A DNA stretch of 64,000 bases. Source: an uncultured Verrucomicrobiota bacterium (GTDB lineage: Bacteria; Verrucomicrobiota; Kiritimatiellia; RFP12; UBA1067). Made by a program: the position numbers and the translations under genes. Positions 1 to 64,000 of the stretch are shown piece by piece (the stretch's first letter is position 1; every line of letters starts with the position of its first letter). The stretch is taken from positions 24,790 to 88,789 of the forward strand of contig CAMOFK010000003.1 of NCBI GenBank assembly GCA_946613265.1. Reading direction: 5' to 3'. Below the pieces are notes generated by a model that did no database searches, was not told the origin of the DNA, and was given only the letters and a program-made list of their open reading frames with translations.

Positions 1-795
1 GCGCTTCCCGGCGCGCTCGCCGGTGATCACGACGGAAGAGCCTCCGGCGTCGATGTACCCGGTCTTCAGGCCATCGACTTCCTGGACTTTCACGCCGCGC
101 CGCCAAGAGCGGTAGTCTTTGTTGAGCAGGTTGTTGTGGTTCGAAATCGCGACTTCCACGCCCTTCGAACCGGCTACTTTCGCATACGGCAGCGACGTGT
201 ATTCGAGAAGCTGCGGCTGTTCGGAAACTATCGCCGCGCCCAGCTTCGCGAGATCCGCCGCCGTGGATTTGTCGAATCCTCTGGCGGAGCCGCGCGGCGG
301 AGGAAGGCCGTTTGGCGATGCATATACCGTGGAAGTCATGCCCAGGAGGCGCGCTTCCTCGTTCATGCGCTCCACAAACGCCTCTACCGAGCCGGCGACG
401 CATTCGGCTATCGCCATGGAAATATCATTGGCGCTCTTGAGCATTATCGCCTTCAAGGCATCGTCGATCGACATCGACTCGCCCGGCAGCAGGCCTATCC
501 GCGAAGGCTCTTCGCGCGCGGAGCGCTTGGATTGCACGATCCTCGCGTCTCTGGCGATCTTCCCTTCGGCGACCGCTTTCAGCAGCAGCCGCGCCGTCAT
601 CAACTTCGTGCACGAAGCGGGATAGCACTCGCGATCGGCGGCGTCCGAACAAAGCACGTGGCCGTTCGACGCATCTATGGCTATGGCGCCGACATACGGA
701 GAGCGGCGGTGCTCCAGCTGCGCGGCGTCCGCAACCGCCGGCGCAAGCATTGCCGCGGCCAACGCCGCGGCGCAGATTATGCGTACCTTGAACAT
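1..795 (-). CDS. D-alanyl-D-alanine carboxypeptidase (S11 serine peptidase), C-terminal part cut by window edge
   Basis: Absent from the ORF track because it runs off the window. ATG at 795 on the minus strand, frame open to nt 1. Translation starts MFKVRIICAAALAAAMLAPAVADA (signal peptide) and contains YPASCTKLMTA (SxxK active-site motif). Confidence 0.75.
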   Translation of the reverse strand, partial: MFKVRIICAAALAAAMLAPAVADAAQLEHRRSPYVGAIAIDASNGHVLCSDAADRECYPASCTKLMTARLLLKAVAEGKIARDARIVQSKRSAREEPSRIGLLPGESMSIDDALKAIMLKSANDISMAIAECVAGSVEAFVERMNEEARLLGMTSTVYASPNGLPPPRGSARGFDKSTAADLAKLGAAIVSEQPQLLEYTSLPYAKVAGSKGVEVAISNHNNLLNKDYRSWRRGVKVQEVDGLKTGYIDAGGSSVVITGERAGKR

Positions 796-950
796 TTACA
801 ATTGAATATCTGTGTCTTCAAAGCCCGGCGCGCTTCGCCGGCGATAGGGCGCGGGGGATCCCGGCATGTCGCGCCGCGGCAGCCGCCGGTGGACGCCGCG
901 GACCTTGCGAACGCGGCAGACGCCAGGCGGCGGCGGCAAAGCGCCGCTGG

Positions 951-1784
951 CTATTTGACGAACGACCTTGTCTGCTTGACGAGCACGCGCCACAATGCCG
1001 CAGGCGTCTGCGCCTCGCGCATCGCCTCCAGCGCGTCTCCCTTCTTGAACGCGCTCACCATGTCCGCGAGCAGCCGCAGATAGAATGCGGAGACCGCCAC
1101 AGGAATGGCAGAAAGCACTACGACCTGGACTTTGTTCTTGCCGTCCCAGTCGATCGGCTCTTTGCATACGCCCACGGCGAACGTCAAGCCGCCGCCCTCC
1201 ACGCCGCGCACGTGCGGGAAAGCGAGCGCGCTGCCTTCCATCGCCGTTGTCAAAATCGCCTCGCGCTCGAGCGCCGCGCGCGTCAGCGCCTCCGCGCTGG
1301 ATATGTAATGGCCCTTTTCAAGCGCCGCGGAAAGCATCGCTATCGCCTCTTCGCGCGTCCGCGCCTCGAGCGCGGGGATCATCAATTCTTCCGCGCTGAA
1401 GCGCGAGACGCCGGTGCGCACGTCGTCGCGATCCGGCTTTTCGGTCACGTTGCGCACTGTGTCGGCGTCGTCGGCGAAGAGGATTCTCCCGCAGCTCGAG
1501 CATGTCACGAGATGCTGGCCGAGGCGCACTTGCTGCGCCTGCGCAATCGGCACCTGCATGCCGCAGACGGCGCAATTGCCGTCCGTCATCGCAGACATGA
1601 CGATCAGGCTGCGCTTGGAGAGCCGCTCGTAGATGCCTGCGACTTGCGGGTTGAGCTGGTCGCGGAGCGCGAAAATCTGGTCGTTGAGATCGTCGATCTT
1701 GCTGCCGTCGCCGGTCTTGTGGTGTTCCTCGCGGATGAGCACCAGCTCCTGTATCTGGCGCAAAATGTTCAACTGCCCCTTCAT
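951..1784 (-). CDS. Zinc-ribbon/coiled-coil domain fused to PTS EIIA-2 (PtsN-like) domain protein
   Basis: ORF 951-2222 trimmed to ATG 1784 (ATGA overlap with upstream stop). The N-terminus has a coiled coil plus CAVCG...CSSCG. The C-terminus (AFPHVRGVEGGG...VVVLSAIP) resembles the EIIA(Ntr) fold with its His. Confidence 0.6.
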   Translation of the reverse strand: MKGQLNILRQIQELVLIREEHHKTGDGSKIDDLNDQIFALRDQLNPQVAGIYERLSKRSLIVMSAMTDGNCAVCGMQVPIAQAQQVRLGQHLVTCSSCGRILFADDADTVRNVTEKPDRDDVRTGVSRFSAEELMIPALEARTREEAIAMLSAALEKGHYISSAEALTRAALEREAILTTAMEGSALAFPHVRGVEGGGLTFAVGVCKEPIDWDGKNKVQVVVLSAIPVAVSAFYLRLLADMVSAFKKGDALEAMREAQTPAALWRVLVKQTRSFVK

Positions 1785-2152
1785 GCCTGCATCTCCTTCT
1801 CCTGGGTGTACGAGCGGATCTTGTCCAAGGTTTCTGCTGAAAGTATGTGTTCCATCAAGCATGCGTCCTTGTCGGCCGTCTTCGCGCTGACGCCGAGCTT
1901 TACAAGGAACGTCCTGATGAGGTTGTGACGGTTGAGAACCGAGCCGGCCGCGCGGCGCCCCGCGGCCGTCAAGACTATCGGTCCGTATGGCTCCTGGCTG
2001 ACAAGCTCGAGCTTCTTCAGTTCGTGGATCGCCTTGACGACGCTTGGCATCTTCACGTTGAGGCGGAAGGCGACATCGCGAACGCATGCGTTGCCCACCT
2101 CCTTGGAGATGACATATATCGCCTCGAGATAATCTTCGAGACTCTGGGTCAT
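1781..2152 (-). CDS. DtxR/MntR-family metal-dependent transcriptional regulator
   Basis: ORF 1781-2305 trimmed to ATG 2152. MTQSLEDYLEAIY...VRDVAFRLNVKMPSVVKAIHELKKLELV matches the MntR/DtxR N-terminal wHTH. Alternative start at 2176. Confidence 0.75.
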   Translation of the reverse strand: MTQSLEDYLEAIYVISKEVGNACVRDVAFRLNVKMPSVVKAIHELKKLELVSQEPYGPIVLTAAGRRAAGSVLNRHNLIRTFLVKLGVSAKTADKDACLMEHILSAETLDKIRSYTQEKEMQA

Positions 2153-2301
2153 TTGCTGGCCTGGAGCTGTTTTCATGGCGAAGGACGGCATATGGCGTTT
2201 GGTGGAAGATTGCGCCGGACATCTCCGGCGCGCGGCTCGAACTGTTGTTTGGTGCGTGCGTGGCGAATGCCTTTCTGCCGTTCGCCGTCGAATTTGTCCT
2301 G

Positions 2302-3372
2302 TCACTTTCCGAAGGGGCTGGTCTTCTTCATCAGATGCGAGAACTTCACCGCATCCATCGCGTCCTCCAGCGTGAGCGGGAACTGCGCCGCGACGCGCAC
2401 GGTCTCGTAGATGCGCTCCCAGAACGCGCTCAGCCCATGATGCGTCGAAGGCGCGAGCGAGACGGGGAATCTCGCGACGGGGATGTCTTCATGCATATCG
2501 GCTATGCCGGGAGTGCGCACGCTGGAGCGCCGGCGCGAGAACTTGTAGTCGGGATCGATCACGACCAGCTCGCCCTTGGAGCAGCCGGGCTGCACTCTGA
2601 AAACCCCGCGATCGCCGCGCAGTTCGAAAGACGGCCCGCGGTTTTCAGGCAGCACGCCGCCGTTGAACTCTATCTCCGCGGAAACATGCGAGCGCGTCTT
2701 CAGCGAAACGTGGGCGAAATCCTCGGCATCCCCGAGCGACGCCACACGTTTCAAGTCGCTCCACATCTGCACGGGCGGACCGGGCAGAAGCTTCAGCGCC
2801 TGGAGGACGAGATCGGGCATCGCGTAGTACGCGGCGCCGCCGCCTAGCCGCTTCACGGTCTGCCAATCGTCGCGGCGCACGAAATCTTCGCAGCGAATGC
2901 GGATTTCATAGATGTCGCCAAGGCGCGGCTCGGACATCATCTGCCGGGCGAGAAGAAAGTCGGGCGCGAAAAATCCACGCTGCACCACGAGCAGGCGGTT
3001 CTTCGCCTTCTGGGCGGCGCCGCGCAGAATCTGCATATCGTCCGGAGAAAGCGCGACGGGCGATTCCACGAGCGTCCACACGCCTCTTTCCAGGCTCTTC
3101 ATGGCGTGTTCGACATGGTCGCGCGAGCATGTCGCGACGACGACGAGATCGATATCAGGCTCGTCGAGCATGTCGCCGTACTGGCGGAACATCTTGCAGT
3201 CCGGGAAATCCGCCTCTATCCTGTCGCGCCGCTCCTTTACTATGTCGCAAGCGGCGACGATTTTGAACAGCGCGCTATGTTCGCGGAGTATGGGATAGTG
3301 TTCACAGAAGAGTGCGCGCCCCAAACCCATGAGCGCAACTCTGATCGGCGGCCGGTGGAACTCTGCGCTCAT
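2302..3372 (-). CDS. Gfo/Idh/MocA-family oxidoreductase
   Basis: ORF 2302-3807 trimmed to ATG 3372 (ATGA overlap with nrdR stop). Has the PIRVALMGLGRA Rossmann N-terminus and the typical family length of 356 aa. Confidence 0.65.
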   Translation of the reverse strand: MSAEFHRPPIRVALMGLGRALFCEHYPILREHSALFKIVAACDIVKERRDRIEADFPDCKMFRQYGDMLDEPDIDLVVVATCSRDHVEHAMKSLERGVWTLVESPVALSPDDMQILRGAAQKAKNRLLVVQRGFFAPDFLLARQMMSEPRLGDIYEIRIRCEDFVRRDDWQTVKRLGGGAAYYAMPDLVLQALKLLPGPPVQMWSDLKRVASLGDAEDFAHVSLKTRSHVSAEIEFNGGVLPENRGPSFELRGDRGVFRVQPGCSKGELVVIDPDYKFSRRRSSVRTPGIADMHEDIPVARFPVSLAPSTHHGLSAFWERIYETVRVAAQFPLTLEDAMDAVKFSHLMKKTSPFGK

Positions 3373-3812
3373 TTCTTCACTATCTCCGTTATCACCGACA
3401 GGAACTGCGCGACATCGGTGAATTTTCGATATACGCTCGCGAAACGTATATAGGCTACTTCGTCTGTCTTGTGGAGCTGATCCATGACCAGCTCGGCGAT
3501 GCGGTCGCTGCCGATTTCGCCAGGTTCGAGGGCGTTGACGACATTGTCTATCATCGTCCTGATTTGATCGTCGCTGATCGGACGCTTGCCGCACGCGCGG
3601 CGTATCGACGCGTCGATTTTCTGCCTGTCGAAAATCTGGCGCTTGCCCGTGCGCTTCACGACGATGAGTTCGTCTCTCTCCACTTCCTCGTAGGTGGTGA
3701 AGCGATGCCCGCATCCAAGGCACTCGCGACGGCGGCGTATCGCCGCGCCATCGCGCGCCGTCCGGGAATCTAGAACCTTGTCGCCGGTCTGGCCGCAATT
3801 CGGGCACTTCAC
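3369..3812 (-). CDS. nrdR: Transcriptional repressor NrdR
   Basis: GTG at 3812 (GTGA overlap with rnfE stop). VKCPNCGQTGDKVLDSR...IRRRRECLGCGHRFTTYE zinc ribbon followed by an ATP-cone. Confidence 0.9.
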   Translation of the reverse strand: MKCPNCGQTGDKVLDSRTARDGAAIRRRRECLGCGHRFTTYEEVERDELIVVKRTGKRQIFDRQKIDASIRRACGKRPISDDQIRTMIDNVVNALEPGEIGSDRIAELVMDQLHKTDEVAYIRFASVYRKFTDVAQFLSVITEIVKK

Positions 3813-4534
3813 TTTTTCATCTCCGTGGCAGGTGCGGGGGCCGTCGCGGCCGCCGCAGGCTTGCCGGCCGGGCACAGCGTGCAATGGCGGCAATCGAGGT
3901 TGATGGGAAGCGGCGCGCTCGCGCCGTGCCGCCGGGCGTTCCATTCTCCGATTCTATTTATCGCCGCGAGGAGGAGGCCAAGCGTGATGAAGCCGCCGGC
4001 CGGCAGGATCGCCAGCGTCACCGCGCCGGGATTTATGCCTTTCACGGCGACATCCCCCCAGACCGTCAGCGATCCGGAGCCGACGATTTCGCGCACGGTC
4101 GCGACGAGCGAGAGCGAAAGCGTGAAGCCGACGCCGGAACCGATGCCGTCGGCGATAGAGTCGAGGACGCCATTGCGGCTTGCGAAAGCTTCGGCGCGCC
4201 CGAGGATTATGCAGTTCACGACAATCAGCGGGATAAAGATGCCGAGGCTCTCCGAAAGCGCCGGCAGATATGCCTGCATAAGCAGATCGATCGCTGTCAC
4301 GAACGTCGCGATTATAACGATATAGCACGGGATGTGGACGGCGGAGGGAATCACATTGCGCAGCGCGGAGACGAGCGCGTTGGACGCCACCAGCACGAAT
4401 GTCGCCGCCATGCCCATGCCCAGCGCGTTCTCCAGACTCGTCGTCACTGCGAGCGTGGGACACAACCCAAGAACCAGTCTGAAAATGGGATTATTCTTGA
4501 AAATCCCGCTCCAGAGTATGTACAGTCTCCTCAT
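3809..4534 (-). CDS. rnfE: RnfE/NqrD-type electron-transport complex membrane subunit, orphan, with Cys-rich C-terminal tail
   Basis: ORF 3809-4582 trimmed to ATG 4534. LGLCPTLAVTTSLENALGMG...IPLIVVNCIILGRAEAFASRN is the hallmark RnfE/NqrD core. Confidence 0.8.
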   Translation of the reverse strand: MRRLYILWSGIFKNNPIFRLVLGLCPTLAVTTSLENALGMGMAATFVLVASNALVSALRNVIPSAVHIPCYIVIIATFVTAIDLLMQAYLPALSESLGIFIPLIVVNCIILGRAEAFASRNGVLDSIADGIGSGVGFTLSLSLVATVREIVGSGSLTVWGDVAVKGINPGAVTLAILPAGGFITLGLLLAAINRIGEWNARRHGASAPLPINLDCRHCTLCPAGKPAAAATAPAPATEMKK

Positions 4535-4544
4535 AACAAAGCGT

Positions 4545-4552
4545 ATTATACA
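4545..4552 (-). promoter_or_regulatory. Extended -10 promoter element (TGTATAAT) upstream of rnfE
   Basis: The minus strand reads TGTATAAT. The hexamer ends 10 nt before ATG 4534. Confidence 0.4.
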
Positions 4553-4890
4553 CTCTTTCGGGTGCGAATGCAAGGGCACCAAGCGTATTTTTCAAGTTTT
4601 TCAACCTCCCCCCGCCAGGCCATTCAGGGCGTTTCTTGCGTCCCCGCCGCCTGGTATCCCGCGCGTCGGCGCTCTCGCATTCGCATTCGAACGCCGCCTC
4701 GCGGCGGCGGGAAACCGGGCGCAAATCCACAAAATCGCAAACCGAACCCAAGCGTCGCAGTTGAAAGGCCGCAATCGCGATTGCGACCTTATGAGAAAAA
4801 CGGGCTGCAAATGTGCAGACAATCTCGGCTCTTGGGGGCGACTGCGCCTTGCCGAAACCGCAATTTTCACCTCCTTTGACGCTTGTTCCG

Positions 4891-5037
4891 GCGACTCCGG
4901 TCGCACGGCAAGGCGACTCCAGTCGCGAGCCAAAGCGACTCCGGTCGCGAGGCAAGGCGACTCCAGTCGCGAGCCAAAGCGACTCCAGTCGCGAAGCAAG
5001 GCGACTCCAGTCGCAAAAAGGGATGACTCTAGCCGTC
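4891..5037. repeat. Tandem array, 22-bp period, 6 good + 1 degenerate units of palindrome GCGACTCCAGTCGC plus 8-nt spacer
   Basis: Units start at 4891, 4913, 4935, 4957, 4979, 5001 and 5023. Spacers are ACGGCAAG/GAGCCAAA/GAGGCAAG/GAAGCAAG. Confidence 0.95.
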
Positions 5038-5441
5038 AAGCATCGTGAACATGACCACACCAGATAGCGTTCGGGCGAAGCGGCCAAACCGAATCTTTGG
5101 AACTTTGCGTTTTCCACAGCACCCTCCCGTAACCACGTGCGCCCGCAAAAAGCTCCGACGGGGTGGTACAATACCGAATATCGCAGCGTGAACGTTGTCC
5201 GAAGCGTCGCAATCGACGCCAAACAGCGGCGACAGCACATTGTCGCCTACGCATTCCGCGAATTCGGCGCAATCCGGCAGTTGTTTCTTCCAGTTATCGG
5301 CAGCAAGACGCCCATGTCACTCGCCTGAAACGCCAATTCAACGGCATCGCAGCCATTCCTGCCCGGCAACTTTGGCTGACGGGCAGATGCGCTATTGACT
5401 TCAATTGCGATTTTCCGGCTAAAGAAAAAAGTCGCGGGCAC

Positions 5442-5471
5442 TTGCACGACATGAAGAAAATATGCTATACT
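5442..5471 (+). promoter_or_regulatory. Putative sigma70-type promoter of the tRNA cluster
   Basis: TTGCAC (5442-5447), then an 18-nt spacer, then TGcTATACT (5463-5471), about 20 nt upstream of tRNA-Gly. Confidence 0.5.
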
Positions 5472-5491
5472 ATGCGCCGTTCGTTTGCGAA

Positions 5492-5565
5492 GCGGGCGTA
5501 GCTCAATGGCAGAGCTCCAGCCTTCCAAGCTGGCTACGAGGGTTCGATTCCCTTCGCCCGCTCCA
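5492..5565 (+). tRNA. tRNA-Gly (anticodon UCC)
   Basis: Cloverleaf folded by hand: acceptor GCGGGCG/CGCCCGC, anticodon loop CTTCCAA, T-loop TTCGATT, encoded CCA. Confidence 0.9.
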
Positions 5566-5572
5566 CGGGCGG

Positions 5573-5658
5573 GCCAGAGTGGCGTAATGGCAGCCGCGGC
5601 AGACTCAAAATCTGTTGCCCGCGAGGGCGTGAGGGTTCGAGTCCCTCCTCTGGCACCA
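5573..5658 (+). tRNA. tRNA-Leu (anticodon CAA)
   Basis: Acceptor GCCAGAG/CTCTGGC, anticodon loop CTCAAAA, long variable arm, T-loop TTCGAGT, encoded CCA. Confidence 0.85.
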
Positions 5659-5684
5659 GACGCGAGGCAGACGGCAAAACTACT

Positions 5685-5774
5685 GGAGGGGTGTCCGAGT
5701 GGTCGATGGTGCAACCTTGGAAAGGTTGTGTGGGCGCAAGTCCACCGGGGGTTCGAATCCCCCCCCCTCCGCCA
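5685..5774 (+). tRNA. tRNA-Ser (anticodon GGA)
   Basis: Acceptor GGAGGGG/CCCCTCC, anticodon loop TTGGAAA, long variable arm, T-loop TTCGAAT, encoded CCA. Confidence 0.85.
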
Positions 5775-6532
5775 GTTGAAAACAGTTGCCCTTTTTCGGG
5801 GCCGCAAGGCGGGCGCAAGACGAGCGTCCGTTTTTTGTTTGCCGTGTCGCAGGCGCTCAGCGGAAGCCGAGAATTTTGTGGAGCTGCACGGAAAGCGACC
5901 AGTCCGGCAAAAGCGCCAGCGCGGCTTTCGCGCCGGCGAAATCGATTTCGCCGGCGCGCTCGCATGGCGAAACGTAGTAGTCGCCGGCGCTGATTCTCGC
6001 GCGCATGCGGCGGCAAAATGCGGCTGTCTGCTCCGGCGGCGCCGATGCCACGACGCGGACTTCGCCGGCGACCGCAATCCGCACCGAGCTTTCATACTCG
6101 ATTTTCGGCGAGCATGCAATGTAATCGACGAATGCAAGCCACGGCGCGTCGTCGATGGAGCGCGTGCCGTTTGTCTCGACGGCGATCCAGAAGCCGCGCT
6201 TCTTGAGTTCGGCGACGAGGCGATCCATGCCTTGCACGATCGTCGGCTCCCCGCCGGTCAGAATGACATTGCGGCACGAAAAGGACGAAATCTCGTCCAC
6301 AAGGCTTTCTAGGGACGCCGCGAAGCGCGCCTCTGCGGCGGTGTCGCACCACGCGCATGAAAGATTGCAGCCGGCGAAGCGCACGAATACGCACTGCCGG
6401 CCGGTGTTCCGCCCCTCTCCCTGGAGAGACTTGAAAATCTCGACGAGTTTGAATTCCATCGCCCGCCGCGCGCTCACTCGAAGCCCAGGACGTTGCGCAT
6501 CGTGTATATCCCGCACGCGCGACCCTTCGCCC
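5752..6532. repeat. 781-bp direct repeat, copy 1 (tRNA-Ser 3' end + queE + last 19 codons of dapB)
   Basis: Matches 9108-9888 at a constant offset of 3356 bp. I see only 2 mismatches (5775 G/A and 6522 A/C). Confidence 0.95.
5857..6459 (-). CDS. queE: 7-carboxy-7-deazaguanine synthase QueE (radical SAM), copy 1
   Basis: MEFKLVEIFKSLQGEGRNTGRQCVFVRFAGCNLSCAWCDT. The protein is identical to copy 2. Confidence 0.8.
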   Translation of the reverse strand: MEFKLVEIFKSLQGEGRNTGRQCVFVRFAGCNLSCAWCDTAAEARFAASLESLVDEISSFSCRNVILTGGEPTIVQGMDRLVAELKKRGFWIAVETNGTRSIDDAPWLAFVDYIACSPKIEYESSVRIAVAGEVRVVASAPPEQTAAFCRRMRARISAGDYYVSPCERAGEIDFAGAKAALALLPDWSLSVQLHKILGFR

Positions 6533-7061
6533 CCTCCGGCACGCTGATCTCGTCGGCATCTGACTTCAGCACCCAGCGGCGGAATGTCGAGTGGCTCTCT
6601 TTCGCAGCCGTCATCTCGTGGATATTGCCGGTCGCAACCCGGTAGCTTTTCTGCGCACATTGCTCAAGGACAAGCTTCGCGAGTTCGTTGGACATCGTCT
6701 GGTGCTTCTCCAACCCGCACATGAGCGCCAACGGCACGAAGATCTTTCCGCAATGCTTGCACTTCACGCGCGTGATTCTCGGCAGTTCGACGAGGCCAAG
6801 GCGCGTGCGAATCTTGCGCGGCATGCCCCCGTCGAGGATGAGGTCGGGATGCTCGCAGGTGCAGCCGCATTTCTCTGGCAACGGTTGCTTGAGCATGACT
6901 TTCAGTCTGAGGTTCTCGTCGACGAGAAGAACAATGGTCTTCAGCAGCTGGGGAAACGCCTTCTTGTTCGCAAGCTCCTCCATGCGATAAATGAACTCGT
7001 CCAGGCCGAAGCCATTTTCCGATAGCGAAACGATCAAAGATGTGGTAATATTATACTGCAT
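6474..7061 (-). pseudogene. ISLre2/UPF0236-like transposase, N-terminal ~176 codons fused in frame to the duplicated dapB 3' stub
   Basis: RKIRTRLGLVELPRITRVKCKHCGKIFVPLALMCGLEKHQTMSNELAKLV...SYRVATGNIHEMT follows the UPF0236 N-terminal pattern. The last 18 aa (AKGRACGIYTMRNVLGFE) equal the DapB C-terminus. Confidence 0.5.
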
Positions 7062-7162
7062 TTTTGGGATCCTCCTGTGTGGTAACAAGAGCATCTCAAA
7101 AATGCTTTCCTTTTTCAAGCCCCAGGAGCTGTTATTCAGCCAGAACATATGTCATTTTCCTG

Positions 7163-7192
7163 GACCTTCATCCCAGACTTTGCCACATTATC
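7163..7192. repeat. 30-bp putative IS terminal repeat (GACCTTCATCCCAGACTTTGCCACATTATC), copy 1
   Basis: Perfect match to 22895-22924. Lies about 100 bp upstream of the transposase fragment start (7061, minus strand). Confidence 0.8.
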
Positions 7193-7231
7193 TTTTTTAT
7201 ATTTTTCCATTAACCCCCAAACCCAAAAAAA

Positions 7232-7240
7232 TGATATAAT
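7232..7240 (+). promoter_or_regulatory. Extended -10 promoter (TGATATAAT), leaderless arrangement
   Basis: The hexamer ends at 7240 and the ATG is at 7248, exactly 7 nt later. Confidence 0.5.
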
Positions 7241-7247
7241 CCCCATC

Positions 7248-7841
7248 ATGATGCAATTTTCTTTTGATATTTCATACCCGGAATTTATCTCGCGATTGGA
7301 GGAGCTCGCAGCGGAAATCGTCGCGACGGAAGCCTTGCTGCCCGGAAGCATCGCCGTCCGCTCGAATAATGGCAAAACCGTAACCTCCCACTCCGTCTGC
7401 ACCTGCGAGCTGCCATTTCCATGTGCGCCCGGAGACAAACCCGCCGTCAGCAGTATCTTCAATGTTCGCCCGTGCAAGGCGAAAGCCGATGTTGGTCGCG
7501 CCATCCTGAAAATCGCCGATTTCATACATTCCGCCGCCCCCATCCCGCCAGACGCCTCGGAAGAACTCAAAATCCCGAACGCCACGTCTTCTTCACCCTA
7601 CTGGAACGTCAAGGTCAATATGGCATCACCCGATACCATCCCTTATCTCCGCGCCCTCATTCTTTTCCGTCTCGCACACTATCTCTCGGGCGCCGCGCCT
7701 TTCGGCTGCTGCGGCATGTTCAAGGAATGCTCCGACGCCAGACGCTGCATCCACCCAAACCGCCTCTATGCCACATCCTGCGCTTACCGCCACAACCTCG
7801 ACGCCGGTCGCATCTTCTACGGCAAAAACAAAAACACCTAA
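7248..7841 (+). CDS. Hypothetical Cys-rich protein
   Basis: ORF 7149-7841 trimmed to ATG 7248. The C-terminus is FGCCGMFKECSDARRCIHPNRLYATSCAYRHNLDAGRIFYGKN. I recognise no family. Confidence 0.55.
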   Translation: MMQFSFDISYPEFISRLEELAAEIVATEALLPGSIAVRSNNGKTVTSHSVCTCELPFPCAPGDKPAVSSIFNVRPCKAKADVGRAILKIADFIHSAAPIPPDASEELKIPNATSSSPYWNVKVNMASPDTIPYLRALILFRLAHYLSGAAPFGCCGMFKECSDARRCIHPNRLYATSCAYRHNLDAGRIFYGKNKNT

Positions 7842-7853
7842 GGAGCCGCCACC

Positions 7854-8996
7854 ATGCCCGAATATATCGCCCTCGATTTCGAGACTGCAAACCCACAGCG
7901 CGTCTCCGCTTGCTCTGTCGGCGGATGCGTAATTTCCAATGACCAGATAGTTGACCGCTTCTCGTCTTTCATAAAGCCGCCTACCGACTATTTTGCCCTC
8001 TCTAATGTCGCCATCCACCATATCACCCCGGACATGGTCGCCGACGCCCCTACCTTCGCAGACCTCTTCCCTCGCTTTTGCTCCCGCGTCAATCATCGCA
8101 CCGTCATTTCCTATACCAGGTTCGACCTAACGGTCATAGAGTCCCTCTTCAGCTACTTCGGCCTGTCCGCCCCATTCAAGTATGTCGATGTCTGCGCCCT
8201 CGCAAGGGAAAAACTGCCTCAACTCCCAAACCACCGACTCCCTACTGTCGCCGCCGCACTCGGTCTAGGTTCGTTCAACCACCACGACGCTTCTGCCGAC
8301 GCCGAAATGTGCGCCCGCGTCTTCCTCGCCCTTCGGAAACTCCCGCAGAATAGTGCAAAAACCCGCCGCCGCCCCATCGCTAATGCGTTCTCCGATTATA
8401 TCGATTCTGTCCTTGATGACGGAGTTGTCGATGTCAAGGAGGTGGTCGAGCTCCGCTGCTTTCTCGATGTCCTGCCACCTTGCCAACCCCTCGATGACCT
8501 AGCCACCCAACTCGATGCCGCCCTCGCCGACGGCGTTATTACCCAAGACGAATCAAACTCCATCGCCGATTCTCTCAGCGCTGTTCGGGCTATCGCACAC
8601 AATATCTTCGACTCTGAACCACGCCAGCCCACGCCTCGCTCGATTCCGCCAAAGAGCAAACCTCGCTTCGTCACCCTCAAGCCCTCCGACGTCACCCATT
8701 CCGCCCCTGCCGACTCCATTGATCCCAACAATCCGCTCTATGGGAAAACGGTCGTCTTTACCGGAGAACTCTCAGGCCTCTCGCGCGAAAAAGCGTGGCA
8801 GACTGTTGTCGATCTCGGCGGCAAAGCCGCCAACGGCGTCACTCGCTCCACCGATTTCCTCGTCATCGGATACACCGGCGAATACGGCGTCACATCCAAA
8901 CAGAAGATGGCCGAACGCTACATCCAGCAAGGTCGCCCAATCTCTATCATTGATGAATCGGAATTCCTTAGGTTGACAGCCGCCGGCGAACAATAA
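7854..8996 (+). CDS. DEDDh (DnaQ-like) 3'-5' exonuclease fused to C-terminal BRCT domain
   Basis: AAGGAG Shine-Dalgarno 9 nt upstream. YIALDFETAN (Exo I)...HHDASADAEMCARVF (Exo III). C-terminal BRCT-like stretch GKTVVFTGELSGLSREKAWQTVVDLGGKAANGVTRSTDFLVIG. Confidence 0.75.
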   Translation: MPEYIALDFETANPQRVSACSVGGCVISNDQIVDRFSSFIKPPTDYFALSNVAIHHITPDMVADAPTFADLFPRFCSRVNHRTVISYTRFDLTVIESLFSYFGLSAPFKYVDVCALAREKLPQLPNHRLPTVAAALGLGSFNHHDASADAEMCARVFLALRKLPQNSAKTRRRPIANAFSDYIDSVLDDGVVDVKEVVELRCFLDVLPPCQPLDDLATQLDAALADGVITQDESNSIADSLSAVRAIAHNIFDSEPRQPTPRSIPPKSKPRFVTLKPSDVTHSAPADSIDPNNPLYGKTVVFTGELSGLSREKAWQTVVDLGGKAANGVTRSTDFLVIGYTGEYGVTSKQKMAERYIQQGRPISIIDESEFLRLTAAGEQ

Positions 8997-9107
8997 ATGT
9001 GTCAGAGGGAATTTGTGACCAAAGGTGTGACTAATCAACAATTCGGCAAATATGTTAAAGTCCCAAAACACCCAACAAAACCAGTGTATGACAAAGCAAG
9101 CCGTTTT

Positions 9108-9888
9108 TTCGAATCCCCCCCCCTCCGCCAATTGAAAACAGTTGCCCTTTTTCGGGGCCGCAAGGCGGGCGCAAGACGAGCGTCCGTTTTTTGTTTGCCG
9201 TGTCGCAGGCGCTCAGCGGAAGCCGAGAATTTTGTGGAGCTGCACGGAAAGCGACCAGTCCGGCAAAAGCGCCAGCGCGGCTTTCGCGCCGGCGAAATCG
9301 ATTTCGCCGGCGCGCTCGCATGGCGAAACGTAGTAGTCGCCGGCGCTGATTCTCGCGCGCATGCGGCGGCAAAATGCGGCTGTCTGCTCCGGCGGCGCCG
9401 ATGCCACGACGCGGACTTCGCCGGCGACCGCAATCCGCACCGAGCTTTCATACTCGATTTTCGGCGAGCATGCAATGTAATCGACGAATGCAAGCCACGG
9501 CGCGTCGTCGATGGAGCGCGTGCCGTTTGTCTCGACGGCGATCCAGAAGCCGCGCTTCTTGAGTTCGGCGACGAGGCGATCCATGCCTTGCACGATCGTC
9601 GGCTCCCCGCCGGTCAGAATGACATTGCGGCACGAAAAGGACGAAATCTCGTCCACAAGGCTTTCTAGGGACGCCGCGAAGCGCGCCTCTGCGGCGGTGT
9701 CGCACCACGCGCATGAAAGATTGCAGCCGGCGAAGCGCACGAATACGCACTGCCGGCCGGTGTTCCGCCCCTCTCCCTGGAGAGACTTGAAAATCTCGAC
9801 GAGTTTGAATTCCATCGCCCGCCGCGCGCTCACTCGAAGCCCAGGACGTTGCGCATCGTGTATATCCCGCACGCGCGCCCCTTCGCCC
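9108..9888. repeat. 781-bp direct repeat, copy 2 (23-nt tRNA-Ser 3' fragment + queE + dapB 3' end)
   Basis: See copy 1. This copy continues into intact dapB. Confidence 0.95.
9213..9815 (-). CDS. queE: 7-carboxy-7-deazaguanine synthase QueE, copy 2
   Basis: Identical 200-aa translation to copy 1. Lies 14 nt downstream of the dapB stop. Confidence 0.8.
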   Translation of the reverse strand: MEFKLVEIFKSLQGEGRNTGRQCVFVRFAGCNLSCAWCDTAAEARFAASLESLVDEISSFSCRNVILTGGEPTIVQGMDRLVAELKKRGFWIAVETNGTRSIDDAPWLAFVDYIACSPKIEYESSVRIAVAGEVRVVASAPPEQTAAFCRRMRARISAGDYYVSPCERAGEIDFAGAKAALALLPDWSLSVQLHKILGFR

Positions 9889-10561
9889 ACTTCACCGCGG
9901 CCAGCGCGCCGGCGGCGAACGCTTCGCGAGTCTGCGCGCGGTGCGCAAGCTCGATCCGCTCGACATCGCCCGCGAACATCACGACATGGTCGCCGACGAC
10001 GGAGCCGCCGCGAAGAGCGTGTATGGCGATTTCCCCCTGCGGGCGCTCGCCAATATCGCCGCGCCGCCCGTAAATCGTGCTTGCGTCGAAATCCTGCCCC
10101 CTGCCGGCGGCGACGGCTTTCGCGAGCATCAGCGCCGTGCCGGAAGGAGCGTCCTTCTTGTGCCGGTGGTGCATTTCGACGACTTCGACATCGTAAGCGG
10201 CGCCAAGCGCCGCAGCCGTCCTGCGCGTCAGCTCCAGCAGCAGATTTATGCCGAGCGAATAATTGCCGCTCTGCACGACGGGGATTTTCGCGGCCGCGGC
10301 ATCGACGGCGGCCTGCTCGCCGGCGTCGAGGCCCGTGGTGCCCAGGACGTACGCAATACCCTGCGCCGCCGCCTTCGCGATGGCTTGCGGCACGGCGCTA
10401 TGATGGGAAAAATCGACAATCCCCTCTGCATCCGCCGGCCAGTCGCTATCGAAACCTGGCGCGACATCCACCTTGGCGACGACCTCCAGACCCATGGAAG
10501 GCGCGAGCGCCGCGAGCATTTTCCCCATCCTGCCCGCCGCACCGACAATAGCAATCTTCAT
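9830..10561 (-). CDS. dapB: 4-hydroxy-tetrahydrodipicolinate reductase
   Basis: MKIAIVGAAGRMGK...VEMHHRHKKDAPSGTA...GGSVVGDH are hallmark DapB motifs. Confidence 0.9.
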   Translation of the reverse strand: MKIAIVGAAGRMGKMLAALAPSMGLEVVAKVDVAPGFDSDWPADAEGIVDFSHHSAVPQAIAKAAAQGIAYVLGTTGLDAGEQAAVDAAAAKIPVVQSGNYSLGINLLLELTRRTAAALGAAYDVEVVEMHHRHKKDAPSGTALMLAKAVAAGRGQDFDASTIYGRRGDIGERPQGEIAIHALRGGSVVGDHVVMFAGDVERIELAHRAQTREAFAAGALAAVKWAKGRACGIYTMRNVLGFE

Positions 10562-11107
10562 TTACCTTGTTCCTCCGTTCGCCTTGGCGAGTTTCTTTAG
10601 CTTCGCGGCGTATTTGAGCCTTTCCACGGCCGTCATGCGATCTATATACAGAACGCCGTCGAGATGGTCAAGCTCATGCTGTATGGCGCGCGCGAGATAG
10701 CCGCGCGCGGTGATCATCTGGTTGCGGCCGTCGATATCGACATACTGGCACGTCACTTCGGCGGCGCGCACGAGCGACCCGCCAATGCCGGGGAAGCTCA
10801 AGCAGCCTTCCTTGTCATCCTGAGAACCTTCGCGAGACACGATCTCCGGATTGAATAGGACGAGCGGCATGGCTATCGGCGCATTGAAAGCGCGGTCTTC
10901 CTCGTTCTCGCACTTCGCGGGAACATCGATGACGCAAAGGCGCTCCAGCCTCCCGACCTGCTGCGCGGCGAGCCCGACGCCGTTGGCGGCATCCATCGTC
11001 TCCAGCATATCGGCGGCGAGCGCGCGCATCGCCTCCGAGACGGCGGCGACGGGGCGCGCCTTCTCGCGCAACACCTTCTCGCCGTATTTGCAAATCTTCA
11101 AAATCAT
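10562..11107 (-). CDS. def: Peptide deformylase
   Basis: ORF trimmed to ATG 11107. Carries the GVGLAAQQVG, EGCLSFP and QHELDHLDG motifs. Confidence 0.9.
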   Translation of the reverse strand: MILKICKYGEKVLREKARPVAAVSEAMRALAADMLETMDAANGVGLAAQQVGRLERLCVIDVPAKCENEEDRAFNAPIAMPLVLFNPEIVSREGSQDDKEGCLSFPGIGGSLVRAAEVTCQYVDIDGRNQMITARGYLARAIQHELDHLDGVLYIDRMTAVERLKYAAKLKKLAKANGGTR

Positions 11108-11154
11108 GGCAGCGTCCTGATTGTGCGAAAGGGCCGGCGAGTCCGCCGGCCTGC

Positions 11155-11586
11155 TCACGCCCTCCCGGTAGAGCCGAAACCGCCGCACCCGCGACCGGTG
11201 GATGAAAGTTCCTCGACCTCGACGACTTCGGCGCGCGCCACGGTCGCGATCACGAGCTGCGCGATACGCTCGCCGCGCGCGATCTTGAACGCTTCCTTGC
11301 CGTGGTTTATCAGAATCACGCCGATCTCGCCGCGATAGCCAGAATCTATCGTGCCTGGCGAATTGAGGACGGTGACGCCATGCTTGAGGGCGAGGCCGCT
11401 GCGCGGCCGCACCTGCGCCTCGCAACCCTCCGGAAGCTCCATCGCGAGTCCCGTGGGGACGAGCGCGTGGCCGCCGGGCGGAAGCTCAAGCTCCGCGATG
11501 CTGCGCAAATCCATTCCCGCATCGCCCTCGCGGGCGTACGCGGGCAGGACGGCGTCGGAAGAAAGCTTTTTGAAACGTACGGTCAT
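11155..11586 (-). CDS. dut: dUTP diphosphatase
   Basis: ATG at 11586 (the track start at 11592 is TTG). Motifs [24 protein letters not shown]. Confidence 0.9.
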
Positions 11587-11676
11587 TTCCAACTGGGCGG
11601 CCGGCGGACGGCAAAGGCGCCGCGCGCCGGCGGCGTGGAAGCAAGCCGCATGGCGCGGCTTGCCGGTTCCACAATT

Positions 11677-13323
11677 TCACTCTTCGTCGCCAGCGGGCGC
11701 TTCGGTCGTCTCGTAGCCGGCGTTCGGCGCGAACTCCAGACGGGCGAGATTGGCGTCTTCCCACTTATCGACAACCGCGCGAGTCTTCTCGACATCGGCC
11801 TGCTGGCGGAGATTGCGCGCGTAGAGCATCTCCGTCGCGGCGTCTCCGGCGGTGCGGCTCTCGCAATAGACGACAAGCCCGCGCCCGGCGCCGGTGGTGA
11901 CGAGGCTGGAAAGCTCGCCGGCCTTGAGCTTCTTGGCGGCGTTGGCGATCGCTCCGGAATCCGGGAAGGAGAGGGTCTGGCGATCCGCAGGCGAGAACAC
12001 TATGTTCGTCGAAACATTGCCGCTCGCGAGGACGGCTTCGACGCCCTTGGCGATAACCTCGCCGACTTCCGCCTTGAAAGCATCGGCCTTGAGGTCGCGC
12101 AAAACCTGCGGGCCGATCTTGTCCTTCGCTTCATCGAAGCCGGGGGTGTGCGCGGGGCTCGTCTCCGCGACCTCGAAAAGCCACACGGCGCTCGCGGACG
12201 TCGCGACGTTGTAGCGCTGGTACTCGTCTTCGGGATCGATCTCGGCGACGCGCGCGGCGAAATCCCTTGCGCCCGGAGCGATGGCGCCGGGATACTGCAT
12301 GAACCCTTCGACGCGCGCGCCAGCCGGCGAGAACCAATCGCTCACGACGATACTCTCGCCTTCCTCGGCGGCGATCTTGTCGAGCCGCGAAGCCTTGGCA
12401 TCCTCGCCCTCGGCGAGATCGGCGTACGCGCGGCGCTGCAAATCCGTCGAGATCGCGTCCACGGCGGCGGCGATGCGCAGCTCGCGCTCGATGCCTTCCT
12501 TGACTTCGTCAAGCGCTTTGACGGTCTCTACGCCGTTGGTGTCGGTGGATTTGTACTTGGCGATGTTGACGTCGTAGTAGTCCTGGATGTCGTCGGCGGA
12601 AATCTCCTGCTTGGCGAGCGTCTCGGGCTTAGTGGCGTCGATCTTGATATAGCGAATCTTGACGCGCTCGGGGAGCGCGAGTTTTGCGCTGTTCGCGTCG
12701 TACCACGTCTTCAGCGCGGCGTCATCGACCGTGATGGCATTGGCCTTCGCCTTGTCCTGCGTGAAGCGGGCGACGCGCACATTGAAGGAATCCGTCTCGT
12801 CGGCGACGCGCACGTCCAGCTCCATCGGAGCCGTGAACGCGCCGGCGGCCACGAGGATGGCATGGACGCCATTGACGGCGAGGCTGCGGCGCAGGGAATT
12901 CTCGTGGCGCTCCGGCGTCAGCCCCTGCTGGGCGAGCGCCATGCGGTATGCGTCGAAATTGAATTCGCTGCGCGACATGTACGAGAACTGGTCGCGGACG
13001 ATATTGCCGAGGACCGCGTCGCTGACGACGATTCCATCGTCGTCGGCCACGCGCAGATCGGCGATGCGCTTCCACGTCTCGAGATTGATTTCCGCGTCCG
13101 TCCTGTTGCCGCGCTCGCGCCCGATGACGTCGGAGCGGATGTTGTCGAATTCGGCCGTGGAGACGTCCTTGCCGCCGAGACGGCCTGCGACGCCCTCTAC
13201 CGGGCCGTCGGCGGAGCGGCCGGTGAAAAGATCGTCGAAGCAGAAGGCGGCGGAAACGACCACCGCGAAGGCACCCCATACCCATTTGTTGCGGATGAGC
13301 TTGTTGAACTGCAGAATCACCAT
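11677..13323 (-). CDS. PpiD/SurA-N-like periplasmic chaperone, membrane anchored
   Basis: N-terminal TM segment (KWVWGAFAVVVSAAF) followed by a long SurA-N-type region. 548 aa, placed where ppiD-like genes are typically found. Confidence 0.55.
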   Translation of the reverse strand: MVILQFNKLIRNKWVWGAFAVVVSAAFCFDDLFTGRSADGPVEGVAGRLGGKDVSTAEFDNIRSDVIGRERGNRTDAEINLETWKRIADLRVADDDGIVVSDAVLGNIVRDQFSYMSRSEFNFDAYRMALAQQGLTPERHENSLRRSLAVNGVHAILVAAGAFTAPMELDVRVADETDSFNVRVARFTQDKAKANAITVDDAALKTWYDANSAKLALPERVKIRYIKIDATKPETLAKQEISADDIQDYYDVNIAKYKSTDTNGVETVKALDEVKEGIERELRIAAAVDAISTDLQRRAYADLAEGEDAKASRLDKIAAEEGESIVVSDWFSPAGARVEGFMQYPGAIAPGARDFAARVAEIDPEDEYQRYNVATSASAVWLFEVAETSPAHTPGFDEAKDKIGPQVLRDLKADAFKAEVGEVIAKGVEAVLASGNVSTNIVFSPADRQTLSFPDSGAIANAAKKLKAGELSSLVTTGAGRGLVVYCESRTAGDAATEMLYARNLRQQADVEKTRAVVDKWEDANLARLEFAPNAGYETTEAPAGDEE

Positions 13324-13466
13324 ATAGGTAACTTATCTCTTTCTTTTTTGTTTGCTTATTTTTCGCCCTCTGCTCCGTCGCCGCGCCGGCGCCTCCGGAC
13401 GATCGCTTCGCCGCATTTCGCGGCTTTCAAGCGAGGCCCGGCATGCGCCGGTACGCGCACCGCGCA

Positions 13467-14654
13467 TCAGAACTCGAAATCATCGCCTGCCGCCGGCGTG
13501 GCGGCTTTCGCATCTCCTGCCGTGTCCGTGGAAACGCCGACCGGCTCCGAAGTCGCGCCGCCGACTTCGTTTTCGATCGCGTCATCCTCGACCTCGACCT
13601 CGACATCCATGACGTCGGAAGCGGCGGCGGCGTTCTTCTTCGCCGCGTCGTCCTTCTTCTCTTCCTGCGCAACCGGGCCAAGCTCCCCGGTATTGATCTC
13701 CCCGACACCTTCGGCGAACGCGCAGCGGTTGCGCAGCGCGCCGCTCGCGTCGAATGTCATGACGCTCACGCTCATACCCTCGCCAATCGCGGGAACGGCG
13801 CGATGGATGCGGACGGCCGTCTTGGGCGAAAGCACCCACGAGAGCGTCTTCTTCTCGCTTGCGACTTCGCCGGTTTCGAAATTCTTGATCGTCAGCATGG
13901 AGCCTTGGTCGAGAATCACAGCGCTGTCGCCGCGATTCCCGTAAAGCCCGGTGAACAGCTGATCCTGCGAAGAACGGATTTTCACTTCGCAGGCCGTCTT
14001 GACTTCCGGGAATGTGAAATTGCGGCCGTTGATGCCGAACGAGCCGGTGATGCAGCGGATTTGCGCCACTTCGCCATCCACGGTCTGCTTGTAGGCATAG
14101 CGCGAGACTCCTTTCGGATTCACGACCTCGAAAAACGGGCTGACCACCTTGAACTTGCCGTCAGGCATATTGCGCGGCAGCTTGACGGCGACCACGCCGC
14201 TCTTCAGCGTCACGGTGCGCGTATCTTCTCCGAACGGCTGGAAGCGCGTGCCGAAGGACGAAGGGCCGCCTTCGATCTGCACGGAAATATCCTCTGTCTC
14301 GCCGAACTGGACTTTCAGGCGGGATGTGGGATCAGTCGTGCGGTACGTCGAGCCGAGCGGGTAGAACTTGCCCTCTTCGAGGGGTTCCCATTCGCTCGCG
14401 CCAGGCTTCAAGACTTCCGCCGCGCCGACAATGCTGCGGCAGTATGGCAGCGTCTTGAAGACGTGCGCGCCGGCGTTGCGCCCGGCCTCCTCGCCGCCGG
14501 CGGCTTCGGCATCCGGGGAAGCTTCGCCTTCCGCATTCGCCGCCGCCGCGGCTTGTTCGTTCTGGGAACCGAAATCGAAGTCGCCTTCCTGCGCAAGCGC
14601 GCAAAACGCCGCTGCGGCGCACGAAGCCGCAATCGTTCTCATGAGAATCTTCAT
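13467..14654 (-). CDS. Hypothetical secreted protein with acidic C-terminal tail
   Basis: ORF trimmed to ATG 14654. Signal peptide MKILMRTIAASCAAAAFCALAQE. No recognisable domain. Confidence 0.55.
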   Translation of the reverse strand: MKILMRTIAASCAAAAFCALAQEGDFDFGSQNEQAAAAANAEGEASPDAEAAGGEEAGRNAGAHVFKTLPYCRSIVGAAEVLKPGASEWEPLEEGKFYPLGSTYRTTDPTSRLKVQFGETEDISVQIEGGPSSFGTRFQPFGEDTRTVTLKSGVVAVKLPRNMPDGKFKVVSPFFEVVNPKGVSRYAYKQTVDGEVAQIRCITGSFGINGRNFTFPEVKTACEVKIRSSQDQLFTGLYGNRGDSAVILDQGSMLTIKNFETGEVASEKKTLSWVLSPKTAVRIHRAVPAIGEGMSVSVMTFDASGALRNRCAFAEGVGEINTGELGPVAQEEKKDDAAKKNAAAASDVMDVEVEVEDDAIENEVGGATSEPVGVSTDTAGDAKAATPAAGDDFEF

Positions 14655-14802
14655 CTTCCGCTCCTGTTGTCGATGCGACGATGGAATTTTCAACCCGGTA
14701 AATGCGCTTGCATCATTGGCGCCGCCTCCGCTTGGCCGCGCCCGGCGGATTTCCCCCGCCAGGCGGCGTGGCGCGCAACCGCAACCGCTGGCCATGAAAG
14801 CT

Positions 14803-15978
14803 TTAGACGAGGTGCGCGCCTTCGGAAGGCTTGATCAGCGAGCAGACCGGCTCGTCGCCGTACTTCGCCTTGTACTCCTTCGTGATCGCCGCAGCGATCT
14901 TGCCGGCTGCGGACGGATCGACGAGCAGGCAGCACGAGCCGCCGAATCCGCCGCCGGAGAGGCGCGCGCCATAGACTTCGGGAATCGCCTTGGCGGCATC
15001 GACGATAGTGTCCAGCTCGTCGCAGGAATTCTCGAACCAGTTGCGGCTGGATTCATGCGAATCGTACATGAGCGCGCCGAAGCCGGCGAGATCGCCCTTG
15101 GAAAGAAGCTCCGCGCCCTGCAGAACGCGCTCGTCTTCGCCGATCGGATGCACCGCCCTCTTCGCCGTGGTCTCGGCGAGGCCGCCGCGATAGAGCACCC
15201 ACTCGGCCATTGTGACGTCGCGCAGATGCGTGACCTTCTTGCCGCGCAGGACGCCGGCGAAAAACTTCGCGGCGTCTTCGCACGCCTGGCGGCGCGACGC
15301 ATAAGCGCCGTCAACGAGCGCGTGCTTGGCGTTGGACTTGACCATCATGAAGGCGACGCCTTCGCCCATATCGACGTTTTCGAAAGTGTTGAAGCGGAAA
15401 TCGCTCTTCACGAGCGAGCCTTCCTTGCCGTACATTGACGAAGCCTGGTCGAGAAGTCCGCAGGGGCAGCCGGCGAACGTGTGCTCGGCCTTCTGGCCGA
15501 TTTTCGCGAGCGTCGTCTTGTCCTTCTCGATTCCGTAGAGCTTGCAAAGCGCGAGCGCCGTGCACATTTCGAGGGCGGCGGAAGACGAAAGGCCTGCGCC
15601 GAGAGGGATGTTGCCGAGGAACATGCCCTTCCAGCCCTTGCCGGCCTTCGCGGGTTCTCCGTCGAAGAGCCAGTTGAAAGTGCCCGTGACGTAGTTCTGC
15701 CACGTCATTTCCTTCGCGGGCTTGACCGAGGAAAGATCGAATGCCGCCGTCTCCATCAAGTCGGCCGCCGTCAATTCGCAATCGGTGCCGGCGCTCTTGG
15801 AGGCCGCGAAGAACGTGCCCTTGTCGATCGCCGCGGAAAAGACGTAGCCTTCGTTGTAGTCGGTGTGGTTGCCGAGGACTTCGATGCGGCCGGGCGCGTA
15901 CGCCACGACTTCCGGCTTGGCGCCGTACTTCGCTTCGAACTTGGCCACGAGCTCGTCATATACTTCCTTGTTCTGCAT
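14803..15978 (-). CDS. galK: Galactokinase
   Basis: YAPGRIEVLGNHTDYNEGYV and GAGLSSSAALE (GHMP kinase) motifs. Confidence 0.9.
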   Translation of the reverse strand: MQNKEVYDELVAKFEAKYGAKPEVVAYAPGRIEVLGNHTDYNEGYVFSAAIDKGTFFAASKSAGTDCELTAADLMETAAFDLSSVKPAKEMTWQNYVTGTFNWLFDGEPAKAGKGWKGMFLGNIPLGAGLSSSAALEMCTALALCKLYGIEKDKTTLAKIGQKAEHTFAGCPCGLLDQASSMYGKEGSLVKSDFRFNTFENVDMGEGVAFMMVKSNAKHALVDGAYASRRQACEDAAKFFAGVLRGKKVTHLRDVTMAEWVLYRGGLAETTAKRAVHPIGEDERVLQGAELLSKGDLAGFGALMYDSHESSRNWFENSCDELDTIVDAAKAIPEVYGARLSGGGFGGSCCLLVDPSAAGKIAAAITKEYKAKYGDEPVCSLIKPSEGAHLV

Positions 15979-16028
15979 TGCGGGAACCTTTCAAATTAAG
16001 TTGGGTGTTGCGGTGTTTGGCGTGGGCG

Positions 16029-17393
16029 TCAGTCGATCTTGATATCCGTGTTCACATTCTTGGAGAAAGCGAGCGCGTACACGAAGAGGTAGGCGAAGCA
16101 GAAGATCGGCACGACATAGCTGACCATGAAGCCGAAGGAGTCGGCGAGCCAGCCCTGCAGCGACGGGAGGATCGCGCCGCCGACGACCATGACCATGAAG
16201 AGGCCGGAAGCCTGTTCGGTGTACTTGCCGAGTCCCTCGGTCGCGAGATTGAACATCACGCCCCACATGACCGACGCGGAAAGACCGGCGAGAATGAAGA
16301 ACAGCGCGGCGAGCGGAACCTGCGTCATGGCGAGCGACTTGAGGCTCTGGAAGAGCGGGAGGCGCACCATCATGTCGGGGGCGAACGCGCCGCACAGCGC
16401 GCCGACGGTGCAAAGGAGCGTGCCGGAACCGGTGCACCAGAGGCACATGGTGCGGCTGGAGACCTTGCCGCCGATGATGGCGCCCACGAGACGCCCTACG
16501 AGCATGAGCATCATGAACGTAGCGGCCGTCGAAGCCGCGATCACCATCGCCTGCTCGGGCGTGATGCCGGCGATCTTGAGCAGCGGCGAAGTCGGATTGT
16601 CGGGCTGGAGCCAGAGGCGCATGTAGTTCTGCGTGCCGAGTTCCACGCCCATGTAGAGGAAGATGCCGATGACGCCGAAGCGGCAGTGGCGGAACGCGAG
16701 CGCGCTGCGCTCAAGCACGACGTCGGACTTGCGCGCCGTCGGGTTCTGGATCGGGATGAAAGAGATGATCAGCGTCGCGACGATGAACACGGCCGCAGCG
16801 GCCATGAGCACTCCGGAGATGTCGGAGAACTGCGTATCCTTCGTGATCTTGCCGATGATCGAGCCGAGTATGATCGGCGCGGACGCGCCGCAGAACGAAT
16901 TGAAGGCGCTGCCGCCGAGATTGAGCTGGTTGCCCTTGTTGCCGCCGCCGACGATCTGGTTGAGCATCGGGTTGATCACGGTGTTGAGCAAGCAGTTGGA
17001 AAAGCCGCTGACGAGCGCGCCGGCGAGATAGACGATCCACGCGGCAGGCACCTGGCCTATCAAGCCCATGCTCGCCTCGAGTTTGCCGGAAAGGACTTGC
17101 ACGAGAACGCCGACGGCGCCGGAGCCGGTCGCGAGCAGCGCGGTCTTCTTGTAGCCGATCTTCTGGAGGAACTTGCCCGCCGGATACCCCATGATGAGGT
17201 AGGCGATGAAGTTCATCGAGTTGCCGAGCATTCCGAGGACGTTCGAACCTCCCGGCAGCTTGTACTTCCACACGTCTCCCGCAGGTGCCGCGAGGAACGT
17301 GACAAAGCCGACCATCGCGTAGAGGGCGAACATGGTGATGATGGCGACGAGCTGGCCGCCCTTCTTGCTTCCGGCGTTTTCTTCGTTGGACAT
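16029..17393 (-). CDS. MFS sugar transporter (FucP/GluP glucose-galactose-fucose family)
   Basis: 454 aa with about 12 hydrophobic segments. Adjacent to galK. The sequence pattern resembles the FucP/GluP family. Confidence 0.7.
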   Translation of the reverse strand: MSNEENAGSKKGGQLVAIITMFALYAMVGFVTFLAAPAGDVWKYKLPGGSNVLGMLGNSMNFIAYLIMGYPAGKFLQKIGYKKTALLATGSGAVGVLVQVLSGKLEASMGLIGQVPAAWIVYLAGALVSGFSNCLLNTVINPMLNQIVGGGNKGNQLNLGGSAFNSFCGASAPIILGSIIGKITKDTQFSDISGVLMAAAAVFIVATLIISFIPIQNPTARKSDVVLERSALAFRHCRFGVIGIFLYMGVELGTQNYMRLWLQPDNPTSPLLKIAGITPEQAMVIAASTAATFMMLMLVGRLVGAIIGGKVSSRTMCLWCTGSGTLLCTVGALCGAFAPDMMVRLPLFQSLKSLAMTQVPLAALFFILAGLSASVMWGVMFNLATEGLGKYTEQASGLFMVMVVGGAILPSLQGWLADSFGFMVSYVVPIFCFAYLFVYALAFSKNVNTDIKID

Positions 17394-17424
17394 GCTTTCT
17401 TTCCTTTTTCTTGCTTTGAGAAAT

Positions 17425-17433
17425 ATTATATCA
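17425..17433 (-). promoter_or_regulatory. Extended -10 promoter (TGATATAAT) for the MFS transporter/galK operon
   Basis: The minus strand reads TGATATAAT, about 32 nt upstream of ATG 17393. An AAGGAAAG Shine-Dalgarno lies in the leader. Confidence 0.5.
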
Positions 17434-17557
17434 TATTTCCGCGCATCCGTGGCGCGGCGGACTGGTCAAGAATAATGGAGGGCGGCAGACTCGCGATTGC
17501 CCGGCTTTGCGGCGCGGCGCGCTCCCGGCGCCGCCGCCCGTCCATCATTCGCGCGCA

Positions 17558-18415
17558 TCAACCTTCCTTCGGGGCGCCCGGCTTCGGAGGAAGTTTAAGA
17601 CCGCTTGCGAGTCCCGGCTTCGGAGGAAGCTTCAGGCCGCTCGCGAGTCCGGGCTTCGGAGGAAGCTTCAGGCCGTACGCAAGACCGGGCTTCGGGGGAA
17701 GTTTCAGGCCACCCGCGAGGCCGGGCTTCGGAGGAAGTTTCAGGCCGCCTGCGAGGCCGGGCTTCGGGGGAAGTTTCAACCCGCCCGCGAGAGCAGGCTT
17801 CGGAGGAAGCTTCGGACTTGGCGCGGCTGGCTTCTCCGCCGGAAGTTCCGGAACGTCATCGACCGGCGGCAGATCGGGTATATCATCGACAGGCGCCGTC
17901 GAACTGGCCGCTGTCACAGGAGCAGGTGCAGGCGCCGGTGCGGGTGCGGGCGCAGGAGCAGGCGCAGGGGCCGGAGCAGGGGCCGGAGCAGGGGCCGCCG
18001 GAGCAGGAGCAGGGGCCGGAGCCGGAGCAGGGGTCGGAGCCGGAGCCGGTGCAGGCGCAGGAGCCGGAGCCGGTGCAGGCGCAGGAGCGGGCGTCTCGTC
18101 TGCGATCAACTCCGCGGAAATGGACATTGTGCCGAATTGAAGCTTGGCGCCGCTTTCGACTTTTGCGGGTGCGGAGAGTTTCGTGCCATTGAGGAACGAG
18201 CCGTTCGTGGAGCCGAGGTCTTCGACGAACCACGCGCCATCCTTGAAATATATTTTCGCATGGTGGCGCGAGAGGCTATCGACGAGCGGGGCGATAGTGT
18301 TGCCGATTTCGCGCCCGATCGTCACTTCCGCGCCAGGCGTGAAAAGGTATCCCAGAGAAACGCCCGGCTCTGCATTCTGCGCAGTACGGATGGTCGCAAT
18401 CATCTGCAGTTTCAT
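17558..18415 (-). CDS. FHA-domain protein with (Ala-Pro)n linker and 7 x 12-aa Pro/Lys-rich C-terminal repeats
   Basis: The N-terminus (TIGREIGN...SRHHAKIYFKDGAWFVEDLGSTNGSFLNG) is a canonical FHA domain. It is followed by about 57 aa of AP repeats and then GLKLPPKPGLAG x7. Confidence 0.8.
   Translation of the reverse strand: MKLQMIATIRTAQNAEPGVSLGYLFTPGAEVTIGREIGNTIAPLVDSLSRHHAKIYFKDGAWFVEDLGSTNGSFLNGTKLSAPAKVESGAKLQFGTMSISAELIADETPAPAPAPAPAPAPAPAPAPTPAPAPAPAPAPAAPAPAPAPAPAPAPAPAPAPAPAPAPVTAASSTAPVDDIPDLPPVDDVPELPAEKPAAPSPKLPPKPALAGGLKLPPKPGLAGGLKLPPKPGLAGGLKLPPKPGLAYGLKLPPKPGLASGLKLPPKPGLASGLKLPPKPGAPKEG
17580..17831. repeat. 36-bp tandem repeat x7 (coding, FHA protein C-terminus)
   Basis: Units start at 17580, 17616, 17652, 17688, 17724, 17760 and 17796. 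Confidence 0.9.
17928..18093. repeat. GCNGGN hexanucleotide low-complexity tract (coding, Ala-Pro linker)
   Basis: About 28 consecutive GCN-GGN units on the plus strand, which read as (AP)n on the minus strand. Confidence 0.85.
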
Positions 18416-18447
18416 GATCTGTTTGCTCCTTTTGAAAGTCTTGTGGA

Positions 18448-18456
18448 ATTATACCA
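18448..18456 (-). promoter_or_regulatory. Extended -10 promoter (TGGTATAAT) for the FHA gene
   Basis: The minus strand reads TGGTATAAT. The leader is about 26 nt and carries an AAGGAG Shine-Dalgarno before ATG 18415. Confidence 0.5.
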
Positions 18457-18562
18457 TATCGCTATTCAACCGGTCAACCGTCCAGAGTGTGTTTTTCATC
18501 GCCCGCGAACGGGCGGCGGCGCGCATGGCGCGCCGGAAAAGCGCGCTATAGCTTGGTTTCCC

Positions 18563-19474
18563 CTACCTGCGCCCCTTCCGCGCGAGATAGACGATAAGCT
18601 CGGCGGCGTAGTCGCTCTGGATCATCGTGACGCCCTTGCCGAGCCACCAGCCCCAGTTTCCTTCGGGGTCGAGAAGCGCGGCGCTGTCGCTATGCTTGGC
18701 CGACAAATCGTCCCACAACGTGTTCACCCAGATTCGCGCGCCGCGAGGAATGCCCGCGAGCGCGCCATCGACGGCGCCGGGATCGTCGAAGCACATTTCG
18801 TACATCGCGATGCCGCGCGCCGCGGCATACCCGGGCAGAATGCTGCTCGCGCGCCCGGCGGTCTGCTTGGATGGCACGACAGGCATATACAGCAATTCGC
18901 CGGTCTCCACCTTCGCCCAGTACGGACCGAACAGCGTCTTCGCCTTTTCCACCGGGTGCGAAGATTTGACGAGCACTTCACCGAGCGCGCCTATGGCATC
19001 CACGGCTTCGAGGATCTCACGCGGGTGCGCCTGGAATTTATCGATATTGACGAGTATCTTTCCGCGCGTGAGCGCGAGCGCTTCTTCCAGCGTGAGCACG
19101 TCGTACTGCGTGGGCTTGCCGTTGCGATCGAGCATTTTCAGCGTCTTGATTTCCGCCAGCGTCCTGTCGCAGACCTTCCCGGAGCCGGTCGTCGTGCGGT
19201 CGAGCGAACGGTCGTGATTCAGCACGAAGCGCCCGTCTTTCGTCATCTGGACGTCGAGTTCGACAATGTCCGCGCCAAGCGCGATCGACGAGCGAATCGC
19301 GCCTTCGGAGTTTTCAGGGAAATTTCGCCAATCCCCGCGATGCATAGCGACGAAGACGTAATTCGTATCTCCAGAGGCCAAGCGGGCGCGTATCGCTTCC
19401 GTGCGCGTCGCGCCGTGCAATGCGCATGCGAGAAACGCCACCGCCGACAACAACAAAACCTTATTGATTTTCAT
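18563..19474 (-). CDS. Glycerophosphodiester phosphodiesterase family protein, secreted
   Basis: Signal peptide followed by HRGDWRNFPENS...ADIVELDV...LNHD, which are GDPD motifs. Confidence 0.75.
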   Translation of the reverse strand: MKINKVLLLSAVAFLACALHGATRTEAIRARLASGDTNYVFVAMHRGDWRNFPENSEGAIRSSIALGADIVELDVQMTKDGRFVLNHDRSLDRTTTGSGKVCDRTLAEIKTLKMLDRNGKPTQYDVLTLEEALALTRGKILVNIDKFQAHPREILEAVDAIGALGEVLVKSSHPVEKAKTLFGPYWAKVETGELLYMPVVPSKQTAGRASSILPGYAAARGIAMYEMCFDDPGAVDGALAGIPRGARIWVNTLWDDLSAKHSDSAALLDPEGNWGWWLGKGVTMIQSDYAAELIVYLARKGRR

Positions 19475-19481
19475 GCCGGAT

Positions 19482-19490
19482 ATTCTACCA
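19482..19490 (-). promoter_or_regulatory. Extended -10 promoter (TGGTAGAAT), leaderless arrangement for GDPD gene
   Basis: The hexamer ends at 19482 and the ATG is at 19474, exactly 7 nt later. Confidence 0.45.
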
Positions 19491-19768
19491 GATTTTCGTC
19501 CCTTGCGTCAATCGCGGATGTAATGGCGCCTCGGCGCCGGCGACGCCGATGCAATAATATATATTGGCGAGGCATGACAGAACAATCCCGACTGCAAACC
19601 CGCCGGCATCGATGATGACACGGCGTGCAGCGGGCTTGTCGAGGGTTTCCAAGAGCTTTTCAACGGGTTTTGAAGAGGCTTGGAAGCGGTTTGCATCGAA
19701 GTTTGCGTGTAGCGGCATGTGGAGCGTCGAAAACTGCGAGGTGGGGATTGCAATGGGGGAAAATGATA

Positions 19769-19777
19769 TGGTATAAT
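19769..19777 (+). promoter_or_regulatory. Extended -10 promoter (TGGTATAAT) driving candidate small RNA
   Basis: Perfect TGnTATAAT, 7 nt before the base of a long stem-loop. Confidence 0.4.
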
Positions 19778-19783
19778 ACTGGG

Positions 19784-19849
19784 TGTCTTGATGGTAGATG
19801 ATTGCCGGCCAAGAGGCCTAAGCGAGCAGTGCCATCAAGGCATTTTTTT
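19784..19849 (+). ncRNA. Candidate ~66-nt small RNA (promoter + closed stem-loop + U-tract)
   Basis: Outer stem 19784-19794 pairs with 19832-19842 (TGTCTTGATGG/CCATCAAGGCA). Inner GGCC-AAGA-GGCC hairpin at 19807-19818. T7 run at 19843-19849. Confidence 0.3.
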
Positions 19850-20103
19850 GTCTTGTAGAGGGTTTTAAGGATAGGTTCATTTCCGCCACAAAAGATGGCC
19901 ATGAAGATGGTGTATCCGTCGATGGTATCAAGCTCGCACAGGAAAGAGTGCGGATGTTGAGGGGAAATGGAGATGCGGTCTGGTTCGCGCCAGAGAGCCG
20001 GGATGAGTTCGACGTCTGAGAGGGAGAGCGGGGCATCCTGCGGAAAATCGGGAAGAGGGAAGAGATTTCGCTTTTTTCGTCCTTCTGTTAAAACCCCCGA
20101 ATA

Positions 20104-20112
20104 TGATATAAT
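20104..20112 (+). promoter_or_regulatory. Extended -10 promoter (TGATATAAT) upstream of the methyltransferase operon
   Basis: The hexamer ends at 20112. A short ORF ATG lies 8 nt later, and the methyltransferase ATG is at 20236. Confidence 0.45.
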
Positions 20113-20120
20113 GTGTTGTC

Positions 20121-20225
20121 ATGAAACTCGCCCTCATAGTCTCGCTTCTCGTGATGAGCCTTGCCTTGAACGCGCAAACGATTCAAGGCAAGGTCTTTGG
20201 GCGATGTGAAGCAATCTCGTGTTGA
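20121..20225 (+). pseudogene. 34-codon ORF resembling the signal peptide and first residues of a TonB-dependent receptor (relic or leader peptide)
   Basis: MKLALIVSLLVMSLALNAQTIQGKVFGRCEAISC. It is too short for the ORF track, and its stop is followed by a GAGGA Shine-Dalgarno for the methyltransferase. Confidence 0.25.
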
Positions 20226-20235
20226 GGATTTGTAG

Positions 20236-21219
20236 ATGGCGAACAAAGACTTGAACAAGGCAAAGGCAGCGAAGAAAGACGAGTTCTATACTCGCCTTGA
20301 AGACATTGAATTGGAATTGAAGCATTATAGGCCTCACTTCAAGGGCAAGACGGTTCTTTGCAATTGCGACGATCCAAGATGCTCCAACTTCTTTCGCTAC
20401 TTCACCTTGAACTTTGAGGTGTTGGGATTGAAGAAGGTAATCGCCACTTGCTACAAGAACCAAGATGTCGATTTGTTCTCGCACCACGAATGCGAGAGGG
20501 CGGTGTATCAAATATACGAGGGAGACAAGAACCACAATAGAAAAGTAGATGAAGACGAAATCGAGGTGAAGTATTTGGAGGGTGATGGGGACTTTCGCTC
20601 CAAGGAGTGCGTTGCCCTTTTGGAAGAGGCAGATATTGTCGTCACCAATCCACCATTCTCCTTGTTTCGCGACTTCATAGCATTGTTGATTAAACACAAT
20701 AAGAAGTTCCTCGTCCTTGGAAACAAGAACGCCATAACATATAGTGAAATCTTCCCACTTTTCAAGGAAGACAAAATTTGGGTGGGCGTGATGCCTATGA
20801 CTCGTGAGATATATTTCGACGTGCCACAGGAATACATTGACGAAGGCTTGAGAATGAAGAAGGACAGAACCATCGTCAAGCAAGGTGACAAATATATGGC
20901 GAGGAGTCCTTCGATTTGGTTCACAAATCTTGAACACGACAAGCGGCACGAAGAACTACCATTGTTCAAGAAATACACGCCTCAAGAATACCCAAAGTAT
21001 GACAACTATAACGCGATTGAGGTTTCCAAGACGTGCGACATTCCTTGTGATTATGATGGGGTGATGGGTGTGCCAATCACCTTTATGGACAAGTACAATC
21101 CACACCAATTTGAGATAGTTGGAAATGAGGATACGCTTGCGATACCCAAAGGTCGTGGATATGTGAATGGCAAGCGATTGTATGGTAGAATTTTCATCAA
21201 GCGGAGAAGTGCGCTATGA
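20236..21219 (+). CDS. N6-adenine DNA methyltransferase, EcoRI-methylase-like family
   Basis: KDEFYTRLEDIELELKHY...CNCDDPRCSNFF...IVVTNPPFSLFRDF (NPPF motif IV). Confidence 0.75.
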   Translation: MANKDLNKAKAAKKDEFYTRLEDIELELKHYRPHFKGKTVLCNCDDPRCSNFFRYFTLNFEVLGLKKVIATCYKNQDVDLFSHHECERAVYQIYEGDKNHNRKVDEDEIEVKYLEGDGDFRSKECVALLEEADIVVTNPPFSLFRDFIALLIKHNKKFLVLGNKNAITYSEIFPLFKEDKIWVGVMPMTREIYFDVPQEYIDEGLRMKKDRTIVKQGDKYMARSPSIWFTNLEHDKRHEELPLFKKYTPQEYPKYDNYNAIEVSKTCDIPCDYDGVMGVPITFMDKYNPHQFEIVGNEDTLAIPKGRGYVNGKRLYGRIFIKRRSAL

Positions 21220-22307
21220 AGATTGAACTTCACGAAATCAAGGTGCGCGACCTTGTAAAGGGCTACAAGGATAGTGGCGACGAGGGAGTTGTCGCCTACG
21301 ATGGCAAACTTGATGTTCGTCCTCCATACCAAAGGGAGTTCATCTACAAGGACAAGCAAAGAAACGCGGTCATAGACACCATTATGAAGGGCTTCCCCCT
21401 CAATGTGATGTATTGGGTTTCGTGTGGGGATGGAAGGTTCGAGGTGATGGATGGGCAACAACGAACCATATCAATAGCCCAATACTTCGACAACGAGTTC
21501 TCCTTCAATATGCGCTACTTCCACAACCTTGAAGATGACGAGCAAGAGAGGTTCCTTGACTACACGTTGATGGTTTATTTCTGCGAGGGGTCGGACAGCG
21601 AGAAGCTGGATTGGTTCAGGACAATCAACATAGCAGGCGAACAACTCACCAACCAAGAGTTGCGCAACGCAGTTTATCATGGCCCATTCGTCCAAGACGC
21701 GAAGAAGTGGTTCTCAAAGGTGGGTGCGCCTGCGGCGAAGATTGGAGGAGACTATCTCGTTGGCGCGAGGGAAAGGCAAGACTACCTTGAAACTGCCATC
21801 AAGTGGATTTCTGATGGAGCGATAGAAGAGTATATGGCGACCCACGCCAAAGACCCCAATGCCAATGTTCTGTGGAACCACTTTCAATCAATCATAGGTT
21901 GGATTGAAGCGACATTCGTCCATACCAAGGACAGATTGAAAATCCTCAAGGGCGTTGATTGGGGAACTCTCTACAAGAAGTATGGGAGCAAGGTTCTTGA
22001 TACAAAGGCGATTGAGAAGCAAATAGCCAAGCTCCTCATGGACGACGATGTGACGAAGAAGAGTGGCATCGTCCCCTATGTGCTTGGCGAGGGCGAGAGG
22101 TGCTTGTCCATACGCGCATTTACTGAAGCGCAAAAGCTCGCTGCCTACACAAGGCAAGGTGGCGTGTGTAAGATGTGTGGCAAGAAGTTCAACATCGACG
22201 AGATGAACGCAGACCACATCAAGCCTTGGTCGAAAGGTGGGCATACCACGCCTGACAATTGCCAAATGCTTTGCTCGACTTGTAATTTCACCAAAGGGGC
22301 GAAGTAG
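21216..22307 (+). CDS. DUF262 (ParB/GmrSD-N-like, DGQQR) domain fused to C-terminal HNH nuclease
   Basis: ATGA overlap with the methyltransferase stop. Motifs RPPYQREFIY, MDGQQRTISI, and C-terminal CKMCGKKF...ADHIKPWSKGGHTTPDNCQMLCSTCN. Confidence 0.75.
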   Translation: MKIELHEIKVRDLVKGYKDSGDEGVVAYDGKLDVRPPYQREFIYKDKQRNAVIDTIMKGFPLNVMYWVSCGDGRFEVMDGQQRTISIAQYFDNEFSFNMRYFHNLEDDEQERFLDYTLMVYFCEGSDSEKLDWFRTINIAGEQLTNQELRNAVYHGPFVQDAKKWFSKVGAPAAKIGGDYLVGARERQDYLETAIKWISDGAIEEYMATHAKDPNANVLWNHFQSIIGWIEATFVHTKDRLKILKGVDWGTLYKKYGSKVLDTKAIEKQIAKLLMDDDVTKKSGIVPYVLGEGERCLSIRAFTEAQKLAAYTRQGGVCKMCGKKFNIDEMNADHIKPWSKGGHTTPDNCQMLCSTCNFTKGAK

Positions 22308-22322
22308 GTTTTCTGCCTTCCC

Positions 22323-22715
22323 TCACATCAACCAAATCTCTATTGCCTTTGCGAGGGGGAGTGGGCGTCTCAATGGCGTGATGCCATCCGACTCGTAAAG
22401 CCCACCCACGACATACCACCTCCCTTTGTCGTAGAGGTATTTGTATTCGCCCTCCCCTTTGAGCAAGTAGTCTCCAATCCAATTGGCTTCCTTTACTTCG
22501 CACTCTATGCGATCTTCAAGATTGTCGTAGCCCAAGGAGCTTTCGCGCCCTGTGTGTTCAAGGTCTTCGCGCAACGACACTATGTCCCCATCAAGCAGGA
22601 GTTCCAACGCCTTGTCGTAGTCGTTTTGTAGTGCTTCGCAAGAAGCAACCCAACATGCGCCAAGCCGCCATCGTAGCAACATTCCACAGACGATGCGGGC
22701 GATAGGCCGGCGCAT
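22323..22715 (-). CDS. Hypothetical protein (island cargo), N-terminus possibly disrupted
   Basis: ATG at 22715 (the track start at 22718 is TTG). Convergent with the nuclease gene. No recognisable domain, and the N-terminal ~25 codons overlap the IS remnant. Confidence 0.3.
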   Translation of the reverse strand: MRRPIARIVCGMLLRWRLGACWVASCEALQNDYDKALELLLDGDIVSLREDLEHTGRESSLGYDNLEDRIECEVKEANWIGDYLLKGEGEYKYLYDKGRWYVVGGLYESDGITPLRRPLPLAKAIEIWLM

Positions 22716-22878
22716 CAAGAAGCTTGGCTACAACTGGAAGGACAAAGGCGAGGGCAAGATCGCCCGCATTGTCCTGAAGCTGTTCGCCACCGAAGGCGAA
22801 TGGGAGGAATACTGGCGCAAGCGCATGGACTTAAACCAGTCCGTGATGCTCAACTTCAAGGTTCTGGAGGTGCAATAG
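22693..22878 (+). pseudogene. C-terminal remnant of ISLre2/UPF0236-like transposase
   Basis: IGRRIKKLGYNWKDKGEGKIARIVLKLFATEGEWEEYW follows the conserved RMKxRGMSWSxxG...NGxW C-terminal pattern of that IS family. The stop lies 17 nt before the 30-bp end repeat. Confidence 0.4.
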
Positions 22879-22894
22879 TGGCTGTACATCACCA

Positions 22895-22924
22895 GACCTT
22901 CATCCCAGACTTTGCCACATTATC
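22895..22924. repeat. 30-bp putative IS terminal repeat, copy 2
   Basis: Perfect match to 7163-7192. Confidence 0.8.
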
Positions 22925-22927
22925 AAC

Positions 22928-22961
22928 AAAAAAGGCGCGGCCTTTTGGGAAGGCGCGCGCC
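22928..22961 (-). terminator. Rho-independent terminator of the LRR lipoprotein gene
   Basis: The minus strand reads GGCGCGCGCC-TTCCCAAAA-GGCCGCGCC followed by TTTTTT. Confidence 0.6.
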
Positions 22962-22985
22962 GCTTTAGCCTGCCGGAAGGAGTGG

Positions 22986-23588
22986 TCAAAAGACAATGGC
23001 GGTTGACGGCAGCGCTGCGCGGATGCGCGCCATTTCTTCCTTTGGCAGCGAGAGGTCGCCGAGCTGGAGCGAAGCGAGCGAGCGCCACGCGGAGAGATCC
23101 TCCGGGAGGCGTTTCAGCGCAGTGCGGTTGAAAGACAGGTTCTTCAGGCCCTGCTTCTCCGCCAGCCACTGCGGCACTTCGGAAATCGGGTTTTCGGAAA
23201 GCTCGATATCGGTAAGCGCGGGAAGCTCCTTCAGAGCTTCGGGCACGGAAGTGAAGCGGTTGCCGCGCAGATAGATGCGCCGCAGCTGCGAAAGCTGCGA
23301 AAGCGGCGGCAGCGCGGAGAGCTTGTTTTCGTTCAGCCGCAGCCACTTCAGCCCCGTCAGCGACGGGATTTCCGGCGGCAGCGTCGCGAGAGCGTTGCGG
23401 TCGAGATTGAGATAGACGATCGCCGGCCCTGCCGCGAGCGCATCCTTGACGCCGTCAAGCGAAACGAGGCCTCGCCCGCCCAGATAGACGTGGGCGCCTT
23501 CCGGCAGCTCCTTGTAGGCAGGGACAGGCTCGTAGAAGCACCCGGCGAAAAGCGCGAGCGCCGCACATACCGCAATCATCTTCGTCAT
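22986..23588 (-). CDS. Leucine-rich-repeat lipoprotein
   Basis: ORF trimmed to ATG 23588. Lipobox in MTKMIAVCAALALFAGC. Repeats LxxLPPEIxxLxxLxxLxLxxNxL. Confidence 0.75.
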   Translation of the reverse strand: MTKMIAVCAALALFAGCFYEPVPAYKELPEGAHVYLGGRGLVSLDGVKDALAAGPAIVYLNLDRNALATLPPEIPSLTGLKWLRLNENKLSALPPLSQLSQLRRIYLRGNRFTSVPEALKELPALTDIELSENPISEVPQWLAEKQGLKNLSFNRTALKRLPEDLSAWRSLASLQLGDLSLPKEEMARIRAALPSTAIVF

Positions 23589-23737
23589 CTTTCCAACCCC
23601 TTGATAGTGCAGAGACGCATCCGGGGACGCCATTCGCGCCGCGCCGCCCGCCGCGCCCCGCATTCCGCATGCGCGGGAGGGGAGGGGAAGCGGCGGGCGC
23701 ACGGCCCGCCCACGGATCTTTCGCGCCGCGCGCCGGC

Positions 23738-24493
<756 letters not shown>

Positions 24494-24524
24494 CTTCTTT
24501 CTGTTTCCCTTCGCTTTTCGAGGT

Positions 24525-25013
24525 TTATTGCTTTGGTTCCGTCTGTTCGAATTTCCTGTATTTGACGCCCGCTTCGGCGAACATCTTCCCGACGACGTCG
24601 AGGAAAGCGTAATCGCCGCCGTACACGACTTCGCGTATCCCGGCGTTCACCAGCAGCTTCGCGCACGTCAGGCAGGGGGAGATCGTCACGTATATCGTAC
24701 CACCCTGGAGGGCGTGGCCGTAGAGCGCCGCCTGGCATATCGCGTTCTGCTCGGCATGCGTGCAGAGGCACTCTTCGAGATGCGTGCCGCTCTTCGTCTT
24801 GCCGGCGCAGCGCGGGCACCCGCCCTCGAAGCAATTCTTGACGCCGCGCGGCGTGCCGTTGTAGCCGGTCGCCAGGATGTGGTTGTCTCTCACCACAACG
24901 GCGCCGACATGGCGGCGCGTGCAATTCGACCGCCGCGACACGACTTCGGCGATCGCCATGAAATACTCGTCCCAGCTTGGCCGCGGATCGTGCTTTCTCG
25001 CTTTGTCAGTCAT
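24525..25013 (-). CDS. comEB: dCMP deaminase (ComEB type)
   Basis: ORF trimmed to ATG 25013. Zinc-binding motifs CTHAEQNA and PCLTCAKLL. Confidence 0.85.
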   Translation of the reverse strand: MTDKARKHDPRPSWDEYFMAIAEVVSRRSNCTRRHVGAVVVRDNHILATGYNGTPRGVKNCFEGGCPRCAGKTKSGTHLEECLCTHAEQNAICQAALYGHALQGGTIYVTISPCLTCAKLLVNAGIREVVYGGDYAFLDVVGKMFAEAGVKYRKFEQTEPKQ

Positions 25014-25020
25014 GGCGGGT

Positions 25021-25029
25021 ATTATACCA
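25021..25029 (-). promoter_or_regulatory. Extended -10 promoter (TGGTATAAT), leaderless arrangement for dCMP deaminase
   Basis: The hexamer ends at 25021 and the ATG is at 25013, exactly 7 nt later. Confidence 0.5.
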
Positions 25030-25081
25030 TAAATGCGCGGTGTCCGTCGCGAATCGATCCATGCGCGCGTTCGCGCGGCGG

Positions 25082-26299
25082 CTACGCCGTCGCCGCGGCG
25101 CCATCGACAGCTTTCGCGATGCGCGCGGCGAGCGCGGGCAGAGCGGGATCGCGCGCGCCGCAGACGGCGAACGCCGCGAAGTTGCCGGTGCGCTGCCGTA
25201 TCCATGAATACGCCGCCTCGTGATCGGCCACTTGGATGGCGACACCGGGCTTGAGAAGCGCGGCGAGATCGTCCGAAGAGACACTGCGGTCCGCCGTGCC
25301 CCCGGCGTCATAGACGGGAAGAAGCAGGAGCTTGTCGCGCTCGCGCACGATTTCATTGAATGCGTCTGCGAAGTCGTGCATCATCTTGCGGAGCGGCGCG
25401 TAGCCGTGCGGCCGCCATACGACGCAGAGGCCGCCGCCGGGATGCGCGGCGGCAAGCGCCTCCCACATCGCGCGAAGCTTCTCCGGATTGTGCGCGTAGT
25501 CGTCATAGACGCGCGCGCCGTAGCGCTCCAGGCGCCTCTCGACGCCGCGAAAAGTCGCAAGAGCCGCTTGCGCGCGCGCGGCGTCGCAACCGAGCGCGCG
25601 CGCCATCGCGAGCGCGAGCGCGGCATTGGCGCGATTGTGCCGGCCTGGCATCGGGACGTCGGCGAGGCCGTAGTCCTTGCGGCGGCCATCTACGACCGGG
25701 CCTTCGAGGCCGGCTGTGAACTCGTCGAAGACGCGATCCATCTCGTCTTTCGAGTAATGGTCGGACGAGGAATTCGTGACGATCGCGGCGTATGGATGGA
25801 AGGCGACGAGCGACTTGTCGCTTTCATCGACTTCCGCGACGGCGAAAGCGCCGCGCCCGAAGCGGACCGCGCCTTCCCATCCGGGGACGTTCGCGCCGTT
25901 CACGCAAAGCGGATCCATACCGCATTCGGCGAGGATGTGGCCGAGCATCGCCGTGACGGTGGATTTCCCGCACGTCCCTACGACTGCCACGAGGCGGCGG
26001 TCGGAAAGCGCGCGCGCCAGCGCGACTGCGCGGTGCGTCACGGGAATCCCGAAATCGCGCGCCGCGGCGAGCGCCGGGTTGTCGCTCTCGATCGCGGTGG
26101 AGACGATCACTTCATCGACAGTGCCATCGACGCCGCTGCCGTCGTCCGGCCTGCACGGAATGCCGAGGGACTCGAGAAAGCGGATGTTTTTCGTATCCAG
26201 CGTGCGATCCGCCCCCGTGACTTCGTCGCCGAGGTTTATTAGAGTGACGGCGAGCGCGCTCATTCCCACGCCGCCTATGCCGACAAGATGCCTTTTCAT
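25082..26299 (-). CDS. Mur ligase family enzyme, MurC/Mpl-like
   Basis: HLVGIGGVGMSALA N-terminal Rossmann fold, VVGTCGKSTV P-loop, DDYAHNPEK. At 405 aa it is somewhat short for MurC. Confidence 0.7.
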   Translation of the reverse strand: MKRHLVGIGGVGMSALAVTLINLGDEVTGADRTLDTKNIRFLESLGIPCRPDDGSGVDGTVDEVIVSTAIESDNPALAAARDFGIPVTHRAVALARALSDRRLVAVVGTCGKSTVTAMLGHILAECGMDPLCVNGANVPGWEGAVRFGRGAFAVAEVDESDKSLVAFHPYAAIVTNSSSDHYSKDEMDRVFDEFTAGLEGPVVDGRRKDYGLADVPMPGRHNRANAALALAMARALGCDAARAQAALATFRGVERRLERYGARVYDDYAHNPEKLRAMWEALAAAHPGGGLCVVWRPHGYAPLRKMMHDFADAFNEIVRERDKLLLLPVYDAGGTADRSVSSDDLAALLKPGVAIQVADHEAAYSWIRQRTGNFAAFAVCGARDPALPALAARIAKAVDGAAATA

Positions 26300-26433
26300 C
26301 AGGAATACCCGAAAATCGTTGGAAGTTGTTGCGGTGCCGCGCAGGCGGGCGTCGCCGCAGTCCGGCGAAGTGCGCGCCCGCGCCGGGCGGCGTCAAGCGC
26401 CGCTTCGCCGCGGCAGGGTGCGCGCCTGGCGGC

Positions 26434-27192
26434 TCAAAGCGTGGCGCCGGGGAAGAACGTGCCGACGGAACGCCCGGCGAGCAATGCTTCCAGCACCGTG
26501 CGCCGCCCGTTTGCGATGTAGGTGTCGATGCCGCTGTTGACGGCTTCGCGGACGGCTTTCAGCTTGGAGTCCATCCCGCCCTTCGAGAGATTGCCCTTCT
26601 CGCCGGGCTTCACAAGCTTGCCGACATTGCGCAACGAATCGACGCGCGCGATGCGCTTGCCGTTTTCGTCAAGCAATCCATCCACGGTCGTGAGCAGGAC
26701 GAGCGCATCGGCGCGCACGAGCTTCGCGATCAGGCAGGAGAGCCAGTCGTTGTCGCCGAACGTCGAACCTTTCAACTCTTCGTCGGCGACGACGTCGTTC
26801 TCGTTGACGACCGGTATTATGCCCGTGCGCACGAGGTGCTCGAGCGAGGCCTTGACGTTCTTCGCCCGCCGGTGCTCCTCGAAATCGTAATGCGTCAGCA
26901 ACACCTGGCCGATCTTGACGCCGCGCTCGCCGAACAGCTTCTCGTAGCCGGCGATGAAGCGCGCCTGCCCTACGGCCGCGCACATCTGCACATCGTTCAA
27001 GTCGGAAGGACGCCCGGGCAGCCCCAGCGCCTCCACGCCGGCGGCGACCGCGCCGGACGATACAAAGACGACCTCGTTGCCGGCTTCGCGCAACGCGCAG
27101 AGCTGCGCCACAAGACGGCGGAGCGCCGCGTAATCCGGGCGCCCCGTCTTCTTCGCAATCGCGTGCGTGCCGACTTTTACGACGATCCGCAT
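26434..27192 (-). CDS. proB: Glutamate 5-kinase (no PUA domain)
   Basis: MRIVVKVGT...VVFVSSGAVAAG...IPVVNENDVV...FGDNDWLS. Confidence 0.85.
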   Translation of the reverse strand: MRIVVKVGTHAIAKKTGRPDYAALRRLVAQLCALREAGNEVVFVSSGAVAAGVEALGLPGRPSDLNDVQMCAAVGQARFIAGYEKLFGERGVKIGQVLLTHYDFEEHRRAKNVKASLEHLVRTGIIPVVNENDVVADEELKGSTFGDNDWLSCLIAKLVRADALVLLTTVDGLLDENGKRIARVDSLRNVGKLVKPGEKGNLSKGGMDSKLKAVREAVNSGIDTYIANGRRTVLEALLAGRSVGTFFPGATL

Positions 27193-27347
27193 CGGATTAA
27201 GAATTGTTGGTTGCGCGTCGCGCCGGCGCCGGAGGGGGCAAGCGGAAAGAGATGCGCTTTGCAGACGTCTCGCACTGCTTCGCCTGCGTCAGTCTCCATC
27301 CATCATGCGCCGCCCCAAACGCGCCGGCGGCGGAACGCGGTCTGCTC

Positions 27348-28196
27348 TCAGGCTCCGAGCTGGAGGCGGACAAAGCGCTTCACCGTGATCGGCGCGCCGC
27401 CGCATTCCTTCGAGACGTTCTGGAGATACTTCTCCACGGAAATCTCGCCATCGGCCACGTAGTCCTGCTTGAGGAGGCAGATCTGCGTGCAGAACTTCGC
27501 CGCCATGCCCTTCTTGATGCCGACGAGCGCCTGCTCCGGAGGGAGCTTGCCCTTCTGCTCCTTGAGGGCGTTGAGCTTGATTTCCAGCTCGGCGTCGATC
27601 TCCGCCTGGGGAACTTCCTCGGGCGTGATGTACTTCGGAGCGTTCGCCGCGATGTGCAGGCAGATCATGTGCGCCGCGTCGGCGAGCGCCTGCGAGGCCG
27701 CCGTCTTCTCGCACGGCGTGGCCAGCTCGACCAGCACGCCGATCTTGCCACCCATGTGGATGTAGCCGGAAAGCACGCCCGTGCCCTCGAGCACGAAACG
27801 CTCGCTGCGGCGGATCTTCACGTTCTCGCCGGTCTTGGTGAGGAGCATCTTGTAGTCGTCGCCGAGAGTCTGCTCGATGTCCTTGCCTTCGAGCGCCACC
27901 TTCGCAGCGTCATCGACGAACTTGACGAACGCCTCGGTCTTCGCGACGAAGTCGGTCTCGCAATTGACTTCCGCAAGCGCCATGGCCTTCTTGTCCGCGG
28001 CTTCGGCGAGAGCGATGATGCCCTGCTTGGACTCCTTGTCGACGCGCTTTGCCGCGACGGCCAAGCCCTTCTCGCGGAGATACTTGACGGCCTCTTCCAT
28101 GTTGCCGCCGGTTGCCGTGAGAGCTTCCTTGCAGGCGCCCATGCCGGCCGCCGTGGCTTCGCGAAGCTCCTTGATCTGCTGAATAGAAATCGCCAT
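27348..28196 (-). CDS. tsf: Translation elongation factor Ts
   Basis: IKELREATAAGMGACKEALTATGGNMEEAVKYLREKG...EVNCETDFVA. Confidence 0.95.
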   Translation of the reverse strand: MAISIQQIKELREATAAGMGACKEALTATGGNMEEAVKYLREKGLAVAAKRVDKESKQGIIALAEAADKKAMALAEVNCETDFVAKTEAFVKFVDDAAKVALEGKDIEQTLGDDYKMLLTKTGENVKIRRSERFVLEGTGVLSGYIHMGGKIGVLVELATPCEKTAASQALADAAHMICLHIAANAPKYITPEEVPQAEIDAELEIKLNALKEQKGKLPPEQALVGIKKGMAAKFCTQICLLKQDYVADGEISVEKYLQNVSKECGGAPITVKRFVRLQLGA

Positions 28197-28277
28197 TGTC
28201 TTCTACCTCGACTTTATGTATTTACGTTGCCAGAACGAATACGCCGGAGAAGCGCCGCGCGCCTCTCCGGCAATTTC

Positions 28278-29315
28278 TCACTCCGCCGCAGGGGCTTCTT
28301 CGGCCGCCGCGGGAGCCGCTTCGGCCGCAGGCGCCGCCTCGACAGCCGCCTGCGCCGCCTGCACGGCGGCCTGGCGCTTCGCGGCGAGATCCGCCTTCGC
28401 CTTCGTCTCCGCAGCTTCCTTCGCTGCGCGCGCCGCCGCCTTTACGCTCGCGGCGACGACCGTCTTCTTGGTGGCGCCGGCGGCCTTGCGTGCATCGCTG
28501 ACCTTGGCGCTCTTGGCGCGGCGCTCTGCGCGCGCGGCCCTCTCGGTTTCCTCGCGGGCCTTGCGATCGGCCTCGCGCTTGCGGTTCTCTTCGGCGGCGC
28601 GCGCGTTGTACTCGACTTCCGCGGCCTTCACGACATTCACGAAACCGCGCAGGATCAGCTCGACGCCGCGCACGGAATCGTCGTTGCCGGGCACGACATA
28701 GTCGATCGGCTCGGGGTCGGCGTTGGTATCGACGACGGCGACCACCGGAATGCCGAGGCGGACGGCTTCCTTGACGGCGTTCGCTTCCTTGACGACGTCG
28801 ATGATGACGACGGCGCCGGGCTGCTCGGCCATGTCGGCAATGCCGGTGAGGTTCTTCTCGAGCTTGTTAAGCTCGCGGCGGAGCATCGAAGCTTCCTGCT
28901 TGTGCTCGGAAAGCTCGCCGCCGTTGGCCTTGGCGATCGCCTGGAGCTGGCGCATGCGCTTCACGGAAGAACGGATGGTCTTGGAGTTCGTGAGCGTGCC
29001 GCCGAGCCAGCGCTCGGTGATGTAGAACTGGCTGATTTCCTGCGCGCAGTTTTTCACCATCTCGGAAATCTGCTTCTTCGTCGCGACGAAGAGAAGCTTC
29101 TTGCCCGCGAGGATCGTATCGCGGAGGAAGCCGGCCGCCTCGTCCAGAAGCTGGACGGACTGCGTCAAATCGATGATGTGAATTCCATTGCGCTTGTCGA
29201 AGATGTATCCTTTCATCTTCGGGTTCCAGCGCTTCGTCTGATGGCCGAAGTGAAGCCCGGCATCAAACATGTCCTTGAGCGTTACGCCCGTGAGGGCGGA
29301 AGTAGGCATTTCCAT
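28278..29315 (-). CDS. rpsB: 30S ribosomal protein S2 with ~100-aa Ala/Lys/Glu-rich C-terminal extension
   Basis: LHFGHQTKRWNPKM...ERWLGGTLTN...VVDTNADP. The tail begins around aa 245. Confidence 0.95.
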   Translation of the reverse strand: MEMPTSALTGVTLKDMFDAGLHFGHQTKRWNPKMKGYIFDKRNGIHIIDLTQSVQLLDEAAGFLRDTILAGKKLLFVATKKQISEMVKNCAQEISQFYITERWLGGTLTNSKTIRSSVKRMRQLQAIAKANGGELSEHKQEASMLRRELNKLEKNLTGIADMAEQPGAVVIIDVVKEANAVKEAVRLGIPVVAVVDTNADPEPIDYVVPGNDDSVRGVELILRGFVNVVKAAEVEYNARAAEENRKREADRKAREETERAARAERRAKSAKVSDARKAAGATKKTVVAASVKAAARAAKEAAETKAKADLAAKRQAAVQAAQAAVEAAPAAEAAPAAAEEAPAAE

Positions 29316-29424
29316 CTTTCTAGTTCCTTTATCCTTTATTATTCAGAACAATCCGCTTTGTCCAGGCATGGAACAACCCGGATCTTTCGCTTCCCCTCGC
29401 CCCACCTAGGGCAAAGTGATGCGT

Positions 29425-29433
29425 ATTATACCA
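29425..29433 (-). promoter_or_regulatory. Extended -10 promoter (TGGTATAAT) for rpsB-tsf
   Basis: The minus strand reads TGGTATAAT, about 110 nt upstream of ATG 29315. Confidence 0.5.
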
Positions 29434-29562
29434 TAGCCGTCTCTCTCCCGTCAACCCCCCAAACAACGATGAATTCGCGCTTTTTTCGCCGCTCGGCCCT
29501 CCCTTGGGCGCGAAAACGGCCACATATGAGGACGGCAGCGCTGCGCCGAGCCGGAAGACGGA

Positions 29563-29752
29563 GCGACTGGGGTCGCCCGCGAAAGCGACTGGAGTCGCGA
29601 GCGAAAGCGACTGGAGTCACGAGCGAAGGCGACTGGAGTCGCCAGCAAAGGCGACTAGGGTCGCCCGCAAAAGCGACTGGAGTCGCGAAGGCAGGTGACT
29701 GGAGTCGCCAGCGGAAGCGACTGGAGTCGCGAAAGGATGCGATAAATATCGC
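29563..29752. repeat. Tandem array, 22-bp period, 8 units of GCGACTGGAGTCGC + 8-nt spacer, plus terminal variant GCGATAAATATCGC
   Basis: Units run from 29563 to 29739 in exact 22-bp steps. Spacers are CCGCGAAA/GAGCGAAA/GAGCGAAG/CAGCAAAG and similar. Confidence 0.95.
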
Positions 29753-29782
29753 TGGAGCAGGCGTTCCCGGCGAGGGGGAAGC

Positions 29783-30655
29783 TCAAACGCAACGGAGGAG
29801 TTTGCGGAGCGGGAGATCGCGCTTCCACGCAAGGAGCGCCACCGGCCCGAAACGGGGATGGGCGGCGAGACGGCGCGCGGCGAAGACGAGGCGCCACATA
29901 TTCACCGCGACGGCGCGCTCGCGCGGGGAGAATTCCGGGCGCGCGAGCATCCGCTTGAAGACGACGAGCAAGCGGCGGCGGCGATAAGCGGAAAGTTTGG
30001 CCTTGTAAAAGCGGCGAATGACGATATACGCGAAATCCTGGCATGCCAGGCCGCGCGTTATAGCTTCGAGATCGAGGATTGCGCAGACTGCGTTGCCGTC
30101 AAAGAGGTAGTTTTCGTAGTGCTGATCGCCATGGATCGTCGCGAGGGCGTCCGCGGGATACGTGCGCAAGTCTTCCGGGATGTCCAGAAGGGCGCGGAGC
30201 CACGGCCGCATGAATGGATGGCGGCGCGCAAACTGCTCGATTTCGCGATAAGCGGCGGGCAAATCGCGCATTGCGACCATTTCATGGGACGGACGCAACG
30301 CGCTTTGGAGGCGGAGCGTGGCGGCGACGAGAGAATCGCATTGCGCGAGCGTCATTTCTTCCGGAGTGACATGGCGACCCTCCAGCCATTCCTGGCAGAC
30401 GATGCTGCGACCATCCTTCCACTCGAAAAGGTGCGGAATTTTCGGCACGAAGGGGAGATTCAGCTCCTCTAGCATGCGTTGCTGGCGCGCGCCCTTCGCG
30501 CTTTTCACGACCTTGACGAAGAAACGCTTCCCGTCCGGGAGGACGGCGCGAAAGACCGGCTTGGCCGAATGCGTCGCGAACGCCTCGAGCGCGAGCGCCG
30601 GCGAAAGGCGCGCGCGCAGCGCCTCTTCCAGCTCGCGATGCACGGCGGTGTTCAC
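29783..30655 (-). CDS. Aminoglycoside-phosphotransferase-like (APH/ChoK family) kinase
   Basis: GTG at 30655 (GTGA overlap with upstream stop). IHGDQHYENYLF...ILDLE is the Brenner/APH catalytic motif. Confidence 0.6.
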   Translation of the reverse strand: MNTAVHRELEEALRARLSPALALEAFATHSAKPVFRAVLPDGKRFFVKVVKSAKGARQQRMLEELNLPFVPKIPHLFEWKDGRSIVCQEWLEGRHVTPEEMTLAQCDSLVAATLRLQSALRPSHEMVAMRDLPAAYREIEQFARRHPFMRPWLRALLDIPEDLRTYPADALATIHGDQHYENYLFDGNAVCAILDLEAITRGLACQDFAYIVIRRFYKAKLSAYRRRRLLVVFKRMLARPEFSPRERAVAVNMWRLVFAARRLAAHPRFGPVALLAWKRDLPLRKLLRCV

Positions 30656-31647
30656 CGCCCCCCTTTCGCGGCGCGCTTCAAAATGAAACGCAGGCGGCCG
30701 CAGGAGACTGCGAAAAGCGTTTTCGCCCAATGCGCGCGGTAGATGTCGCGGGCGGCGATGGCGTACCACTTTTGCCAATCCTCCACCAGCCCCGCGGAAG
30801 CGAGCGCGGCGAACCAGCAGTCCGCCAGGCGGCATGTCGGGTCGAACCACGGCTTAATCTTCGTCGTGTAGTGGAGCTGCACGGCATCGGGCGAGGGCGG
30901 CGCGTCCGTCGCCAGAGGGGCATAGCGGCACACGCCCCACGGCAGGACCTCCGGGGGCGCGTCGAGCGCGAGATTGAACACATCCTGCTCCGGGAGCAGG
31001 AGGCGCCGCGCATTCGCCAGCGCGAACTCCACCCACTTGCCGACGGCGCCGCATGCGGCGATTTTGCCGAGGTCGTAGATTATGACGCCTGCGTTCAGCG
31101 TCATGCGCCGGCGCTCTTCCGGAGAATATTCGCGGAAATAGCGGCGCACTTTCTTTGCGCGGCCGGCCAGCGGCCCTTCGCCGCGCCAGCCGAAATACAT
31201 CGGCTCGGGAGCGCCGCCGACGCAGCCGGCGAACGAGAAATCGTGGAAGCGCGCGGCATCCGCGCAATAAACCGTATCGACATCGAGAGCGACGACGCGC
31301 CCTTCGTCCCCGAAAATCCGCGGCAGCAGCAGTTTCGAGAACAGCGCGTCGGAGTAGTGCGACTTGCGCGCGGCGAGTCCGCGCAGCCGCGCGGGCAGCG
31401 CGGGCGGCTCGCGATAGACGAGCCGCGCGTTCGCGAAGCCGCCGGTCGCGCGCTCCAGCAACCGGCGCGAAGCGTCGTCGAGATCGCCGGCGACGATATT
31501 CAATTCGTATAGCGCGTCGCGGCGCGTCGCGTGCGCCATGAGCGAATGCAGCGAGACGGCCGCCGGCAGCGCGTACGCACGGTCGAAGCAGAACGCGAAG
31601 CGCAGGACGCGCGGCGCTTCCCCTGCATTTGTCAAACCAGCCGCCAT
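30652..31647 (-). CDS. Glycosyltransferase family 8 (LPS galactosyl/glucosyltransferase-like)
   Basis: FAFCFDRAYALPAAVSLHSL...VVALDVDTV (DxD)...LNAGVIIYD. Confidence 0.65.
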   Translation of the reverse strand: MAAGLTNAGEAPRVLRFAFCFDRAYALPAAVSLHSLMAHATRRDALYELNIVAGDLDDASRRLLERATGGFANARLVYREPPALPARLRGLAARKSHYSDALFSKLLLPRIFGDEGRVVALDVDTVYCADAARFHDFSFAGCVGGAPEPMYFGWRGEGPLAGRAKKVRRYFREYSPEERRRMTLNAGVIIYDLGKIAACGAVGKWVEFALANARRLLLPEQDVFNLALDAPPEVLPWGVCRYAPLATDAPPSPDAVQLHYTTKIKPWFDPTCRLADCWFAALASAGLVEDWQKWYAIAARDIYRAHWAKTLFAVSCGRLRFILKRAAKGGR

Positions 31648-32522
31648 AGAGTCTTCAGGTCGAGGTCGGTCCACGTGAGCAAGCCGCGCGCGATGATATC
31701 CTTGAGGCCGCGCTGCGCCATCTCGCGCAGAGGCGCCGGGCATTTGCGCGCCTTGCCCATCAGCATCTTCGCGGCGACGGCGGCGCGCCTGCGGACGTCG
31801 CGCGCGCGCGCGTCATCCTTGAACAGGGCGGTCACATCCTCTATCCCTGTAAGATAGCCGCGGATCTTCTTTTCGCCGAACGGGCTGCGGATCGTCGATA
31901 CGCTCCCTGTATTATAATAGTAGAGCGGAACGGAGAAGCGCGCGTACTTTTCCGCCTTCGCGAACACTTTGACGAGATACGGCCAATCTTCGAAAGGATG
32001 CGAAAGAAAGCGGATCCCGCCAAGCGCGTCGCGCCGGTAGAGCTTGTTCCAGACGGCGGAAAAAACCCGCCTATCGCGCACGAACGCGCCGAAAGAGCAG
32101 ACGCGCGCGCGCGCCGCCGCCTCGAGAGCGCCGGCGCCCGGCGAAGGCGGCGTATTGCCGTCGAAGCGCGCATAGGCGGCATTCGCGGCGACAGGCGCGC
32201 CTGTCGCCGCGAGCGCGCGCATCATCGCTTCGATATAGCAAGGCGCGATGGCGTCGTCCGCATCGACGAACGTGAAATACTCGCCCTTGGCTTCATCGAG
32301 CGCGCGATTGCGCGCCCCTCCCTGGCCGGTATTCGCCTGGCGAATCAGGCGCACGCGGGCATCGCGCGCGGCGAACTCCTCGACGAGCTGCGCGGACGAG
32401 TCTTGCGAGCCATCGTCGATGCAAACGACTTCGAGGTCGCGGACGGTCTGGGCAAGCACGCTCTCCAGGCATCTGGAGAGATAGCCGGCCGCGTTGAAGA
32501 CGGGTATGATTACGGAAACCAT
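31632..32522 (-). CDS. Glycosyltransferase family 2
   Basis: ORF 31632-33290 trimmed to ATG 32522 (TGATG overlap). VSVIIPVFNAAGYLSRCLESV...CIDDGSQD...FVDADD. Confidence 0.8.
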   Translation of the reverse strand: MVSVIIPVFNAAGYLSRCLESVLAQTVRDLEVVCIDDGSQDSSAQLVEEFAARDARVRLIRQANTGQGGARNRALDEAKGEYFTFVDADDAIAPCYIEAMMRALAATGAPVAANAAYARFDGNTPPSPGAGALEAAARARVCSFGAFVRDRRVFSAVWNKLYRRDALGGIRFLSHPFEDWPYLVKVFAKAEKYARFSVPLYYYNTGSVSTIRSPFGEKKIRGYLTGIEDVTALFKDDARARDVRRRAAVAAKMLMGKARKCPAPLREMAQRGLKDIIARGLLTWTDLDLKTLWRLV

Positions 32523-33313
32523 CAGTTTTCCCGCGCTTGCGGCGGTTCCCAGAGTTCGCCCACCCACGGCGCCGGCAGCGTCCACGTGTTGAGGTGCTTG
32601 CCGCGATAGCCGCGTATCGCCTCTTCCGGAGACGGGTGGCCGTGGAAGCAGAGTATCGAAGTGTCGGGGTTGAACTTCGGCGCGAGAAAATGGTTGAGCG
32701 GCCACGGGCGCTGGCAGGAACGCTTGAAGGAACGCACGAAATCGTCCGGCCACCACGTGATGTTCTCGAGTCCCGCCGCGTAAGTCATATAGGCCTGCTC
32801 GGTGCGGAAGAACCGCTGGTCTTGCGCGCGCTCCAGCTCCGAAATCCACTTCTCGTAGATGTAGGCGCTCTTCTCGCCGGCTTCGAAACGGAAGCACGAG
32901 CTGTTGCCGATCTTCGGGGCGGGGCGGAAGAGCTTCTTGTGCCACTCTATCCAGTTGTGGATCATGCAGAAGCGGCCGGGCGCGAACTCGAAGAATTTGC
33001 CGAGGTCGCCCGTCACGATCTGGTCGATATCGAGAAACAGCGTCGGCCCGGAAAGCCCTGCGAAGCCGGGCTTGAACACCATGAGCTTGAGGTAGATTCC
33101 CGGCCAGCGCTTGTAGCGCGCATTCGGCTTCCAGCCCTCGGGGGCGGGAGGAATGGGCGCGGTCTCTATGCCGCCGGCGAGTCCGCTTGCGTCGTCGGTG
33201 GCGCAGACGAAGCGGAACGGGCCGGGCAGATGTCGCTTCACGCCGGCGTAGAGCCGGTTGACGTATTCCGGAGGATACAGCGTCCCCCACTTGAAACAGA
33301 GGATGTTGTTCAT
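32522..33313 (-). CDS. Putative glycosyltransferase of an uncharacterised family
   Basis: MNNILCFKWGTLYPPEYVNRLYAGVKRHL...FVCATDD pattern. Operon context with GT2 and GT8. Confidence 0.45.
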   Translation of the reverse strand: MNNILCFKWGTLYPPEYVNRLYAGVKRHLPGPFRFVCATDDASGLAGGIETAPIPPAPEGWKPNARYKRWPGIYLKLMVFKPGFAGLSGPTLFLDIDQIVTGDLGKFFEFAPGRFCMIHNWIEWHKKLFRPAPKIGNSSCFRFEAGEKSAYIYEKWISELERAQDQRFFRTEQAYMTYAAGLENITWWPDDFVRSFKRSCQRPWPLNHFLAPKFNPDTSILCFHGHPSPEEAIRGYRGKHLNTWTLPAPWVGELWEPPQAREN

Positions 33314-33352
33314 GGCAGAGGATTCATCGCCGGCGCGCAGGCGTCGCGGCGC

Positions 33353-33739
33353 CTAGGCGAGGGCTTGTTCGGCTTTGGCGTTGTCCGTGAAACGGAAGAT
33401 GAGTATCGCGGAGTCTCCGGCGCCGAGCGAATACGCATAGGAGTATTCGATATCCACGCCGGCCTTGTCGAGCTTTTCCATAAGCTCGGCCATGCCGCCG
33501 GGCCTGTCGGCGACTTTGACCATTACTACGTCCGTCTGGCGGACGGTGAAGCCCGCCTTCTCCAGGACCTCGCAGCCCTTTTCATGGTCATCGACGATCA
33601 TGCGCACGATGCCGAAGTCTGTCGTGTCGGCCAGCGAAAGGGTGGCGATGTTCACGCCGCTCTGCGCGAGCGCGCGGCACGCCGCCGCGAGCTGCCCGGG
33701 ACGGTTCTCGAGGAATATGCTTATTTGCTTGATAGTCAT
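33353..33739 (-). CDS. ACT-domain protein
   Basis: Two ACT-like halves (ISIFLENRPGQL..., VKVADRPGGM...). Usual partner of PaaK-type ligases. Confidence 0.7.
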   Translation of the reverse strand: MTIKQISIFLENRPGQLAAACRALAQSGVNIATLSLADTTDFGIVRMIVDDHEKGCEVLEKAGFTVRQTDVVMVKVADRPGGMAELMEKLDKAGVDIEYSYAYSLGAGDSAILIFRFTDNAKAEQALA

Positions 33740-33787
33740 GGCGGATAGAAGATTGCGTGTGGTGGTTGACCGGCGGACGGCGCCGCC

Positions 33788-35089
33788 TTACTTCTTTCTA
33801 TTGTCGATGACGCGCTTGATTTTTCCTTCGCTGCGCGGCAGCGTGCCCGGCCCTACGAGAGTGATTTTCGGCGTAAGCCCGATGATGCCCTTGACGGCGG
33901 CGAGGACGCGCTTGCGGAGGTTCTCGAGGTCGCGGATGTTGTCGGAGAACGCTTCGCTCACGACTTCAACCTTGATTTCGAAGAGGTCGAGCGTATCGGT
34001 CGATTCGAGATGTATCTGGTAGTGCGGCGCGATCTCCGGCACTTTCATGAGTCCGGTCTCTATCTGCCCGGGGAACACGTTCACGCCGTGCACGATGAGC
34101 ATGTCGTCGGAGCGCGCGCTTATGCGATCCATCACGCGCATGGTGCGGCCGCACTTGCAGCGCTCCGTCTGAAGGCGCGAGAGGTCGCGCGTGCGGTAGC
34201 GGATCATCGGCGTGCCGAAGCGGTCGAGAGTCGTGAAGACGAGTTCGCCCTTCTCGCCGTCCGGCAGCGGCTCCAGGGTCTCCGGGTCGATGATTTCCGG
34301 GTAGAAGTGGTCTTCCCAGATATGCAGGCCGTCGCAGTATTCGCAGTTCCCGGCGACGCCCGGCCCTGAAATCTCCGTGAGGCCGTAGATGTCGTGCGCC
34401 TTGATGCCGGCGAGCTGCTCGATCTTGTCGCGGATTTCGTTCGTCCACGGCTCGGCGCCGAAAATGCCGTGCTTGAGCTTCGTATCGCGGCGGAAATCCA
34501 CGCCCATCTTTTCCGCGGTGGTTGCCAGATGCAGGAAGTAGCTGGGCGTGCATGCGATCGCCGTGACGCCGAGATCCTTCATGAGCATTATCTGCTTTTC
34601 GGTGTTGCCCGCGCCCGTGGGCAGCACGGCGCAGCCGAGTTTCTCGCCGCCGTAATGCGCGCCGAGGCCGCCCGTGAAAAGCCCGTAGCCGTAGGAGACC
34701 TGGAGAATGTCGTCGGGCCCGAGGCCGTACATCGCCATGCAGCGCGCCACGCCGTCCGTCCAGACTTCGATATCGCCCTTGGTGTTCGGGATGCAGATCG
34801 GCTTGCCCGTCGTCCCCGACGAGCAATGGAAGCGGACGATTTCGCTCATGGGCGCGGCCGTGAGGCCGAGGGGGTATTCGTCGCGAAGATCGGTCTTGAC
34901 CATGAAAGGGAACTTGGCGAGGTCGGCAAGCGCGACCAGGTCGCGCGGCTTCACGCCCTTCTCGTCGCAGCGCCGCCGGAACAGCGCGACGCGCTCGTAT
35001 TCGTACGCGATGATATTCTGCAGCTTCTTGAGCTGCATCGCGCGCAGTGCGGCGACGTCGATATAGTCGCGCTCACTTATCGGATTCAT
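33788..35089 (-). CDS. paaK: Phenylacetate-CoA ligase family (PaaK-like adenylate-forming enzyme)
   Basis: ATG at 35089 (the track start at 35092 is TTG). Motifs SSGTTGKP, YGLTE and RYRTRD. Confidence 0.8.
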   Translation of the reverse strand: MNPISERDYIDVAALRAMQLKKLQNIIAYEYERVALFRRRCDEKGVKPRDLVALADLAKFPFMVKTDLRDEYPLGLTAAPMSEIVRFHCSSGTTGKPICIPNTKGDIEVWTDGVARCMAMYGLGPDDILQVSYGYGLFTGGLGAHYGGEKLGCAVLPTGAGNTEKQIMLMKDLGVTAIACTPSYFLHLATTAEKMGVDFRRDTKLKHGIFGAEPWTNEIRDKIEQLAGIKAHDIYGLTEISGPGVAGNCEYCDGLHIWEDHFYPEIIDPETLEPLPDGEKGELVFTTLDRFGTPMIRYRTRDLSRLQTERCKCGRTMRVMDRISARSDDMLIVHGVNVFPGQIETGLMKVPEIAPHYQIHLESTDTLDLFEIKVEVVSEAFSDNIRDLENLRKRVLAAVKGIIGLTPKITLVGPGTLPRSEGKIKRVIDNRKK

Positions 35090-36116
35090 CAACAGCCTCC
35101 ATTAGTTTTTCCATTTGTCCGTCCGTGCCGATCGTTATTCGGAGCCTGTCTCCGGTCGAAGGGCCCTTGAAATAGCGCACATACACGCCCGCGTCCTTCA
35201 GACGCGCGAAAAGCGCCGCGGCCGCCGCGTGCGCGTCGCCATCCTTCGCGGGCGGGCGCGCGAACACGAAGTTCGCCTCGCTCGGGATCACGTCCCAGCC
35301 GCGCGCGGCCAGCGCCGCCGAGAATGCTGCGCGCGTAGCCTTGATTTTGGCGGCGTTCGCCTTCATCCACGCCTGGTCGCGGAGCGCGGCGAGCGCCACG
35401 GCCTGCGCGACGGCATCGACGTTGTAGGAATCTTTCACCTTGTAAAGCGCGGCGACGAGCGGCTCCGGGCCGACGCAATAGCCGACGCGAAGCCCGGCGA
35501 GCGAATAGCTCTTCGAGAACGTCCGCATCACGATCGTGTTGCGCGCGTCCGGCGCCGTCGCCAGCGCCATGCAGTTCGCGCGCGCGAAATCCGCGTAGGC
35601 CTCGTCGACGATCACCACGCCGTCGAAGGCGGCGGCGAACGCGGCGACTTCGTGCGGCTCGCGGAATTCCCCGGTTGGCGCGTTGGGGTTCGTGAGCAGG
35701 AAAAGCGAAACGCCGCGGCGCATCGCCTCTTGCGCCGTCGCCGCGCCCCGCCACGGGACGTCGCGAATCGCCGCCAGCGTCTTGTAGAGCGAATACGAAG
35801 GATCGAGCGAACCGATCGCGCCATCGTTCTCCACGAAAGCCCTGGCGGCGAGCGAGAGGATTTCATCGGAGCCGTTGCCGACGAAAACGCGCTCTGGAGT
35901 CGTCGCGTTGAGCGCGGCGATTTCCGCGCGCAGTTCGGCGAATTCCGGGTCTGGATAGCGGCGAAGGCGCTCGAGATCGAACGCGCGCAAGACTTCCGCG
36001 CACGCCGGCGACGGCGGGTAGGGGTTTTCGTTCGTATTGAGTTTGACGACGTCGCCGCGCTTTGGCTGTTCGCCCGGCACGTACGGCTCCAACTTCGCTA
36101 TCGCCTTGGCTATCAT
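35073..36116 (-). CDS. hisC: Histidinol-phosphate/aromatic aminotransferase
   Basis: LNTNENPYPPSP...GNGSDEIL...FSKSYSLAGLRVGY (PLP lysine). Confidence 0.85.
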   Translation of the reverse strand: MIAKAIAKLEPYVPGEQPKRGDVVKLNTNENPYPPSPACAEVLRAFDLERLRRYPDPEFAELRAEIAALNATTPERVFVGNGSDEILSLAARAFVENDGAIGSLDPSYSLYKTLAAIRDVPWRGAATAQEAMRRGVSLFLLTNPNAPTGEFREPHEVAAFAAAFDGVVIVDEAYADFARANCMALATAPDARNTIVMRTFSKSYSLAGLRVGYCVGPEPLVAALYKVKDSYNVDAVAQAVALAALRDQAWMKANAAKIKATRAAFSAALAARGWDVIPSEANFVFARPPAKDGDAHAAAAALFARLKDAGVYVRYFKGPSTGDRLRITIGTDGQMEKLMEAVDESDK

Positions 36117-36128
36117 GGGAAAAACCTT

Positions 36129-36647
36129 CTAGAACTCCATCAGCTTCAGCCCGTTGAAAACTTTGCGCGCGCCGGCGCCGCGCGGCGCCGCGCCGCTCCC
36201 GGAATCGCGCTTCGCCGCCGCCTCCTCCTCGGCGAGGCGGGTGCTCTCGATCTTCTGGAAATCCCCCTCGCGAACGTCCTCGCCGGGCATCACCAGCTCC
36301 GCGGACGTATGCATCGCATGGCGCTTGAGAAGGACGAAAAGGACGTACTCGTCGGTCGTGTATGTCGAAAGGTCGCGGACGCCAAGCGCGCCCTCGCGGC
36401 GGATCGCCCAGTCCATCATGCCGATGTTGTTCGCGAGCTTGACGGTGTTGGCGAAGAACCGGCAATCGTTGACGTTCGGCGCAGCCGGATTGCCGCTCGC
36501 CAGCGGTATGCAGTTGAAAAGCAGCCAATTCGAGTTTTCGACATCCACCATCGTCTTGCCAGTGCGGCAGACGCGCACCGAGGCGCAGCCGCAGAAGGCC
36601 GCCAGCCCAAGCGCCGCAAGCGCACGGAGGAGCCGCGCGGCGCTCAT
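36129..36647 (-). CDS. Hypothetical lipoprotein, paralog B
   Basis: Signal/lipobox LAAFCGC. Shares NSNWLLFNCIPLASGN with the upstream paralog. Confidence 0.6.
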   Translation of the reverse strand: MSAARLLRALAALGLAAFCGCASVRVCRTGKTMVDVENSNWLLFNCIPLASGNPAAPNVNDCRFFANTVKLANNIGMMDWAIRREGALGVRDLSTYTTDEYVLFVLLKRHAMHTSAELVMPGEDVREGDFQKIESTRLAEEEAAAKRDSGSGAAPRGAGARKVFNGLKLMEF

Positions 36648-37048
36648 CTGCCCTCCTCCACGTTGTTTTTCAAGACTCCGGAGAGCTGTATCTCCCTGAA
36701 CGTCAGCACGTACGGCAGCGGTATCGGCAGGTCGGTGCCGGGTATGTTGAACATGACGGAATCGTGATTGTGATACGCGAGGTCGCGAAGCGCCTTGCCG
36801 GCGCGCTCAGCGTATGCCACGACCCTCCCCTGCACCTTCTCCATCGTGACGTCGTTGCGGAACATCACCGTAGGCGCGAACGCGCCTTCCGCCGCGTTTC
36901 CCGTCGCCAGCGGTATGACGTTGAAGAGATACCACCCGTAGTTGGTCACCAAGATGTTCTCGTCGCCGGATTTGGACAATTCCGCCGTCTCTAGCGTGAA
37001 ACACCCGGCAAACGCAAGCGTCACCGCAGCTATCAACCACTTTCCCAT
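36644..37048 (-). CDS. Hypothetical lipoprotein, paralog A
   Basis: ORF trimmed to ATG 37048. Lipobox in MGKWLIAAVTLAFAGC. Motif NYGWYLFNVIPLATGN. ATGA overlap with paralog B. Confidence 0.6.
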   Translation of the reverse strand: MGKWLIAAVTLAFAGCFTLETAELSKSGDENILVTNYGWYLFNVIPLATGNAAEGAFAPTVMFRNDVTMEKVQGRVVAYAERAGKALRDLAYHNHDSVMFNIPGTDLPIPLPYVLTFREIQLSGVLKNNVEEGR

Positions 37049-37055
37049 GCTTCCT

Positions 37056-37064
37056 ATTATACCA
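37056..37064 (-). promoter_or_regulatory. Extended -10 promoter (TGGTATAAT), leaderless arrangement for the lipoprotein-hisC-paaK-GT operon
   Basis: The hexamer ends at 37056 and the ATG is at 37048, exactly 7 nt later. Confidence 0.5.
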
Positions 37065-37113
37065 TTTTCCGCGCCCGGCGTGGGAATGCGGCGCAAGTTT
37101 TCCGCCCGCCCTG

Positions 37114-38757
37114 TCACTTCTTCTTGCCGCCGGCGCAGATTTCCGCGATGTTCATCGAATAGGAGCGTATGCGATCGTACGCATTGAGTATGTCCAGCGT
37201 AGCGAGAACGGCGGCCGACGACGTCTTCGCCGCGCCGATGCGCAGCAGCTGCTTCTGCCGCGCATTCCTCACCATTTCCTTCAAGCGCGCGGACTGCTCG
37301 CGCCGGCTCTTCAAATCCACGCGCCCCTGGAGCTCCTCGCGGCCGAACGTCGCCATCTCCACGGCGGCGTCGTGGACTTCGAGGACGGTGGCGAGCGTCT
37401 CGCCCTCCAGCTCCTCGCCTTCCGCGTAGATGCGCTGCAACGCGCGCTGGATCGCCGGCGCTTCGTCGGAAAGCGATTCCAGCTCGTCCGCCAGGCGCAG
37501 GAGATCGCGGGCGAGGGCCGCCGTCTGCGAAGGCAGGCGCTTGAGCATGATTTCGCCCAGGAAGGCGGTGACTTCGCTCTGGACGCTATCGAGGATTTCT
37601 TCGCGTTTGGCGACGTGGCGGAGGCTCTTTTCGTCGGCTTCGCGCACCAGCGCCTTGCGGACGTGCCGCAGCATGTCCACGACACTCGCGGCCATGAACT
37701 CCACTTCCGTGGCGGCCTGTTCGCATGCGATCACCGGGCTTATCCTTCCGCGGGAGTTCAGCGCGGAGAGATGCGGCTTTTCATCCGCGCGCTCCGGGAC
37801 GAGCCACTCGAGGAATTTCGCGATCTGGCGCGCGAACGGGAAGACGAGCACGCCGCGTATGAGCGAGAACACCGTGTCCGTCACGGCGATAGGCGCCATG
37901 ACGCGGACTTCCCAATCGGGGAAAAGCCACTTCCCGAACGGCGCGAAAAGGCAAAGCGCGAAAGGTATGCAGACGAGCGAGCCGGCGAGATTGGTGAGCG
38001 TGTGCGCGAGCGCGAGCCGCCGCGCGGCGCTGCCGCCGCCGATCGTCGCCAGCCACAGCGTCGCCGTCGTTCCGATGTTCGCGCCGAAGAGCGAGGCGAT
38101 CGCCGTTTCGTAGGGGACCATGCCTTCGGAAGCCAGCGTCATGAAAATAAGTATTCCCGCCGCCGAACTCTGGATCACCGCCGTGAATGCGCACGAGACG
38201 GCCGCGACGGCGAAGACGCCGCCGATCGTGCGCGCATCCAGCGTCGCCAGCGCGCGCATGAGCGCAGGCGAGCTCTTCACCGGCTCGACGCCGGCTTTCA
38301 TGAAATGCATGCCGAGAAAGACGAGGCCGAGACCGATCAGCGCAAGCGAAATATGCCGCAGGCGCCCGCGCGGCAGAAAGAAATAGCCGGCCGCGCCGCA
38401 TGCAAGCGCGCCGAGCCCCAGCATCTCGGGACTCGGCGCAAACGCCATCAGCCATATAGTGAACGTCGTGCCGATATTCGCGCCGACGAGGACGTTGATG
38501 GACTCCACGAGCGTCATCATCCGCGATTCCACGAACCCCACCAGCATCACGGTGACGATCGACGACGACTGCATGAGAAGCGTCGCGCCCGCGCCCATCG
38601 CGACGCCCGAAAGGCTCTTGCCGGTCGCGACCGACATGAAACCGCGCAGCCCGTTCCCTCCGGCGGCCTGCAAGCCGTCGGAAAGATGGCGCATGCCGAG
38701 CAGGAACAATCCCAGCCCGCCGCCTACGCTCGCAAGCGCTATAAGCAACACATCCAT
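37114..38757 (-). CDS. Na+/phosphate cotransporter family protein with PhoU-like C-terminal domain
   Basis: LFLLGMRHLSDGL...QSSSIVTVML...GANIGTT duplicated motif, then a helical PhoU-like tail. Confidence 0.8.
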   Translation of the reverse strand: MDVLLIALASVGGGLGLFLLGMRHLSDGLQAAGGNGLRGFMSVATGKSLSGVAMGAGATLLMQSSSIVTVMLVGFVESRMMTLVESINVLVGANIGTTFTIWLMAFAPSPEMLGLGALACGAAGYFFLPRGRLRHISLALIGLGLVFLGMHFMKAGVEPVKSSPALMRALATLDARTIGGVFAVAAVSCAFTAVIQSSAAGILIFMTLASEGMVPYETAIASLFGANIGTTATLWLATIGGGSAARRLALAHTLTNLAGSLVCIPFALCLFAPFGKWLFPDWEVRVMAPIAVTDTVFSLIRGVLVFPFARQIAKFLEWLVPERADEKPHLSALNSRGRISPVIACEQAATEVEFMAASVVDMLRHVRKALVREADEKSLRHVAKREEILDSVQSEVTAFLGEIMLKRLPSQTAALARDLLRLADELESLSDEAPAIQRALQRIYAEGEELEGETLATVLEVHDAAVEMATFGREELQGRVDLKSRREQSARLKEMVRNARQKQLLRIGAAKTSSAAVLATLDILNAYDRIRSYSMNIAEICAGGKKK

Positions 38758-38809
38758 CTTCGCGAAATCTCTGCGGGATTCAGGCGGCGCGCGCGGCTTT
38801 CGCGCCGCG

Positions 38810-40045
38810 TCACTTCGCGAGGTTGCGGAGTTTCTCCAGCGTTATCGCATCCACGAGGCGCCCGAAGCCCCCGGCGGCGCCCTCGCCGCCGGCGCCGCCC
38901 ATCGACACCATCGCAGGCAGCGACATTCCCGCCAGCCCCTTGCCGATGGATTCCCACTTCGCCGCCGCCTTCTTGTAGTCGTACTCCAGCTGCATCTGCT
39001 GCAACTCCGTGATCGCGCCGGAAAGCTCGATCTCCTTCTGCTTGGCCTGCGCGGCGGCGACTTTCTGCTCGGCCTGCAAACGGACGGTCTCGAGGCGCTC
39101 GGCTTCCGTCCGCTTGGCGATCTCCGCGACCGCGCGCTCTTTCTCCGCCTCGATTTCCGCGACTTCCTTTTCCCTCGTCACCGCGATCGCGGCGACTTCC
39201 TTCTCCTTCTGCGCCTTGACGAGCATCTGCTCCTTTTCGAGCTTCTCGACATCGACTTTCTTCTGCGCCTCGATATTCGCAAGACGCGCCTGGCGCTCCG
39301 CTTCCGTGACGAGTTTCGCCGTCTCCGCGTCCGCCTTGCCTTTGTATTCGGCGATTTCGCGCTCGTAGTTCGCCTTCGTCTTCAGCGTCTCCGCCTCGAG
39401 CTTGATTTTCTCCGCCTCGGCAAGGCGCTTCTGCAAATCCGCTTCGCGCTGCTTGGCGAACTGCGTTTTCGTGTTTTCGTCGGGATCGGGGCGGCCATCG
39501 ACGGTGAAGCTGTTTACGTCTATGCCTTGCTCCAGCAGATCCTTGTTGTGCAGGATGGCGTCGTGCATCGCTTTCACGAAGTCCGGGAACTTGTCGCCGC
39601 CGATCACCGCGGAAGGGTCGAACTGCGAGGAGACGCATTGCGCGACCGTGTTGAGAGTGGTATAGACCTTCTTCCAGATTTTCTCGTCGTCGCCTTCGAC
39701 CTGCTGGTGGAGCTTGATTATCGTGTCGTCGTCGGCGGTGTCGATCCTGTAGCCGATCTGGCAGGACATGAGAGCGGTGGACTTGTTGTTGAACTGGATG
39801 TTCAGCGCGTCCTTCTCCGCGGCGTTGTTGGAGCAAATGTATATCCCCGCCTTCGGATACACCCATATCGTCGGGCAGATTTGCGCCCACCATCCCGCCT
39901 GCCTGCGCACGACGACATCGCCGCCTATCGACTGCACGATCGCGAAGTTGTGGTTGTCGAGCTTGTGCATGAACTGCGCCGCGCCGATGCAAAGCGCGAC
40001 AAGCGCGCCGAGCGTGCAAACAAGATAAAGAACTGGTTTTCTCAT
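38810..40045 (-). CDS. SPFH/band-7-like membrane protein with long Glu/Lys/Ala coiled coil
   Basis: ORF 38810-41290 trimmed to ATG 40045 (AGGAGA Shine-Dalgarno). N-terminal TM segment, an SPFH-like core, and about 170 aa of coiled coil. Confidence 0.55.
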   Translation of the reverse strand: MRKPVLYLVCTLGALVALCIGAAQFMHKLDNHNFAIVQSIGGDVVVRRQAGWWAQICPTIWVYPKAGIYICSNNAAEKDALNIQFNNKSTALMSCQIGYRIDTADDDTIIKLHQQVEGDDEKIWKKVYTTLNTVAQCVSSQFDPSAVIGGDKFPDFVKAMHDAILHNKDLLEQGIDVNSFTVDGRPDPDENTKTQFAKQREADLQKRLAEAEKIKLEAETLKTKANYEREIAEYKGKADAETAKLVTEAERQARLANIEAQKKVDVEKLEKEQMLVKAQKEKEVAAIAVTREKEVAEIEAEKERAVAEIAKRTEAERLETVRLQAEQKVAAAQAKQKEIELSGAITELQQMQLEYDYKKAAAKWESIGKGLAGMSLPAMVSMGGAGGEGAAGGFGRLVDAITLEKLRNLAK

Positions 40046-40110
40046 TCCGCCATTCTCCTGTTCTGCCGGTGCCCCGGCGTGAAAAACCTCGAAACGCGAA
40101 CGCCGCCGCC

Positions 40111-40680
40111 TCACCCGAAAAGCGCGGCGTTCCATTTGTTCATCGCGCGGTCGGCGCCGTCTGCGATAATGGAAGAAACCATTTCCGGCGCCTTGCCGAC
40201 GACGGCGTCGATCGTCTTGCGCGCGGCCGGGTCGAACTTGCCAAGCACGAAGCCGATTACGTCCGCCTTGTCTTTGCCGACGCCGATTTTCAGGCGCGCG
40301 AAATCCTGCGTGCCGAGGCGCTCGATTATGCTGCGCACGCCGTTGTGGCCGCCGCACGATCCGTTCTTGCGTATGCGCACCCTGCCGAGAGGCAGGTCGA
40401 TATCGTCGTGGACGACGACGAGATCCGCGGCCGTCGCGTTGCTGTATTTGACGAGCGGCGCCACGCTCTCCCCGGAGAGATTCATGAACGTGAGCGGCTT
40501 GACGAGCAGCACCGCCGCGCCGCCGAGAGTGCCGCGCGCGAGCATGCACTTGAACGCGCGCTTCTCCTCCCAGGAGGCGCCGATCTCCATGGCGATCGCC
40601 TCCACCGCCTCGAAGCCGACCGAGTGCGGAGTGTTGGCGTATTGCACGCCGGGATTGCCCAGCCCCGCGACGATCTTCAT
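40111..40680 (-). CDS. pth: Peptidyl-tRNA hydrolase
   Basis: MKIVAGLGNPG...TPHSVGF...FMNLSGESV...GGHNGVRSI. Confidence 0.95.
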   Translation of the reverse strand: MKIVAGLGNPGVQYANTPHSVGFEAVEAIAMEIGASWEEKRAFKCMLARGTLGGAAVLLVKPLTFMNLSGESVAPLVKYSNATAADLVVVHDDIDLPLGRVRIRKNGSCGGHNGVRSIIERLGTQDFARLKIGVGKDKADVIGFVLGKFDPAARKTIDAVVGKAPEMVSSIIADGADRAMNKWNAALFG

Positions 40681-40683
40681 CTA

Positions 40684-41652
40684 CTACTCGTGGTTGAAGA
40701 GGTCGTTTACGCTCTCGTCGGAATGTATCCGCTTGATGGCCTCGCCGATCAGCGGCGCCACGGAGAGGCAAGTGAGCTTGAACGGCAGCTTGCTGGGGTC
40801 GAAACCCGCGCGCAAAGGTATGGAATCGGTGACGACCAGCTCGTCGAGCTGCGTCTCGTGCATAAGCCTCTCCGCGCCTTTGTCGGTCAGCGGGAAGTGG
40901 GAGACGAACGCATGCACGGACTTCGCGCCATTGTCGCGGCAGAGCTTGGCCGCCGCGGAAAGCGTCCCGCCGGTCGCCGTCATGTCGTCGATCATGATGA
41001 CGTTGCAGTCCTTCACGTCGCCGACGATGGAAAACGCATCGACCGTCGCATCGCCCGTACGCTGCTTGGCGACGATCGCCAGCCCTGTGGCGAGCTTGCG
41101 GCTGTACGCATACGCGGTCTTGGCGCCGCCGGTATCCGGGGCGACGACGATCGGGCGCGCGAAATGCTGGTCGCGGATGTATTTGAGAATCACCGGCTCG
41201 GCGTGCAGATGGTCGAGCGGGATGTCGAAGAAGCCCTGGATCTGGTTGGCGTGCAAATCCATCGTGAGCACGCGGCTTGCGCCTGCGCACTCGAGGAGGT
41301 TGGCGACGAGGCGCGCGGTGATCGGCACGCGCGGCTGGTCCTTGCGGTCCTGGCGCGCATAGCCGTAGTACGGCAGGACGGCCGTGATGCGCGCCGCGCT
41401 GCCGCGCCGCAACGCGTCCATGATGATGAACAGCTCCATGTACGCATCGTTGGGGCGCGGGTTCCCGGACTGTATGACGAAGACGTCGCGGCCGCGCACG
41501 GTCTCGTCGATCTGGCAGAACGTCTCGCCGTCCGGGAAGTGGCGGATGTCTATCTTGTTGAGCGGCCTGCCAAGATACGCCGCCACCTTCTCCGCCAGAG
41601 GGGGATTGGCCGTCCCCGAAAAAATCATGAAATCGCCTTTTACCTCGCTCAT
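40684..41652 (-). CDS. prs: Ribose-phosphate pyrophosphokinase
   Basis: FPDGE...YYGYARQDRK...DLHANQIQGFF...VIMIDDMTATGGT. Confidence 0.95.
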   Translation of the reverse strand: MSEVKGDFMIFSGTANPPLAEKVAAYLGRPLNKIDIRHFPDGETFCQIDETVRGRDVFVIQSGNPRPNDAYMELFIIMDALRRGSAARITAVLPYYGYARQDRKDQPRVPITARLVANLLECAGASRVLTMDLHANQIQGFFDIPLDHLHAEPVILKYIRDQHFARPIVVAPDTGGAKTAYAYSRKLATGLAIVAKQRTGDATVDAFSIVGDVKDCNVIMIDDMTATGGTLSAAAKLCRDNGAKSVHAFVSHFPLTDKGAERLMHETQLDELVVTDSIPLRAGFDPSKLPFKLTCLSVAPLIGEAIKRIHSDESVNDLFNHE

Positions 41653-41678
41653 CGTCGCTCCTCTTCGCTTTGGGGCAT

Positions 41679-41687
41679 ATTATATCA
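41679..41687 (-). promoter_or_regulatory. Extended -10 promoter (TGATATAAT) for prs-pth
   Basis: The minus strand reads TGATATAAT. A GAGGAG Shine-Dalgarno lies in a ~20-nt leader. Confidence 0.5.
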
Positions 41688-42785
41688 TATTTCGGCGCCG
41701 CTTTGGGCGTCGCGGGCGGTCGCGCCGAATATCCAGCGTTTCTGGACGCCGTAGGAGACGAAGAAAAGCGCCGTCTCCACGACGATCTTTATGCACGTCA
41801 CCGCCAGGCCGCGCGCGTCGAAAAGGCGCGAAAGCGCCGCCGTGCACACATAGCCGCCCAGCATTATCGCGCCGGCGAGCAGCCAGTATTTCGCGAACGA
41901 CGCGACGCGCGACGCGTCCGAACGGAATACGACAACGCGGTTGAACAGGTAGTTCGCGCTCGCGGAAAGCGCGCGCGCCGCCACCATCGCGACAAGCACG
42001 CAAGTCGCGCGCTTGCACTGCGTTGCGTTCGTCGCCGCGACGAACACGAGAGTGAACACGGCGTTGTCGATGAGGAAGCACGCGACGGACGAGATGCAGA
42101 ATTTCAGCAGCGCCCCGTAGATTCTGATGGAGTCGCGCAGCGGATTGAAATGCGACGATGCGTTTTCCTCGATGTACACCGTCTCTATCGGGATCTGGAG
42201 AGGCGGCGCGGCATGGCGCCTGGCGTCCGCCAGCATGCGCATCTCGTATTCGTAGCGCTCGCCTGGGAGCGCCAGCATCTCCTGCAGCAGGCCCGCGGGA
42301 ATCCCGCGAAGCCCCGTCTGCGTATCGCCGATGCGCAGGCGCGTGGCGAGAAAGAAAAACTGCCGCGTCCACCAGTTTCCGAAACGCGAGCGCAACGGCA
42401 CCTTCCCCGTGAAAGACCTGACGCCGAGAGTCAGCCCGCCGGGATGCCCGAGCGACGCGACGGCAACGCGCGCGATGTCGCCGGGCCGGTGCTGGCCGTC
42501 CGCATCCGCCGTCACCACCGAGCGGCAGTCCGCGCAGTTTTCGAGAATCCATTTGAAGCCCGTCTTCAGGGCCGCGCCCTTGCCGCGGTTCCGCGCGTGC
42601 GCGACGACGGGGATGCCGCGCTCGCGCGCCGCCTCGAAAACCTCGCGCCCCTTCTCCGAGCCGTCGTCCACGACGACGACGCGCACGCCGAGCTTCCCAA
42701 GCTCGTCCAGCAGCGCCGTCAGCTTGCCGTCGGGATTGTACGCCGGGACGAGAACAACTGTGCCTTTCAGCGCTTCGGTCTTCAT
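41685..42785 (-). CDS. Polyprenol-phosphate glycosyltransferase (GT2, GtrB/DPM1-like) fused to GtrA-like membrane domain
   Basis: ORF trimmed to ATG 42785. VLVPAYNPDG...VVVDDGS...TADADGQHRP, followed by 4 TM segments (GtrA-like). Confidence 0.7.
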   Translation of the reverse strand: MKTEALKGTVVLVPAYNPDGKLTALLDELGKLGVRVVVVDDGSEKGREVFEAARERGIPVVAHARNRGKGAALKTGFKWILENCADCRSVVTADADGQHRPGDIARVAVASLGHPGGLTLGVRSFTGKVPLRSRFGNWWTRQFFFLATRLRIGDTQTGLRGIPAGLLQEMLALPGERYEYEMRMLADARRHAAPPLQIPIETVYIEENASSHFNPLRDSIRIYGALLKFCISSVACFLIDNAVFTLVFVAATNATQCKRATCVLVAMVAARALSASANYLFNRVVVFRSDASRVASFAKYWLLAGAIMLGGYVCTAALSRLFDARGLAVTCIKIVVETALFFVSYGVQKRWIFGATARDAQSGAEI

Positions 42786-42843
42786 TCGGTCGGCTCCTTT
42801 ATCGTGCGCATCGCCGCCCGCGGGCGTTGCGACATGTTTCATT

Positions 42844-43770
42844 TCATTTCCCGTCTGCATCCGCCGGCGGGGACGGGAGGGCCTGAAGCTCGGCGACGGG
42901 GATTTTGCGCCCGGCGCCTGGGATGTCGGCCACGAAGCGCGGCAAGGAAAGGCCGCCTATGGCGAGCGCGCATTCGCGCTCGATTTCGCGCGCCTTCTCC
43001 AGCGGGACTCTGAAGCGGTCTATGCCGGCGACGGGATCGCAGACGAAGACGTAGTACGGGCGGATGCGCGCGGCGGTAAGCGCGCGGAAAAGCGCCAGCA
43101 TCTGCTCTGCGGAATCGTTCACGCCCTTGAGAAGGACGGTCTGGCAGGAGACGGGGATGCCGGCGCGCACGAGCAGCGCGGCCGCGTGCGCGGCTTGCGC
43201 GGTGACTTCGTCGGCGCAATTGAACTGCGTATTCACCCAGACTTTGCCGCATTCGCCCAGCCGCCCGGCGAGCGCAGGCGTGATGCGCGAAGGATTCGCG
43301 CTCAAAGCGCGCGTGCAGACGCGGACGATGTCTATCTGCGGAAGCGCCGCGAAGGCATCGACAAAGCGCATCACGGCGTCGTCGCCTAGCGTGAGCGGGT
43401 CGCCTCCGGAAACGAGGACGTCGCGAACGGCGGGATGCGCGCGCACGTATTCCACGCAGGCGGCGAGCGCGCCGTCGCTATCGACGATGTCTGCGCGGCC
43501 GAGGATGCCGCGGCGCGTGCAATGGCGGCAATTCATGAAGCATCTATCCGCGGCCATGACGAGGACGCGATCCGGGAAGCGCTGCCTGAGGCCGCGGCAG
43601 CCGGCGGAAGAGGACGTCTCGCCGAAGGGATCCGGCCCGTAGCCGGATGGCGCGGAATCGTCTTCGCCTTCGGCGGAGACCTGGAGAGCGAAACGCGGCG
43701 AAGCGGCGGCGAGTTTTCTCGCGTACTCGCATGCGTACTCGGGGAATGGCGGCATGGACTTCACGATCAT
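42844..43770 (-). CDS. KamA-family radical SAM protein (lysine 2,3-aminomutase-like)
   Basis: CFMNCRHCTRR (CxxxCxxC)...VLVSGGDPL...NTQFNCADEVT...QTVLLKGVND. Confidence 0.75.
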   Translation of the reverse strand: MIVKSMPPFPEYACEYARKLAAASPRFALQVSAEGEDDSAPSGYGPDPFGETSSSAGCRGLRQRFPDRVLVMAADRCFMNCRHCTRRGILGRADIVDSDGALAACVEYVRAHPAVRDVLVSGGDPLTLGDDAVMRFVDAFAALPQIDIVRVCTRALSANPSRITPALAGRLGECGKVWVNTQFNCADEVTAQAAHAAALLVRAGIPVSCQTVLLKGVNDSAEQMLALFRALTAARIRPYYVFVCDPVAGIDRFRVPLEKAREIERECALAIGGLSLPRFVADIPGAGRKIPVAELQALPSPPADADGK

Positions 43771-43804
43771 GGATTTGCCGGCGGCGGGATTGCGCGGCGA
43801 AGGC

Positions 43805-46800
43805 TCAGTTGAACATCAATTCGGGTATGAAGCAGAAGGCGAGCGCGTGGTCGCGCATGATCCGCGAGGAGACTTCGATATCGCGGCCCTTGAAATTCTT
43901 GAACGCATCCACCCATGCGCCCTCGAGGCGCGCGGTCATGCGCCCGGTGTTCGCGTGGTACGCGGTGACGACAAGCTCCTTCGGCGAATAGCGTATGCCG
44001 GTGCCAAGCGCTTTCGAGACCGCCTCCTTTGCGCACCAGAAGCGTATGAAGGCCTGCGAAGCGTTGGAGGATTGCGCCGCCAGCTCCAGCTCCTCCGAGG
44101 TGAACACGCCGCTTATGAACTCCTCGGAAAGATCGCGCGTCACAGACTCCACGTCGCAGCCGACGCGCGCGTTCGACGCCGCGAGCGCCACGACGAACTG
44201 CGCCGTGTGCGCGATCGCGATATCGATCTTCGCGGTGAGGAAGCGCCGCCAGTCGCCTATCGGCACGGGCTTGCCGTCGGGGTTCGGGCAGATCTGCACA
44301 TCCGCGTCGTTCCAGCGCGCCTGGTAGAAATCGCGCAGGAAGCGCCGCACGGCTTCCTTGGCGGCGAGCCGTCCTACGAGCCATTCCGTTCGCCTGGCCA
44401 CGGAGCCTTTCATGTCGGCGATCACGCGCCGCTCGGCATCGCAGAGGATGGCATGGCTCATGATCTTCAGCCACAGCGCCTCGTTGCGCTCGAAAAGCGC
44501 GTAGGGGACGTCGGTTATGAAAGCCGTCGCCACGTCCGTGGCGGGATTGCCGATCGCGTCGGCGGAGAGTTTCTGCGTGAGGAAGGCGTTGGCGGGCTGC
44601 AGGAGGAGCTGGCAGTATTCCTGCGGAACGCGCTCCGTCTGCTCTTCCCATCCGGATATGGAATAGATCACGTTGCCGTCGCCGCCGGTCACGGTAATGT
44701 CGCAAAGATGGCTCTGCGGCGTCACTCCGGTAAGGCGCATGTAGCAGTTCAACTCCGCGCCTTCCGCAGGCAGCGCGCCGAGGACGTCGAGGCGGCGAAG
44801 ACGCAGCGGAAGCGCGAACGCGCCGGGGAAGCGCTCCTGCGAACGCCACAGCTCGAAGCCGCCGGCGATCGCGTGGAGCAGCATCGGGTTCACAGCCCAT
44901 ATGGGGTACGCGGCGGCGGCCACAGCGCCGTTGGAAGGCTGCACGGCGACGGTGTAGTCCAAGCCTTCCTCGCCCCACGTCTCGGCGAATACGATCGCGC
45001 GCAGGCGCCTGCCGCACGCCAGCATGGCGGGGTAGATTTCGCGTCCGCTCCAATGCACGTAGCGCGGGCGCGTCAGCGGCGCGGCGGAGAACGGCACGCG
45101 CGGCGGAACTTTCTGCGTGAGCACCACCGTCGCCTCCATCACCGGCCACGTCCAGGCGGAGTCCGGCGAATCCTCGCGTATCTTCACCTTGATCGCGGCG
45201 GCGCCCGGCTCGGAGCTGGCGACGCGCTCGGCGCGTATGAAAAGTTTAAGCCGCCCGTCCTTGAAAGCGACGCGGCGGCGGCACACGAAGTCTTCGACGG
45301 CGGCGAGATTGCGGTTCGGCATCACTCTCATCGCGCACTCCGCGGCGATCTCTATGCCCACCGGGACGCTCAAAAGCAACAGGCCCTTGAGCTGGGAATC
45401 GGAATACGAAAGCTGGCTGGACCCGATCGCGAAATCTCCGAGGAACGGCTCGTTGGCGAGCGTGAACTCCTTGACGATTTCGCACATCACTCCGGGGCTG
45501 GACTCCAATTCGTCGGCGTCGGAAACGAGCGGCTGCATCGCGCCCGTGTCGAACTGACGGTTGCGCATCGCCTCCTTCTTGATCGCAGCCTTGCGTTCCG
45601 CCGCCTTGGCGCCCCTGCCCTTCGGCTCGGCGAGATACTGCGCGCCCGTCAGCCGACGCTCCGCGCCAAGCAGCGTCATACGCGGGAAGACGCGCGTAAG
45701 CCGCAGCTCCGCATCTCTGCGGACTTCGAGGGAAAGCGCGGCGGCGAAATCCAGCTTGCGCACCTTCCGGCCCGCGAAAAGCGCGCCGACGTCGCAAGGC
45801 ACGCCGGCGGCGACGAGCTGTGCCAGCGCGTGCTGAAGCTGCAATATCCCGCGGCGGTTGAGGGAATCCAGCGCGATCGTCGCGAACTCCCTCCCTTTCA
45901 GGACGTCTTCGGCCGCACTAGTCATCAGGCCGCGCGGCCCGACTTCGAGAAAGACGCGGTAGCCGTCTTCGTACATGCGCGAGATCGTCTCGGCGAAGCG
46001 CACGCTCTTCGCCCAGCGCCCGGCCGTCTCGGCGCGCGCGGCGCGCACGCGCCGCGGCGTCTGCGCCGCTTCGCCGCACGAATAGACTTCGATAAGCGGC
46101 TCGCTCTTCATCCAGCCGTCAGCGAATTTTCTGATGGCCGGCACGAGAGACGAGCATGCGGGAGTGTTGAACGGCCGGTCGATCGCCATGCGCATCGTGC
46201 GGATGCCGGCGTCGGCGAACATCTTCACGGCTTCGTCGGCGTATTCGGGATCGACGGCATAGACGCGGCGGCGCGGCGAAAACTCCATCGTCGGCGCTAT
46301 TTTCCCTTTCGGCATCGCGGCGACTACCGCGCCATCTTCGCCGGGATGGCGCATCAGCACGGAAAGCATCACCGTCTTTGCCAGCCCGCCGTGCGAGACG
46401 GCCTTGTCAACTATCCGGTATATCGCCTTGAGCGCGGCGACGCGCTCGTGGCGGCGCGGCGTGCCGGCCGCGCCGGACTTGAGAACGGCCGCCAGATCCC
46501 CGCCGACGCAGCCGACGACGCCATCGGGTGAAATCTTGAACGCCTCCATGAGGCGCGCGAGGGCGTCGCTCGCCGAATAGACGGCGACGAGCGCCTGCGC
46601 GTACGCGCCGGACGAGAATATGTCGGCGTCATGGCGGTAGTACGGCGCCGGCGGGAAAATGAAGTTCGAAGGCGTGAACTCCTCGTTGTCGTTCATCGCC
46701 TCTTCCAACTCGTCGAACGCCGCGCGGCACACCGGAAACTGCACGGCGATGTCGCGAAGCATGTCGGGATAGAACGATATGACGCCGGGGAAGATGAATG

Positions 46801-47140
46801 CCAGCTTGCCGCCGTTTTCGCCGCCCACGAGACGGTCGCGCGAATAGTACGTGCCGCTCTTGTCGCGAAGCCGCCGCGCGCCAGCGGCGATTCGCGCGTG
46901 CGCCGACGAAAGGCGCAGGCGCAGCTCCTGTATCGTCGAAGCGATCACCGCTATTCTCGCCGCGCCCCGCCCGGCGGAGCAGGTGTAGGCGATGTCGGCC
47001 AGCGGGACGTCGCGAACGCGATCGATGAAGCCGATCACGTTCGCGATCTCCTCCGCGAGCGCGTCGTCGTCCGCCGCGGAAACGACAATCAATTCACTGC
47101 CTGCTGCATCCACTGAACTTCCCCCGGTATAGAGCAGCAT
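43805..47140 (-). CDS. 1111-aa PKS-derived protein: KS-AT linker + AT-like + PS-DH-like (both with substituted catalytic residues) + Sfp-type 4'-phosphopantetheinyl transferase
   Basis: AT-like region has AFIFPGVISF, GVVGCVGGDLAA, RPFNTPA and FLEVGPRG. DH-like region has EPFLGDFAIGS and NPMLLHAIAGG. PPTase region has GCDVESV and FWCAKEAVSKALG. Confidence 0.65.
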   Translation of the reverse strand: MLLYTGGSSVDAAGSELIVVSAADDDALAEEIANVIGFIDRVRDVPLADIAYTCSAGRGAARIAVIASTIQELRLRLSSAHARIAAGARRLRDKSGTYYSRDRLVGGENGGKLAFIFPGVISFYPDMLRDIAVQFPVCRAAFDELEEAMNDNEEFTPSNFIFPPAPYYRHDADIFSSGAYAQALVAVYSASDALARLMEAFKISPDGVVGCVGGDLAAVLKSGAAGTPRRHERVAALKAIYRIVDKAVSHGGLAKTVMLSVLMRHPGEDGAVVAAMPKGKIAPTMEFSPRRRVYAVDPEYADEAVKMFADAGIRTMRMAIDRPFNTPACSSLVPAIRKFADGWMKSEPLIEVYSCGEAAQTPRRVRAARAETAGRWAKSVRFAETISRMYEDGYRVFLEVGPRGLMTSAAEDVLKGREFATIALDSLNRRGILQLQHALAQLVAAGVPCDVGALFAGRKVRKLDFAAALSLEVRRDAELRLTRVFPRMTLLGAERRLTGAQYLAEPKGRGAKAAERKAAIKKEAMRNRQFDTGAMQPLVSDADELESSPGVMCEIVKEFTLANEPFLGDFAIGSSQLSYSDSQLKGLLLLSVPVGIEIAAECAMRVMPNRNLAAVEDFVCRRRVAFKDGRLKLFIRAERVASSEPGAAAIKVKIREDSPDSAWTWPVMEATVVLTQKVPPRVPFSAAPLTRPRYVHWSGREIYPAMLACGRRLRAIVFAETWGEEGLDYTVAVQPSNGAVAAAAYPIWAVNPMLLHAIAGGFELWRSQERFPGAFALPLRLRRLDVLGALPAEGAELNCYMRLTGVTPQSHLCDITVTGGDGNVIYSISGWEEQTERVPQEYCQLLLQPANAFLTQKLSADAIGNPATDVATAFITDVPYALFERNEALWLKIMSHAILCDAERRVIADMKGSVARRTEWLVGRLAAKEAVRRFLRDFYQARWNDADVQICPNPDGKPVPIGDWRRFLTAKIDIAIAHTAQFVVALAASNARVGCDVESVTRDLSEEFISGVFTSEELELAAQSSNASQAFIRFWCAKEAVSKALGTGIRYSPKELVVTAYHANTGRMTARLEGAWVDAFKNFKGRDIEVSSRIMRDHALAFCFIPELMFN

Positions 47141-47150
47141 CCATGCGCAG

Positions 47151-48086
47151 CTACAGCCTCGCTACGCCGTCGGCTACTTCGCGGCGGTACGCCGCGACGG
47201 TGCGGCGCAAACCTTCGGCCAGCGGGATCGACGGCTTCCAGCCGAGCGAACGGATGAGCGAAGTGTCGCAGAGCTTGCGCGGCGTGCCGTCGGGCTTCGT
47301 CGCGTCCCAAACGATGCGCGCGCCGGAGCCTGTCGCGTTCTTCACGGCTTCGGCGAGTTCGCGTATCGAAACCTCTTCGCCGCTGCCGACATTCATGACG
47401 TCGGGAGGATTGTCGAGCGAAAGCGCGAATAGGCAGGCGGACGCGAGATCATCGACATGGAGGAATTCGCGCAGCGCGCTTCCCGTCCCCCAGAGCGTGA
47501 CGGCGTCGCCGGCGGTCTCGAATTTCCGTATCAGCGTCGGCAGGACGTGGCCGTGGACGATATCGTAGTTGTCGCCCGGTCCGTAGAGGTTGGTGGGCAT
47601 CAGCGAATGGTAGAGGACGCCGCTTTCGCGCCGCAGGAATTCGCAGAGCTTCAAGCCGGAAATCTTCGCGAGCGCGTATCCCTCGTTCGTCTTTTCGAGT
47701 TCGCTCGTCAAAAGCGCGCTTTCCGGGATCGGCTGCGGCGCAAGGCGCGGATATATGCACGTCGAGCCGAGAAACAGCAGGCGCTTCACGCCGGCCTTGT
47801 ACGCCCCCCAGACCGTGTTCAGCGCTATCATCTCGTTCTCGTAGAGGAACAAGGCGTTCGCCGCGCTGTTCGCGCCGATCCCGCCGACGCGCGCGGCGGC
47901 TATCACCGCGACATCCGGCTTCTCTTCCTCGTAGAACGCGCCCACCGCGCAGGCGTCGAGCAGATCGAGCTGCGAATGGCTGCGCACGACGACGTTCTTG
48001 AAGCCGGCGGCGTCCAGCGCGCGGCACACCGCGCTGCCGACCATCCCCTTGTGGCCGGCTACGTATATCTTGGATCTGGCGTCCAT
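47151..48086 (-). CDS. fcl: GDP-L-fucose synthase
   Basis: ATG at 48086 (the track start at 48098 is GTG). [13 protein letters not shown]...GSTCIYP...YALAKI...NLYGPGDN. Confidence 0.9.
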
Positions 48087-48132
48087 GCTTTTCTCCACAT
48101 TGGTTTGTCCGCTAACATTGCGCCGCGGCGTC

Positions 48133-49140
48133 TCAAACTTCGCGAAGCTTGCGCTCTTTCTCCGCGAGCGCGAGATCGGCTTCGACCATGAGTTTGACGA
48201 GTTCTTTGAAAGTCACTCGCGGCTGCCAGCCAAGCTCGCGCTTCGCTTTCGTCGCGTCTCCCAGTAGCTGGTCCACCTCCGTGGGGCGCGCGTAGCGCGC
48301 ATCGTATTCGACGTATTCGCGCCAATCGAGGCCGACGGCGCCGAAGGCCGCTTCGAGAAACTCCTTGACCGAATGCATCTCGCCGGTGGCCAAGACGAAA
48401 TCGTCCGGCTTGTCGTGCTGGAGTATCCTCCACATGCCCTCGACGTAATCCACCGCGTAGCCCCAATCGCGCAGCGATTCGATATTGCCCATGTAGAGCT
48501 TCTTCTGGAGACCGGCCTTGATGCGCCCGACCGCACGCGTGATCTTCCTCGTCACGAACGTCTCGCCGCGCCGCGGCGACTCGTGGTTGAAGAGTATGCC
48601 GTTCGACGCGAACATTCCGTACGCCTCGCGATAGTTCCTGACCGCCCAGTACGCGTAGAGCTTCGCGACGGCGTAGGGCGAGCGCGGGTAGAACGGCGTC
48701 GTCTCCTTCTGCGGGACTTCCTGGACGAGTCCGAAAAGCTCGGAGGTCGAAGCCTGGTAGAACTTCGTCAGCTTCGCGCGCCCCGTGAGCCGTATCGCCT
48801 CCAGAAGCCGCATCGTCCCCAGCGCGTCCACGTCGCCCGTGAATTCCGGGGAATCGAAAGAAACGCGCACATGGCTCTGCGCCGCCAGATTATAAACTTC
48901 GTCCGGCTGTATCTCGTAGATCAGGCGCCCGAGATTGGATGAATCGGCCATGTCGCCGTAATGGAGGAACAGCTTCACTCCGTTCACGTGCGGATCCTGG
49001 TAGAGATGGTCGATTCGCTCCGTGTTGAATGTCGAGGCTCTGCGTATCAGCCCGTGGACTTCGTAGCCCTTGGAAAGGAGCAACTCGGTCAAATAGCTGC
49101 CGTCTTGCCCTGTTATTCCGGTTATCAGTGCTCTTTTCAT
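48133..49140 (-). CDS. gmd: GDP-mannose 4,6-dehydratase
   Basis: [14 protein letters not shown]...QASTSELFG...[12 protein letters not shown]...FNHESPRRG. Confidence 0.95.
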
Positions 49141-49168
49141 ATCGTTTGCCCTTTTCGTGTCGTTCGTT

Positions 49169-49177
49169 ATTATACCA
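49169..49177 (-). promoter_or_regulatory. Extended -10 promoter (TGGTATAAT) for the gmd-fcl operon
   Basis: The minus strand reads TGGTATAAT, about 29 nt upstream of ATG 49140. Confidence 0.5.
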
Positions 49178-49330
49178 AATTTGCGCGGAGCGCGTCAAAG
49201 CCGCCGCCTTTGTCCTGGCCGCGAACCGATCGTACCGCCCCCTTGCAGGCGGAATTCCGATCCTGTCTTCCGGCAAGCGGGAAACGAGACGGCGGCTCCG
49301 TCCATTCGGGAACTTGTCTTTCTTCCCTTA

Positions 49331-49363
49331 TATATAGAGAGACGCGATATATAGGGAGACGCG
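49331..49363. repeat. 17-bp tandem direct repeat TATATAG(A/G)GAGACGCG x2
   Basis: Copies at 49331-49346 and 49348-49363, with 15 of 16 positions identical. Lies in the gmd/rph divergent intergenic region. Confidence 0.8.
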
Positions 49364-49484
49364 GCATTCGGCAAAACCAAAAAACGCCGCGGCGGCGAAT
49401 CAAGCCGGGAAAATTTGATACAATATGCGCCGGCGCTGCGAACGCACGCGCAATCCATCCGCAAAGCCGGGGCAGAAGCAGAAC

Positions 49485-50180
49485 ATGAAAAAAGCCAATG
49501 AACTGAGGGAAATCGAATTTGTCCGCGACTTTACGAAGTATGCGGCCGGAAGCGTTCTGATCAAATGGGGCGGGACGTGGGTCCTTTGCACCGCGAGCGT
49601 CGAAAACAAGGTGCCGCCGTTCCTCAGAGACACCGGGCGCGGCTGGGTCACGGCGGAATACGCGATGCTTCCGTCCAGCACAAGAGAGCGCAAGGAACGC
49701 GACATCAAAAAGCTGAAGCCGGACGCACGCTCCACGGAGATTCAGCGCCTCGTAGGGCGCGCGCTGCGCGCGGCCATCGAACTGGAGGCGCTGGGCGAAC
49801 GCCAGATCGTCATCGATTGCGATGTTCTCCAGGCCGACGGCGGGACGCGCTGCGCCTCCATCACCGGCGGTATGGTGGCGCTGGAACTCGCCGTGCGCAA
49901 GCTCCTCGCGGAAGGCGCGATCGAGCGCAATCCGATAATCCACCGCGTCGCCGCTGTTTCCGTTGGGATCTGCGAAGGCAAGCCCGTGTTGGATTTGGAC
50001 TACGCGCACGATTCGTCTGCCGACGTCGATATGAATATCGTGATGACGGACGACGGGCGCTTCGTGGAAATGCAAGGCACGGCGGAACACGAGCCGTTCA
50101 CTCCGGAGCAGCTCGAAAAGCTGCTCGCGCTCGCCCGCAAAGGGCTGCGCAAAATCTTCGAAATCATGGGCAAGATGTGA
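49485..50180 (+). CDS. rph: Ribonuclease PH
   Basis: ORF trimmed to ATG 49485. AGSVLIKWGGTWVLCTASV...GWVTAEYAMLPSST...DCDVLQADGGTR. Confidence 0.9.
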   Translation: MKKANELREIEFVRDFTKYAAGSVLIKWGGTWVLCTASVENKVPPFLRDTGRGWVTAEYAMLPSSTRERKERDIKKLKPDARSTEIQRLVGRALRAAIELEALGERQIVIDCDVLQADGGTRCASITGGMVALELAVRKLLAEGAIERNPIIHRVAAVSVGICEGKPVLDLDYAHDSSADVDMNIVMTDDGRFVEMQGTAEHEPFTPEQLEKLLALARKGLRKIFEIMGKM

Positions 50181-51142
50181 ACAGTCCGCTCTACACCGTC
50201 CTCATAGTCACGTGGAACGGCGACGGCCTGCTCGAAAACTGCCTCCGCTCCATCGCCGCCGCGACGGCGCCGACGCCGCATTGCGTCGTCGTGGACAACG
50301 CCGCGCTCGAATCCACGCGCGAGCTTTGCGGGCGTTTCGCTTTCGCCACGTACGTCCGCGCCCCGGAGAATCTCGGCTTCGCCGGAGGGAACGATCTGGG
50401 ACTGCTGTATTGCACGACGAAATACGTCTGCCTGCTCAACAACGATACGATCGTTCACGAAGATTCATTCGCGCCGCTCGTCGATTTCTTGGAGCGGCAC
50501 GATAATATCGCGGTTGCGCAGGGGACGATGAAACTCCCGAACTGCGGCGGCACGCTCGACGATTGCGGCACGGTGCTGAAGTGGTACGGATTGCAGCGCC
50601 ACCGCTATTTCAGGGCGCCCGCGCCTCCCGCGCTCGCGCCAGTCGCGGTGTTCGCCGCCAAAGGCGCTTTCATGATGATCCGCAAAGCCGTAGTCGCCGA
50701 AACCGGCGGGACGCTTTTCCACGCCCATTTCAAGAGCTACTACGAAGAAACGGACTTCTGCCACCGGGTGTGGCTTGCAGGCCGCGAAGTATGGTTCGTG
50801 CCGACTCCGCCGATCGACCATCTTCTCGGCGCCACCTCGTCGCGCTTCGACAATGCCGCAATCTGGCGGCAGTATGTCGCGAACATCTTCTTTTCGTTCT
50901 CCGCGAATTTCTCGTTGGAGGGCAAGGCGAGGATACTCGTCCCCTTCTGCTTCGTCTATCTGGCGTTTACGCTGCTCTGCCTGGCGAAAGGCAGGTTCCG
51001 GCTCTTTCTGGCGATGCTGCAAGTGCCGCTCGTGAACTTCAAGCGGCGCAAAGAGTTGCGAGACGCGAAAGCGGCCGTCAAGCACTGCAGGAAGCTCCCG
51101 GATCGCGAAATCCTCCGGCGCGTCATGCGTGCGCGGGACTGA
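50177..51142 (+). CDS. Glycosyltransferase family 2 (rhamnosyltransferase-like)
   Basis: GTG at 50177 inside ATGTGA, overlapping the rph stop. YTVLIVTWNG...VVVDNAALEST...NLGFAGGNDLG...LNNDT. Confidence 0.65.
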   Translation: MNSPLYTVLIVTWNGDGLLENCLRSIAAATAPTPHCVVVDNAALESTRELCGRFAFATYVRAPENLGFAGGNDLGLLYCTTKYVCLLNNDTIVHEDSFAPLVDFLERHDNIAVAQGTMKLPNCGGTLDDCGTVLKWYGLQRHRYFRAPAPPALAPVAVFAAKGAFMMIRKAVVAETGGTLFHAHFKSYYEETDFCHRVWLAGREVWFVPTPPIDHLLGATSSRFDNAAIWRQYVANIFFSFSANFSLEGKARILVPFCFVYLAFTLLCLAKGRFRLFLAMLQVPLVNFKRRKELRDAKAAVKHCRKLPDREILRRVMRARD

Positions 51143-51169
51143 GCGCCCGCCGCCGCGGATGCAGAAATA

Positions 51170-51178
51170 TGGTATAAT
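51170..51178 (+). promoter_or_regulatory. Extended -10 promoter (TGGTATAAT) for the eight-gene exported-protein operon
   Basis: Perfect TGnTATAAT. Leader of about 55 nt with a GGGAGA Shine-Dalgarno before ATG 51240. Confidence 0.5.
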
Positions 51179-51239
51179 AATGCGCACGCACGGCGGGGAT
51201 CCGCCGCGCCGCAAAAACCGGAAACACGGGAGACGTGAC

Positions 51240-51623
51240 ATGAAGAAAAACATACTTGCCGCTCTCGCCGCGGCGTGCGCGCTGGCGCTCGGCGGTTGCA
51301 CAAGCCTGCACACCGCGCCGGACGACCGCCGCGTCACTGTCGCGCCGGCGCTCGGCGATTCCGTCTGGGTGACCGACGTGCGCATGGCGAAGGGACGTTC
51401 GCAATGCTACACGCTGCAAGCGAACATCGCAAACAACACTTCCAGCGTCGCGCAACTGGAGTACTGCGTAATCTGGCTCGACTCCACGGGAATGGAGATT
51501 TCCACGCTCTTGAGCGGCTGGCAGTTCGCGTCGCTCGCGCCTCGCGAAGTACGCGGCCTGACGGCGACGGCGCCTTCCCCGGATGCGTGCGACTTCCGCT
51601 TCTACGTGCAACCTGCAAGGTAA
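51240..51623 (+). CDS. YcfL-like (DUF1425) lipoprotein
   Basis: Lipobox in MKKNILAALAAACALALGGC. LEYCVIWLDSTGMEI...DFRFYV resembles the YcfL pattern. Confidence 0.55.
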   Translation: MKKNILAALAAACALALGGCTSLHTAPDDRRVTVAPALGDSVWVTDVRMAKGRSQCYTLQANIANNTSSVAQLEYCVIWLDSTGMEISTLLSGWQFASLAPREVRGLTATAPSPDACDFRFYVQPAR

Positions 51624-51662
51624 AACGCATCTCCACCAAACTCCAACAAACGAGGACCAGAC

Positions 51663-52271
51663 ATGATCGCCAGATTTGCAACTTTCGCGGTGGCCGCGCT
51701 TCTTCTCGCTGGCTGCACAACGCCAACTACGCGCATCGACATCCGCAACGACCGCGGGCCGGCAGTCGCCGCGCTCGACTATCGCGACATCAAGGAAGCC
51801 GTAAGCGAGCTCGCGCAGAGCCTTTTCAGGACCGGGCGGCTGAATCGCGCGGACGGCAAACTCAACGTGCTGACCGTCGGCAATGTAGAGAACGACACGA
51901 TGCAGCATCTCGATACGGACATCCTCACCAACTACCTCGTCGAAGAAATGGTGAACTCCGGGCAAGTCCTCGTATCTTCGGCGATCTCGCACGGCGCTTC
52001 GCAGCGCGACGAGATGATCGGCGCCGTGCGCTCCGTGCGCGGCGACCCGGAATTCAACCAGTCCACCGTCGCCGCGCAAGGCCAGCTCGTAGATGCGAAC
52101 CTATCGCTCAAAGGCAAGATCGTGCAGCGCGAGCTTCGCATGGACGGCGGCGACAAGCAAGTGGAATACTACTTCTCGATGATGCTCACGGACACCCACA
52201 CGGGGCTGAGGCTCTGGCAAAAGCAGCACCTCATCGGCAAGCGCACGGATGCGCGCACGCCGACATGGTGA
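51663..52271 (+). CDS. LpoB/FlgO-like (COG3417-type) lipoprotein
   Basis: Lipobox LLLAGC. LNVLTVGNVENDT...LTNYLVEEMVNSGQ...YYFSMMLTDTHTGLRLW is the typical LpoB-fold pattern. Confidence 0.6.
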   Translation: MIARFATFAVAALLLAGCTTPTTRIDIRNDRGPAVAALDYRDIKEAVSELAQSLFRTGRLNRADGKLNVLTVGNVENDTMQHLDTDILTNYLVEEMVNSGQVLVSSAISHGASQRDEMIGAVRSVRGDPEFNQSTVAAQGQLVDANLSLKGKIVQRELRMDGGDKQVEYYFSMMLTDTHTGLRLWQKQHLIGKRTDARTPTW

Positions 52272-52317
52272 TGCGCCGCACCCCCATCAACACAACACGC
52301 GAAACCAGGCGACTACG

Positions 52318-53586
52318 ATGAAAAAGGCTTTTCTACTCTTGGCGCTTTTTACGGCGGCTCTCGCAAACGCCGCACCGGTGACAGCGCGCGGCACCGGGCG
52401 CAACGCGGACTACCGCGCGGCGATCTACGACGCTCTCGCGCAGGCGATGAGCCAGGTCCAGGGGCTCAGCCTCCAGGAATCCAGAGAATCGCTTCTCGAC
52501 GCGCTTGAACAATCAAAGCGCTCGACGGGGAAAGAGGACTTCACGCTCAGCGATGCGCGCGAAGCCTTGAAGCAATCCGTCAGCGCAAAGACCGAAGGGC
52601 GGATTCTCGGCTACGAGATACTGAAAGAGGAGTTCGACCAGCAGACGAAGACCTGGCGCGTCGAAGTCGAAGCGAAGATGCCCGGCCGCTACATCGTAGG
52701 GCGAGATCCCGACAATCTGCGGCGCATGGTCGTAATGCCCTTCCACTCCTTGACGCCGGAGTTCTCCCTCGACGGCGCAAAAATCGAATGCGCGAAAGGC
52801 TGCGAAGAAATCGCAGCCGCCCTCGACACCTGCCTGACGCATACGCGCAAATTCACGATGCTCGACAGGCGCTTCAACACCGAGACGCTCGCGGAGCTTT
52901 CGCGCCTCGACATGGCCAACTCCTCCCCCGCAGATCTCGGACGCTTCGGCCAGCTCCTCGTAACCGATTACATGGTGATCGGCACGGTGAAATATCTGCC
53001 GCGCGCCGCGGCCGTCTCCAACTCCTACACCGGCATGACGGCCGCGCAGGATTCCACCTTCCTCGAAATCTCGTACCGCGTGCTGCTGGTCCCGACTTCA
53101 CAGCTCAAGTGGGCGGGCGTCGTGAAAATCCCATACTCCGCATGCGGCGGCGCGACGGGCGAAGAGACGCTCTCCAACGCCATCGAATACGCCGCGGAGA
53201 CGATATGCGAAGAGATAATATCCAACATCTATCCTATTCGCGTCGCCGCGCACGCCGCATTCGAACTCGTCCTGAACCAGGGCGGACGCAATGTCAGGAT
53301 CGGCGATGAATTCGAAGTCTTCAAGCGCGGCGCGCCCATCGTCGATCCTACGAACGGCGAATCGCTCGGCTTCACGGAAGACATGATCGCGCGCATTCGC
53401 GTCACTCGCGTGACGCCGAAGGCAAGCTACGCCATCGTGACCGAAGGGACGCCGTGCGGCGATATCGAAATCGGCGCGATCGTCCGGCGTCCCGCCTGGG
53501 GAGGCGCGGGCGCGTACGCCCCGCAAGGCGCTGCGACGCCTGTGCAGGTCGCTCCGGACGGCGGAGTGAAAGTGCCGTGGATGTAA
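52318..53586 (+). CDS. Secreted protein: LPP20-like N-domain + CsgG/HfaB-like core + C-terminal beta domain
   Basis: SPI signal ALANA-AP. GTGRNADYRAAIYDALAQAMSQVQG (LPP20-like). RMVVMPF...THTRKFTMLDR...LLVTDYMVIGTV (CsgG-like). Confidence 0.45.
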   Translation: MKKAFLLLALFTAALANAAPVTARGTGRNADYRAAIYDALAQAMSQVQGLSLQESRESLLDALEQSKRSTGKEDFTLSDAREALKQSVSAKTEGRILGYEILKEEFDQQTKTWRVEVEAKMPGRYIVGRDPDNLRRMVVMPFHSLTPEFSLDGAKIECAKGCEEIAAALDTCLTHTRKFTMLDRRFNTETLAELSRLDMANSSPADLGRFGQLLVTDYMVIGTVKYLPRAAAVSNSYTGMTAAQDSTFLEISYRVLLVPTSQLKWAGVVKIPYSACGGATGEETLSNAIEYAAETICEEIISNIYPIRVAAHAAFELVLNQGGRNVRIGDEFEVFKRGAPIVDPTNGESLGFTEDMIARIRVTRVTPKASYAIVTEGTPCGDIEIGAIVRRPAWGGAGAYAPQGAATPVQVAPDGGVKVPWM

Positions 53587-53642
53587 ACATCCCGCAAACC
53601 GCAGAAACAGCTTCGACAAAGAAAAGGAAAGGAAGACAACAT

Positions 53643-55334
53643 ATGAAGCTAGCAGCAATGCCTGTATGCGCATTGGCGGCGGGCGCCGCCTTCTGCGCGT
53701 TCGCCCAGGAAATGGGGGAAATCGTCGAGCAGCCCGCGGAGACGCCGGCGCAGCTCGCGCAAGATGCCGTCCAGACCGTGCAAGAGAGCGCGCGGGCCGA
53801 TCAGGGCGTGCAAGTCGTGGAAGAGGCGCAGAAAACGCCGCCCGCGGAATACACCGGCGCGAAGAACGCCAACGACGCGATGGTAGAATGGATCGGCGCG
53901 CGGGGCTACATCGAAGGCTATTCCACGGAGCGCGGATACTTCCTGCAAATCGGCGTGGCGCGCGACAACTCCATGAATCCCGTCGAAGAGGACTTCATGA
54001 CCAAGCGCGAACTGCTGTACCGCGAGGCGCAGCTGCGCGCGAAAATCGAAATCAGCGCCCTCGTGGAGCGCGAAGCCAGCGGCGCCAACTGGAAACAGGG
54101 GCTTGACGAAAAGCAGGTCAAGGAGTTCGAGGCGCGCTTCGCAAACGAAATCAACGCCATGAACGAGATGAAGCGCAAAGTCGCCAAGCTCATGGTCGCC
54201 CTCGATACCGCGGAGACGGAAGCGCTCAAGGGCGTCACGACGACCGACCGCCTCAACAGACTCGTCGATGCAGCGATAAAGAAACTCGACAGCTCCTACG
54301 CCGCCGGAGAAATCGCCGCCGAAAAGCAGGCGCGCTACGAAGAAATCCGCAGAGCCTACGAAAGCGCCAAAGCCGCCGCGGACGAGCTGGAGCTGAAGAA
54401 GAGCGACCTCTTCCCGGATCAGACTGTCGGCGCGAAGATCGACACCGCCGCGACGCTCCGCCTGCACGGCGTCGTTCCCCTGCATACCATCGAGTCCTAC
54501 GACGGCAAGGAATACCAGATCGCCGTGGCGGCGATCTGGAGCCCGAAGCTCGAAGAGCGCGCGATGAAGATCCTCGCGCGCAAAGAAGTCGCGGCCGGCA
54601 AACCGACGGAAGACCGCACTCTCCAAGAGTATCTGCGCGCGAACAGAGAGGCGCTGGCCGCGATGGTCGGCTCTCGGCAGTTCTTCGACAAGAACGGGAG
54701 GCTGTACTTCTACGGAATAAGTGCGCAGGATCTGCCTGAAGACGCGATCGAGAAAGACGAGGCGATGACCTTCGCGAACGCGATGGCCATACAGTCCGTG
54801 CTCATGTCGCTCTACACCGAAGGGACCGGCGTGACCAAGGCGTCCGCCGCGCTCGCCAAGCGCAAGAAACGCGCCGGCGAAGTCGTGAAGACGCTGTCGG
54901 AGAACATGTACGAATCCACTCCGCAGAATATGATCGTCAGCGGGCTTGGCAAGGTTTACAGCTTCGAGACCGAAAGCCCCGTCACGCACAAGCCCATCTA
55001 CATCTCCGTAGCGGCGGTGGATGCCGCGCTCGCCGCGAAAGCGCCGGCGATCAAGCGCGCCTGGGATGTCAATGCGTCGAACACCGTGCGCACGCTCAAC
55101 GCGATCGCCGGCGAGCGCCAGGGCGCCGAAGACGCCTACCAGGACGCGAAGAACTCGAAGGCCGAATTCGAGAACGCGCGCAGGAACGCGCGCGATGCAA
55201 TCAACGCTGAAGTCAAGCGCGCGCGCGGCGGCGCCGTCCAGACCGCGCCCGTCGCGCCGCGCGCCCCGCAGAAGCCCGGCAAAGCCTCGCAGGGAATCTT
55301 CGGCGCGGACGCCGCGGTCAGCGACGACTTCTAA
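53643..55334 (+). CDS. Hypothetical secreted coiled-coil protein (563 aa)
   Basis: Signal peptide ending AFCAFA-QE. Long helical regions. I recognise no family. Confidence 0.55.
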   Translation: MKLAAMPVCALAAGAAFCAFAQEMGEIVEQPAETPAQLAQDAVQTVQESARADQGVQVVEEAQKTPPAEYTGAKNANDAMVEWIGARGYIEGYSTERGYFLQIGVARDNSMNPVEEDFMTKRELLYREAQLRAKIEISALVEREASGANWKQGLDEKQVKEFEARFANEINAMNEMKRKVAKLMVALDTAETEALKGVTTTDRLNRLVDAAIKKLDSSYAAGEIAAEKQARYEEIRRAYESAKAAADELELKKSDLFPDQTVGAKIDTAATLRLHGVVPLHTIESYDGKEYQIAVAAIWSPKLEERAMKILARKEVAAGKPTEDRTLQEYLRANREALAAMVGSRQFFDKNGRLYFYGISAQDLPEDAIEKDEAMTFANAMAIQSVLMSLYTEGTGVTKASAALAKRKKRAGEVVKTLSENMYESTPQNMIVSGLGKVYSFETESPVTHKPIYISVAAVDAALAAKAPAIKRAWDVNASNTVRTLNAIAGERQGAEDAYQDAKNSKAEFENARRNARDAINAEVKRARGGAVQTAPVAPRAPQKPGKASQGIFGADAAVSDDF

Positions 55335-55440
55335 GCACGCGGCGGCAAGGCGGAAGCGGACGCGCCGGGCGGCGCCCGGACGCGTCCGCGCTTCTTTCGA
55401 CCCACGAAACATTCTTGCGGCGAACATGTCGGCTTTCACA

Positions 55441-56802
55441 ATGCGAAAACTCCTGCATGGCGGCGCCTGCGCGGCGGCGCTGGGCGCGTTTCTCGCGGCG
55501 AACGCCGCGCGCGGCGCTTCGCTGGCGACGCTGACGAACCGCTACAATCTGAACATAAAAGACGAAGCATCGGGAGTGTACGAGTGGGCGGAGGAGGGGC
55601 TGCTCTTCGTGCAAGTCAGGCTCGCGGAAGCGAGCGGAGACGCCGCAGAGGAAATGGATGCGCAAATCCTCGCCGAAGAGCATCGCCTGCTTTTCGAGTG
55701 GCTGGCCGCGCAGGCGACGGCGGAGCGCAAGGATCCTCCGCTCCCGCAGGGCATGGAGCGCCTTCGCGCGCTCGTTCGCGCGCACATGCCGACGTGGGAG
55801 TACGATGCCGATTGGAACTACAACCTCAAAGGCCCGCATTTTTCGCGGCATGAAATCGGCGAGCGCGTCTGCTGCGCCGTGTATGAAAAGGACAAAGTCC
55901 TCGCGACGATGCCGCCGTCCTTCAAAAAAAGCGCGCCTCCGGAAATATGGCTGCGCGGCGCGAAGGAGCTTTTCTCCTCCAGGGCGCAAACGCTCGCGTC
56001 GCGTCCTTTCCTCTGGGAAGCGGGACTCGTGGATCTGCTTGCGCTTTCTCTCGACGACGGCGCTTCGCCCGCCGGCTGGGTGCGGGAATTCGGCGACGCC
56101 GCTGCCGCGCACTGGAAGGAATACACGGCCGTCGAAAGCGAACTCGCCGCGTACATGGAGAACTCCGCCACGGCGAAGGCGATGGCCGCGGAGAAGCTCC
56201 GCCTCGAAACCCTGCCGGACGAAATCACCTACGAATGGGGAGCCGTAAAGCCGAAAATCGAAAAGACGCAGACGACGGAAACGACGACGAACGCGATCGA
56301 CGGCGCGCTCTTCGAAGTCGTCTCCACCACGAAGACCACGGAGCGCGTCACGCGACTCTTGCGAAAAGTCGTGACGCCGCGCGCGGTCGATCCACGCTTC
56401 GAGAAACTCTTTCTCTCCGCAGGCGCGATGGCGAATGCGGCAGCTCCGCGCACGGCGAAAGGCCGCGAAGCCGAAGCCGCGTTCCTCGCGAAAAGCGCGC
56501 TCCTGCCGGCGCAGCGCGAACGCGCGCTTGTCGAAGCGCTGCGCGAGAATCCCGGCGACAAGGCGCTGTGGAATCTGCTTGGCCGTGCAATGTCCGCGCG
56601 CGGCGACACGCTTGGCGCGCTCGCGTGCCTGCGCAACGCGCTGCGTCTCGACGCCGCCTACGACTACGCCCTCGCGAATCTCGCCGGAATATACGACCGC
56701 CTCGGCAGGCACGCGCTCGCGCAAAGCGCGGCGATCGCCGCCTACGCCTTGGCAGACAACGATTGGTGCAGGAAAGAAGCCCTGCGCATCCTGGAAAAAT
56801 AG
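55441..56802 (+). CDS. Hypothetical secreted protein with C-terminal TPR-like repeats
   Basis: Alternative ATG at 55426. Signal-like N-terminus. C-terminal ALWNLLGRAMSARGDTLGALACLRNALRLDAAYDYALANLAGIY is TPR-like. Confidence 0.5.
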   Translation: MRKLLHGGACAAALGAFLAANAARGASLATLTNRYNLNIKDEASGVYEWAEEGLLFVQVRLAEASGDAAEEMDAQILAEEHRLLFEWLAAQATAERKDPPLPQGMERLRALVRAHMPTWEYDADWNYNLKGPHFSRHEIGERVCCAVYEKDKVLATMPPSFKKSAPPEIWLRGAKELFSSRAQTLASRPFLWEAGLVDLLALSLDDGASPAGWVREFGDAAAAHWKEYTAVESELAAYMENSATAKAMAAEKLRLETLPDEITYEWGAVKPKIEKTQTTETTTNAIDGALFEVVSTTKTTERVTRLLRKVVTPRAVDPRFEKLFLSAGAMANAAAPRTAKGREAEAAFLAKSALLPAQRERALVEALRENPGDKALWNLLGRAMSARGDTLGALACLRNALRLDAAYDYALANLAGIYDRLGRHALAQSAAIAAYALADNDWCRKEALRILEK

Positions 56803-56832
56803 AACCCGCTAGCGCCGCGCCGCATCCCGCAA

Positions 56833-57834
56833 ATGAATTCCATCGCCGCCATAGCGCTCGCGTTCGCAGCTTCGCTCGCCTTCGAACAGGAAACGGCGAT
56901 CGACGACGCGCTCGCCGCGAAAAACATCTGCCGCGGCTACGACGCCGCCAGGCAGGCGTTCACGGCGTACGGCACGGCGTCGGCGCGCCGCCCGGAAGAT
57001 ATGCCGGCTTCCGAGGAATGGGAACTGCGCAGGCGACTCTTCTTCGCCGCGCATGCGAAAGCGCGCAAGGAAATCGCCTTCGCCATGGCTGCGCAGATGC
57101 AGGCGTTCGACGCGACCGCGCGTTCCTCCGGAGAAGGCAGGCGGACGAAAAGCGCGCTCGCCGGAGTTTCCGCGTCGTCCAGAGACGACGCGATAGGCTT
57201 CGCGCCGCTGGCGGTGCGCTGCGGCGTCCGCGACGGCGCATGCACGCTGACGCTGGCTCTCGAGTGGAGCGAAGAGCGCGAACGCCGCGCGCGCGCTTCG
57301 CTCGCCGGCGCTCTCGCCCCCTCCCCGGATTGGGAGCGCGAGATGAAAGAATATTTCGCGCGGCTCGGCGAAGATTCTCTCGCGCCCTTCGGGCTGTTCG
57401 AAGATTCTCGCGGCTTCGTGCATTTCTTCGGCGCGGATATTGCCGAACACGCCGCAGAGGAATCGCGCACGCGCGCGAATATCGCGGAAAAGCGCGCGCA
57501 GACGCGCGCGCTCGCCGCCTTGCAGGCCGCATGCGACGGCACAGCCGCGTTTTCCGCGCACGCGCTCGCCGGCGCGGCGCTCGCGGATGGCGCGGAAGAC
57601 GACGCCAAAGCCATCGCCGGCGCGGCGAAGCGCGCCGCGCGCGGCGCCATGCGCCCTTTCGCGCCAGTGGCCGAAAAGCCGCTCGCGGCGCATGCGGGAT
57701 GCGCGTCGCGCAGATACATCGTCTATGCCGCAGTTCCGGAAGCGACGCCGCAAGAAGCCGGCGAGGCCGCGCCGCAAACGCCCGCGCGCGTACAAATCTG
57801 GAATCCCGCGACGCAACGCTTCGAACAACGCTGA
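56833..57834 (+). CDS. Hypothetical secreted protein (333 aa)
   Basis: Signal peptide MNSIAAIALAFAASLA-FEQ. No recognisable domain. Confidence 0.5.
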   Translation: MNSIAAIALAFAASLAFEQETAIDDALAAKNICRGYDAARQAFTAYGTASARRPEDMPASEEWELRRRLFFAAHAKARKEIAFAMAAQMQAFDATARSSGEGRRTKSALAGVSASSRDDAIGFAPLAVRCGVRDGACTLTLALEWSEERERRARASLAGALAPSPDWEREMKEYFARLGEDSLAPFGLFEDSRGFVHFFGADIAEHAAEESRTRANIAEKRAQTRALAALQAACDGTAAFSAHALAGAALADGAEDDAKAIAGAAKRAARGAMRPFAPVAEKPLAAHAGCASRRYIVYAAVPEATPQEAGEAAPQTPARVQIWNPATQRFEQR

Positions 57835-57880
57835 AATCTCCGCCCCCCCCGTCCACGACAGGAAAGGATCAATAACAACT

Positions 57881-58414
57881 ATGAAGAGAATAGTCTGCAC
57901 AGCATTCGCGGCGCTCGCCGCAGCGGCGGCATCCGCGCAAGTCCTGACGCCGCAGACAGGCGTCGCCAACGACCACGGCAACCAGCCGGAACTCGCGCAG
58001 CATCACGTCGTCTTCCAGCCGCGCACGGCGGAAACGGGCTACGGCTACGACGACGGCATGACCGTCGCGGGCTTCACGTTCCTCGCGTGGGCGGCGCCGA
58101 ATTCCTCCTGGGACGTGCACGGCGTGCGCTTCAATTTCGGCTGGGGGGCGCATCGCGAAATGATCGGCCTGGATACGGGCTTCTTCGGCTCGTGCGCGTA
58201 TCTCGGCGGCGTCGCCGCCACGATCGCGGGCAACTACTCCAGCGGCAACACCGACGGCGTCGCCCTCGGATGCGTCAATGTCGCCGACGCGCGCATGCGC
58301 GGCTTGCAGCTCGGCATCGTCAACTACGCCGGCGAGCTGCAAGGCGTGCAACTCGGCCTGCTCAACTTCAACACGGCGGGAATAACGCTGCCGGTGCTTA
58401 ATATCGGCTTCTGA
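57881..58414 (+). CDS. Secreted Gly-rich beta-repeat protein (GxQxGxxNxA repeats)
   Basis: Signal AAASA-QV. Repeats GVALGCVNVAD / RGLQLGIVNYAG / QGVQLGLLNFN. Confidence 0.55.
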   Translation: MKRIVCTAFAALAAAAASAQVLTPQTGVANDHGNQPELAQHHVVFQPRTAETGYGYDDGMTVAGFTFLAWAAPNSSWDVHGVRFNFGWGAHREMIGLDTGFFGSCAYLGGVAATIAGNYSSGNTDGVALGCVNVADARMRGLQLGIVNYAGELQGVQLGLLNFNTAGITLPVLNIGF

Positions 58415-58442
58415 CGCCGCGAATCCCCTTCCGCGCCTGCGC

Positions 58443-59912
58443 ATGGCATGCGTCAAGAGAGTCTTCGCGGCGCTCGCAGCCGCCGCGGCGTTCGCAGGCT
58501 GCCGCACGGCCGACGACGTGATGCGCGACTACGACGCCGGCTTCGCCGCCGGCGCGTATTCCGCAGGCGCGGCGGAGACGGATTCGCTCGCGGCGAAAGG
58601 CGGCGACGACGCGCTCCTCTGGCACCAGCTCGCCGGCGCGGCCATGCGCCTGGACGGCGACGACGACGGCGCGCGGCGCAATCTCGACGCCGCCGAGCAT
58701 TGCTACGCGGCCAACGATACGCGCGGGATATTCTCGCGCGCGGCATCCGCATCGTTCGCGATGATGACGAACGACGCGATGTTCCCGTACGACGGCGACG
58801 GCGTGGATCGCGTCTTCACCTGCCTATACAAGGCGATCGACTTCCTCGCCGCCGGCGCAGAAGACAAGGCGCGCGTCGAACTGAACCGCGCCATGCAGTA
58901 CCAGAAGAACTGGCTCTACGACCGCCGCAAGGATATCGAAGCGGCGCGCAAGCGCTTCACCGCCGACTCCGAGCGCTACATACGCTCGCAGAAGGCGAGC
59001 ATCGCAGGAGCGCGCGAACGCGCGCGCCTCGCCGCCGCGCCGCTGGCCGACGCGCAATTCTGCCGGTACGTCGCGGCGAACTGCGCATTCGATCCATCGC
59101 GCGACGGGGATCTCGAGAAGCTGGCGGGCGCGAAGGCCTACCTCAACCCATACGCATTGCACCTGACGGGGCTGTTCCGGTGGCTCGCGGGAGATTCCGA
59201 CCGCAACGAACTGCGCGACGCCGCGGCGCTGGCGCGGCGTTCGCGCACCGCGCAGCGCGACGCGGCCGGGCGCAAGGCGCGCGAGACGCCGCGCGACCAA
59301 GTCTGGGTGTATATCGAAGACGGGCTTTGCCCGCGCAGGCGCGAATGGCGTTTCAGCCTGCCGCTCTGCTACATACCCGGAGCGGGGCGCTATCTGCCGT
59401 ACGTCGGGATGGCGCTGCCCACGCTGGAATACCGCGCAGCGGGCGCGGCGGACTGGCGCGTCGCCGGCGCGCCGCCCGAACTTCTCGCGGACATCGACGC
59501 GATGGTCAAGGCGGAGTACGACATATACATGAAGGAGGCGCTGGCGCGCGAAATCTCGCGCACGGTTATTCGCGCGTGCATGGAAATCGCTCTCGGCATC
59601 CTCGCCGAACGCCACAAAAACCAGGACGACTTCTGGGCGTACAAAGCCGCGCAGATCGGCGTCGCGATATGGGCGGCGGCGTGCACGAAAGCCGATTTGC
59701 GCTCGTGGACGGCGCTGCCGAAGAGAGTGCTCGTCGCGCGCGTCGCGAGGCCGCCGAACGGCCGGATCGATATTTCCTGCGGGAGGCACGCGCTGACGGT
59801 AGCGCTCCCGCCCGGCAACTCGATCGTATTCATCCGCAAGAGCGGGCCGGACGCCGCGCCTGTGGCAAAGACCGCCGTCTTCAATTCCGCGGGGCGGCTC
59901 CTGCGCCGCTGA
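58443..59912 (+). CDS. Hypothetical lipoprotein (489 aa)
   Basis: Lipobox AAAFAGC. Helical N-terminal half. No family confidently recognised. Confidence 0.55.
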   Translation: MACVKRVFAALAAAAAFAGCRTADDVMRDYDAGFAAGAYSAGAAETDSLAAKGGDDALLWHQLAGAAMRLDGDDDGARRNLDAAEHCYAANDTRGIFSRAASASFAMMTNDAMFPYDGDGVDRVFTCLYKAIDFLAAGAEDKARVELNRAMQYQKNWLYDRRKDIEAARKRFTADSERYIRSQKASIAGARERARLAAAPLADAQFCRYVAANCAFDPSRDGDLEKLAGAKAYLNPYALHLTGLFRWLAGDSDRNELRDAAALARRSRTAQRDAAGRKARETPRDQVWVYIEDGLCPRRREWRFSLPLCYIPGAGRYLPYVGMALPTLEYRAAGAADWRVAGAPPELLADIDAMVKAEYDIYMKEALAREISRTVIRACMEIALGILAERHKNQDDFWAYKAAQIGVAIWAAACTKADLRSWTALPKRVLVARVARPPNGRIDISCGRHALTVALPPGNSIVFIRKSGPDAAPVAKTAVFNSAGRLLRR

Positions 59913-59937
59913 CTCCGCAGACTATCCGACACAACCC

Positions 59938-61455
59938 ATGCAAACTCTATATCTATACGGGCCGCCGGCGTGCGGGAAATCCACGCTCGCGAAAAAGCTC
60001 TCGCGCGACTTCGCGCGCCGCGCCGTCGATCTCGACGAAGCGATCGTGGAAAAGACGGGAATGCCGATCTCGCGCTTCTTCGCAGAACGCGGCGAGCGCG
60101 CGTTCCGCGAACTGGAGTCCGCCGTGCTGAGGGAGACGAAAGCGGATATAGTCGCGCTCGGCGGCGGCACGCTCCTCGATCCGGGCAATCGCGAATTCGC
60201 CGAACGGAACGGCTTTGTCGCCGTCCTCGATGTCGATGAAGGAGAGATCGCGCGGCGCATCGCGCTCGCGAAAGGCACGCGGCCGCTTGGCGACAAGGCG
60301 GCGGAGCGCCGCGCGCACTACGCCTCCTTCCGGCATCACGCCGGCGCGGATACGCGCATCATGCTGCCCGCGCGGCTCTCAGGAGAGACGGCGGTGCCCG
60401 TCTCGAAGAGCCACATGCACCGGCTGGCCATCGCCTCGTTCCTCGCGGGCGCGGAGCCGCCGCCCGCCGCGCCCGGAGAATGCGACGACATAGCGGCGAC
60501 GCGCCGCTGCCTCGCCGCGCTCGCGGCAGCGAAAGCCGCCGGCGGGCGCGCCGTGCTGGATTGCGGGGAGAGCGGCTCGACCTTGCGCTTCCTCGCACCT
60601 GTCGCGGCGGCGCTGGGCGTGGATGCGCAGTACATCCGGCGCGGACGACTGGCGAAGCGCCCGATGCTCGACTTCTCGGACCTCGCGCCAGGCCGCCACG
60701 AGCTTGCGGGCAATGTATCTTCACAATTCGCGACGGGGCTGATATTCGCGCTGCCGCTGCTCGCGGGCGATTCGGAAATCGTGTTCTCGTCGCCGCTGGA
60801 ATCTCGCGGCTACGTGGATATGACGCTCGACGTCGTGCGCGCCTTCGGAGTGCGCATCGACGAAACGCCAAGCGGCTTCGCAATCCCCGGGAACCAGCAC
60901 TTCCGCGCCCCGCGCGGCGGCGTGCATCCCGAAGGCGACTGGAGCGCGGCGGCCTTCTGGTTCGCCGCGAACGCCCTCGGCGCGTCCATCGCCGTTTCCA
61001 ACGTCAGCGAAAATTCCCGCCAGCCGGACCGCGCGATACGCGAGCTGGCAGAGCGCGCCGCATCGCCCGAAGGCGCGACGATCGACATTTCGCAATGCCC
61101 CGATCTTTATCCCGCGCTCGCCGCCGTCGCCGCGGCGACGCCCGGGCGCACGCGCTTCATCAACGCCGCGCGCCTGCGCATCAAGGAGTCCGACAGGATA
61201 GCCGCGATGGAAAAGGTGGCCGCGGCGCTTGGCGCGGGCGCCTCTTCAACGGCCGGCGAAACCGTGATCGAAGGCTCGGGCGCGGCGCTCGCACCATGCG
61301 AAATCGATTCCGCCGGCGACCACAGGATCGCCATGGCGGCGGCGATAGCATCGACGCGCGCGGCGGGGCCGGTCATGATCCACCGCGCTTCCTGCGTAGC
61401 AAAGAGCTACCCGGAATTCTTCGAGACTTTCGCTTCCCTCGCGGCGCACTCGTGA
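59938..61455 (+). CDS. aroA: Bifunctional shikimate kinase / 3-phosphoshikimate 1-carboxyvinyltransferase (AroK-AroA fusion)
   Basis: N-terminal LYGPPACGKST P-loop...FRELE...GGG (AroK). From about aa 150, VSKSHMHRLAIASFLAG...SSQFATGL...RIKESDRI...DHRIAMA (AroA). Confidence 0.8.
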   Translation: MQTLYLYGPPACGKSTLAKKLSRDFARRAVDLDEAIVEKTGMPISRFFAERGERAFRELESAVLRETKADIVALGGGTLLDPGNREFAERNGFVAVLDVDEGEIARRIALAKGTRPLGDKAAERRAHYASFRHHAGADTRIMLPARLSGETAVPVSKSHMHRLAIASFLAGAEPPPAAPGECDDIAATRRCLAALAAAKAAGGRAVLDCGESGSTLRFLAPVAAALGVDAQYIRRGRLAKRPMLDFSDLAPGRHELAGNVSSQFATGLIFALPLLAGDSEIVFSSPLESRGYVDMTLDVVRAFGVRIDETPSGFAIPGNQHFRAPRGGVHPEGDWSAAAFWFAANALGASIAVSNVSENSRQPDRAIRELAERAASPEGATIDISQCPDLYPALAAVAAATPGRTRFINAARLRIKESDRIAAMEKVAAALGAGASSTAGETVIEGSGAALAPCEIDSAGDHRIAMAAAIASTRAAGPVMIHRASCVAKSYPEFFETFASLAAHS

Positions 61456-61476
61456 AGCGCGCCGCACGGGAAGCGG

Positions 61477-64000: not shown

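Follow-up and report, generated by a model that had tools for sequence, protein, structure and literature searches.

A 781-bp direct repeat of a tRNA-Ser 3' end and queE brackets a foreign insert that may be the remnant of an integrative element

The locus described here lies in a 64-kb stretch of DNA from an uncultured bacterium (the window), and its features are collected in Table 1. Two segments of 781 bp are directly repeated at a constant offset of 3356 bp with two mismatches, G in copy 1 and A in copy 2 at position 5775, and A and C, respectively, at 6522. Direct comparison confirmed the duplication, offset and mismatches given in the original prediction; identity drops off at once outside both repeat edges, and a repeat search of the window returned the same pair, matched over at least 300 nt. 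The left end of the repeat is the first T of the T-loop (TTCGAAT) of tRNA-Ser(GGA), as had also been proposed, and ARAGORN together with the comparison bore out that a 23-nt fragment of this tRNA opens copy 2. This core (TTCGAATCCCCCCCCCTCCGCCA) comprises the T-loop, the 3' T-stem, the 3' acceptor strand, the discriminator base and CCA, and it occurs twice in the window (0 occurrences are expected by chance), intact and identical in both places. An intact tRNA-Ser gene with a direct repeat of its 3' segment at the far end is the arrangement of tRNA-targeting elements, and the right edge of the insert (9107/9108) is an att-type tRNA junction.

Table 1. Features of the tRNA-Ser locus, with their positions in the window
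Feature	Position	Strand	Evidence or remarks
tRNA-Ser(GGA), intact	5685..5774	+	ARAGORN; closes a tRNA-Gly/Leu/Ser gene cluster
Repeat copy 1, 781 bp	5752..6532		tRNA 3' core, terminator-like hairpin, queE and dapB 3' stub
23-nt core TTCGAATCCCCCCCCCTCCGCCA, attL-like	5752..5774	+	3' end of tRNA-Ser; left end of copy 1
queE-like radical-SAM gene, copy 1, 200 aa	5857..6459	-	Pfam Radical_SAM
Chimeric ORF, 195 aa	6474..7061	-	176 N-terminal ISH6-like transposase residues fused in frame to the last 18 dapB codons
Left junction, illegitimate join of dapB and IS nt 661	6532..6533		Compared with both parents, native dapB and the complete IS copy (L009)
Truncated ISH6-family-like IS, nt 1-661 of 1523 bp	6533..7192	-	Full copy at L009; NCBIfam NF041731
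orf197, uncharacterised protein	7248..7841	+	Invariant five-Cys motif at the C-terminus
DEDDh (DnaQ/RNase T-type) 3'-5' exonuclease with C-terminal BRCT, 380 aa	7854..8996	+	Pfam, PHROG, NCBIfam
Element arm, P-arm-like, 111 bp	8997..9107		Separates the exonuclease gene from the tRNA core
Repeat copy 2, 781 bp	9108..9888		Joined directly to the remainder of dapB; A at 9131, C at 9878
23-nt tRNA-Ser 3' fragment, displaced, attR-like core	9108..9130	+	Opens copy 2
queE copy 2, native place downstream of dapB	9213..9815	-	Complete; Pfam
dapB, intact, 243 aa	9830..10561	-	Pfam DapB_N and DapB_C

The queE gene is complete in both copies of the repeat and the two proteins are identical, in agreement with the earlier claim; the top NCBIfam matches of the product are QueE models, every one under its cut-off. 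Copy 1 of queE sits downstream of the chimeric ORF rather than of dapB. The dapB 3' end was likewise correctly placed in the repeat, but the count of 19 codons was not, as the stub in copy 1 has 18 full codons besides the stop codon, and of the 19th only 2 nt; this last codon straddles the junction and now encodes Gly instead of Trp. Similarly, the prediction that dapB is fused in frame with a truncated transposase stands, but the start given, 7148 (ORF 6474-7148, 224 aa), does not: public gene calls begin at 7061 (195 aa), preceded by AGGAGG, and an identical chimeric ORF is called in two independent contigs (L001 and L002, described below).

At the left junction both parent sequences extend to 6532, giving a microhomology of 1 nt, and the join coincides with neither an IS end nor an att site. 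Element DNA is thus illegitimately joined to host DNA past one att end, as in aberrant excision. The IS fragment is 96.7% identical to the full copy at L009 (9871-11393) and matches NCBIfam NF041731 (E = 4.5e-36). The transposase is truncated, as had been recognised, and aligns with residues 2-163 only of the 414-position ISH6-family model. A terminal inverted repeat is found at 7163-7192, where two Logan unitigs (L003 and L061) both stop at 7163; it marks the only IS end present, and the nearest other IS fragment, a 235-bp right end at 22690-22924, is 15 kb distant. With one IS end only, and an IS that ends at nt 661 of 1523, transposition of the IS or of a composite transposon was rejected as the origin of the insert.

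The insert itself (6533-9107, 2575 bp) consists of the IS fragment, a two-gene cargo and the 111-bp arm, which has no similarity to the tRNA body. The product of orf197 had no match in Pfam, PHROG, NCBIfam or PADLOC, and its 45 homologues are all unnamed; its AlphaFold2 model is confident, with no match in PDB or BFVD. The second cargo protein is better defined, with matches to Pfam RNase_T (5e-16) and BRCT (6e-5), phrog_192 and NCBIfam PRK06195. Its nearest outside relative (62% identity) adjoins a tyrosine integrase in phage-like gene surroundings. Together the two genes form a rare cargo, relatives of which lie within a prophage in one case (L051) and outside mobile elements, next to ligA on the chromosome, in others (L104 and L054); the ligA neighbourhoods weaken the case for a prophage origin of the cargo. 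Searches of the insert with Pfam, PHROGs and NCBIfam revealed no integrase of its own and no recognisable replication gene, and no integrase was seen across the 64-kb window. Neither conjugation genes nor a related complete element were found, and phage, plasmid and IMG/VR collections gave no match. The insert has a GC content of 55-58% and a GC skew of -0.3 to -0.4, compared with 62-68% and a skew of about zero in the flanks. This contrast, and an exonuclease with no close relative among 185,579 species representatives, support the original view that the insert is foreign.

Both junctions were found again in independent public assemblies, in separate short-read contigs. In L002 (NCBI contig DEWI01000175.1) the tRNA, copy 1 and the left junction are contiguous, and the contig ends 23 nt into copy 2; L001 (ENA scaffold_1235) opens with the last 66 nt of copy 1 and carries the right junction, copy 2 and dapB on one uninterrupted stretch. 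That all independent short-read contigs end at repeat edges is expected of a true repeat, but it would also suit an assembly-level explanation, in which an empty-site chromosome accompanied by a separate circle or tandem array of the insert and one flank, or else a collapsed repeat, would make the in-cis duplication, the near-identity of its copies, or both, unreal. An integrated form, and an empty site with a circle beside it, would yield the same short-read graph, and the two mismatches lie no more than 24 nt and 11 nt from unique flanks, within one k-mer, as at the edge of a collapsed repeat. Moreover, the three insert-bearing assemblies differ from one another only where the DNA is paralogous, in the IS fragment or the repeat, and not at all in the ~25 kb of unique sequence compared pairwise. 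Cross-talk between paralogues is demonstrable at 6990 and 6995, the two sites in the IS fragment where L001 differs from the window, since at both L001 has the allele that a different IS copy carries in that sample; short-read assemblies thus mix paralogous alleles, and the phasing argument developed below depends on such assemblies. Even so, we regard an assembly-level origin as very doubtful. Lacking a recognisable replication gene, a free circle could not persist, yet the insert is carried by at least five read sets or assemblies, and its structure with the flanks by at least three assemblies. L001 spans the insert through the entire copy 2 into dapB on one contig, and the window, L001 and the MAG that contains L002 phase the edge SNPs alike (tRNA followed by G, A by the IS, the insert by A, and C by dapB), in keeping with a single integrated structure passed on by descent. 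The dapB'/IS join and the insert/tRNA-core join would in any case remain real molecules.

The original prediction had suggested searching for a single-copy empty-site junction, and this was found in L004, L006 and L008, where dapB, queE and tRNA-Ser follow one another in one copy with no insert, at 98-99% identity. The empty-site lineage carries the diagnostic alleles of copy 2 (A, C), and copy 1 (G, A) is unlike it at both sites. These alleles bear on the Campbell-type route first proposed, wherein a 3356-bp circle (2575 bp of cargo plus 781 bp of homology) entered very recently by one RecA-dependent crossover inside the 781 bp. The topology fits, 781 bp is ample homology, and no integrase would be required, matching the absence of one. 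Such a crossover, however, would give each copy one allele of each kind, whereas copy 2 agrees with the empty site at both markers and copy 1 at neither, and only ~3% of the repeat length lies to the left of 5775. The phasing therefore leaves this proposal unsupported, and we judge it quite unlikely. With both edge mismatches on copy 1, either the exchange occurred in the 23-bp tRNA core or later events produced the pattern.

A very recent date for the event is also unsupported, as at least three assemblies with different internal alleles carry the structure and 12 of the 1915 bp (0.6%) are changed in a sister form of the cargo. In MAG GCA_002363575.1, copy 1 (L002) differs at 13 of 781 sites from L007, a contig taken as copy 2 that stops at the repeat edge and whose source could instead be an empty-site clone-mate. 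Nine of the 11 differences within queE are synonymous, and so look like genuine alleles of diverged lineages; nine of the MAG copy 1 differences are derived relative to the empty-site outgroup. We suspect that the near-identity of the two copies in the window reflects either gene conversion or a collapsed-repeat assembly consensus.

We tentatively favour the reading that the insert is a remnant of the integrase-distal end of an element integrated at tRNA-Ser, one that captured 758 bp of host flank in the manner of lambda-bio. The source would have been an element resembling a prophage or island, with the 3' end of tRNA-Ser(GGA) as its integration site. An ISH6-like IS may first have inserted beside its terminal cargo (orf197 and the exonuclease-BRCT gene), after which the middle of the IS would have been joined illegitimately, through the 1-nt microhomology, to a point in dapB 758 bp past the att core. 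The resulting 3356-bp unit, presumably a circular intermediate, would contain in order the IS fragment, cargo, element arm, 23-bp core and host flank (queE and the dapB 3' end), a lambda-bio topology in which a P-O-B' att site is kept, attR-side host DNA is gained and the integrase side is lost. The unit could then have entered the chromosome by exchange in the 23-bp core, producing the order host flank, insert, host flank; an exchange at this position points to site-specific recombination, with an integrase supplied in trans, rather than to a RecA crossover in the 781 bp. As no integrase was seen in the window, this in-trans step is purely inferred. Later, the copies may have been gene-converted, or merged by assemblers, leaving differences only within 24 nt and 11 nt of the edges. 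The polarity of the locus is canonical for such an event: the intact tRNA is followed by the copy with foreign alleles (G...A), and the displaced 3' fragment by the copy with native alleles (A...C). In copy 1 the core runs into 758 bp of native downstream flank, and host DNA was captured on one side only. Of the original alternative, an island that captured flanking DNA by imprecise excision and re-entered by homologous recombination, the capture is thus retained as the best fit, and the RecA crossover is at odds with the SNP phasing.

The same final topology could arise in situ, without either circle or transfer. Starting from a complete element at tRNA-Ser, dapB on one sister chromosome would undergo an illegitimate exchange with the IS on the other, creating a 3356-bp tandem duplication in which IS fragment, cargo, core and host flank occur twice in that order. 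Integrase would then excise the main element by way of attL and the first of the attR sites, leaving tRNA-host flank-insert-host flank-dapB. This route accounts for an insert devoid of an integrase, calls for neither in-trans integration of an unusual att site nor transfer of a 3.4-kb molecule, and a 1-nt microhomology is typical of RecA-independent duplication joins. It predicts copies that start out identical and native, however, and the edges of copy 1 are non-native in every insert-bearing assembly, with nine derived differences in the MAG; directly after the core, too, the native A would be expected, but the base there is G. Nor does it predict the junction insert-core-G, seen in two Logan unitigs (L003 and L061), unless conversion followed. 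We therefore consider the in-situ route unlikely.

The insert-core-G junction is what the favoured unit would show before integrating or following core-specific excision, and a strain with G in copy 2 would account for it equally well. In one sample that contains it (SRR5323048) the flank is 100% identical to the window, though the window reads insert-core-A, indicating that the 5775 marker is unstable within a clone. Across samples all four combinations are seen (tRNA or insert, followed by G or A), two of them within one clone. These could be the footprint of an active, integrase-less hitch-hiker that cycles between a circle (insert-core-G) and the chromosome and passes from strain to strain within this rumen species as a naturally occurring 'suicide vector', moving by the borrowed integrase of a resident tRNA-Ser element or by host RecA acting on the captured homology arm. 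To us, such continuing activity seems improbable.

Laboratory suicide vectors are non-replicating plasmids with a homology arm that insert in the Campbell manner. The present locus shares their homology-insert-homology arrangement, and recombination between the direct repeats would remove the insert and restore the observed empty site; it differs in its natural origin, and in that SNP phasing locates the exchange to the 23-bp tRNA core instead of the arm. Closer to our favoured reconstruction are the specialised transducing derivatives lambda-bio and lambda-gal, which form merodiploid 'heterogenotes'. Here too an element is joined illegitimately to host DNA past one att end, a hybrid P-O-B' att site is kept, the integrase side is lost, and two copies of the captured host segment bracket element DNA. 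Unlike those phages, the unit is only 3.4 kb, so far below a packaged transducing genome in size that packaging as such is implausible, and it is without structural or regulatory phage genes; its internal join partner is an IS copy, and it comes from a natural uncultured bacterium instead of laboratory selection. Loss of the integrase is the expected outcome of aberrant excision on the attR side (bioRxiv 10.1101/2020.10.28.360172).

CIMEs are decayed ICEs or IMEs without integration and transfer genes that keep attL and attR (PMC5704250). The insert likewise has no integrase and retains attL-like and attR-like cores; as in CIMEs, transfer genes are absent, the cores lie at a tRNA gene 3' end, and the unit could be moved by the integrase of another element. 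CIMEs, however, are bounded by short att repeats, whereas this repeat continues for 758 bp through host genes; there is no accretion partner, and descent from an ICE or IME is only putative. Remnants of tRNA-targeting elements also appear as scattered partial tRNAs in genomic islands, for example those of tycheposons (bioRxiv 10.1101/2020.12.28.424599). In these, too, a partial tRNA beside an intact tRNA gene marks an old integration and cargo is left without an integrase, but the phylum and the cargo are different, and duplication of a downstream host gene is not reported there.

The locus is best read as a familiar process met in nature, in which excision goes wrong and adjoining host DNA is taken up, rather than as a new kind of system. 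For genome scans, differences kept only within one k-mer of repeat edges can signify either edge-limited gene conversion or a collapsed-repeat consensus; this ambiguity makes it unsafe to equate near-identity with recency in MAG-derived sequence. If the reconstruction holds, the locus preserves a clean natural record of aberrant excision on the attR side, an event well known in lambda genetics and rarely documented in wild genomes. A decaying integrative element would then be able to duplicate a host gene (here making a queE merodiploid), create a chimeric ORF and leave behind a direct repeat, and the 781-bp repeat is recombination-prone, able to remove the insert and give back a perfect empty site.

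The direct repeat of 781 bp that had been claimed, with its two mismatches and the 23-nt tRNA fragment opening the second copy, was borne out by base-by-base comparison and by ARAGORN. Copy 2 (9108-9888) follows copy 1 (5752-6532) at an offset that stays at 3356 bp throughout. The two differ only at 5775 and 6522, where copy 1 has G and A and copy 2 has A and C, respectively, and they lose similarity at once beyond either edge; the same pair was recovered by a separate repeat search of the window. Within a tRNA-Gly/Leu/Ser cluster, ARAGORN placed tRNA-Ser(GGA) at 5685-5774, so the repeat starts at the first T-loop base, and copy 2 opens with the 23-nt 3' fragment of the tRNA (TTCGAATCCCCCCCCCTCCGCCA), hereafter the core. 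In the 64 kb this 23-mer has these two sites only, against a chance expectation of none, which together with the base-by-base comparison rules out a chance repeat. QueE models were the top NCBIfam matches to the 200-aa radical-SAM protein encoded in the repeat, all under their curated cut-offs. The dapB 3' end is present as originally predicted, but is shorter than 19 codons, with 18 complete codons ahead of the stop and 2 nt of one more; likewise, the chimeric dapB/transposase reading frame exists, but public records give it 195 aa and a start at 7061, with AGGAGG ahead of the start. Both copies carry a perfect 30-nt palindrome (CGCGCCGGCGAAATCGATTTCGCCGGCGCG) in the queE coding sequence (5929-5958 and 9285-9314), translated as ...RAGEIDFAGA.... 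Just upstream of the tRNA cluster, a 22-bp unit (GGCGACTCCAGTCGCGAGGCAA) is repeated 5.7 times in tandem (4890-5014), with the palindrome GCGACTCCAGTCGC in each.

The locus was recovered from other public assemblies by exact-protein look-ups. Contig L002 of the metagenome-assembled genome (MAG) GCA_002363575.1 terminates exactly 23 nt into copy 2, a second contig of this MAG (L007) stops at the same repeat edge, and scaffold L001 begins within copy 1, 66 nt before its end; such contig ends are those expected of short-read assemblers, which break at true repeats. Two Logan unitigs break exactly at the IS terminal repeat, as expected of multi-copy sequence. In a survey of the left junction, contigs from the Rnf-gene flank ended in the 22-bp tandem array, short of the tRNAs; the Logan flank contig L108 stops near the array, at 4853. 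Both junctions recur in NCBI, ENA and Logan assemblies, and a pure mis-join limited to this assembly was ruled out. Comparison with related genomes at tRNA-Ser/queE/dapB, which the original prediction had called for, yielded a lineage (L004, L006 and L008), 98-99% identical to the window, in which dapB-queE-tRNA-Ser carries a single copy without the insert X; this is the empty site. The window, L001 and the MAG contigs showed no mutual differences in ~25 kb of pairwise-compared unique sequence, all their differences falling inside the 781-bp repeat or the IS fragment. Outside the repeat, the three X-bearing assemblies differ only by two SNP pairs in the IS fragment (6839, 6843, 6990 and 6995, in L001 and L002). 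Those of L001 (6990 and 6995) are alleles of a full-length IS copy in the same sample, which points to cross-talk between paralogues, by conversion or assembly.

X differs from its flanks in GC content (55-58% versus 62-68%) and GC skew (-0.3 to -0.4 versus approximately zero). The full-length IS copy, frameshifted and with terminal inverted repeats, was found in the same metagenome (L009, 9871-11393) at 96.7% identity to the fragment in X. The 176 residues of the fragment align to positions 2-163 of a 414-position ISH6-family transposase model (E = 4.5e-36), and longer relatives continue into the catalytic region. Several database 'proteins' (P0008, P0019 and P0072) join homologues of the transposase N-terminus to unrelated sequence, such as an ISL3 transposase domain or a domain of ribosomal protein L4; they probably stem from short contigs, fragmented or chimeric, around this multi-copy IS. 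The two junctions of X are of different kinds. The right one (9107/9108) is of att type, where element DNA meets the tRNA block that runs from T-loop to CCA. The left one (6532/6533) is neither an att site nor an IS end: position 6532 is reached by both the native dapB match and the IS match, indicating an illegitimate join, made midway through the transposase gene at 1 nt of microhomology (CGACCCTTCGCCCCCTCCGGCACGC). That dapB and the IS are fused in frame has a prior of one in three and requires no special explanation. IS-mediated insertion was ruled out, since there is one IS end, cut at nt 661 of 1523, and no target duplication.

Features of the repeat, of insert X and of the second accessory segment, and window spans of the retrieved loci
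Feature	Window position	Strand	Detail
Terminator-like hairpin	within 781-bp repeat		
QueE-like radical-SAM gene	within 781-bp repeat	minus	complete, 200 aa; Pfam
dapB 3' end	within 781-bp repeat		
X	6533-9107		IS fragment, orf197, exonuclease, arm
Truncated IS	6533-7192	minus	first 661 nt of 1523-bp IS
IS terminal repeat	7163-7192		
orf197	7248-7841		
DEDDh 3'-5' exonuclease	7854-8996		C-terminal BRCT domain
Arm	8997-9107		111 bp, abuts tRNA fragment
EcoRI-type adenine methyltransferase	20236-21219		second accessory segment
GmrSD_N + HNH endonuclease	21216-22307		second accessory segment
Right-end remnant of same ISH6-like IS	22690-22924		235 bp, end of second accessory segment
L002	1-9130		NCBI contig DEWI01000175.1, MAG GCA_002363575.1; tRNA-copy 1-IS fragment-cargo contiguous
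L007	17350-9109		second contig, same MAG; stops at same repeat edge
L001	6467-18996		ENA scaffold_1235; X, whole copy 2 and dapB in one contig
L003, L061	7163 to 9137 and 9145		Logan unitigs; cargo + X-core junction

Among 185,579 species-representative genomes (GTDB), the exonuclease had none above 43% identity, and outside its own 99% cluster its relatives in protein databases reach at most 62%; X is therefore a rare accessory segment. The closest outside relative (62% identity) lies beside a tyrosine integrase among phage-like genes, while in other taxa relatives of the orf197/exonuclease pair are directly upstream of the chromosomal NAD-dependent ligase gene ligA; a prophage origin of the cargo is thus weakly supported. 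The pair is conserved (window 7248-7841/7854-8996; L104, 3187-7098; L054, 10001-13728). orf197 is a member of an unnamed family of proteins, with ~45 homologues found, one with its own BRCT domain, and an invariant C-terminal motif (FGCCSxFExCSDARxCxHxNxxYxxxCxYRxNLEAGRIFYGKNKNI); orf197 had no match in Pfam, PHROGs, NCBIfam or PADLOC. Its AlphaFold2 model is confident (pLDDT 89, pTM 0.84), with no match in the PDB, no significant match in BFVD (best TM ~0.4) and weak resemblance only, to uncharacterised Bacillus phage G proteins. The pair may represent an undescribed accessory module of DNA repair or replication. A complete parent element was sought without result: exact-protein look-ups with the exonuclease and orf197 returned the same locus only, JGI metagenome scans gave nothing close, IMG/VR gave only distant relatives and no X arm, and phage and plasmid collections gave no match. 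The 23-nt core, searched against IMG/VR, matched one unrelated prophage end at another tRNA-Ser(GGA), on the viral contig L106 (1-3049; IMGVR_UViG_3300013232_000165). It begins inside this different tRNA gene, whose 3' 28 nt are identical, followed by G and then by a diversity-generating retroelement (reverse transcriptase and Mtd). This match shows that this tRNA end serves as a phage attachment site elsewhere; it is uninformative on X. A second accessory segment lies at ~19657-22924; as the empty-site contigs L004 and L006 end at 19657, it may also be strain-specific.

Fifteen columns vary across the collected copies (5775, 5872, 5977, 6032, 6115, 6118, 6133, 6208, 6301, 6308, 6310, 6343, 6353, 6406 and 6522). 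In this order, the alleles are GAGTTATTATTGGGA for window copy 1, AAGTTATTATTGGGC for window copy 2, ATATGGCTACGAGGC for the empty-site lineage, GAGTTATTCTGAAAA for MAG copy 1 (L002), ATGGGGCCATTGGGC for L007 and AAGTTATTCTGAAAC for L001 copy 2. At the edges, the empty-site alleles (A, C) are those of copy 2, while copy 1 has (G, A), in every X-bearing assembly alike. One of the two routes in the original prediction was a Campbell-type single crossover, here taken as a RecA-dependent insertion within the 781 bp. A crossover between 5775 and 6522 would leave one foreign allele in each copy, whereas both edge alleles are foreign on copy 1 and both native on copy 2; this phasing contradicts such an insertion, which we consider quite unlikely, and places the exchange within the 23 nt that precede 5775. 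When an element integrates in a tRNA gene, element-borne sequence completes the intact gene and the displaced 3' fragment keeps its native flank, and the edge-allele pattern is this canonical polarity. Of the 781 sites, 13 differ between MAG copy 1 and L007. In queE there are 11 differences, nine of them synonymous and at third positions, and that at 6522 is, on direct reading, synonymous in dapB, so these look like real alleles of diverged lineages rather than errors. With the empty-site lineage as outgroup, nine derived changes fall on MAG copy 1 and four on L007. The MAG suggests that the repeat copies were once 1.7% apart.

We propose, as the likeliest history, that X would be the integrase-distal end of a tRNA-Ser-targeting element. 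An IS would have landed beside the terminal cargo of the element and been joined illegitimately to dapB, 758 bp past the core, leaving a 3356-bp unit with a P-O-B' type att site and captured host flank, without an integrase; this unit would then have integrated at the core, with integrase required in trans. Lambda-bio transducing derivatives have this topology, a P-O-B' att site with captured flank and no integrase. Aberrant excision on the attR side is expected to lose the integrase (bioRxiv 10.1101/2020.10.28.360172). Tandem duplication in situ, followed by excision of the main element, would end in the same arrangement; copy 1 should then carry native alleles, and we judge this route unlikely.

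The near-identity of the copies had been taken as a sign of a very recent event or of ongoing gene conversion; recency does not follow, as several samples carry the structure, a cargo variant exists (L061, with 12 differences and a run of C8 replacing C9 in the core), and the MAG suggests a past divergence of 1.7% between the copies. The interior of the window repeat is a mosaic of both MAG alleles, the same in copy 1 and copy 2, and differences persist only at two sites, 24 nt and 11 nt inside the repeat edges. Gene conversion, for which sites so short of flanking homology are hard to reach, gives exactly this pattern, and so does a collapsed repeat edge written twice, in which variants survive only within a k-mer of unique flank. 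The latter process is not hypothetical, as L001 matches the full IS copy at 6990 and 6995. A short-read graph is alike for the integrated form and for an empty site accompanied by a free circle of 3356 bp. A loop arising at the level of the assembly is a further rival, which we regard as very improbable. Chromosomal integration of X is favoured over a free circle because X persists in at least five data sets without a recognisable replication function, the edge phasing is identical in three assemblies, and L001 spans X, the whole of copy 2 and dapB.

The unitigs L003 and L061 read from X through the core into G, whereas the window and L001 read into A. In the sample of L003, 4.9 kb of flank match the window at 100% identity, and both forms therefore occur within one clone. 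Reading into G is expected of a pre-integration unit, of a circle whose excision took place by exchange in the core, or of a tandem array; it could also just be copy 2 converted up to its edge. A circle from core-specific excision is predicted to read arm-core-G-TTGAAAAC, and one from RecA-type excision arm-core-A. Across samples all four combinations are found (tRNA to G, tRNA to A, X to A and X to G), a distribution suggestive of possible site-specific cycling. Active cycling of the 3356-bp unit without its own integrase is the more interesting possibility, and one to which we give little credence.

X contains no integrase and thus fails as a self-sufficient integrative element; judged by its sequence, it has the structure of an aberrant-excision product, and its mobility is putative. 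Its nearest known counterparts are specialised-transducing derivatives with their merodiploids, the degenerate remnants that tRNA-targeting elements leave in genomic islands (bioRxiv 10.1101/2020.12.28.424599), and CIMEs, decayed elements that have lost their integration genes and kept attL and attR (PMC5704250), whose structure X shares. The mechanism is not new, and the X locus would be a neat example, from nature, of a process already known.

Follow-up and report, generated by a model that had tools for sequence, protein, structure and literature searches.

The P0001 gene, located in the 64,000-nucleotide stretch of DNA analysed here (the window) from a gut or rumen Kiritimatiellae bacterium, encodes a protein that is probably the sole, housekeeping phosphopantetheinyl transferase (PPTase) of its cell, carried on a catalytically dead, pfaBC-like (KS / AT-DH-PPTase) remnant of a Pfa-type synthase. 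The codon-position GC of the gene matched that of genuine genes of the same genome, and at least 560 full-length homologues with 59-83% identity were identified. The positions of P0001, its domains and motifs and the neighbouring genes are collected in Table 1.

Table 1. P0001, its domains and key residues, and adjacent genes in the window.
Feature	Position	Strand	Basis
1111-aa linker / AT-like / DH-like / PPTase protein (P0001)	43805..47140	(-)	ORF and translation
KS-to-AT linker, aa 15-105	46826..47098	(-)	Pfam CurL-like_PKS_C and RhiE-like linker, E ~3e-9
AT-like pseudo-enzyme domain, aa 110-465	45746..46813	(-)	Pfam Acyl_transf_1 and Foldseek
GCVGG replacing GHSxG, aa 210-214	46499..46513	(-)	CurL KS-AT alignment
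PFNT replacing (A/Y)(F/Y)H(S/T), aa 323-326	46163..46174	(-)	CurL alignment
Flexible inter-domain linker, aa 472-512	45605..45727	(-)	pLDDT
DH-like double-hotdog pseudo-enzyme domain, aa 541-850	44591..45520	(-)	Foldseek and Pfam PS-DH
Phe570 at DH catalytic His	45431..45433	(-)	Profile alignment to 106 active homologues
His756 at DH catalytic Asp (DxxxQ)	44873..44875	(-)	Alignment to DPVLLDAAGQ of active homologues
Two-lobed intact PPTase domain, aa 886-1106	43823..44485	(-)	Pfam ACPS and AcpS alignments
GCDVES, aa 994-999 (GCDVESV 994-1000), Mg2+-binding Asp996 and Glu998	44144..44161	(-)	
WCAKEAVSK, aa 1035-1043, WxxKEAxxK PPTase motif with invariant K1038, E1039, K1043	44012..44038	(-)	
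KamA-family radical SAM gene, downstream	42844..43770	(-)	TIGR00238, 190.9 bits (cut-off 199.2)
GDP-fucose synthase-like gene, upstream	47151-48098	(-)	Pfam
GDP-mannose 4,6-dehydratase gene, upstream	48133-49140	(-)	Pfam

The N-terminus was matched by the Pfam linker models over residues 17-82 and aligned with residues 493-585 of CurL (pLDDT above 85), in agreement with its initial annotation as a KS-to-AT linker. The linker is expected to serve as the docking element for a separately encoded dead KS. In the full-length model, pLDDT fell below 50 in a single internal segment, the flexible linker of residues 472-512.

The Acyl_transf_1 model matched residues 115-420 with 37.5 bits (cut-off 32.7), and the AlphaFold2 model of the AT-like domain resembled PKS ATs in Foldseek (TM of about 0.8, rmsd of about 4 Å). 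In the alignment to the solved CurL KS-AT structure, Val212 occupied the position of the nucleophilic Ser of GHSxG, Asn325 that of the catalytic His of AFHS, and GVISF that of the GQGSQ / GEGSQ loop. Among 75 relatives, position 212 was Ala in 42, Gly in 16, Ser in 13 and Val in 4 and position 211 was never His. Column 325 was Asn in 72 of them and His in 100% of the 106 active homologues. The proposed replacement of GHSxG by GCVGG and of AFHS by PFNT was thus confirmed by the CurL alignment and by the relatives.

The fold of the DH-like domain was close to that of the MlnB, CurF, CurH, MAS-like and PksJ DH domains (TM 0.70-0.77 in Foldseek), and the PS-DH model matched residues 722-831 with 23.5 bits, just under the cut-off of 23.7. 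In a profile alignment that included 106 homologues with intact catalytic residues, Phe570 (LGDFAIG) fell on the His of LxDHxxG, and this column was never His in the 75 relatives (Phe in 49, Tyr in 16, Ser in 5, the others including Thr and Ala). His756, within NPMLLHAIAG, took the place of the catalytic Asp; the column contained Glu (31), Ala (11), Gln (10), Asp (10), Gly (8) and His (4) in the dead clade. Both DH substitutions had been predicted from the sequence and held up in these alignments. A His-to-Phe exchange also appeared in the titles of Foldseek matches to the inactive-mutant entries CurJ H978F and CurK H996F. Every motif quoted in the initial annotation of P0001 was located at its residue and nucleotide. 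The profile search matched the linker, Acyl_transf_1 and ACPS and left PS-DH 0.2 bits under its cut-off, the predicted structure searched with Foldseek confirmed both the AT and the DH fold, and inspection of the catalytic columns revealed the AT Ser/His and DH His/Asp to be substituted and the PPTase to be intact.

The integrity of the PPTase was evident from the ACPS (PF01648) match at residues 992-1103 (E 1.3e-18) and from its Mg/CoA residues, with H978, D996, E998, K1038, E1039 and K1043 being invariant in 75 of 75 relatives. The 4PPT_N match was weak (E 0.088). The N half (residues ~903-986) and the C half (residues ~992-1103) each aligned to AcpS chains, and two alpha+beta lobes were present in the predicted structure. 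GCDVES corresponded to rvGvDVEsv in the fungal FAS PPT, and the segment FWCAKEAVSKALG at residues 1034-1046 encompassed the WxxKEAxxK motif of the PPTase subtype described in PMC6042109. In the model of the DH-PPTase didomain (pTM 0.90, pLDDT 93), the PPTase is predicted to be packed rigidly on the DH-like domain. No PPTase chain was present among the best 50 Foldseek matches because DH matches dominated.

The statement that P0001 has no KS was correct for its locus but not for the genome, in which a Cys-less KS gene (P0122), encoding a protein of 468 aa, was detected on another contig. The claim that the KS had been lost was not borne out, as in most relatives such a gene persists upstream of the fusion and is translationally coupled to it. 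The dead KS was located directly upstream of the P0001 homologue in 64 of 73 related loci, and its active-site Cys column was never Cys in 65 sequences, being occupied by Met, Ala, Ile, Leu, Ser or Val.

The searches suggest that the cell has no PPTase other than that of P0001 to activate its acyl carrier proteins. A PF01648 search of its own genome returned one match only, that of P0001, even at E values up to 1, and a single match was obtained for 39 of 41 genomes (the own genome and 40 relatives), mostly in a frame of about 1100 aa. Five genomes (G027, G030, G033, G037 and G040) were devoid of both the fusion and the KS; in them, its place was taken by a short PPTase of weak similarity. In a set of 151 genomes of the class, the long PPTase was characteristic of this order, with other orders having one short stand-alone PPTase. 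A PPTase was recovered in 10 of 10 bacterial control genomes. The own genome is a MAG of 82% completeness and the designation as sole PPTase therefore leans on the pattern across many genomes; it means that none other was detectable by PF01648, which a highly divergent PPTase could escape. The absence of AcpS as an artefact of the incomplete MAG was considered and rejected on the basis of the 41- and 151-genome patterns and the controls.

The genome carries a type II FAS (FabH, FabF and FabZ-like genes) and encodes AcpP along with two or more further carrier proteins. Apart from the dead KS, it has KS genes of the FabF type and a small KS-like ORF only, and no PfaA/PfaD-like megasynthase or other multidomain KS or synthase was detected in it. 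As the apparently sole PPTase, the enzyme would therefore have a housekeeping function, and the whole of P0001 would be kept under strong selection because its C-terminal PPTase appears to be the only one of the cell.

At E below 1e-30, the wider family comprised 765 representative clusters, in most of which the motifs were intact; their members bore no name beyond "phosphopantetheinyl transferase". Between P0001 and the active homologues, homology extended from end to end, with 26-32% identity in a single alignment. The active homologues have the order AT-(ACP)-DH-PPTase, with the ACP directly before the DH; they adjoin a 2781-aa pfaD-pfaA fusion, and their best family model is PfaA TIGR02813 (584-692 bits). 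In the phylogenetic tree, the dead clade was monophyletic (support 100) and nested among the active homologues. Judged by these comparisons of sequences, the parent family of P0001 is that of the subunit of PfaA/PfaBC-like "secondary lipid" synthases that carries an integrated PPTase. The suggested likeness to enediyne/PUFA synthases stood in its Pfa-type part, based on the pfaD-pfaA neighbours and TIGR02813, but an enediyne PKSE origin was not supported. The DH was dead in all members of the dead clade and basal members retained the AT residues; we infer that the decay was probably stepwise, with the DH being first.

The dN/dS values were 0.10-0.25 for the AT-like domain and 0.04-0.24 for the DH-like domain, at unsaturated dS of about 0.7-0.8, and 0.03-0.18 for the PPTase and 0.04-0.24 for the KS. 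The pair L033/L036 was discarded because the reading frame of L036 was faulty. Every domain evolves under purifying selection, and the protein is not a decaying relic. The identity to relatives was 62-66% for the dead domains and 70-75% for the PPTase. Full length was kept down to 39% identity in at least 548 species-level genomes, and no truncated forms of P0001 were encountered across them. Two shorter proteins, P0135 (576 aa) and P0158 (240 aa), were considered as natural truncations that would show the AT or DH to be dispensable and rejected, as they are gene fragments at contig ends. The earlier term "PKS relic" was appropriate with regard to the descent from an iterative type I FAS/PKS and the dead AT and DH, but "relic" undersells a protein with purifying selection on all domains; the retention of the dead AT and DH as a pseudo-enzyme scaffold on the PPTase was in accordance with the data.

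Twenty-six positions were at least 95% conserved in the dead clade only, including Cys138, Gly213, Phe324, Asn325 and Cys329, which surround the former AT pocket. The selection acting on about 1350 non-catalytic residues (KS, AT and DH) exceeds what mere structural support usually needs. Such strong selection, together with a KS conserved at least as well as the fusion (63-71% versus 52-62% identity within the genus), leaves room for an unrecognised function.

Of 70 loci, 34 had the radical SAM gene next to the fusion, every one of them from the sublineage with at least 53% identity; the gene also occurred in genomes without the fusion and was unlinked in other families. For these reasons, and with a score below the KamA-family cut-off, it was rejected as the third member of the unit. 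In the window and two close relatives (L045 and L116) only, the GDP-fucose genes fill the place of the dead KS of most relatives, and a GT2 gene beside the fusion was present in 0 of 80 related loci, which led to the rejection of a GDP-fucose and GT2 glycolipid pathway including the fusion. These neighbours (the KamA-like radical SAM gene, the GDP-fucose genes and GT2) are confined to particular lineages and lie outside the conserved unit. Rfam and tRNA scans of the window gave nothing bearing on P0001.

The housekeeping role of P0001 could be explained by an ancestor with a full synthase, the PPTase of which would have evolved to work inside the megasynthase. With a stand-alone PPTase lost or absent, the integrated one would have become indispensable for AcpP, and the remaining pathway and synthase chemistry would have decayed afterwards, beginning with the DH. 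The scaffold might not have been sheddable, with the PPTase rigidly packed on the DH-like domain, and the natively ACP-binding surfaces of the dead KS, AT and DH may recruit free apo-carrier proteins to the PPTase. The two proteins would probably assemble into a dimer through the KS, (KS)2(AT-DH-PPT)2, on the pattern of type I PKS. We infer that the scaffold supports the PPTase structurally, provides a docking site for ACPs or does both. A part in docking, as first suggested for the dead domains, is plausible, and the regulatory role suggested beside it is likewise putative. A more elaborate version, in which the dead KS/AT-DH complex would act as an ACP-capturing/acyl-ligand-sensing platform gating the sole PPTase or as an organiser of type II fatty-acid synthesis, is a tentative and rather doubtful one. 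If true, a whole megasynthase module was converted into a regulatory/docking device.

It is unlikely that the dead KS/AT/DH module gained a new function of its own, with the PPTase being one of two activities, whether through acyl-ACP, acyl-CoA or lipid binding that regulates phosphopantetheinylation or type II fatty-acid synthesis or through new chemistry based on lineage-specific residues. Purifying selection on the dead domains near the level of the PPTase, the higher within-genus identity of the KS and the dead-clade-only positions, some of them round the former AT pocket, would fit such a function. However, the former catalytic columns (KS Cys, AT 212, DH 570 and DH 756) vary, as if relaxed and not re-tooled, the invariant positions specific to the clade are few in number and dispersed, and the conserved gene neighbours point to no ligand or partner. 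Very little probability was assigned to P0001 as a subunit of a working secondary-lipid/glycolipid pathway with the flanking GDP-fucose, KamA-like radical SAM and GT2/GtrA genes, in which its dead domains would be non-catalytic, chain-length-factor-like partners of enzymes encoded elsewhere. The GDP-fucose synthase-like gene does end 10 bp before the P0001 gene and the radical SAM gene follows after 34 bp, all on one strand, and Pfa synthases use Cys-less KS domains as chain-length factors (Shulse and Allen, PMC3098273). Nevertheless, a chain-length factor requires an active KS and the fusion is paired with no KS other than a dead one, the genome is devoid of a PfaA/PfaD-like megasynthase or other multidomain KS, and the neighbours described above are confined to the window and two close relatives (GDP-fucose), never found beside the fusion (GT2) or not linked to it outside one sublineage (radical SAM). 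Hardly credible is the view of the AT-like and DH-like parts as a decaying, functionless relic and neutral baggage on the PPTase gene; the loss of catalytic residues and the absence of a partner synthase suit it, but it is contradicted by the selection data, the full length kept without truncated forms and the folds predicted with high confidence.

The preferred reading, a housekeeping PPTase on a dead synthase, implies that a whole order of gut/rumen Kiritimatiellae seems reliant on such a PPTase for an essential step, the making of holo-ACP, and that the enzyme survives only within an assembly of two proteins (1580 residues) in which three synthase domains are dead. This would be a natural evolutionary ratchet, in which a secondary-metabolism enzyme takes a housekeeping job and pulls its pseudo-enzyme scaffold along, with intermediate stages of decay still extant. 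It also provides a system in which the capacities of non-catalytic megasynthase domains can be tested. Genome-mining tools would label these genes as a PKS/PUFA cluster, though a role in making natural products is improbable for them.

Sfp-type PPTases that are alone in their cell are known in the form of free enzymes. Finking and colleagues are said to have reported in 2002 that PcpS is the only PPTase of Pseudomonas aeruginosa and essential. As with P0001, a lone non-AcpS PPTase must there supply holo-AcpP and every other carrier protein, but PcpS is free-standing (~240 aa), whereas the P0001 PPTase forms the last 220 residues of a 1111-aa pseudo-enzyme. PcpS modifies all three ACPs of its host (PMC5686131). 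PKS-integrated PPTases are known but uncharacterised, SAV_7361 and SACE_2343 being examples (PMC6042109). P0001 is a dead-synthase variation on them that is itself new, and no description of such a synthase-PPTase variant was found in the literature searched.

The fused pfaDA and pfaBC-PPTase clusters, also uncharacterised, resemble that of Renibacterium salmoninarum (bioRxiv 10.1101/2025.10.24.682833; Shulse and Allen, PMC3098273). The pfaBC-PPTase subunit and P0001 have in common the domain order KS / linker-AT-(ACP)-DH-PPTase, the KS/AT split with overlapping genes and the WxxKEAxxK motif. The known examples are presumed active synthases, whereas the P0001 system has lost the catalytic residues of its KS, AT and DH and lacks both an ACP domain and a detectable pfaA/pfaD partner; its PPTase is alone in the cell, while the genomes of the known ones also have AcpS/Sfp. 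Enediyne PKSEs resemble P0001 in being iterative type I PKSs with a C-terminal PPTase after the DH but differ in architecture (KS-AT-ACP-KR-DH-PPTase in one polypeptide), and the distinction is drawn from this architecture and from the PfaA scores, the ACP position and the pfaD-pfaA neighbours of the active relatives. The best match of the PPTase among solved structures was the PPT domain of fungal FAS alpha (4v58, E 1e-6), which is likewise fused to the end of a fatty-acid/polyketide megasynthase. In fungi, this domain serves the ACP of the active synthase to which it belongs, whereas the P0001 polypeptide has neither an ACP nor an active synthase and its PPTase must therefore act in trans.

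The fusion protein P0001 was shown to carry an intact PPTase, the only one of its genome, fused to AT-like and DH-like folds that are catalytically dead yet under selection, and to be paired with a dead KS. The codon-position GC of its ORF matched the real genes of the genome (about 64% GC). The initial annotation had described a KS-to-AT linker, substituted AT and DH folds and a PPTase, and on domain content it was borne out. The motifs that it named were all found where it had placed them, and the Pfam profiles for the linker, Acyl_transf_1 and ACPS were matched, with PS-DH falling marginally short of its cut-off.

Features of the fusion protein, its KS partner and the window (residue counts refer to 75 fusion proteins)
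Feature	Position	Strand	Details
Fusion ORF (P0001)	43805-47140	(-)	1111 residues
KS-AT linker	aa 17-82		Pfam, E about 3e-9
Acyl_transf_1	aa 115-420		Pfam, 37.5 bits, cut-off 32.7 exceeded
PS-DH	aa 722-831		Pfam, 23.5 bits, 0.2 under cut-off
ACPS	aa 992-1103		Pfam, E 1.3e-18
AT, His of GHS	aa 211		His in 0/75
AT, Ser	aa 212		A42, G16, S13, V4
AT, His	aa 325		N72
DH, His	aa 570		F49, Y16, S5, T2, A2, G1
DH, Asp	aa 756		E31, A11, Q10, D10, G8, H4
PPTase residues	H978, D996, E998, K1038, E1039, K1043		invariant
KS of own genome (P0122)	L019:3760-5166	(-)	contig C85 (5.3 kb), separate from the fusion
KS motif DTACSS, P0068 locus			DAGLLS
KS motif EAHGTG, P0068 locus			EADGSG
KS motif NIGH, P0068 locus			retained
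KamA-family radical SAM gene	42844-43770	(-)	downstream of fusion; just under TIGR00238 cut-off
tRNA cluster Gly-TCC, Leu-CAA, Ser-GGA	5492-5774	(+)	

The full-length fusion was modelled by AlphaFold2 with a mean pLDDT of 88.6, the sole internal disordered segment lying at aa 472-512. Foldseek comparisons of this predicted model gave PKS AT domains as matches of its N-terminal half (TM about 0.8), and KS-AT-DH modules, among them CalA3, MAS and PsoA, matched the model across about 900 columns. The region aa 531-1111, modelled separately (pLDDT 93.1, pTM 0.90), resembled PKS double-hotdog DH domains with TM values of 0.70-0.77, and both folds proposed from the sequence were thus recovered.

Against the solved structure of the CurL KS-AT didomain, GCVGG aligned with GHSVG, which puts Val212 at the nucleophile Ser; PFNT aligned with AFHS, which puts Asn325 at the catalytic His, and GVISF with GQGSQ. 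In a profile alignment of 150 representative homologues, Phe570 occupied the His of LxDHxxG and His756 the Asp of DPVLLDAAGQ. The claim that the AT Ser/His and the DH His/Asp are substituted therefore held in these alignments. A His-to-Phe exchange like that at Phe570 is present in the engineered inactive DH mutants CurJ H978F and CurK H996F (PDB titles). Among 75 fusion proteins, the former catalytic columns varied besides being substituted, a pattern that would be expected once the old constraint is lifted. The six PPTase residues were invariant in the same set, which supports the reading of an intact PPTase.

The protein had been regarded at first as a PKS relic that lost its KS. At the locus of the relative P0068, however, a 473-aa KS gene with altered motifs shares 4 bp with the 5' end of the fusion gene, an overlap of the two genes that recurs in most relatives. 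The orthologue of this KS in the own genome, P0122 (67% identity, 468 aa, DAGNLS replacing DTACSS), lies on another contig. The KS was found in 35 of the 41 genomes searched (own and 40 relatives); five genomes without it (G027, G030, G033, G037 and G040) also lack the fusion, and no match to the KS was obtained in G014 although the fusion is present there. A survey of named records covered 80 loci, each representing a species and each from a gut or rumen Kiritimatiellae-type MAG. The position of the KS was judgeable in 73 of them, and in 64 of these the KS gene was located directly upstream of the fusion. No Cys occurred at the KS Cys column in 65 KS sequences, with M, A, I, L, S and V among the residues there. 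Loss of the KS is thus refuted, and a KS gene followed by that of the linker-AT-DH-PPTase protein makes up the conserved unit; the own genome belongs to the minority in which the two genes are split apart.

The identity to relatives was 62% for the AT-like, 61-66% for the DH-like and 70-75% for the PPTase part. Pairwise Nei-Gojobori dN/dS values, calculated with unsaturated dS, were 0.20, 0.12 and 0.09 for these parts, respectively, between the window and the related locus L029 (dS about 0.8), 0.04-0.25 for the remaining fusion pairs and 0.04-0.24 for the dead KS. Values in the purifying range in all three parts contradict the relic reading, and the fusion is not decaying. The initial interpretation was thus supported in part: dead folds on an intact PPTase stood, whereas the relic and the loss of the KS did not.

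A six-frame PF01648 search of the own MAG revealed one match even with E up to 1, the fusion gene itself. In 39 of the 41 MAGs there was exactly one match, and the open frame around it mostly spanned about 1100 aa or more. The five fusion-less genomes carry a short PPTase instead, merely 26-32% similar, and the short frame in G025 is a fusion interrupted by a contig end. Nearly all of 151 MAGs of the class contained one PPTase, in a short frame (130-400 aa) in other orders and a long one in the order of the window organism. The same search recovered a PPTase in 10 of 10 bacterial control genomes.

Since FabH, FabF, a FabZ-like protein, AcpP and at least two more carrier proteins are encoded in the own genome, it needs a PPTase. 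No multidomain synthase was found in this genome, the other KS-like ORFs all being small, which leaves no synthase for the PPTase to serve. Since all genomes encode a normal FabD (about 310 aa), the AT-like domain is dispensable as a malonyl transferase. On contig C8 (L023:3355-5313, minus strand), an 83-aa ACP lies beside a 539-aa protein in which an AMP-binding enzyme is fused to an ApeI/FabA-like dehydratase, with a second PP-binding match immediately upstream of this pair; the system is likely a further client of the sole PPTase. On contig C26 (L022:4112-6040, plus strand), a 642-aa open frame with a KS domain in its last 320 residues only has the FabH-FabF-FabZ cluster within a few kb. 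It overlaps a well-coded ORF in another frame (4233-4949) and its true start is uncertain.

Acting in trans, the PPTase would attach phosphopantetheine to AcpP and to the remaining free carrier proteins. The scaffold could have been kept because the PPTase is packed rigidly on the DH-like domain, as the pTM of the didomain model suggests, and because the KS, AT and DH surfaces, natural ACP-docking sites, may capture apo-ACP. The linker domain, together with the helices that follow the AT, points to KS and AT being assembled in the canonical way, and a KS-mediated dimer would be expected. With about 1350 non-catalytic residues under such strong selection, the scaffold may also have gained a new function; 26 invariant positions specific to the clade, among them Cys138, Asn325 and Cys329 close to the former AT pocket, are compatible with this as well. 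Integrated PPTases of Pfa-like synthases are known; the dead-scaffold form is new, and none of the literature searched describes it.

An exhaustive search (E below 1e-30) yielded 765 representative homologue clusters, most with intact FPGEGSQY, GHSxGE, YHTP, LxDHTLG, DPVLLDAAGQ and PPTase motifs. Their architectures were AT-DH-PPTase (about 1100 aa), AT-ACP-DH-PPTase (about 1313 aa) and KS-AT-...-ACP-DH-PPTase (1600-1900 aa). Before one active homologue (1313 aa) lie the genes of a 2781-aa pfaD-pfaA fusion and, separately, of a KS of 482 aa; before another (1104 aa) lie genes for a KR and a KS; PfaA (TIGR02813) was the best family model for both homologues. Such loci match the pfaBC homologues of the literature that carry a PPTase domain and adjoin fused pfaDA, the Renibacterium-type cluster, itself uncharacterised, being an example (bioRxiv 10.1101/2025.10.24.682833; Shulse and Allen). 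They likewise match SAV_7361 and SACE_2343, two PKS-integrated PPTases that are also uncharacterised (PMC6042109).

In a quick FastTree phylogeny of 131 full-length rows with the catalytic columns removed (support values local only), all AT-dead/DH-dead rows and one AT-intact/DH-dead row formed one clade (support 100), nested within a clade of active 1100-aa proteins. The DH His was absent from 24 of 24 members, whereas the AT His remained in the basal P0129, P0132, P0134, P0136, P0140 and P0146, and P0129 retained the entire AT motif set GHSxG/YHxP. Judging from these residues, the synthase sites appear to have decayed stepwise, DH first. At two active relatives (L020:13342-15247 and L021:13926-15883), the AT-(ACP)-DH-PPTase gene is followed first by that of a conserved protein (about 96-99 aa) that matches no Pfam family and then by that of a Phosphodiest (PF01663) protein (about 530 aa); both may form a conserved tail of the active pathway, missing from the dead clade.

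Within the genus, the radical SAM gene adjoins the fusion at 14 of 19 loci; across species it does so at 34 of 70 loci, all with at least 53% identity. It was ruled out as a conserved third member beside the KS and the fusion, as it also occurs in fusion-less genomes and is not linked to the fusion in the order's other families. Its product could be an EpmB-like enzyme. The longest ORF codes for 308 aa, but translation may really start downstream of the first ATG, given that homologues align only from residue 7-9 or from about 40-47 onwards. Among the 80 loci, genes for a GDP-mannose dehydratase and a GDP-fucose synthase-like protein stand before the fusion in just the window and two close relatives, and a GT2/GtrA gene follows it in none. 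Because of this patchy adjacency, these genes and the radical SAM gene stand outside the unit and are lineage-specific neighbours. Elsewhere in the window, the stretch 20001-22000 has a GC content of 0.47 (0.56-0.69 in the rest) and may be foreign DNA or non-coding. A strongly positive AT skew (0.17-0.26) extends over about 6 kb (52000-58000), where the plus-strand ORFs at 52249-56802 may encode a compositionally biased or repetitive protein.

Follow-up and report, generated by a model that had tools for sequence, protein, structure and literature searches.

An operon of eight genes for exported proteins from a gut Kiritimatiellia bacterium as a lineage-specific expansion of a widespread outer-membrane module

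A widespread outer-membrane module of four genes is known but uncharacterised. In Francisella tularensis, it consists of FTT1540c-FTT1537c (locus L048 in our comparisons), specifying in this order a member of the LpoB family, a DUF6844 protein (FTT_1539c, structure 4QVR), a protein with the middle and C-terminal domains of g3 described below, and a TPR lipoprotein of the COG3014 type. These proteins are exported and occur in association with outer-membrane vesicles (OMVs); for FTT_1539c and FTT_1538c, OMV association and immunodominance have been described (PMC10963506, PMC4207810, PMC6795709). A transposon mutant of FTT1538c showed slight attenuation (PMC4696196); the effect was mild and the insertion may be polar.

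A related three-gene form of the module is apparently present in Campylobacter. In C. jejuni, the trio Cj0089-Cj0090-Cj0091 encodes three lipoproteins: one with TPRs, a small Ig-like one, and one resembling LpoB. Adhesion and colonisation phenotypes have been reported for Cj0091 and hypervesiculation for HP0018 of Helicobacter pylori, and we know of no DUF6844 or FlgT-like partners reported in either genus. HP0018 is a homologue of Cj0089 and adjoins the LpoB homologue HP1457 in other Helicobacter species; its deletion resulted in chains of outer-membrane vesicles and changed cell shape, the phenotype being mild (PMC11394524). In Vibrio, the flagellar protein FlgT forms a 26-mer ring beside those of two lipoproteins, FlgP and FlgO (10.64898/2025.12.02.691832).

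An expanded, eight-gene variant of the four-gene module was detected in a gut Kiritimatiellia bacterium, within a 64 kb stretch of DNA, the whole of which is referred to as the window. The features are:

51161..51178, plus strand: candidate extended -10 promoter, TGGTATAAT at 51170, read from the sequence
51240..51623, plus strand: g1, YcfL/DUF1425 lipoprotein, 127 aa, lipobox LGGC (PF07233, E 1.4e-15)
51663..52271, plus strand: g2, LpoB-family lipoprotein, 202 aa, lipobox LAGC (PF13036, E 2.1e-31)
52318..53586, plus strand: g3, periplasmic protein with three domains, FlgT/TsaP-like, 422 aa, SPI signal and no lipobox (AF2/Foldseek, profiles)
53643..55334, plus strand: g4, DUF6844-family protein with coiled-coil insertion, 563 aa, SPI signal (hhalign, HMM)
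55426..56802, plus strand: g5, exported protein with C-terminal TPR tail, 458 aa (sub-threshold TPR matches)
56833..57834, plus strand: g6, short DUF6844 paralogue of g4, no coiled-coil insert, 333 aa (hhalign)
57881..58414, plus strand: g7, LA_2272/VC2662-type Gly/Gln/Asn repeat protein, 177 aa (NF047436)
58443..59912, plus strand: g8, COG3014-family TPR lipoprotein, 489 aa, lipobox FAGC (AF2, profile search)
59938..61455, plus strand: aroK-aroA fusion with SKI and EPSP_synthase domains, neighbour but not member

ORF calling in the window placed the eight plus-strand ORFs at 51240-59912, separated from g1 to g8 by 39, 46, 56, 91, 30, 46, and 28 nt. A preliminary description, made from the sequence alone, had given gaps of 28-106 nt. 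The lower figure holds, but the largest gap is 91 nt; a gap of 106 nt results if g5 starts at its second Met. Every product carries a signal peptide or a lipobox. The three lipoboxes noted before were all recovered in the sequence and are kept in homologues, while five SPI-type signals had been proposed, of which those of g3, g4, g5, and g7 were confirmed. That of g6 is less certain, because its hydrophobic N-terminus is without positive charge. Terminator-like matches within the operon are no commoner than in shuffled sequence. The eight genes constitute a real, co-conserved operon of exported proteins, as had been proposed from the sequence; the ORFs, the export signals, and synteny in related loci bear this out.

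The proposed promoter corresponds to a candidate extended -10 element at 51170, which precedes g1 by 70 nt. Since TGNTATAAT has 11 matches within the window, the motif by itself proves little, and a consensus promoter scan of the window did not call the 51170 element because its -35 box is weak. In 13 out of 25 related loci, a positionally equivalent TGnTAnnnT element precedes g1 by 16-48 nt, and several of these loci also possess a -35 box of the TTGACA or TTGCC type. In one further locus (L011), a non-extended -35/-10 pair is found instead.

The first two genes belong to the families suggested for them, both passing curated thresholds. For g1, PF07233 gave 57.4 bits (cut-off 28.3), and the family profile matched the PDB entries 3o0l (E 1.6e-6) and 4gio, the structure of Campylobacter Cj0090 (E 7.7e-4). 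The gene was found in 35 related loci. For g2, in addition to the PF13036 match, TIGR02722 gave 120.5 bits (cut-off 110.55). In E. coli, the same two families, lipoproteins as are g1 and g2, are encoded adjacently in the operon hinT-ycfL-lpoB, but adjacent DUF6844, FlgT-like, and COG3014 genes are absent there. This adjacency and the scores of g2 would fit a role in regulating peptidoglycan synthases, in which g2 is a true LpoB activating a class A PBP of the PBP1b type, with the remaining products adjusting this activation or directing it to its site. The g2 family profile matches 2mii and 4q6z, structures of E. coli LpoB, and the peptidoglycan hydrolases AmiA and MltD co-immunoprecipitate with HP0018 (PMC11394524). 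The likeness to E. coli LpoB is remote, however, with profile E-values of 4e-4 to 8e-4 and no match in a single-sequence phmmer search. Moreover, the LpoB-like gene travels with DUF6844, FlgT-like, and COG3014 genes in distant phyla, for which the enterobacterial LpoB-PBP1b pair has no counterpart, and no PBP gene was present in or beside any locus examined. Such a regulatory role is considered rather unlikely.

The g3 protein had been described as combining an LPP20-like segment with a CsgG/HfaB-like core. Pfam gave no support for the former. The best whole-length structural match of its AF2 model, which is of moderate confidence (pLDDT 68.5), is the flagellar H-ring protein FlgT (3w1e, Foldseek E 1.5e-17, 400 columns), followed by a chain of the LPHT ring (8z5n_0, E 1.7e-16) and, further down, TolB-N, CsgG, GNA1162, PelC, and LpoB. 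Differing domain orientations keep the TM-scores with FlgT low (0.29-0.34). In a search with the g3 profile, the C-terminal domain (residues 297-378) matched TsaP (6ve2_O, E 7e-8). According to the model, the middle domain has the CsgG/LpoB/TolB-N fold, so the CsgG-like core stands as a relationship at the fold level only; the Pfam CsgG score is 15.4 bits, under the cut-off of 20.8. Relative to CsgG and PelC, g3 has extra N- and C-terminal domains but no lipid anchor and no partner genes. An identity of g3 as a CsgG channel was rejected on the basis of the Pfam score, the missing lipobox, and the whole-length match to FlgT.

These matches raise the question of a flagellum-associated, H-ring-like structure around a flagellar or secretin outer-membrane ring, in which g3 would take the part of FlgT and g2 that of a FlgO-like lipoprotein. 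Both top structural matches of g3 come from such rings, its C-terminal domain resembles TsaP, which encircles the PilQ secretin, and in Vibrio as in Kiritimatiellia a FlgT-type protein is encoded with small lipoproteins under the outer membrane. Pseudopilin genes upstream of the cluster in one locus (L004) would suit a role with a type IV pilus or T2SS secretin. On the other hand, Pfam FlgT_N and FlgT_C scored far under threshold on g3, g2 falls into the LpoB family and gave no match to the families of FlgO or FlgP. The operon has no flagellar context: flagellar or secretin genes were not detected in the gene tables of six related loci, the window's own neighbours being scanned only in part. 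The same module is present in Francisella, which has no flagella. A flagellum-associated structure therefore appears very improbable.

Of the five genes regarded as unassignable in the preliminary description, four could be placed. As judged from profile comparisons, g4 and g6 are paralogues of the DUF6844 family, whose solved structure is that of Francisella FTT_1539c (4qvr; DUF6844 profile, E 3.7e-46). While a direct Pfam scan of g4 yielded nothing, its family profile aligned with DUF6844 genes of distant Kiritimatiellia loci (hhalign 99.0%, E 2.5e-18, 345 columns), and its HMM detected an independent DUF6844 protein (E 8e-27). The g6 family, strictly defined with six sequences, matched the g4 family (hhalign 98.8%, E 4.8e-17, 279 columns). 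The g8 model (pLDDT 86.1, pTM 0.86) shows a helical, TPR-like part at residues 23-278, followed by two beta domains with a long helical hairpin between them; Foldseek returned nothing with E <0.1 for it. A profile search with g8 reached 2918 representative clusters, and family members carry the NCBI name "COG3014 family protein". From operon architecture, size, and TPR/lipoprotein character, g8 probably corresponds to Cj0089/HP0018. For g5, the recognisable part is the TPR tail only, the N-terminal 360 aa or so being unassigned. Its Pfam TPR matches (residues 366-443) are sub-threshold, the best being TPR_17 with 24.3 bits (cut-off 24.4), and its family profile matched TPR proteins in the PDB with E 1.7e-6 or weaker, at positions of about 390-470 only.

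The fourth placed gene, g7, scored 44.3 bits with NF047436 (cut-off 25) and E 9.6e-8 with VC2662_fam, under that model's cut-off; searches against the PDB by sequence gave no match. All 20 homologues aligned end in ...P.(I/V)N..(W/F), the C-terminal aromatic residue being conserved. These features, together with the Gly/Gln/Asn-rich repeats, could indicate a secreted or membrane-embedded partner of a CsgG/HfaB/PelC-like g3 in an export channel for a surface polymer, such as an amyloid, a polysaccharide, or a holdfast-type anchor. Some g3 homologues have precomputed PF03783 matches, and genes for a GT2 glycosyltransferase and the GDP-fucose pathway lie just upstream of the operon in the window. 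These sugar genes are not kept beside the cluster in other loci, and g7 is absent from Francisella and other gammaproteobacterial versions. Neither CsgA/B/E/F-like nor Pel genes are present. Besides the unanchored, sub-threshold g3 itself, its whole-length match FlgT is no pore former, and the segment matching the CsgG transmembrane hairpin is predicted to be helical, with low confidence. Polymer export is thus quite improbable.

Comparison of related loci showed the genes to be conserved together, both within a phylum and between phyla. Synteny across over 40 loci of Kiritimatiellia revealed a six-gene core of g1, g2, DUF6844, g3, g7, and g8, sometimes in permuted order, which is kept at g3 identities down to 32-38%. 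The g5 gene is subclade-specific, occurring only in loci whose g3 shares 50% or more identity with that of the window. In distant Kiritimatiellia loci, the four genes shared with Francisella are in the same order as FTT1540c-FTT1537c. The g3 protein is homologous to the 327-aa protein that occupies the place of FTT1538c (hhalign 99.2%, E 1e-19; hmmsearch 5e-35), and g8 to the one of 464 aa in the place of FTT1537c (hhalign 97.1%, E 5.5e-11; hmmsearch 7e-18). The Francisella operon differs in lacking YcfL/DUF1425, the LA_2272-repeat gene, and g5; its g3 homologue is without the N-terminal domain, and its single DUF6844 copy is without the coiled-coil insert. A gammaproteobacterial contig (L051) has the order COG3014, LpoB, DUF6844, g3-like, and COG3014-DUF1425-LpoB in another locus (L052) is the arrangement of Cj0089-91; this order, g8-g1-g2, was seen in several loci. 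Relative to the conserved sets of six genes in Kiritimatiellia and four genes across phyla, the eight-gene set represents a lineage-specific expansion. As a stand-alone novelty it was rejected, because the core genes recur within Kiritimatiellia and across phyla.

An envelope machine had been suggested before; the idea is reasonable, with the families of g1 and g2 now confirmed and those of g3, g4, and g6-g8 revised or added. In the reading we favour, whose chances we judge to be about even, the operon encodes a periplasmic multiprotein scaffold tethered to the outer membrane and serving envelope maintenance. It is favoured by the synteny in and beyond Kiritimatiellia, the structural matches of g3, the export signals of all eight products, the OMV association in Francisella, the HP0018 deletion phenotype and co-immunoprecipitates, and the attenuated FTT1538c mutant. 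The conserved heart of the operon is formed by g2, g4 (duplicated as g6), g3, and g8, to which g1 and g7 are added in Kiritimatiellia and g5 in this subclade. The three lipoproteins would anchor the assembly at the inner leaflet of the outer membrane. TolB-N/CsgG-like and FlgT_C/TsaP-like domains form rings in FlgT, TsaP, CsgG, and PelC, and through such domains g3 may oligomerise. The DUF6844 and TPR proteins could bridge components and recruit partners, for example peptidoglycan-remodelling enzymes, and the complex might in this way connect outer membrane and cell wall and limit vesiculation.

The aroK-aroA fusion starts 25 nt past g8. It was beside the cluster in none of the 47 other loci compared (L001-L047), and the sole aroKA match among these (L022) is on the opposite strand, 5 kb off. 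The fusion gene is a local neighbour only, outside the system.

The eight consecutive plus-strand genes of the preliminary description, designated g1 to g8 from 5' to 3', were confirmed by ORF listing and start-codon refinement. They are separated by gaps of 39, 46, 56, 91, 30, 46, and 28 nt, in this order. Long minus-strand ORFs across the operon region are unsupported and typical of DNA with 62-68% GC.

Genes of the operon, as defined by ORF listing and start-codon refinement
51240-51623, plus strand: g1, 127 aa, YcfL/DUF1425 lipoprotein
51663-52271, plus strand: g2, 202 aa, LpoB-type lipoprotein
52318-53586, plus strand: g3, 422 aa, FlgT/TsaP-like protein
53643-55334, plus strand: g4, 563 aa, DUF6844-related protein
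55426-56802, plus strand: g5, 458 aa, protein with TPR tail
56833-57834, plus strand: g6, 333 aa, shorter paralogue of g4
57881-58414, plus strand: g7, 177 aa, LA_2272-repeat protein
58443-59912, plus strand: g8, 489 aa, COG3014-related lipoprotein

Export had been proposed for all products. Lipoboxes are present in g1 (LGGC), g2 (LAGC), and g8 (FAGC), and type-I signal peptides in g3, g4, g5, and g7, but the signal peptide of g6 is less certain, since its N-terminus is hydrophobic but uncharged. The proposed promoter, TGGTATAAT at 51170, is located 70 nt 5' of g1. In 13 of 25 related loci a TGnTAnnnT element is found 16-48 nt 5' of g1, so that its location is kept, and several of these 13 loci also contain a TTGACA- or TTGCC-type -35 box; the related locus L011 has a non-extended -35/-10 pair in its place. 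The promoter assignment gains support from this recurrence, but the 64-kb window contains 11 copies of the motif TGNTATAAT. Terminator-like matches within the operon were not above the count in shuffled sequences. The aroK-aroA fusion gene starts 25 nt 3' of g8, as had been described, and may be co-transcribed with the operon in the window. BLAST mapping of related loci detected it next to the cluster in no other locus, and its membership in the system is ruled out by synteny. Directly 5' of the operon (47151-51142), genes for a GDP-fucose-synthase-like epimerase and a GDP-mannose 4,6-dehydratase-like protein are located on the minus strand, followed on the plus strand by genes for RNase PH and a GT2 glycosyltransferase. 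These upstream genes are not kept beside the cluster elsewhere.

More than 130 homologues of g3 were detected in metagenomes. A scan of one genome per species yielded 42 loci, all from metagenome-assembled genomes whose source, where named, is rumen or gut. Kiritimatiellia (or Kiritimatiellae) is the label of most of them; some others are recorded under Lentisphaerae or Verrucomicrobia, a few carry no label beyond "bacterium", and one is assigned to Lachnospiraceae. When the eight proteins were compared to each locus by BLAST, every clade, down to a g3 identity of 32-38%, was found to retain g1, g2, a gene for ~445-500 aa, g3, g7, and g8. This core set, kept in all Kiritimatiellia clades, bears out co-conservation across other genomes. 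Some loci are permuted (g7-g8-g1-g2-X-g3). The genes g4, g5, and g6 occur only in the nearest subclade, defined by a g3 identity of 50% or more with the window, in some members of which a second small LpoB-like gene has been added. The close relatives L004 (15360-15878) and L012 (16925-17452) encode, between the positions of g6 and g7, a further small lipoprotein whose LpoB domain is weak (PF13036, E 8e-12) and which the window lacks.

The assignments of the first two genes were substantiated. The product of g1 scored 57.4 bits with PF07233 (gathering score 28.3, E 1.4e-15), its lipobox, LALGGC in the window, is kept with its Cys in homologues with a complete N-terminus, and the family profile matches PDB 3o0l and 4gio, the latter being Campylobacter Cj0090 (PMC7857515). 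For g2, 109.2 bits were obtained with PF13036 (cut-off 22.3) and 120.5 bits with TIGR02722 (curated cut-off 110.55). The lipobox LLLAGC is kept in homologues, and from its sequence g2 is expected to be located at the outer membrane. The family profile reaches E. coli LpoB structures only at E ~4e-4, and a PDB search with the single sequence gave no match. With g2 above both curated LpoB cut-offs, a genuine LpoB-PBP activator system, in which g2 would activate a class A PBP through a UB2H docking domain, could be envisaged, but it appears unlikely, as no PBP gene is present in the window or in related loci. Apart from signal peptides, no significant mutual similarity was detected among g1, g2, g3, g7, and DUF6844, the family of Francisella FTT_1539c.

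The AF2 model of g3 (pLDDT 68.5), in which residues 183-214, at the position of a transmembrane hairpin of the CsgG barrel, are predicted as helical at low confidence, shows a three-domain N-M-C architecture as in FlgT. Foldseek matched it to Vibrio FlgT 3w1e over the entire length (E 1.5e-17, 400 columns) and to the LPHT-ring structure 8z5n_0 (E 1.7e-16), with low TM-scores of 0.29-0.34, and the sequence stays below the Pfam FlgT cut-offs (FlgT_C, 14.1 bits vs 27; FlgT_N, 10.4 vs 28.8). Weaker Foldseek matches of the middle domain were to TolB-N, CsgG, CT253, GNA1162, PelC, HpaA, and LpoB, and this domain is modelled with a CsgG/LpoB/TolB-N fold. The sequence profile of the C-domain (297-378) matches TsaP 6ve2_O (E 7e-8). 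From these matches it follows that g3, for which a CsgG/HfaB-like core had been suggested, is a three-domain FlgT/TsaP-like protein and not a CsgG. A CsgG/PelC-like polymer export channel, which the middle-domain matches to CsgG and PelC would favour, is quite improbable: with CsgG PF03783, g3 reaches 15.4 bits vs 20.8 (E 0.011) over residues 136-227 only; it has no N-terminal lipid anchor, the signal ending with ...ALANA, followed by AP, with no Cys, and the same applies to its homologues; and Pfam and NCBIfam scans of the remaining seven products gave no match to families of the curli partners csgA/B/E/F. A collar of H-ring or TsaP type, surrounding a ring of flagellar or secretin nature, would agree with the FlgT, LPHT-ring, and TsaP matches, but is considered highly improbable. 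A flagellar role is unlikely because Francisella, to our knowledge, has no flagella and flagellar genes do not accompany the cluster; none was found in the gene tables of six related loci. A collar at the secretin of a type IV pilus or T2SS is conceivable. TsaP forms a ring around the PilQ secretin, and the folds of TsaP, CsgG, and PelC are ring-building. Likewise, FlgT, FlgO, and FlgP folds build rings beneath the outer membrane (10.64898/2025.12.02.691832).

The remaining five products had been regarded as unassignable, but g4, g6, g7, and g8 could be placed in families. Only for g5 did a C-terminal TPR tail remain the sole recognisable part. Single-sequence Pfam and NCBIfam scans were empty for g4, g6, and g8, PF20891 was not matched by g4 or g6 at E <=1 in the Pfam scan, and the PDB sequence matches of g4, coiled-coil hits only, were spurious. 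The g4 family is related to a ~450-aa gene between g2 and g3 of distant loci (hhalign 99.0%, E 2.5e-18), and all 17 members of the latter contain Pfam DUF6844, the profile of which matches PDB 4qvr (Francisella tularensis FTT_1539c) over the full length (E 3.7e-46). The g4 HMM matches a DUF6844 protein at E 8e-27; BLASTP of g4 itself with a DUF6844 protein was marginal, so that profile-profile comparison was needed to show the kinship. What distinguishes g4 is a coiled-coil insertion of ~130 residues splitting the domain. By its similarity to g4 (hhalign 98.8%, E 4.8e-17), g6 is a shorter paralogue. Kinship of g5 to g4, g8, DUF6844, or a TPR protein beside DUF6844 in L049 was rejected. On this contig of unknown phylum (L049/L050, 4600-11666), a DUF6844 protein that has diverged to 25% identity with FTT_1539c is accompanied by unannotated exported or lipoproteins of 230, 342, 490, 456 (TPR tail), and 257 aa. 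None of these matches the g1, g3, g7, or g8 profiles, and DUF6844 may therefore have other partner sets.

The product of g7 scored 44.3 bits with the LA_2272 surface-repeat family NF047436 (cut-off 25). With the VC2662_fam equivalog only 31.7 bits vs 140 were obtained; it is therefore no equivalog, despite the resemblance. In a V. cholerae ompU mutant, deletion of VC2662 left the colony phenotype unaltered. The C-terminal residue is aromatic in 20 of 20 g7 homologues and would thus resemble the C-terminal signal of outer-membrane proteins. Neither g7 nor g8 had a match in PDB sequence searches. The g8 model is confident (pLDDT 86), with a TPR-like helical N-terminal half, after which come beta domains and a long hairpin of helices; it is without a PDB counterpart, and Foldseek gave weak TPR matches only. 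Only close Kiritimatiellia relatives were retrieved when the g8 alignment was used in a word-indexed homologue search. An exhaustive profile search returned 2918 representative clusters, 1268 of them at E <=1e-10. The clusters P0374, P0396, and P0309 were matched essentially over the full length (E 1.9e-47, 9.1e-46, and 1.2e-59), and their members bear the NCBI name "COG3014 family protein"; proteins so named are from Motilimonas, Psychromonas, Spongorhabdus, and Endozoicomonadaceae.

Related gene sets were also detected outside Kiritimatiellia. Starting from the FTT_1539c sequence, the Francisella locus was found to encode, in this order, LpoB (202 aa), DUF6844 (476 aa), and two proteins of 327 and 464 aa. 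In comparisons with g3 (hhalign 99.2%, E 1e-19; hmmsearch 5e-35), the 327-aa protein proved homologous to its middle and C domains, and the 464-aa protein is a homologue of g8 over 433 columns (hhalign 97.1%, E 5.5e-11; hmmsearch 7e-18). By position, these genes are FTT1540c to FTT1537c, a four-gene operon (PMC4696196) in which FTT_1540c is annotated as LpoB (PMC8149597). Two genes upstream of FTT_1540c (178 and 133 aa) are no homologues of g7 or g1; the 133-aa product is a membrane protein. The gammaproteobacterial contig L051 contains COG3014 (g8-family A2 HMM, E 1.7e-67), LpoB, and DUF6844, together with a homologue of g3 that spans its full length (E 3e-43). A further contig, L052, carries COG3014, DUF1425, and LpoB in the same architecture as Campylobacter Cj0089-Cj0090-Cj0091 (PMC3100323), and from operon architecture a link of g8 to Cj0089/HP0018 is suggested. 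Directly upstream of the L052 trio (5748-6848), a 366-aa PEGA-domain protein is encoded, which does not match the g3 profile and might have a role analogous to g3.

Given the versions in Francisella, L051, and L052, the operon in the window is no isolated invention but belongs to a widespread module (LpoB-like, DUF6844, g3-like, and COG3014 proteins) of which no more elaborate version is known. The expansions are a duplicated DUF6844, the extra TPR protein, YcfL, and the LA_2272-repeat protein. The observation of the preliminary description is thereby confirmed and its interpretation supported in part: the eight-gene operon is an expanded version of a module with relatives elsewhere. The expanded operon variant is new, and the kind of envelope module, though uncharacterised, is already known. 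No functional study of the module was found in the literature on DUF1425, DUF6844, COG3014, VC2662, and LA_2272.

Single components have been studied in pathogens. FTT_1539c and FTT_1538c are immunodominant or enriched in outer-membrane vesicles (PMC10963506, PMC4207810, PMC6795709), and a transposon mutant of FTT1538c is ~3.5-fold attenuated, with polar effects possible (PMC4696196). Adherence and colonisation are reduced in a Cj0091 mutant (PMC3100323). Upon deletion of HP0018, the Cj0089 homologue, H. pylori cells are less helical and outer-membrane vesicles appear in chains; the HP0018 protein forms foci, and AmiA and MltD were co-immunoprecipitated with it (PMC11394524). Taken together, the vesicle and antigen data, the mutant phenotypes, the HP0018 partners, and the ring-building folds best support the reading that the operon could well specify a periplasmic scaffold, possibly ring-shaped and anchored at the outer membrane. 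Such a scaffold would maintain the coupling of outer membrane and peptidoglycan or control wall-remodelling enzymes.

LpoB-family, YcfL, COG3014, and DUF6844 proteins have been annotated piecemeal and called antigens, adhesins, or hypothetical proteins in pathogens, as with Francisella FTT1537c-1540c, Campylobacter Cj0089-91, and Helicobacter HP0018/HP1457. One conserved module with a FlgT/TsaP-like protein provides a single framework for these scattered observations and a complex testable in the genetically tractable Francisella novicida and Campylobacter. In this framework, "LpoB" labels outside enterobacteria may denote a structural subunit and not a PBP activator. The module is a candidate evolutionary source of the flagellar H-ring protein FlgT and of TsaP, and it is a testable idea that an older complex, itself non-flagellar, gave rise to enterobacterial LpoB and flagellar FlgT. 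In its widest form, which we regard as doubtful, LpoB-like, DUF6844, FlgT-like, and COG3014 proteins would constitute a ring or lattice beneath the outer membrane that is ancient and non-flagellar and is conserved from Gammaproteobacteria to the PVC group; enterobacterial LpoB, the PBP1b activator, and Vibrio H-ring FlgT would be later recruitments of single parts, and the eight-gene Kiritimatiellia operon the most complete living form.

These analyses also revealed other features of the window. At 20236-22307 on the plus strand, GC falls to 47%, against ~63% in the window as a whole. This low-GC island contains a gene for an EcoRI-type adenine methyltransferase (PF13651, E 1.7e-128), followed by one for a GmrSD_N and HNH endonuclease, and probably represents a cassette for restriction-modification or defence that was acquired by horizontal transfer. 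At 62223-63920 on the minus strand, three tandem genes specify products of 169-204 aa with no Pfam match at E <=0.01. Their similar C-terminal motif (...RRD/KRD-x-SY-x...N..K) and apparently helical N-terminus would fit paralogues from an unknown family of secreted or filament-type proteins. In the 1111-aa protein encoded at 43805-47140 on the minus strand, an acyltransferase domain is joined to a PKS-type KS-AT linker and, at the C-terminus, to a 4'-phosphopantetheinyl transferase domain, which is an unusual fusion.
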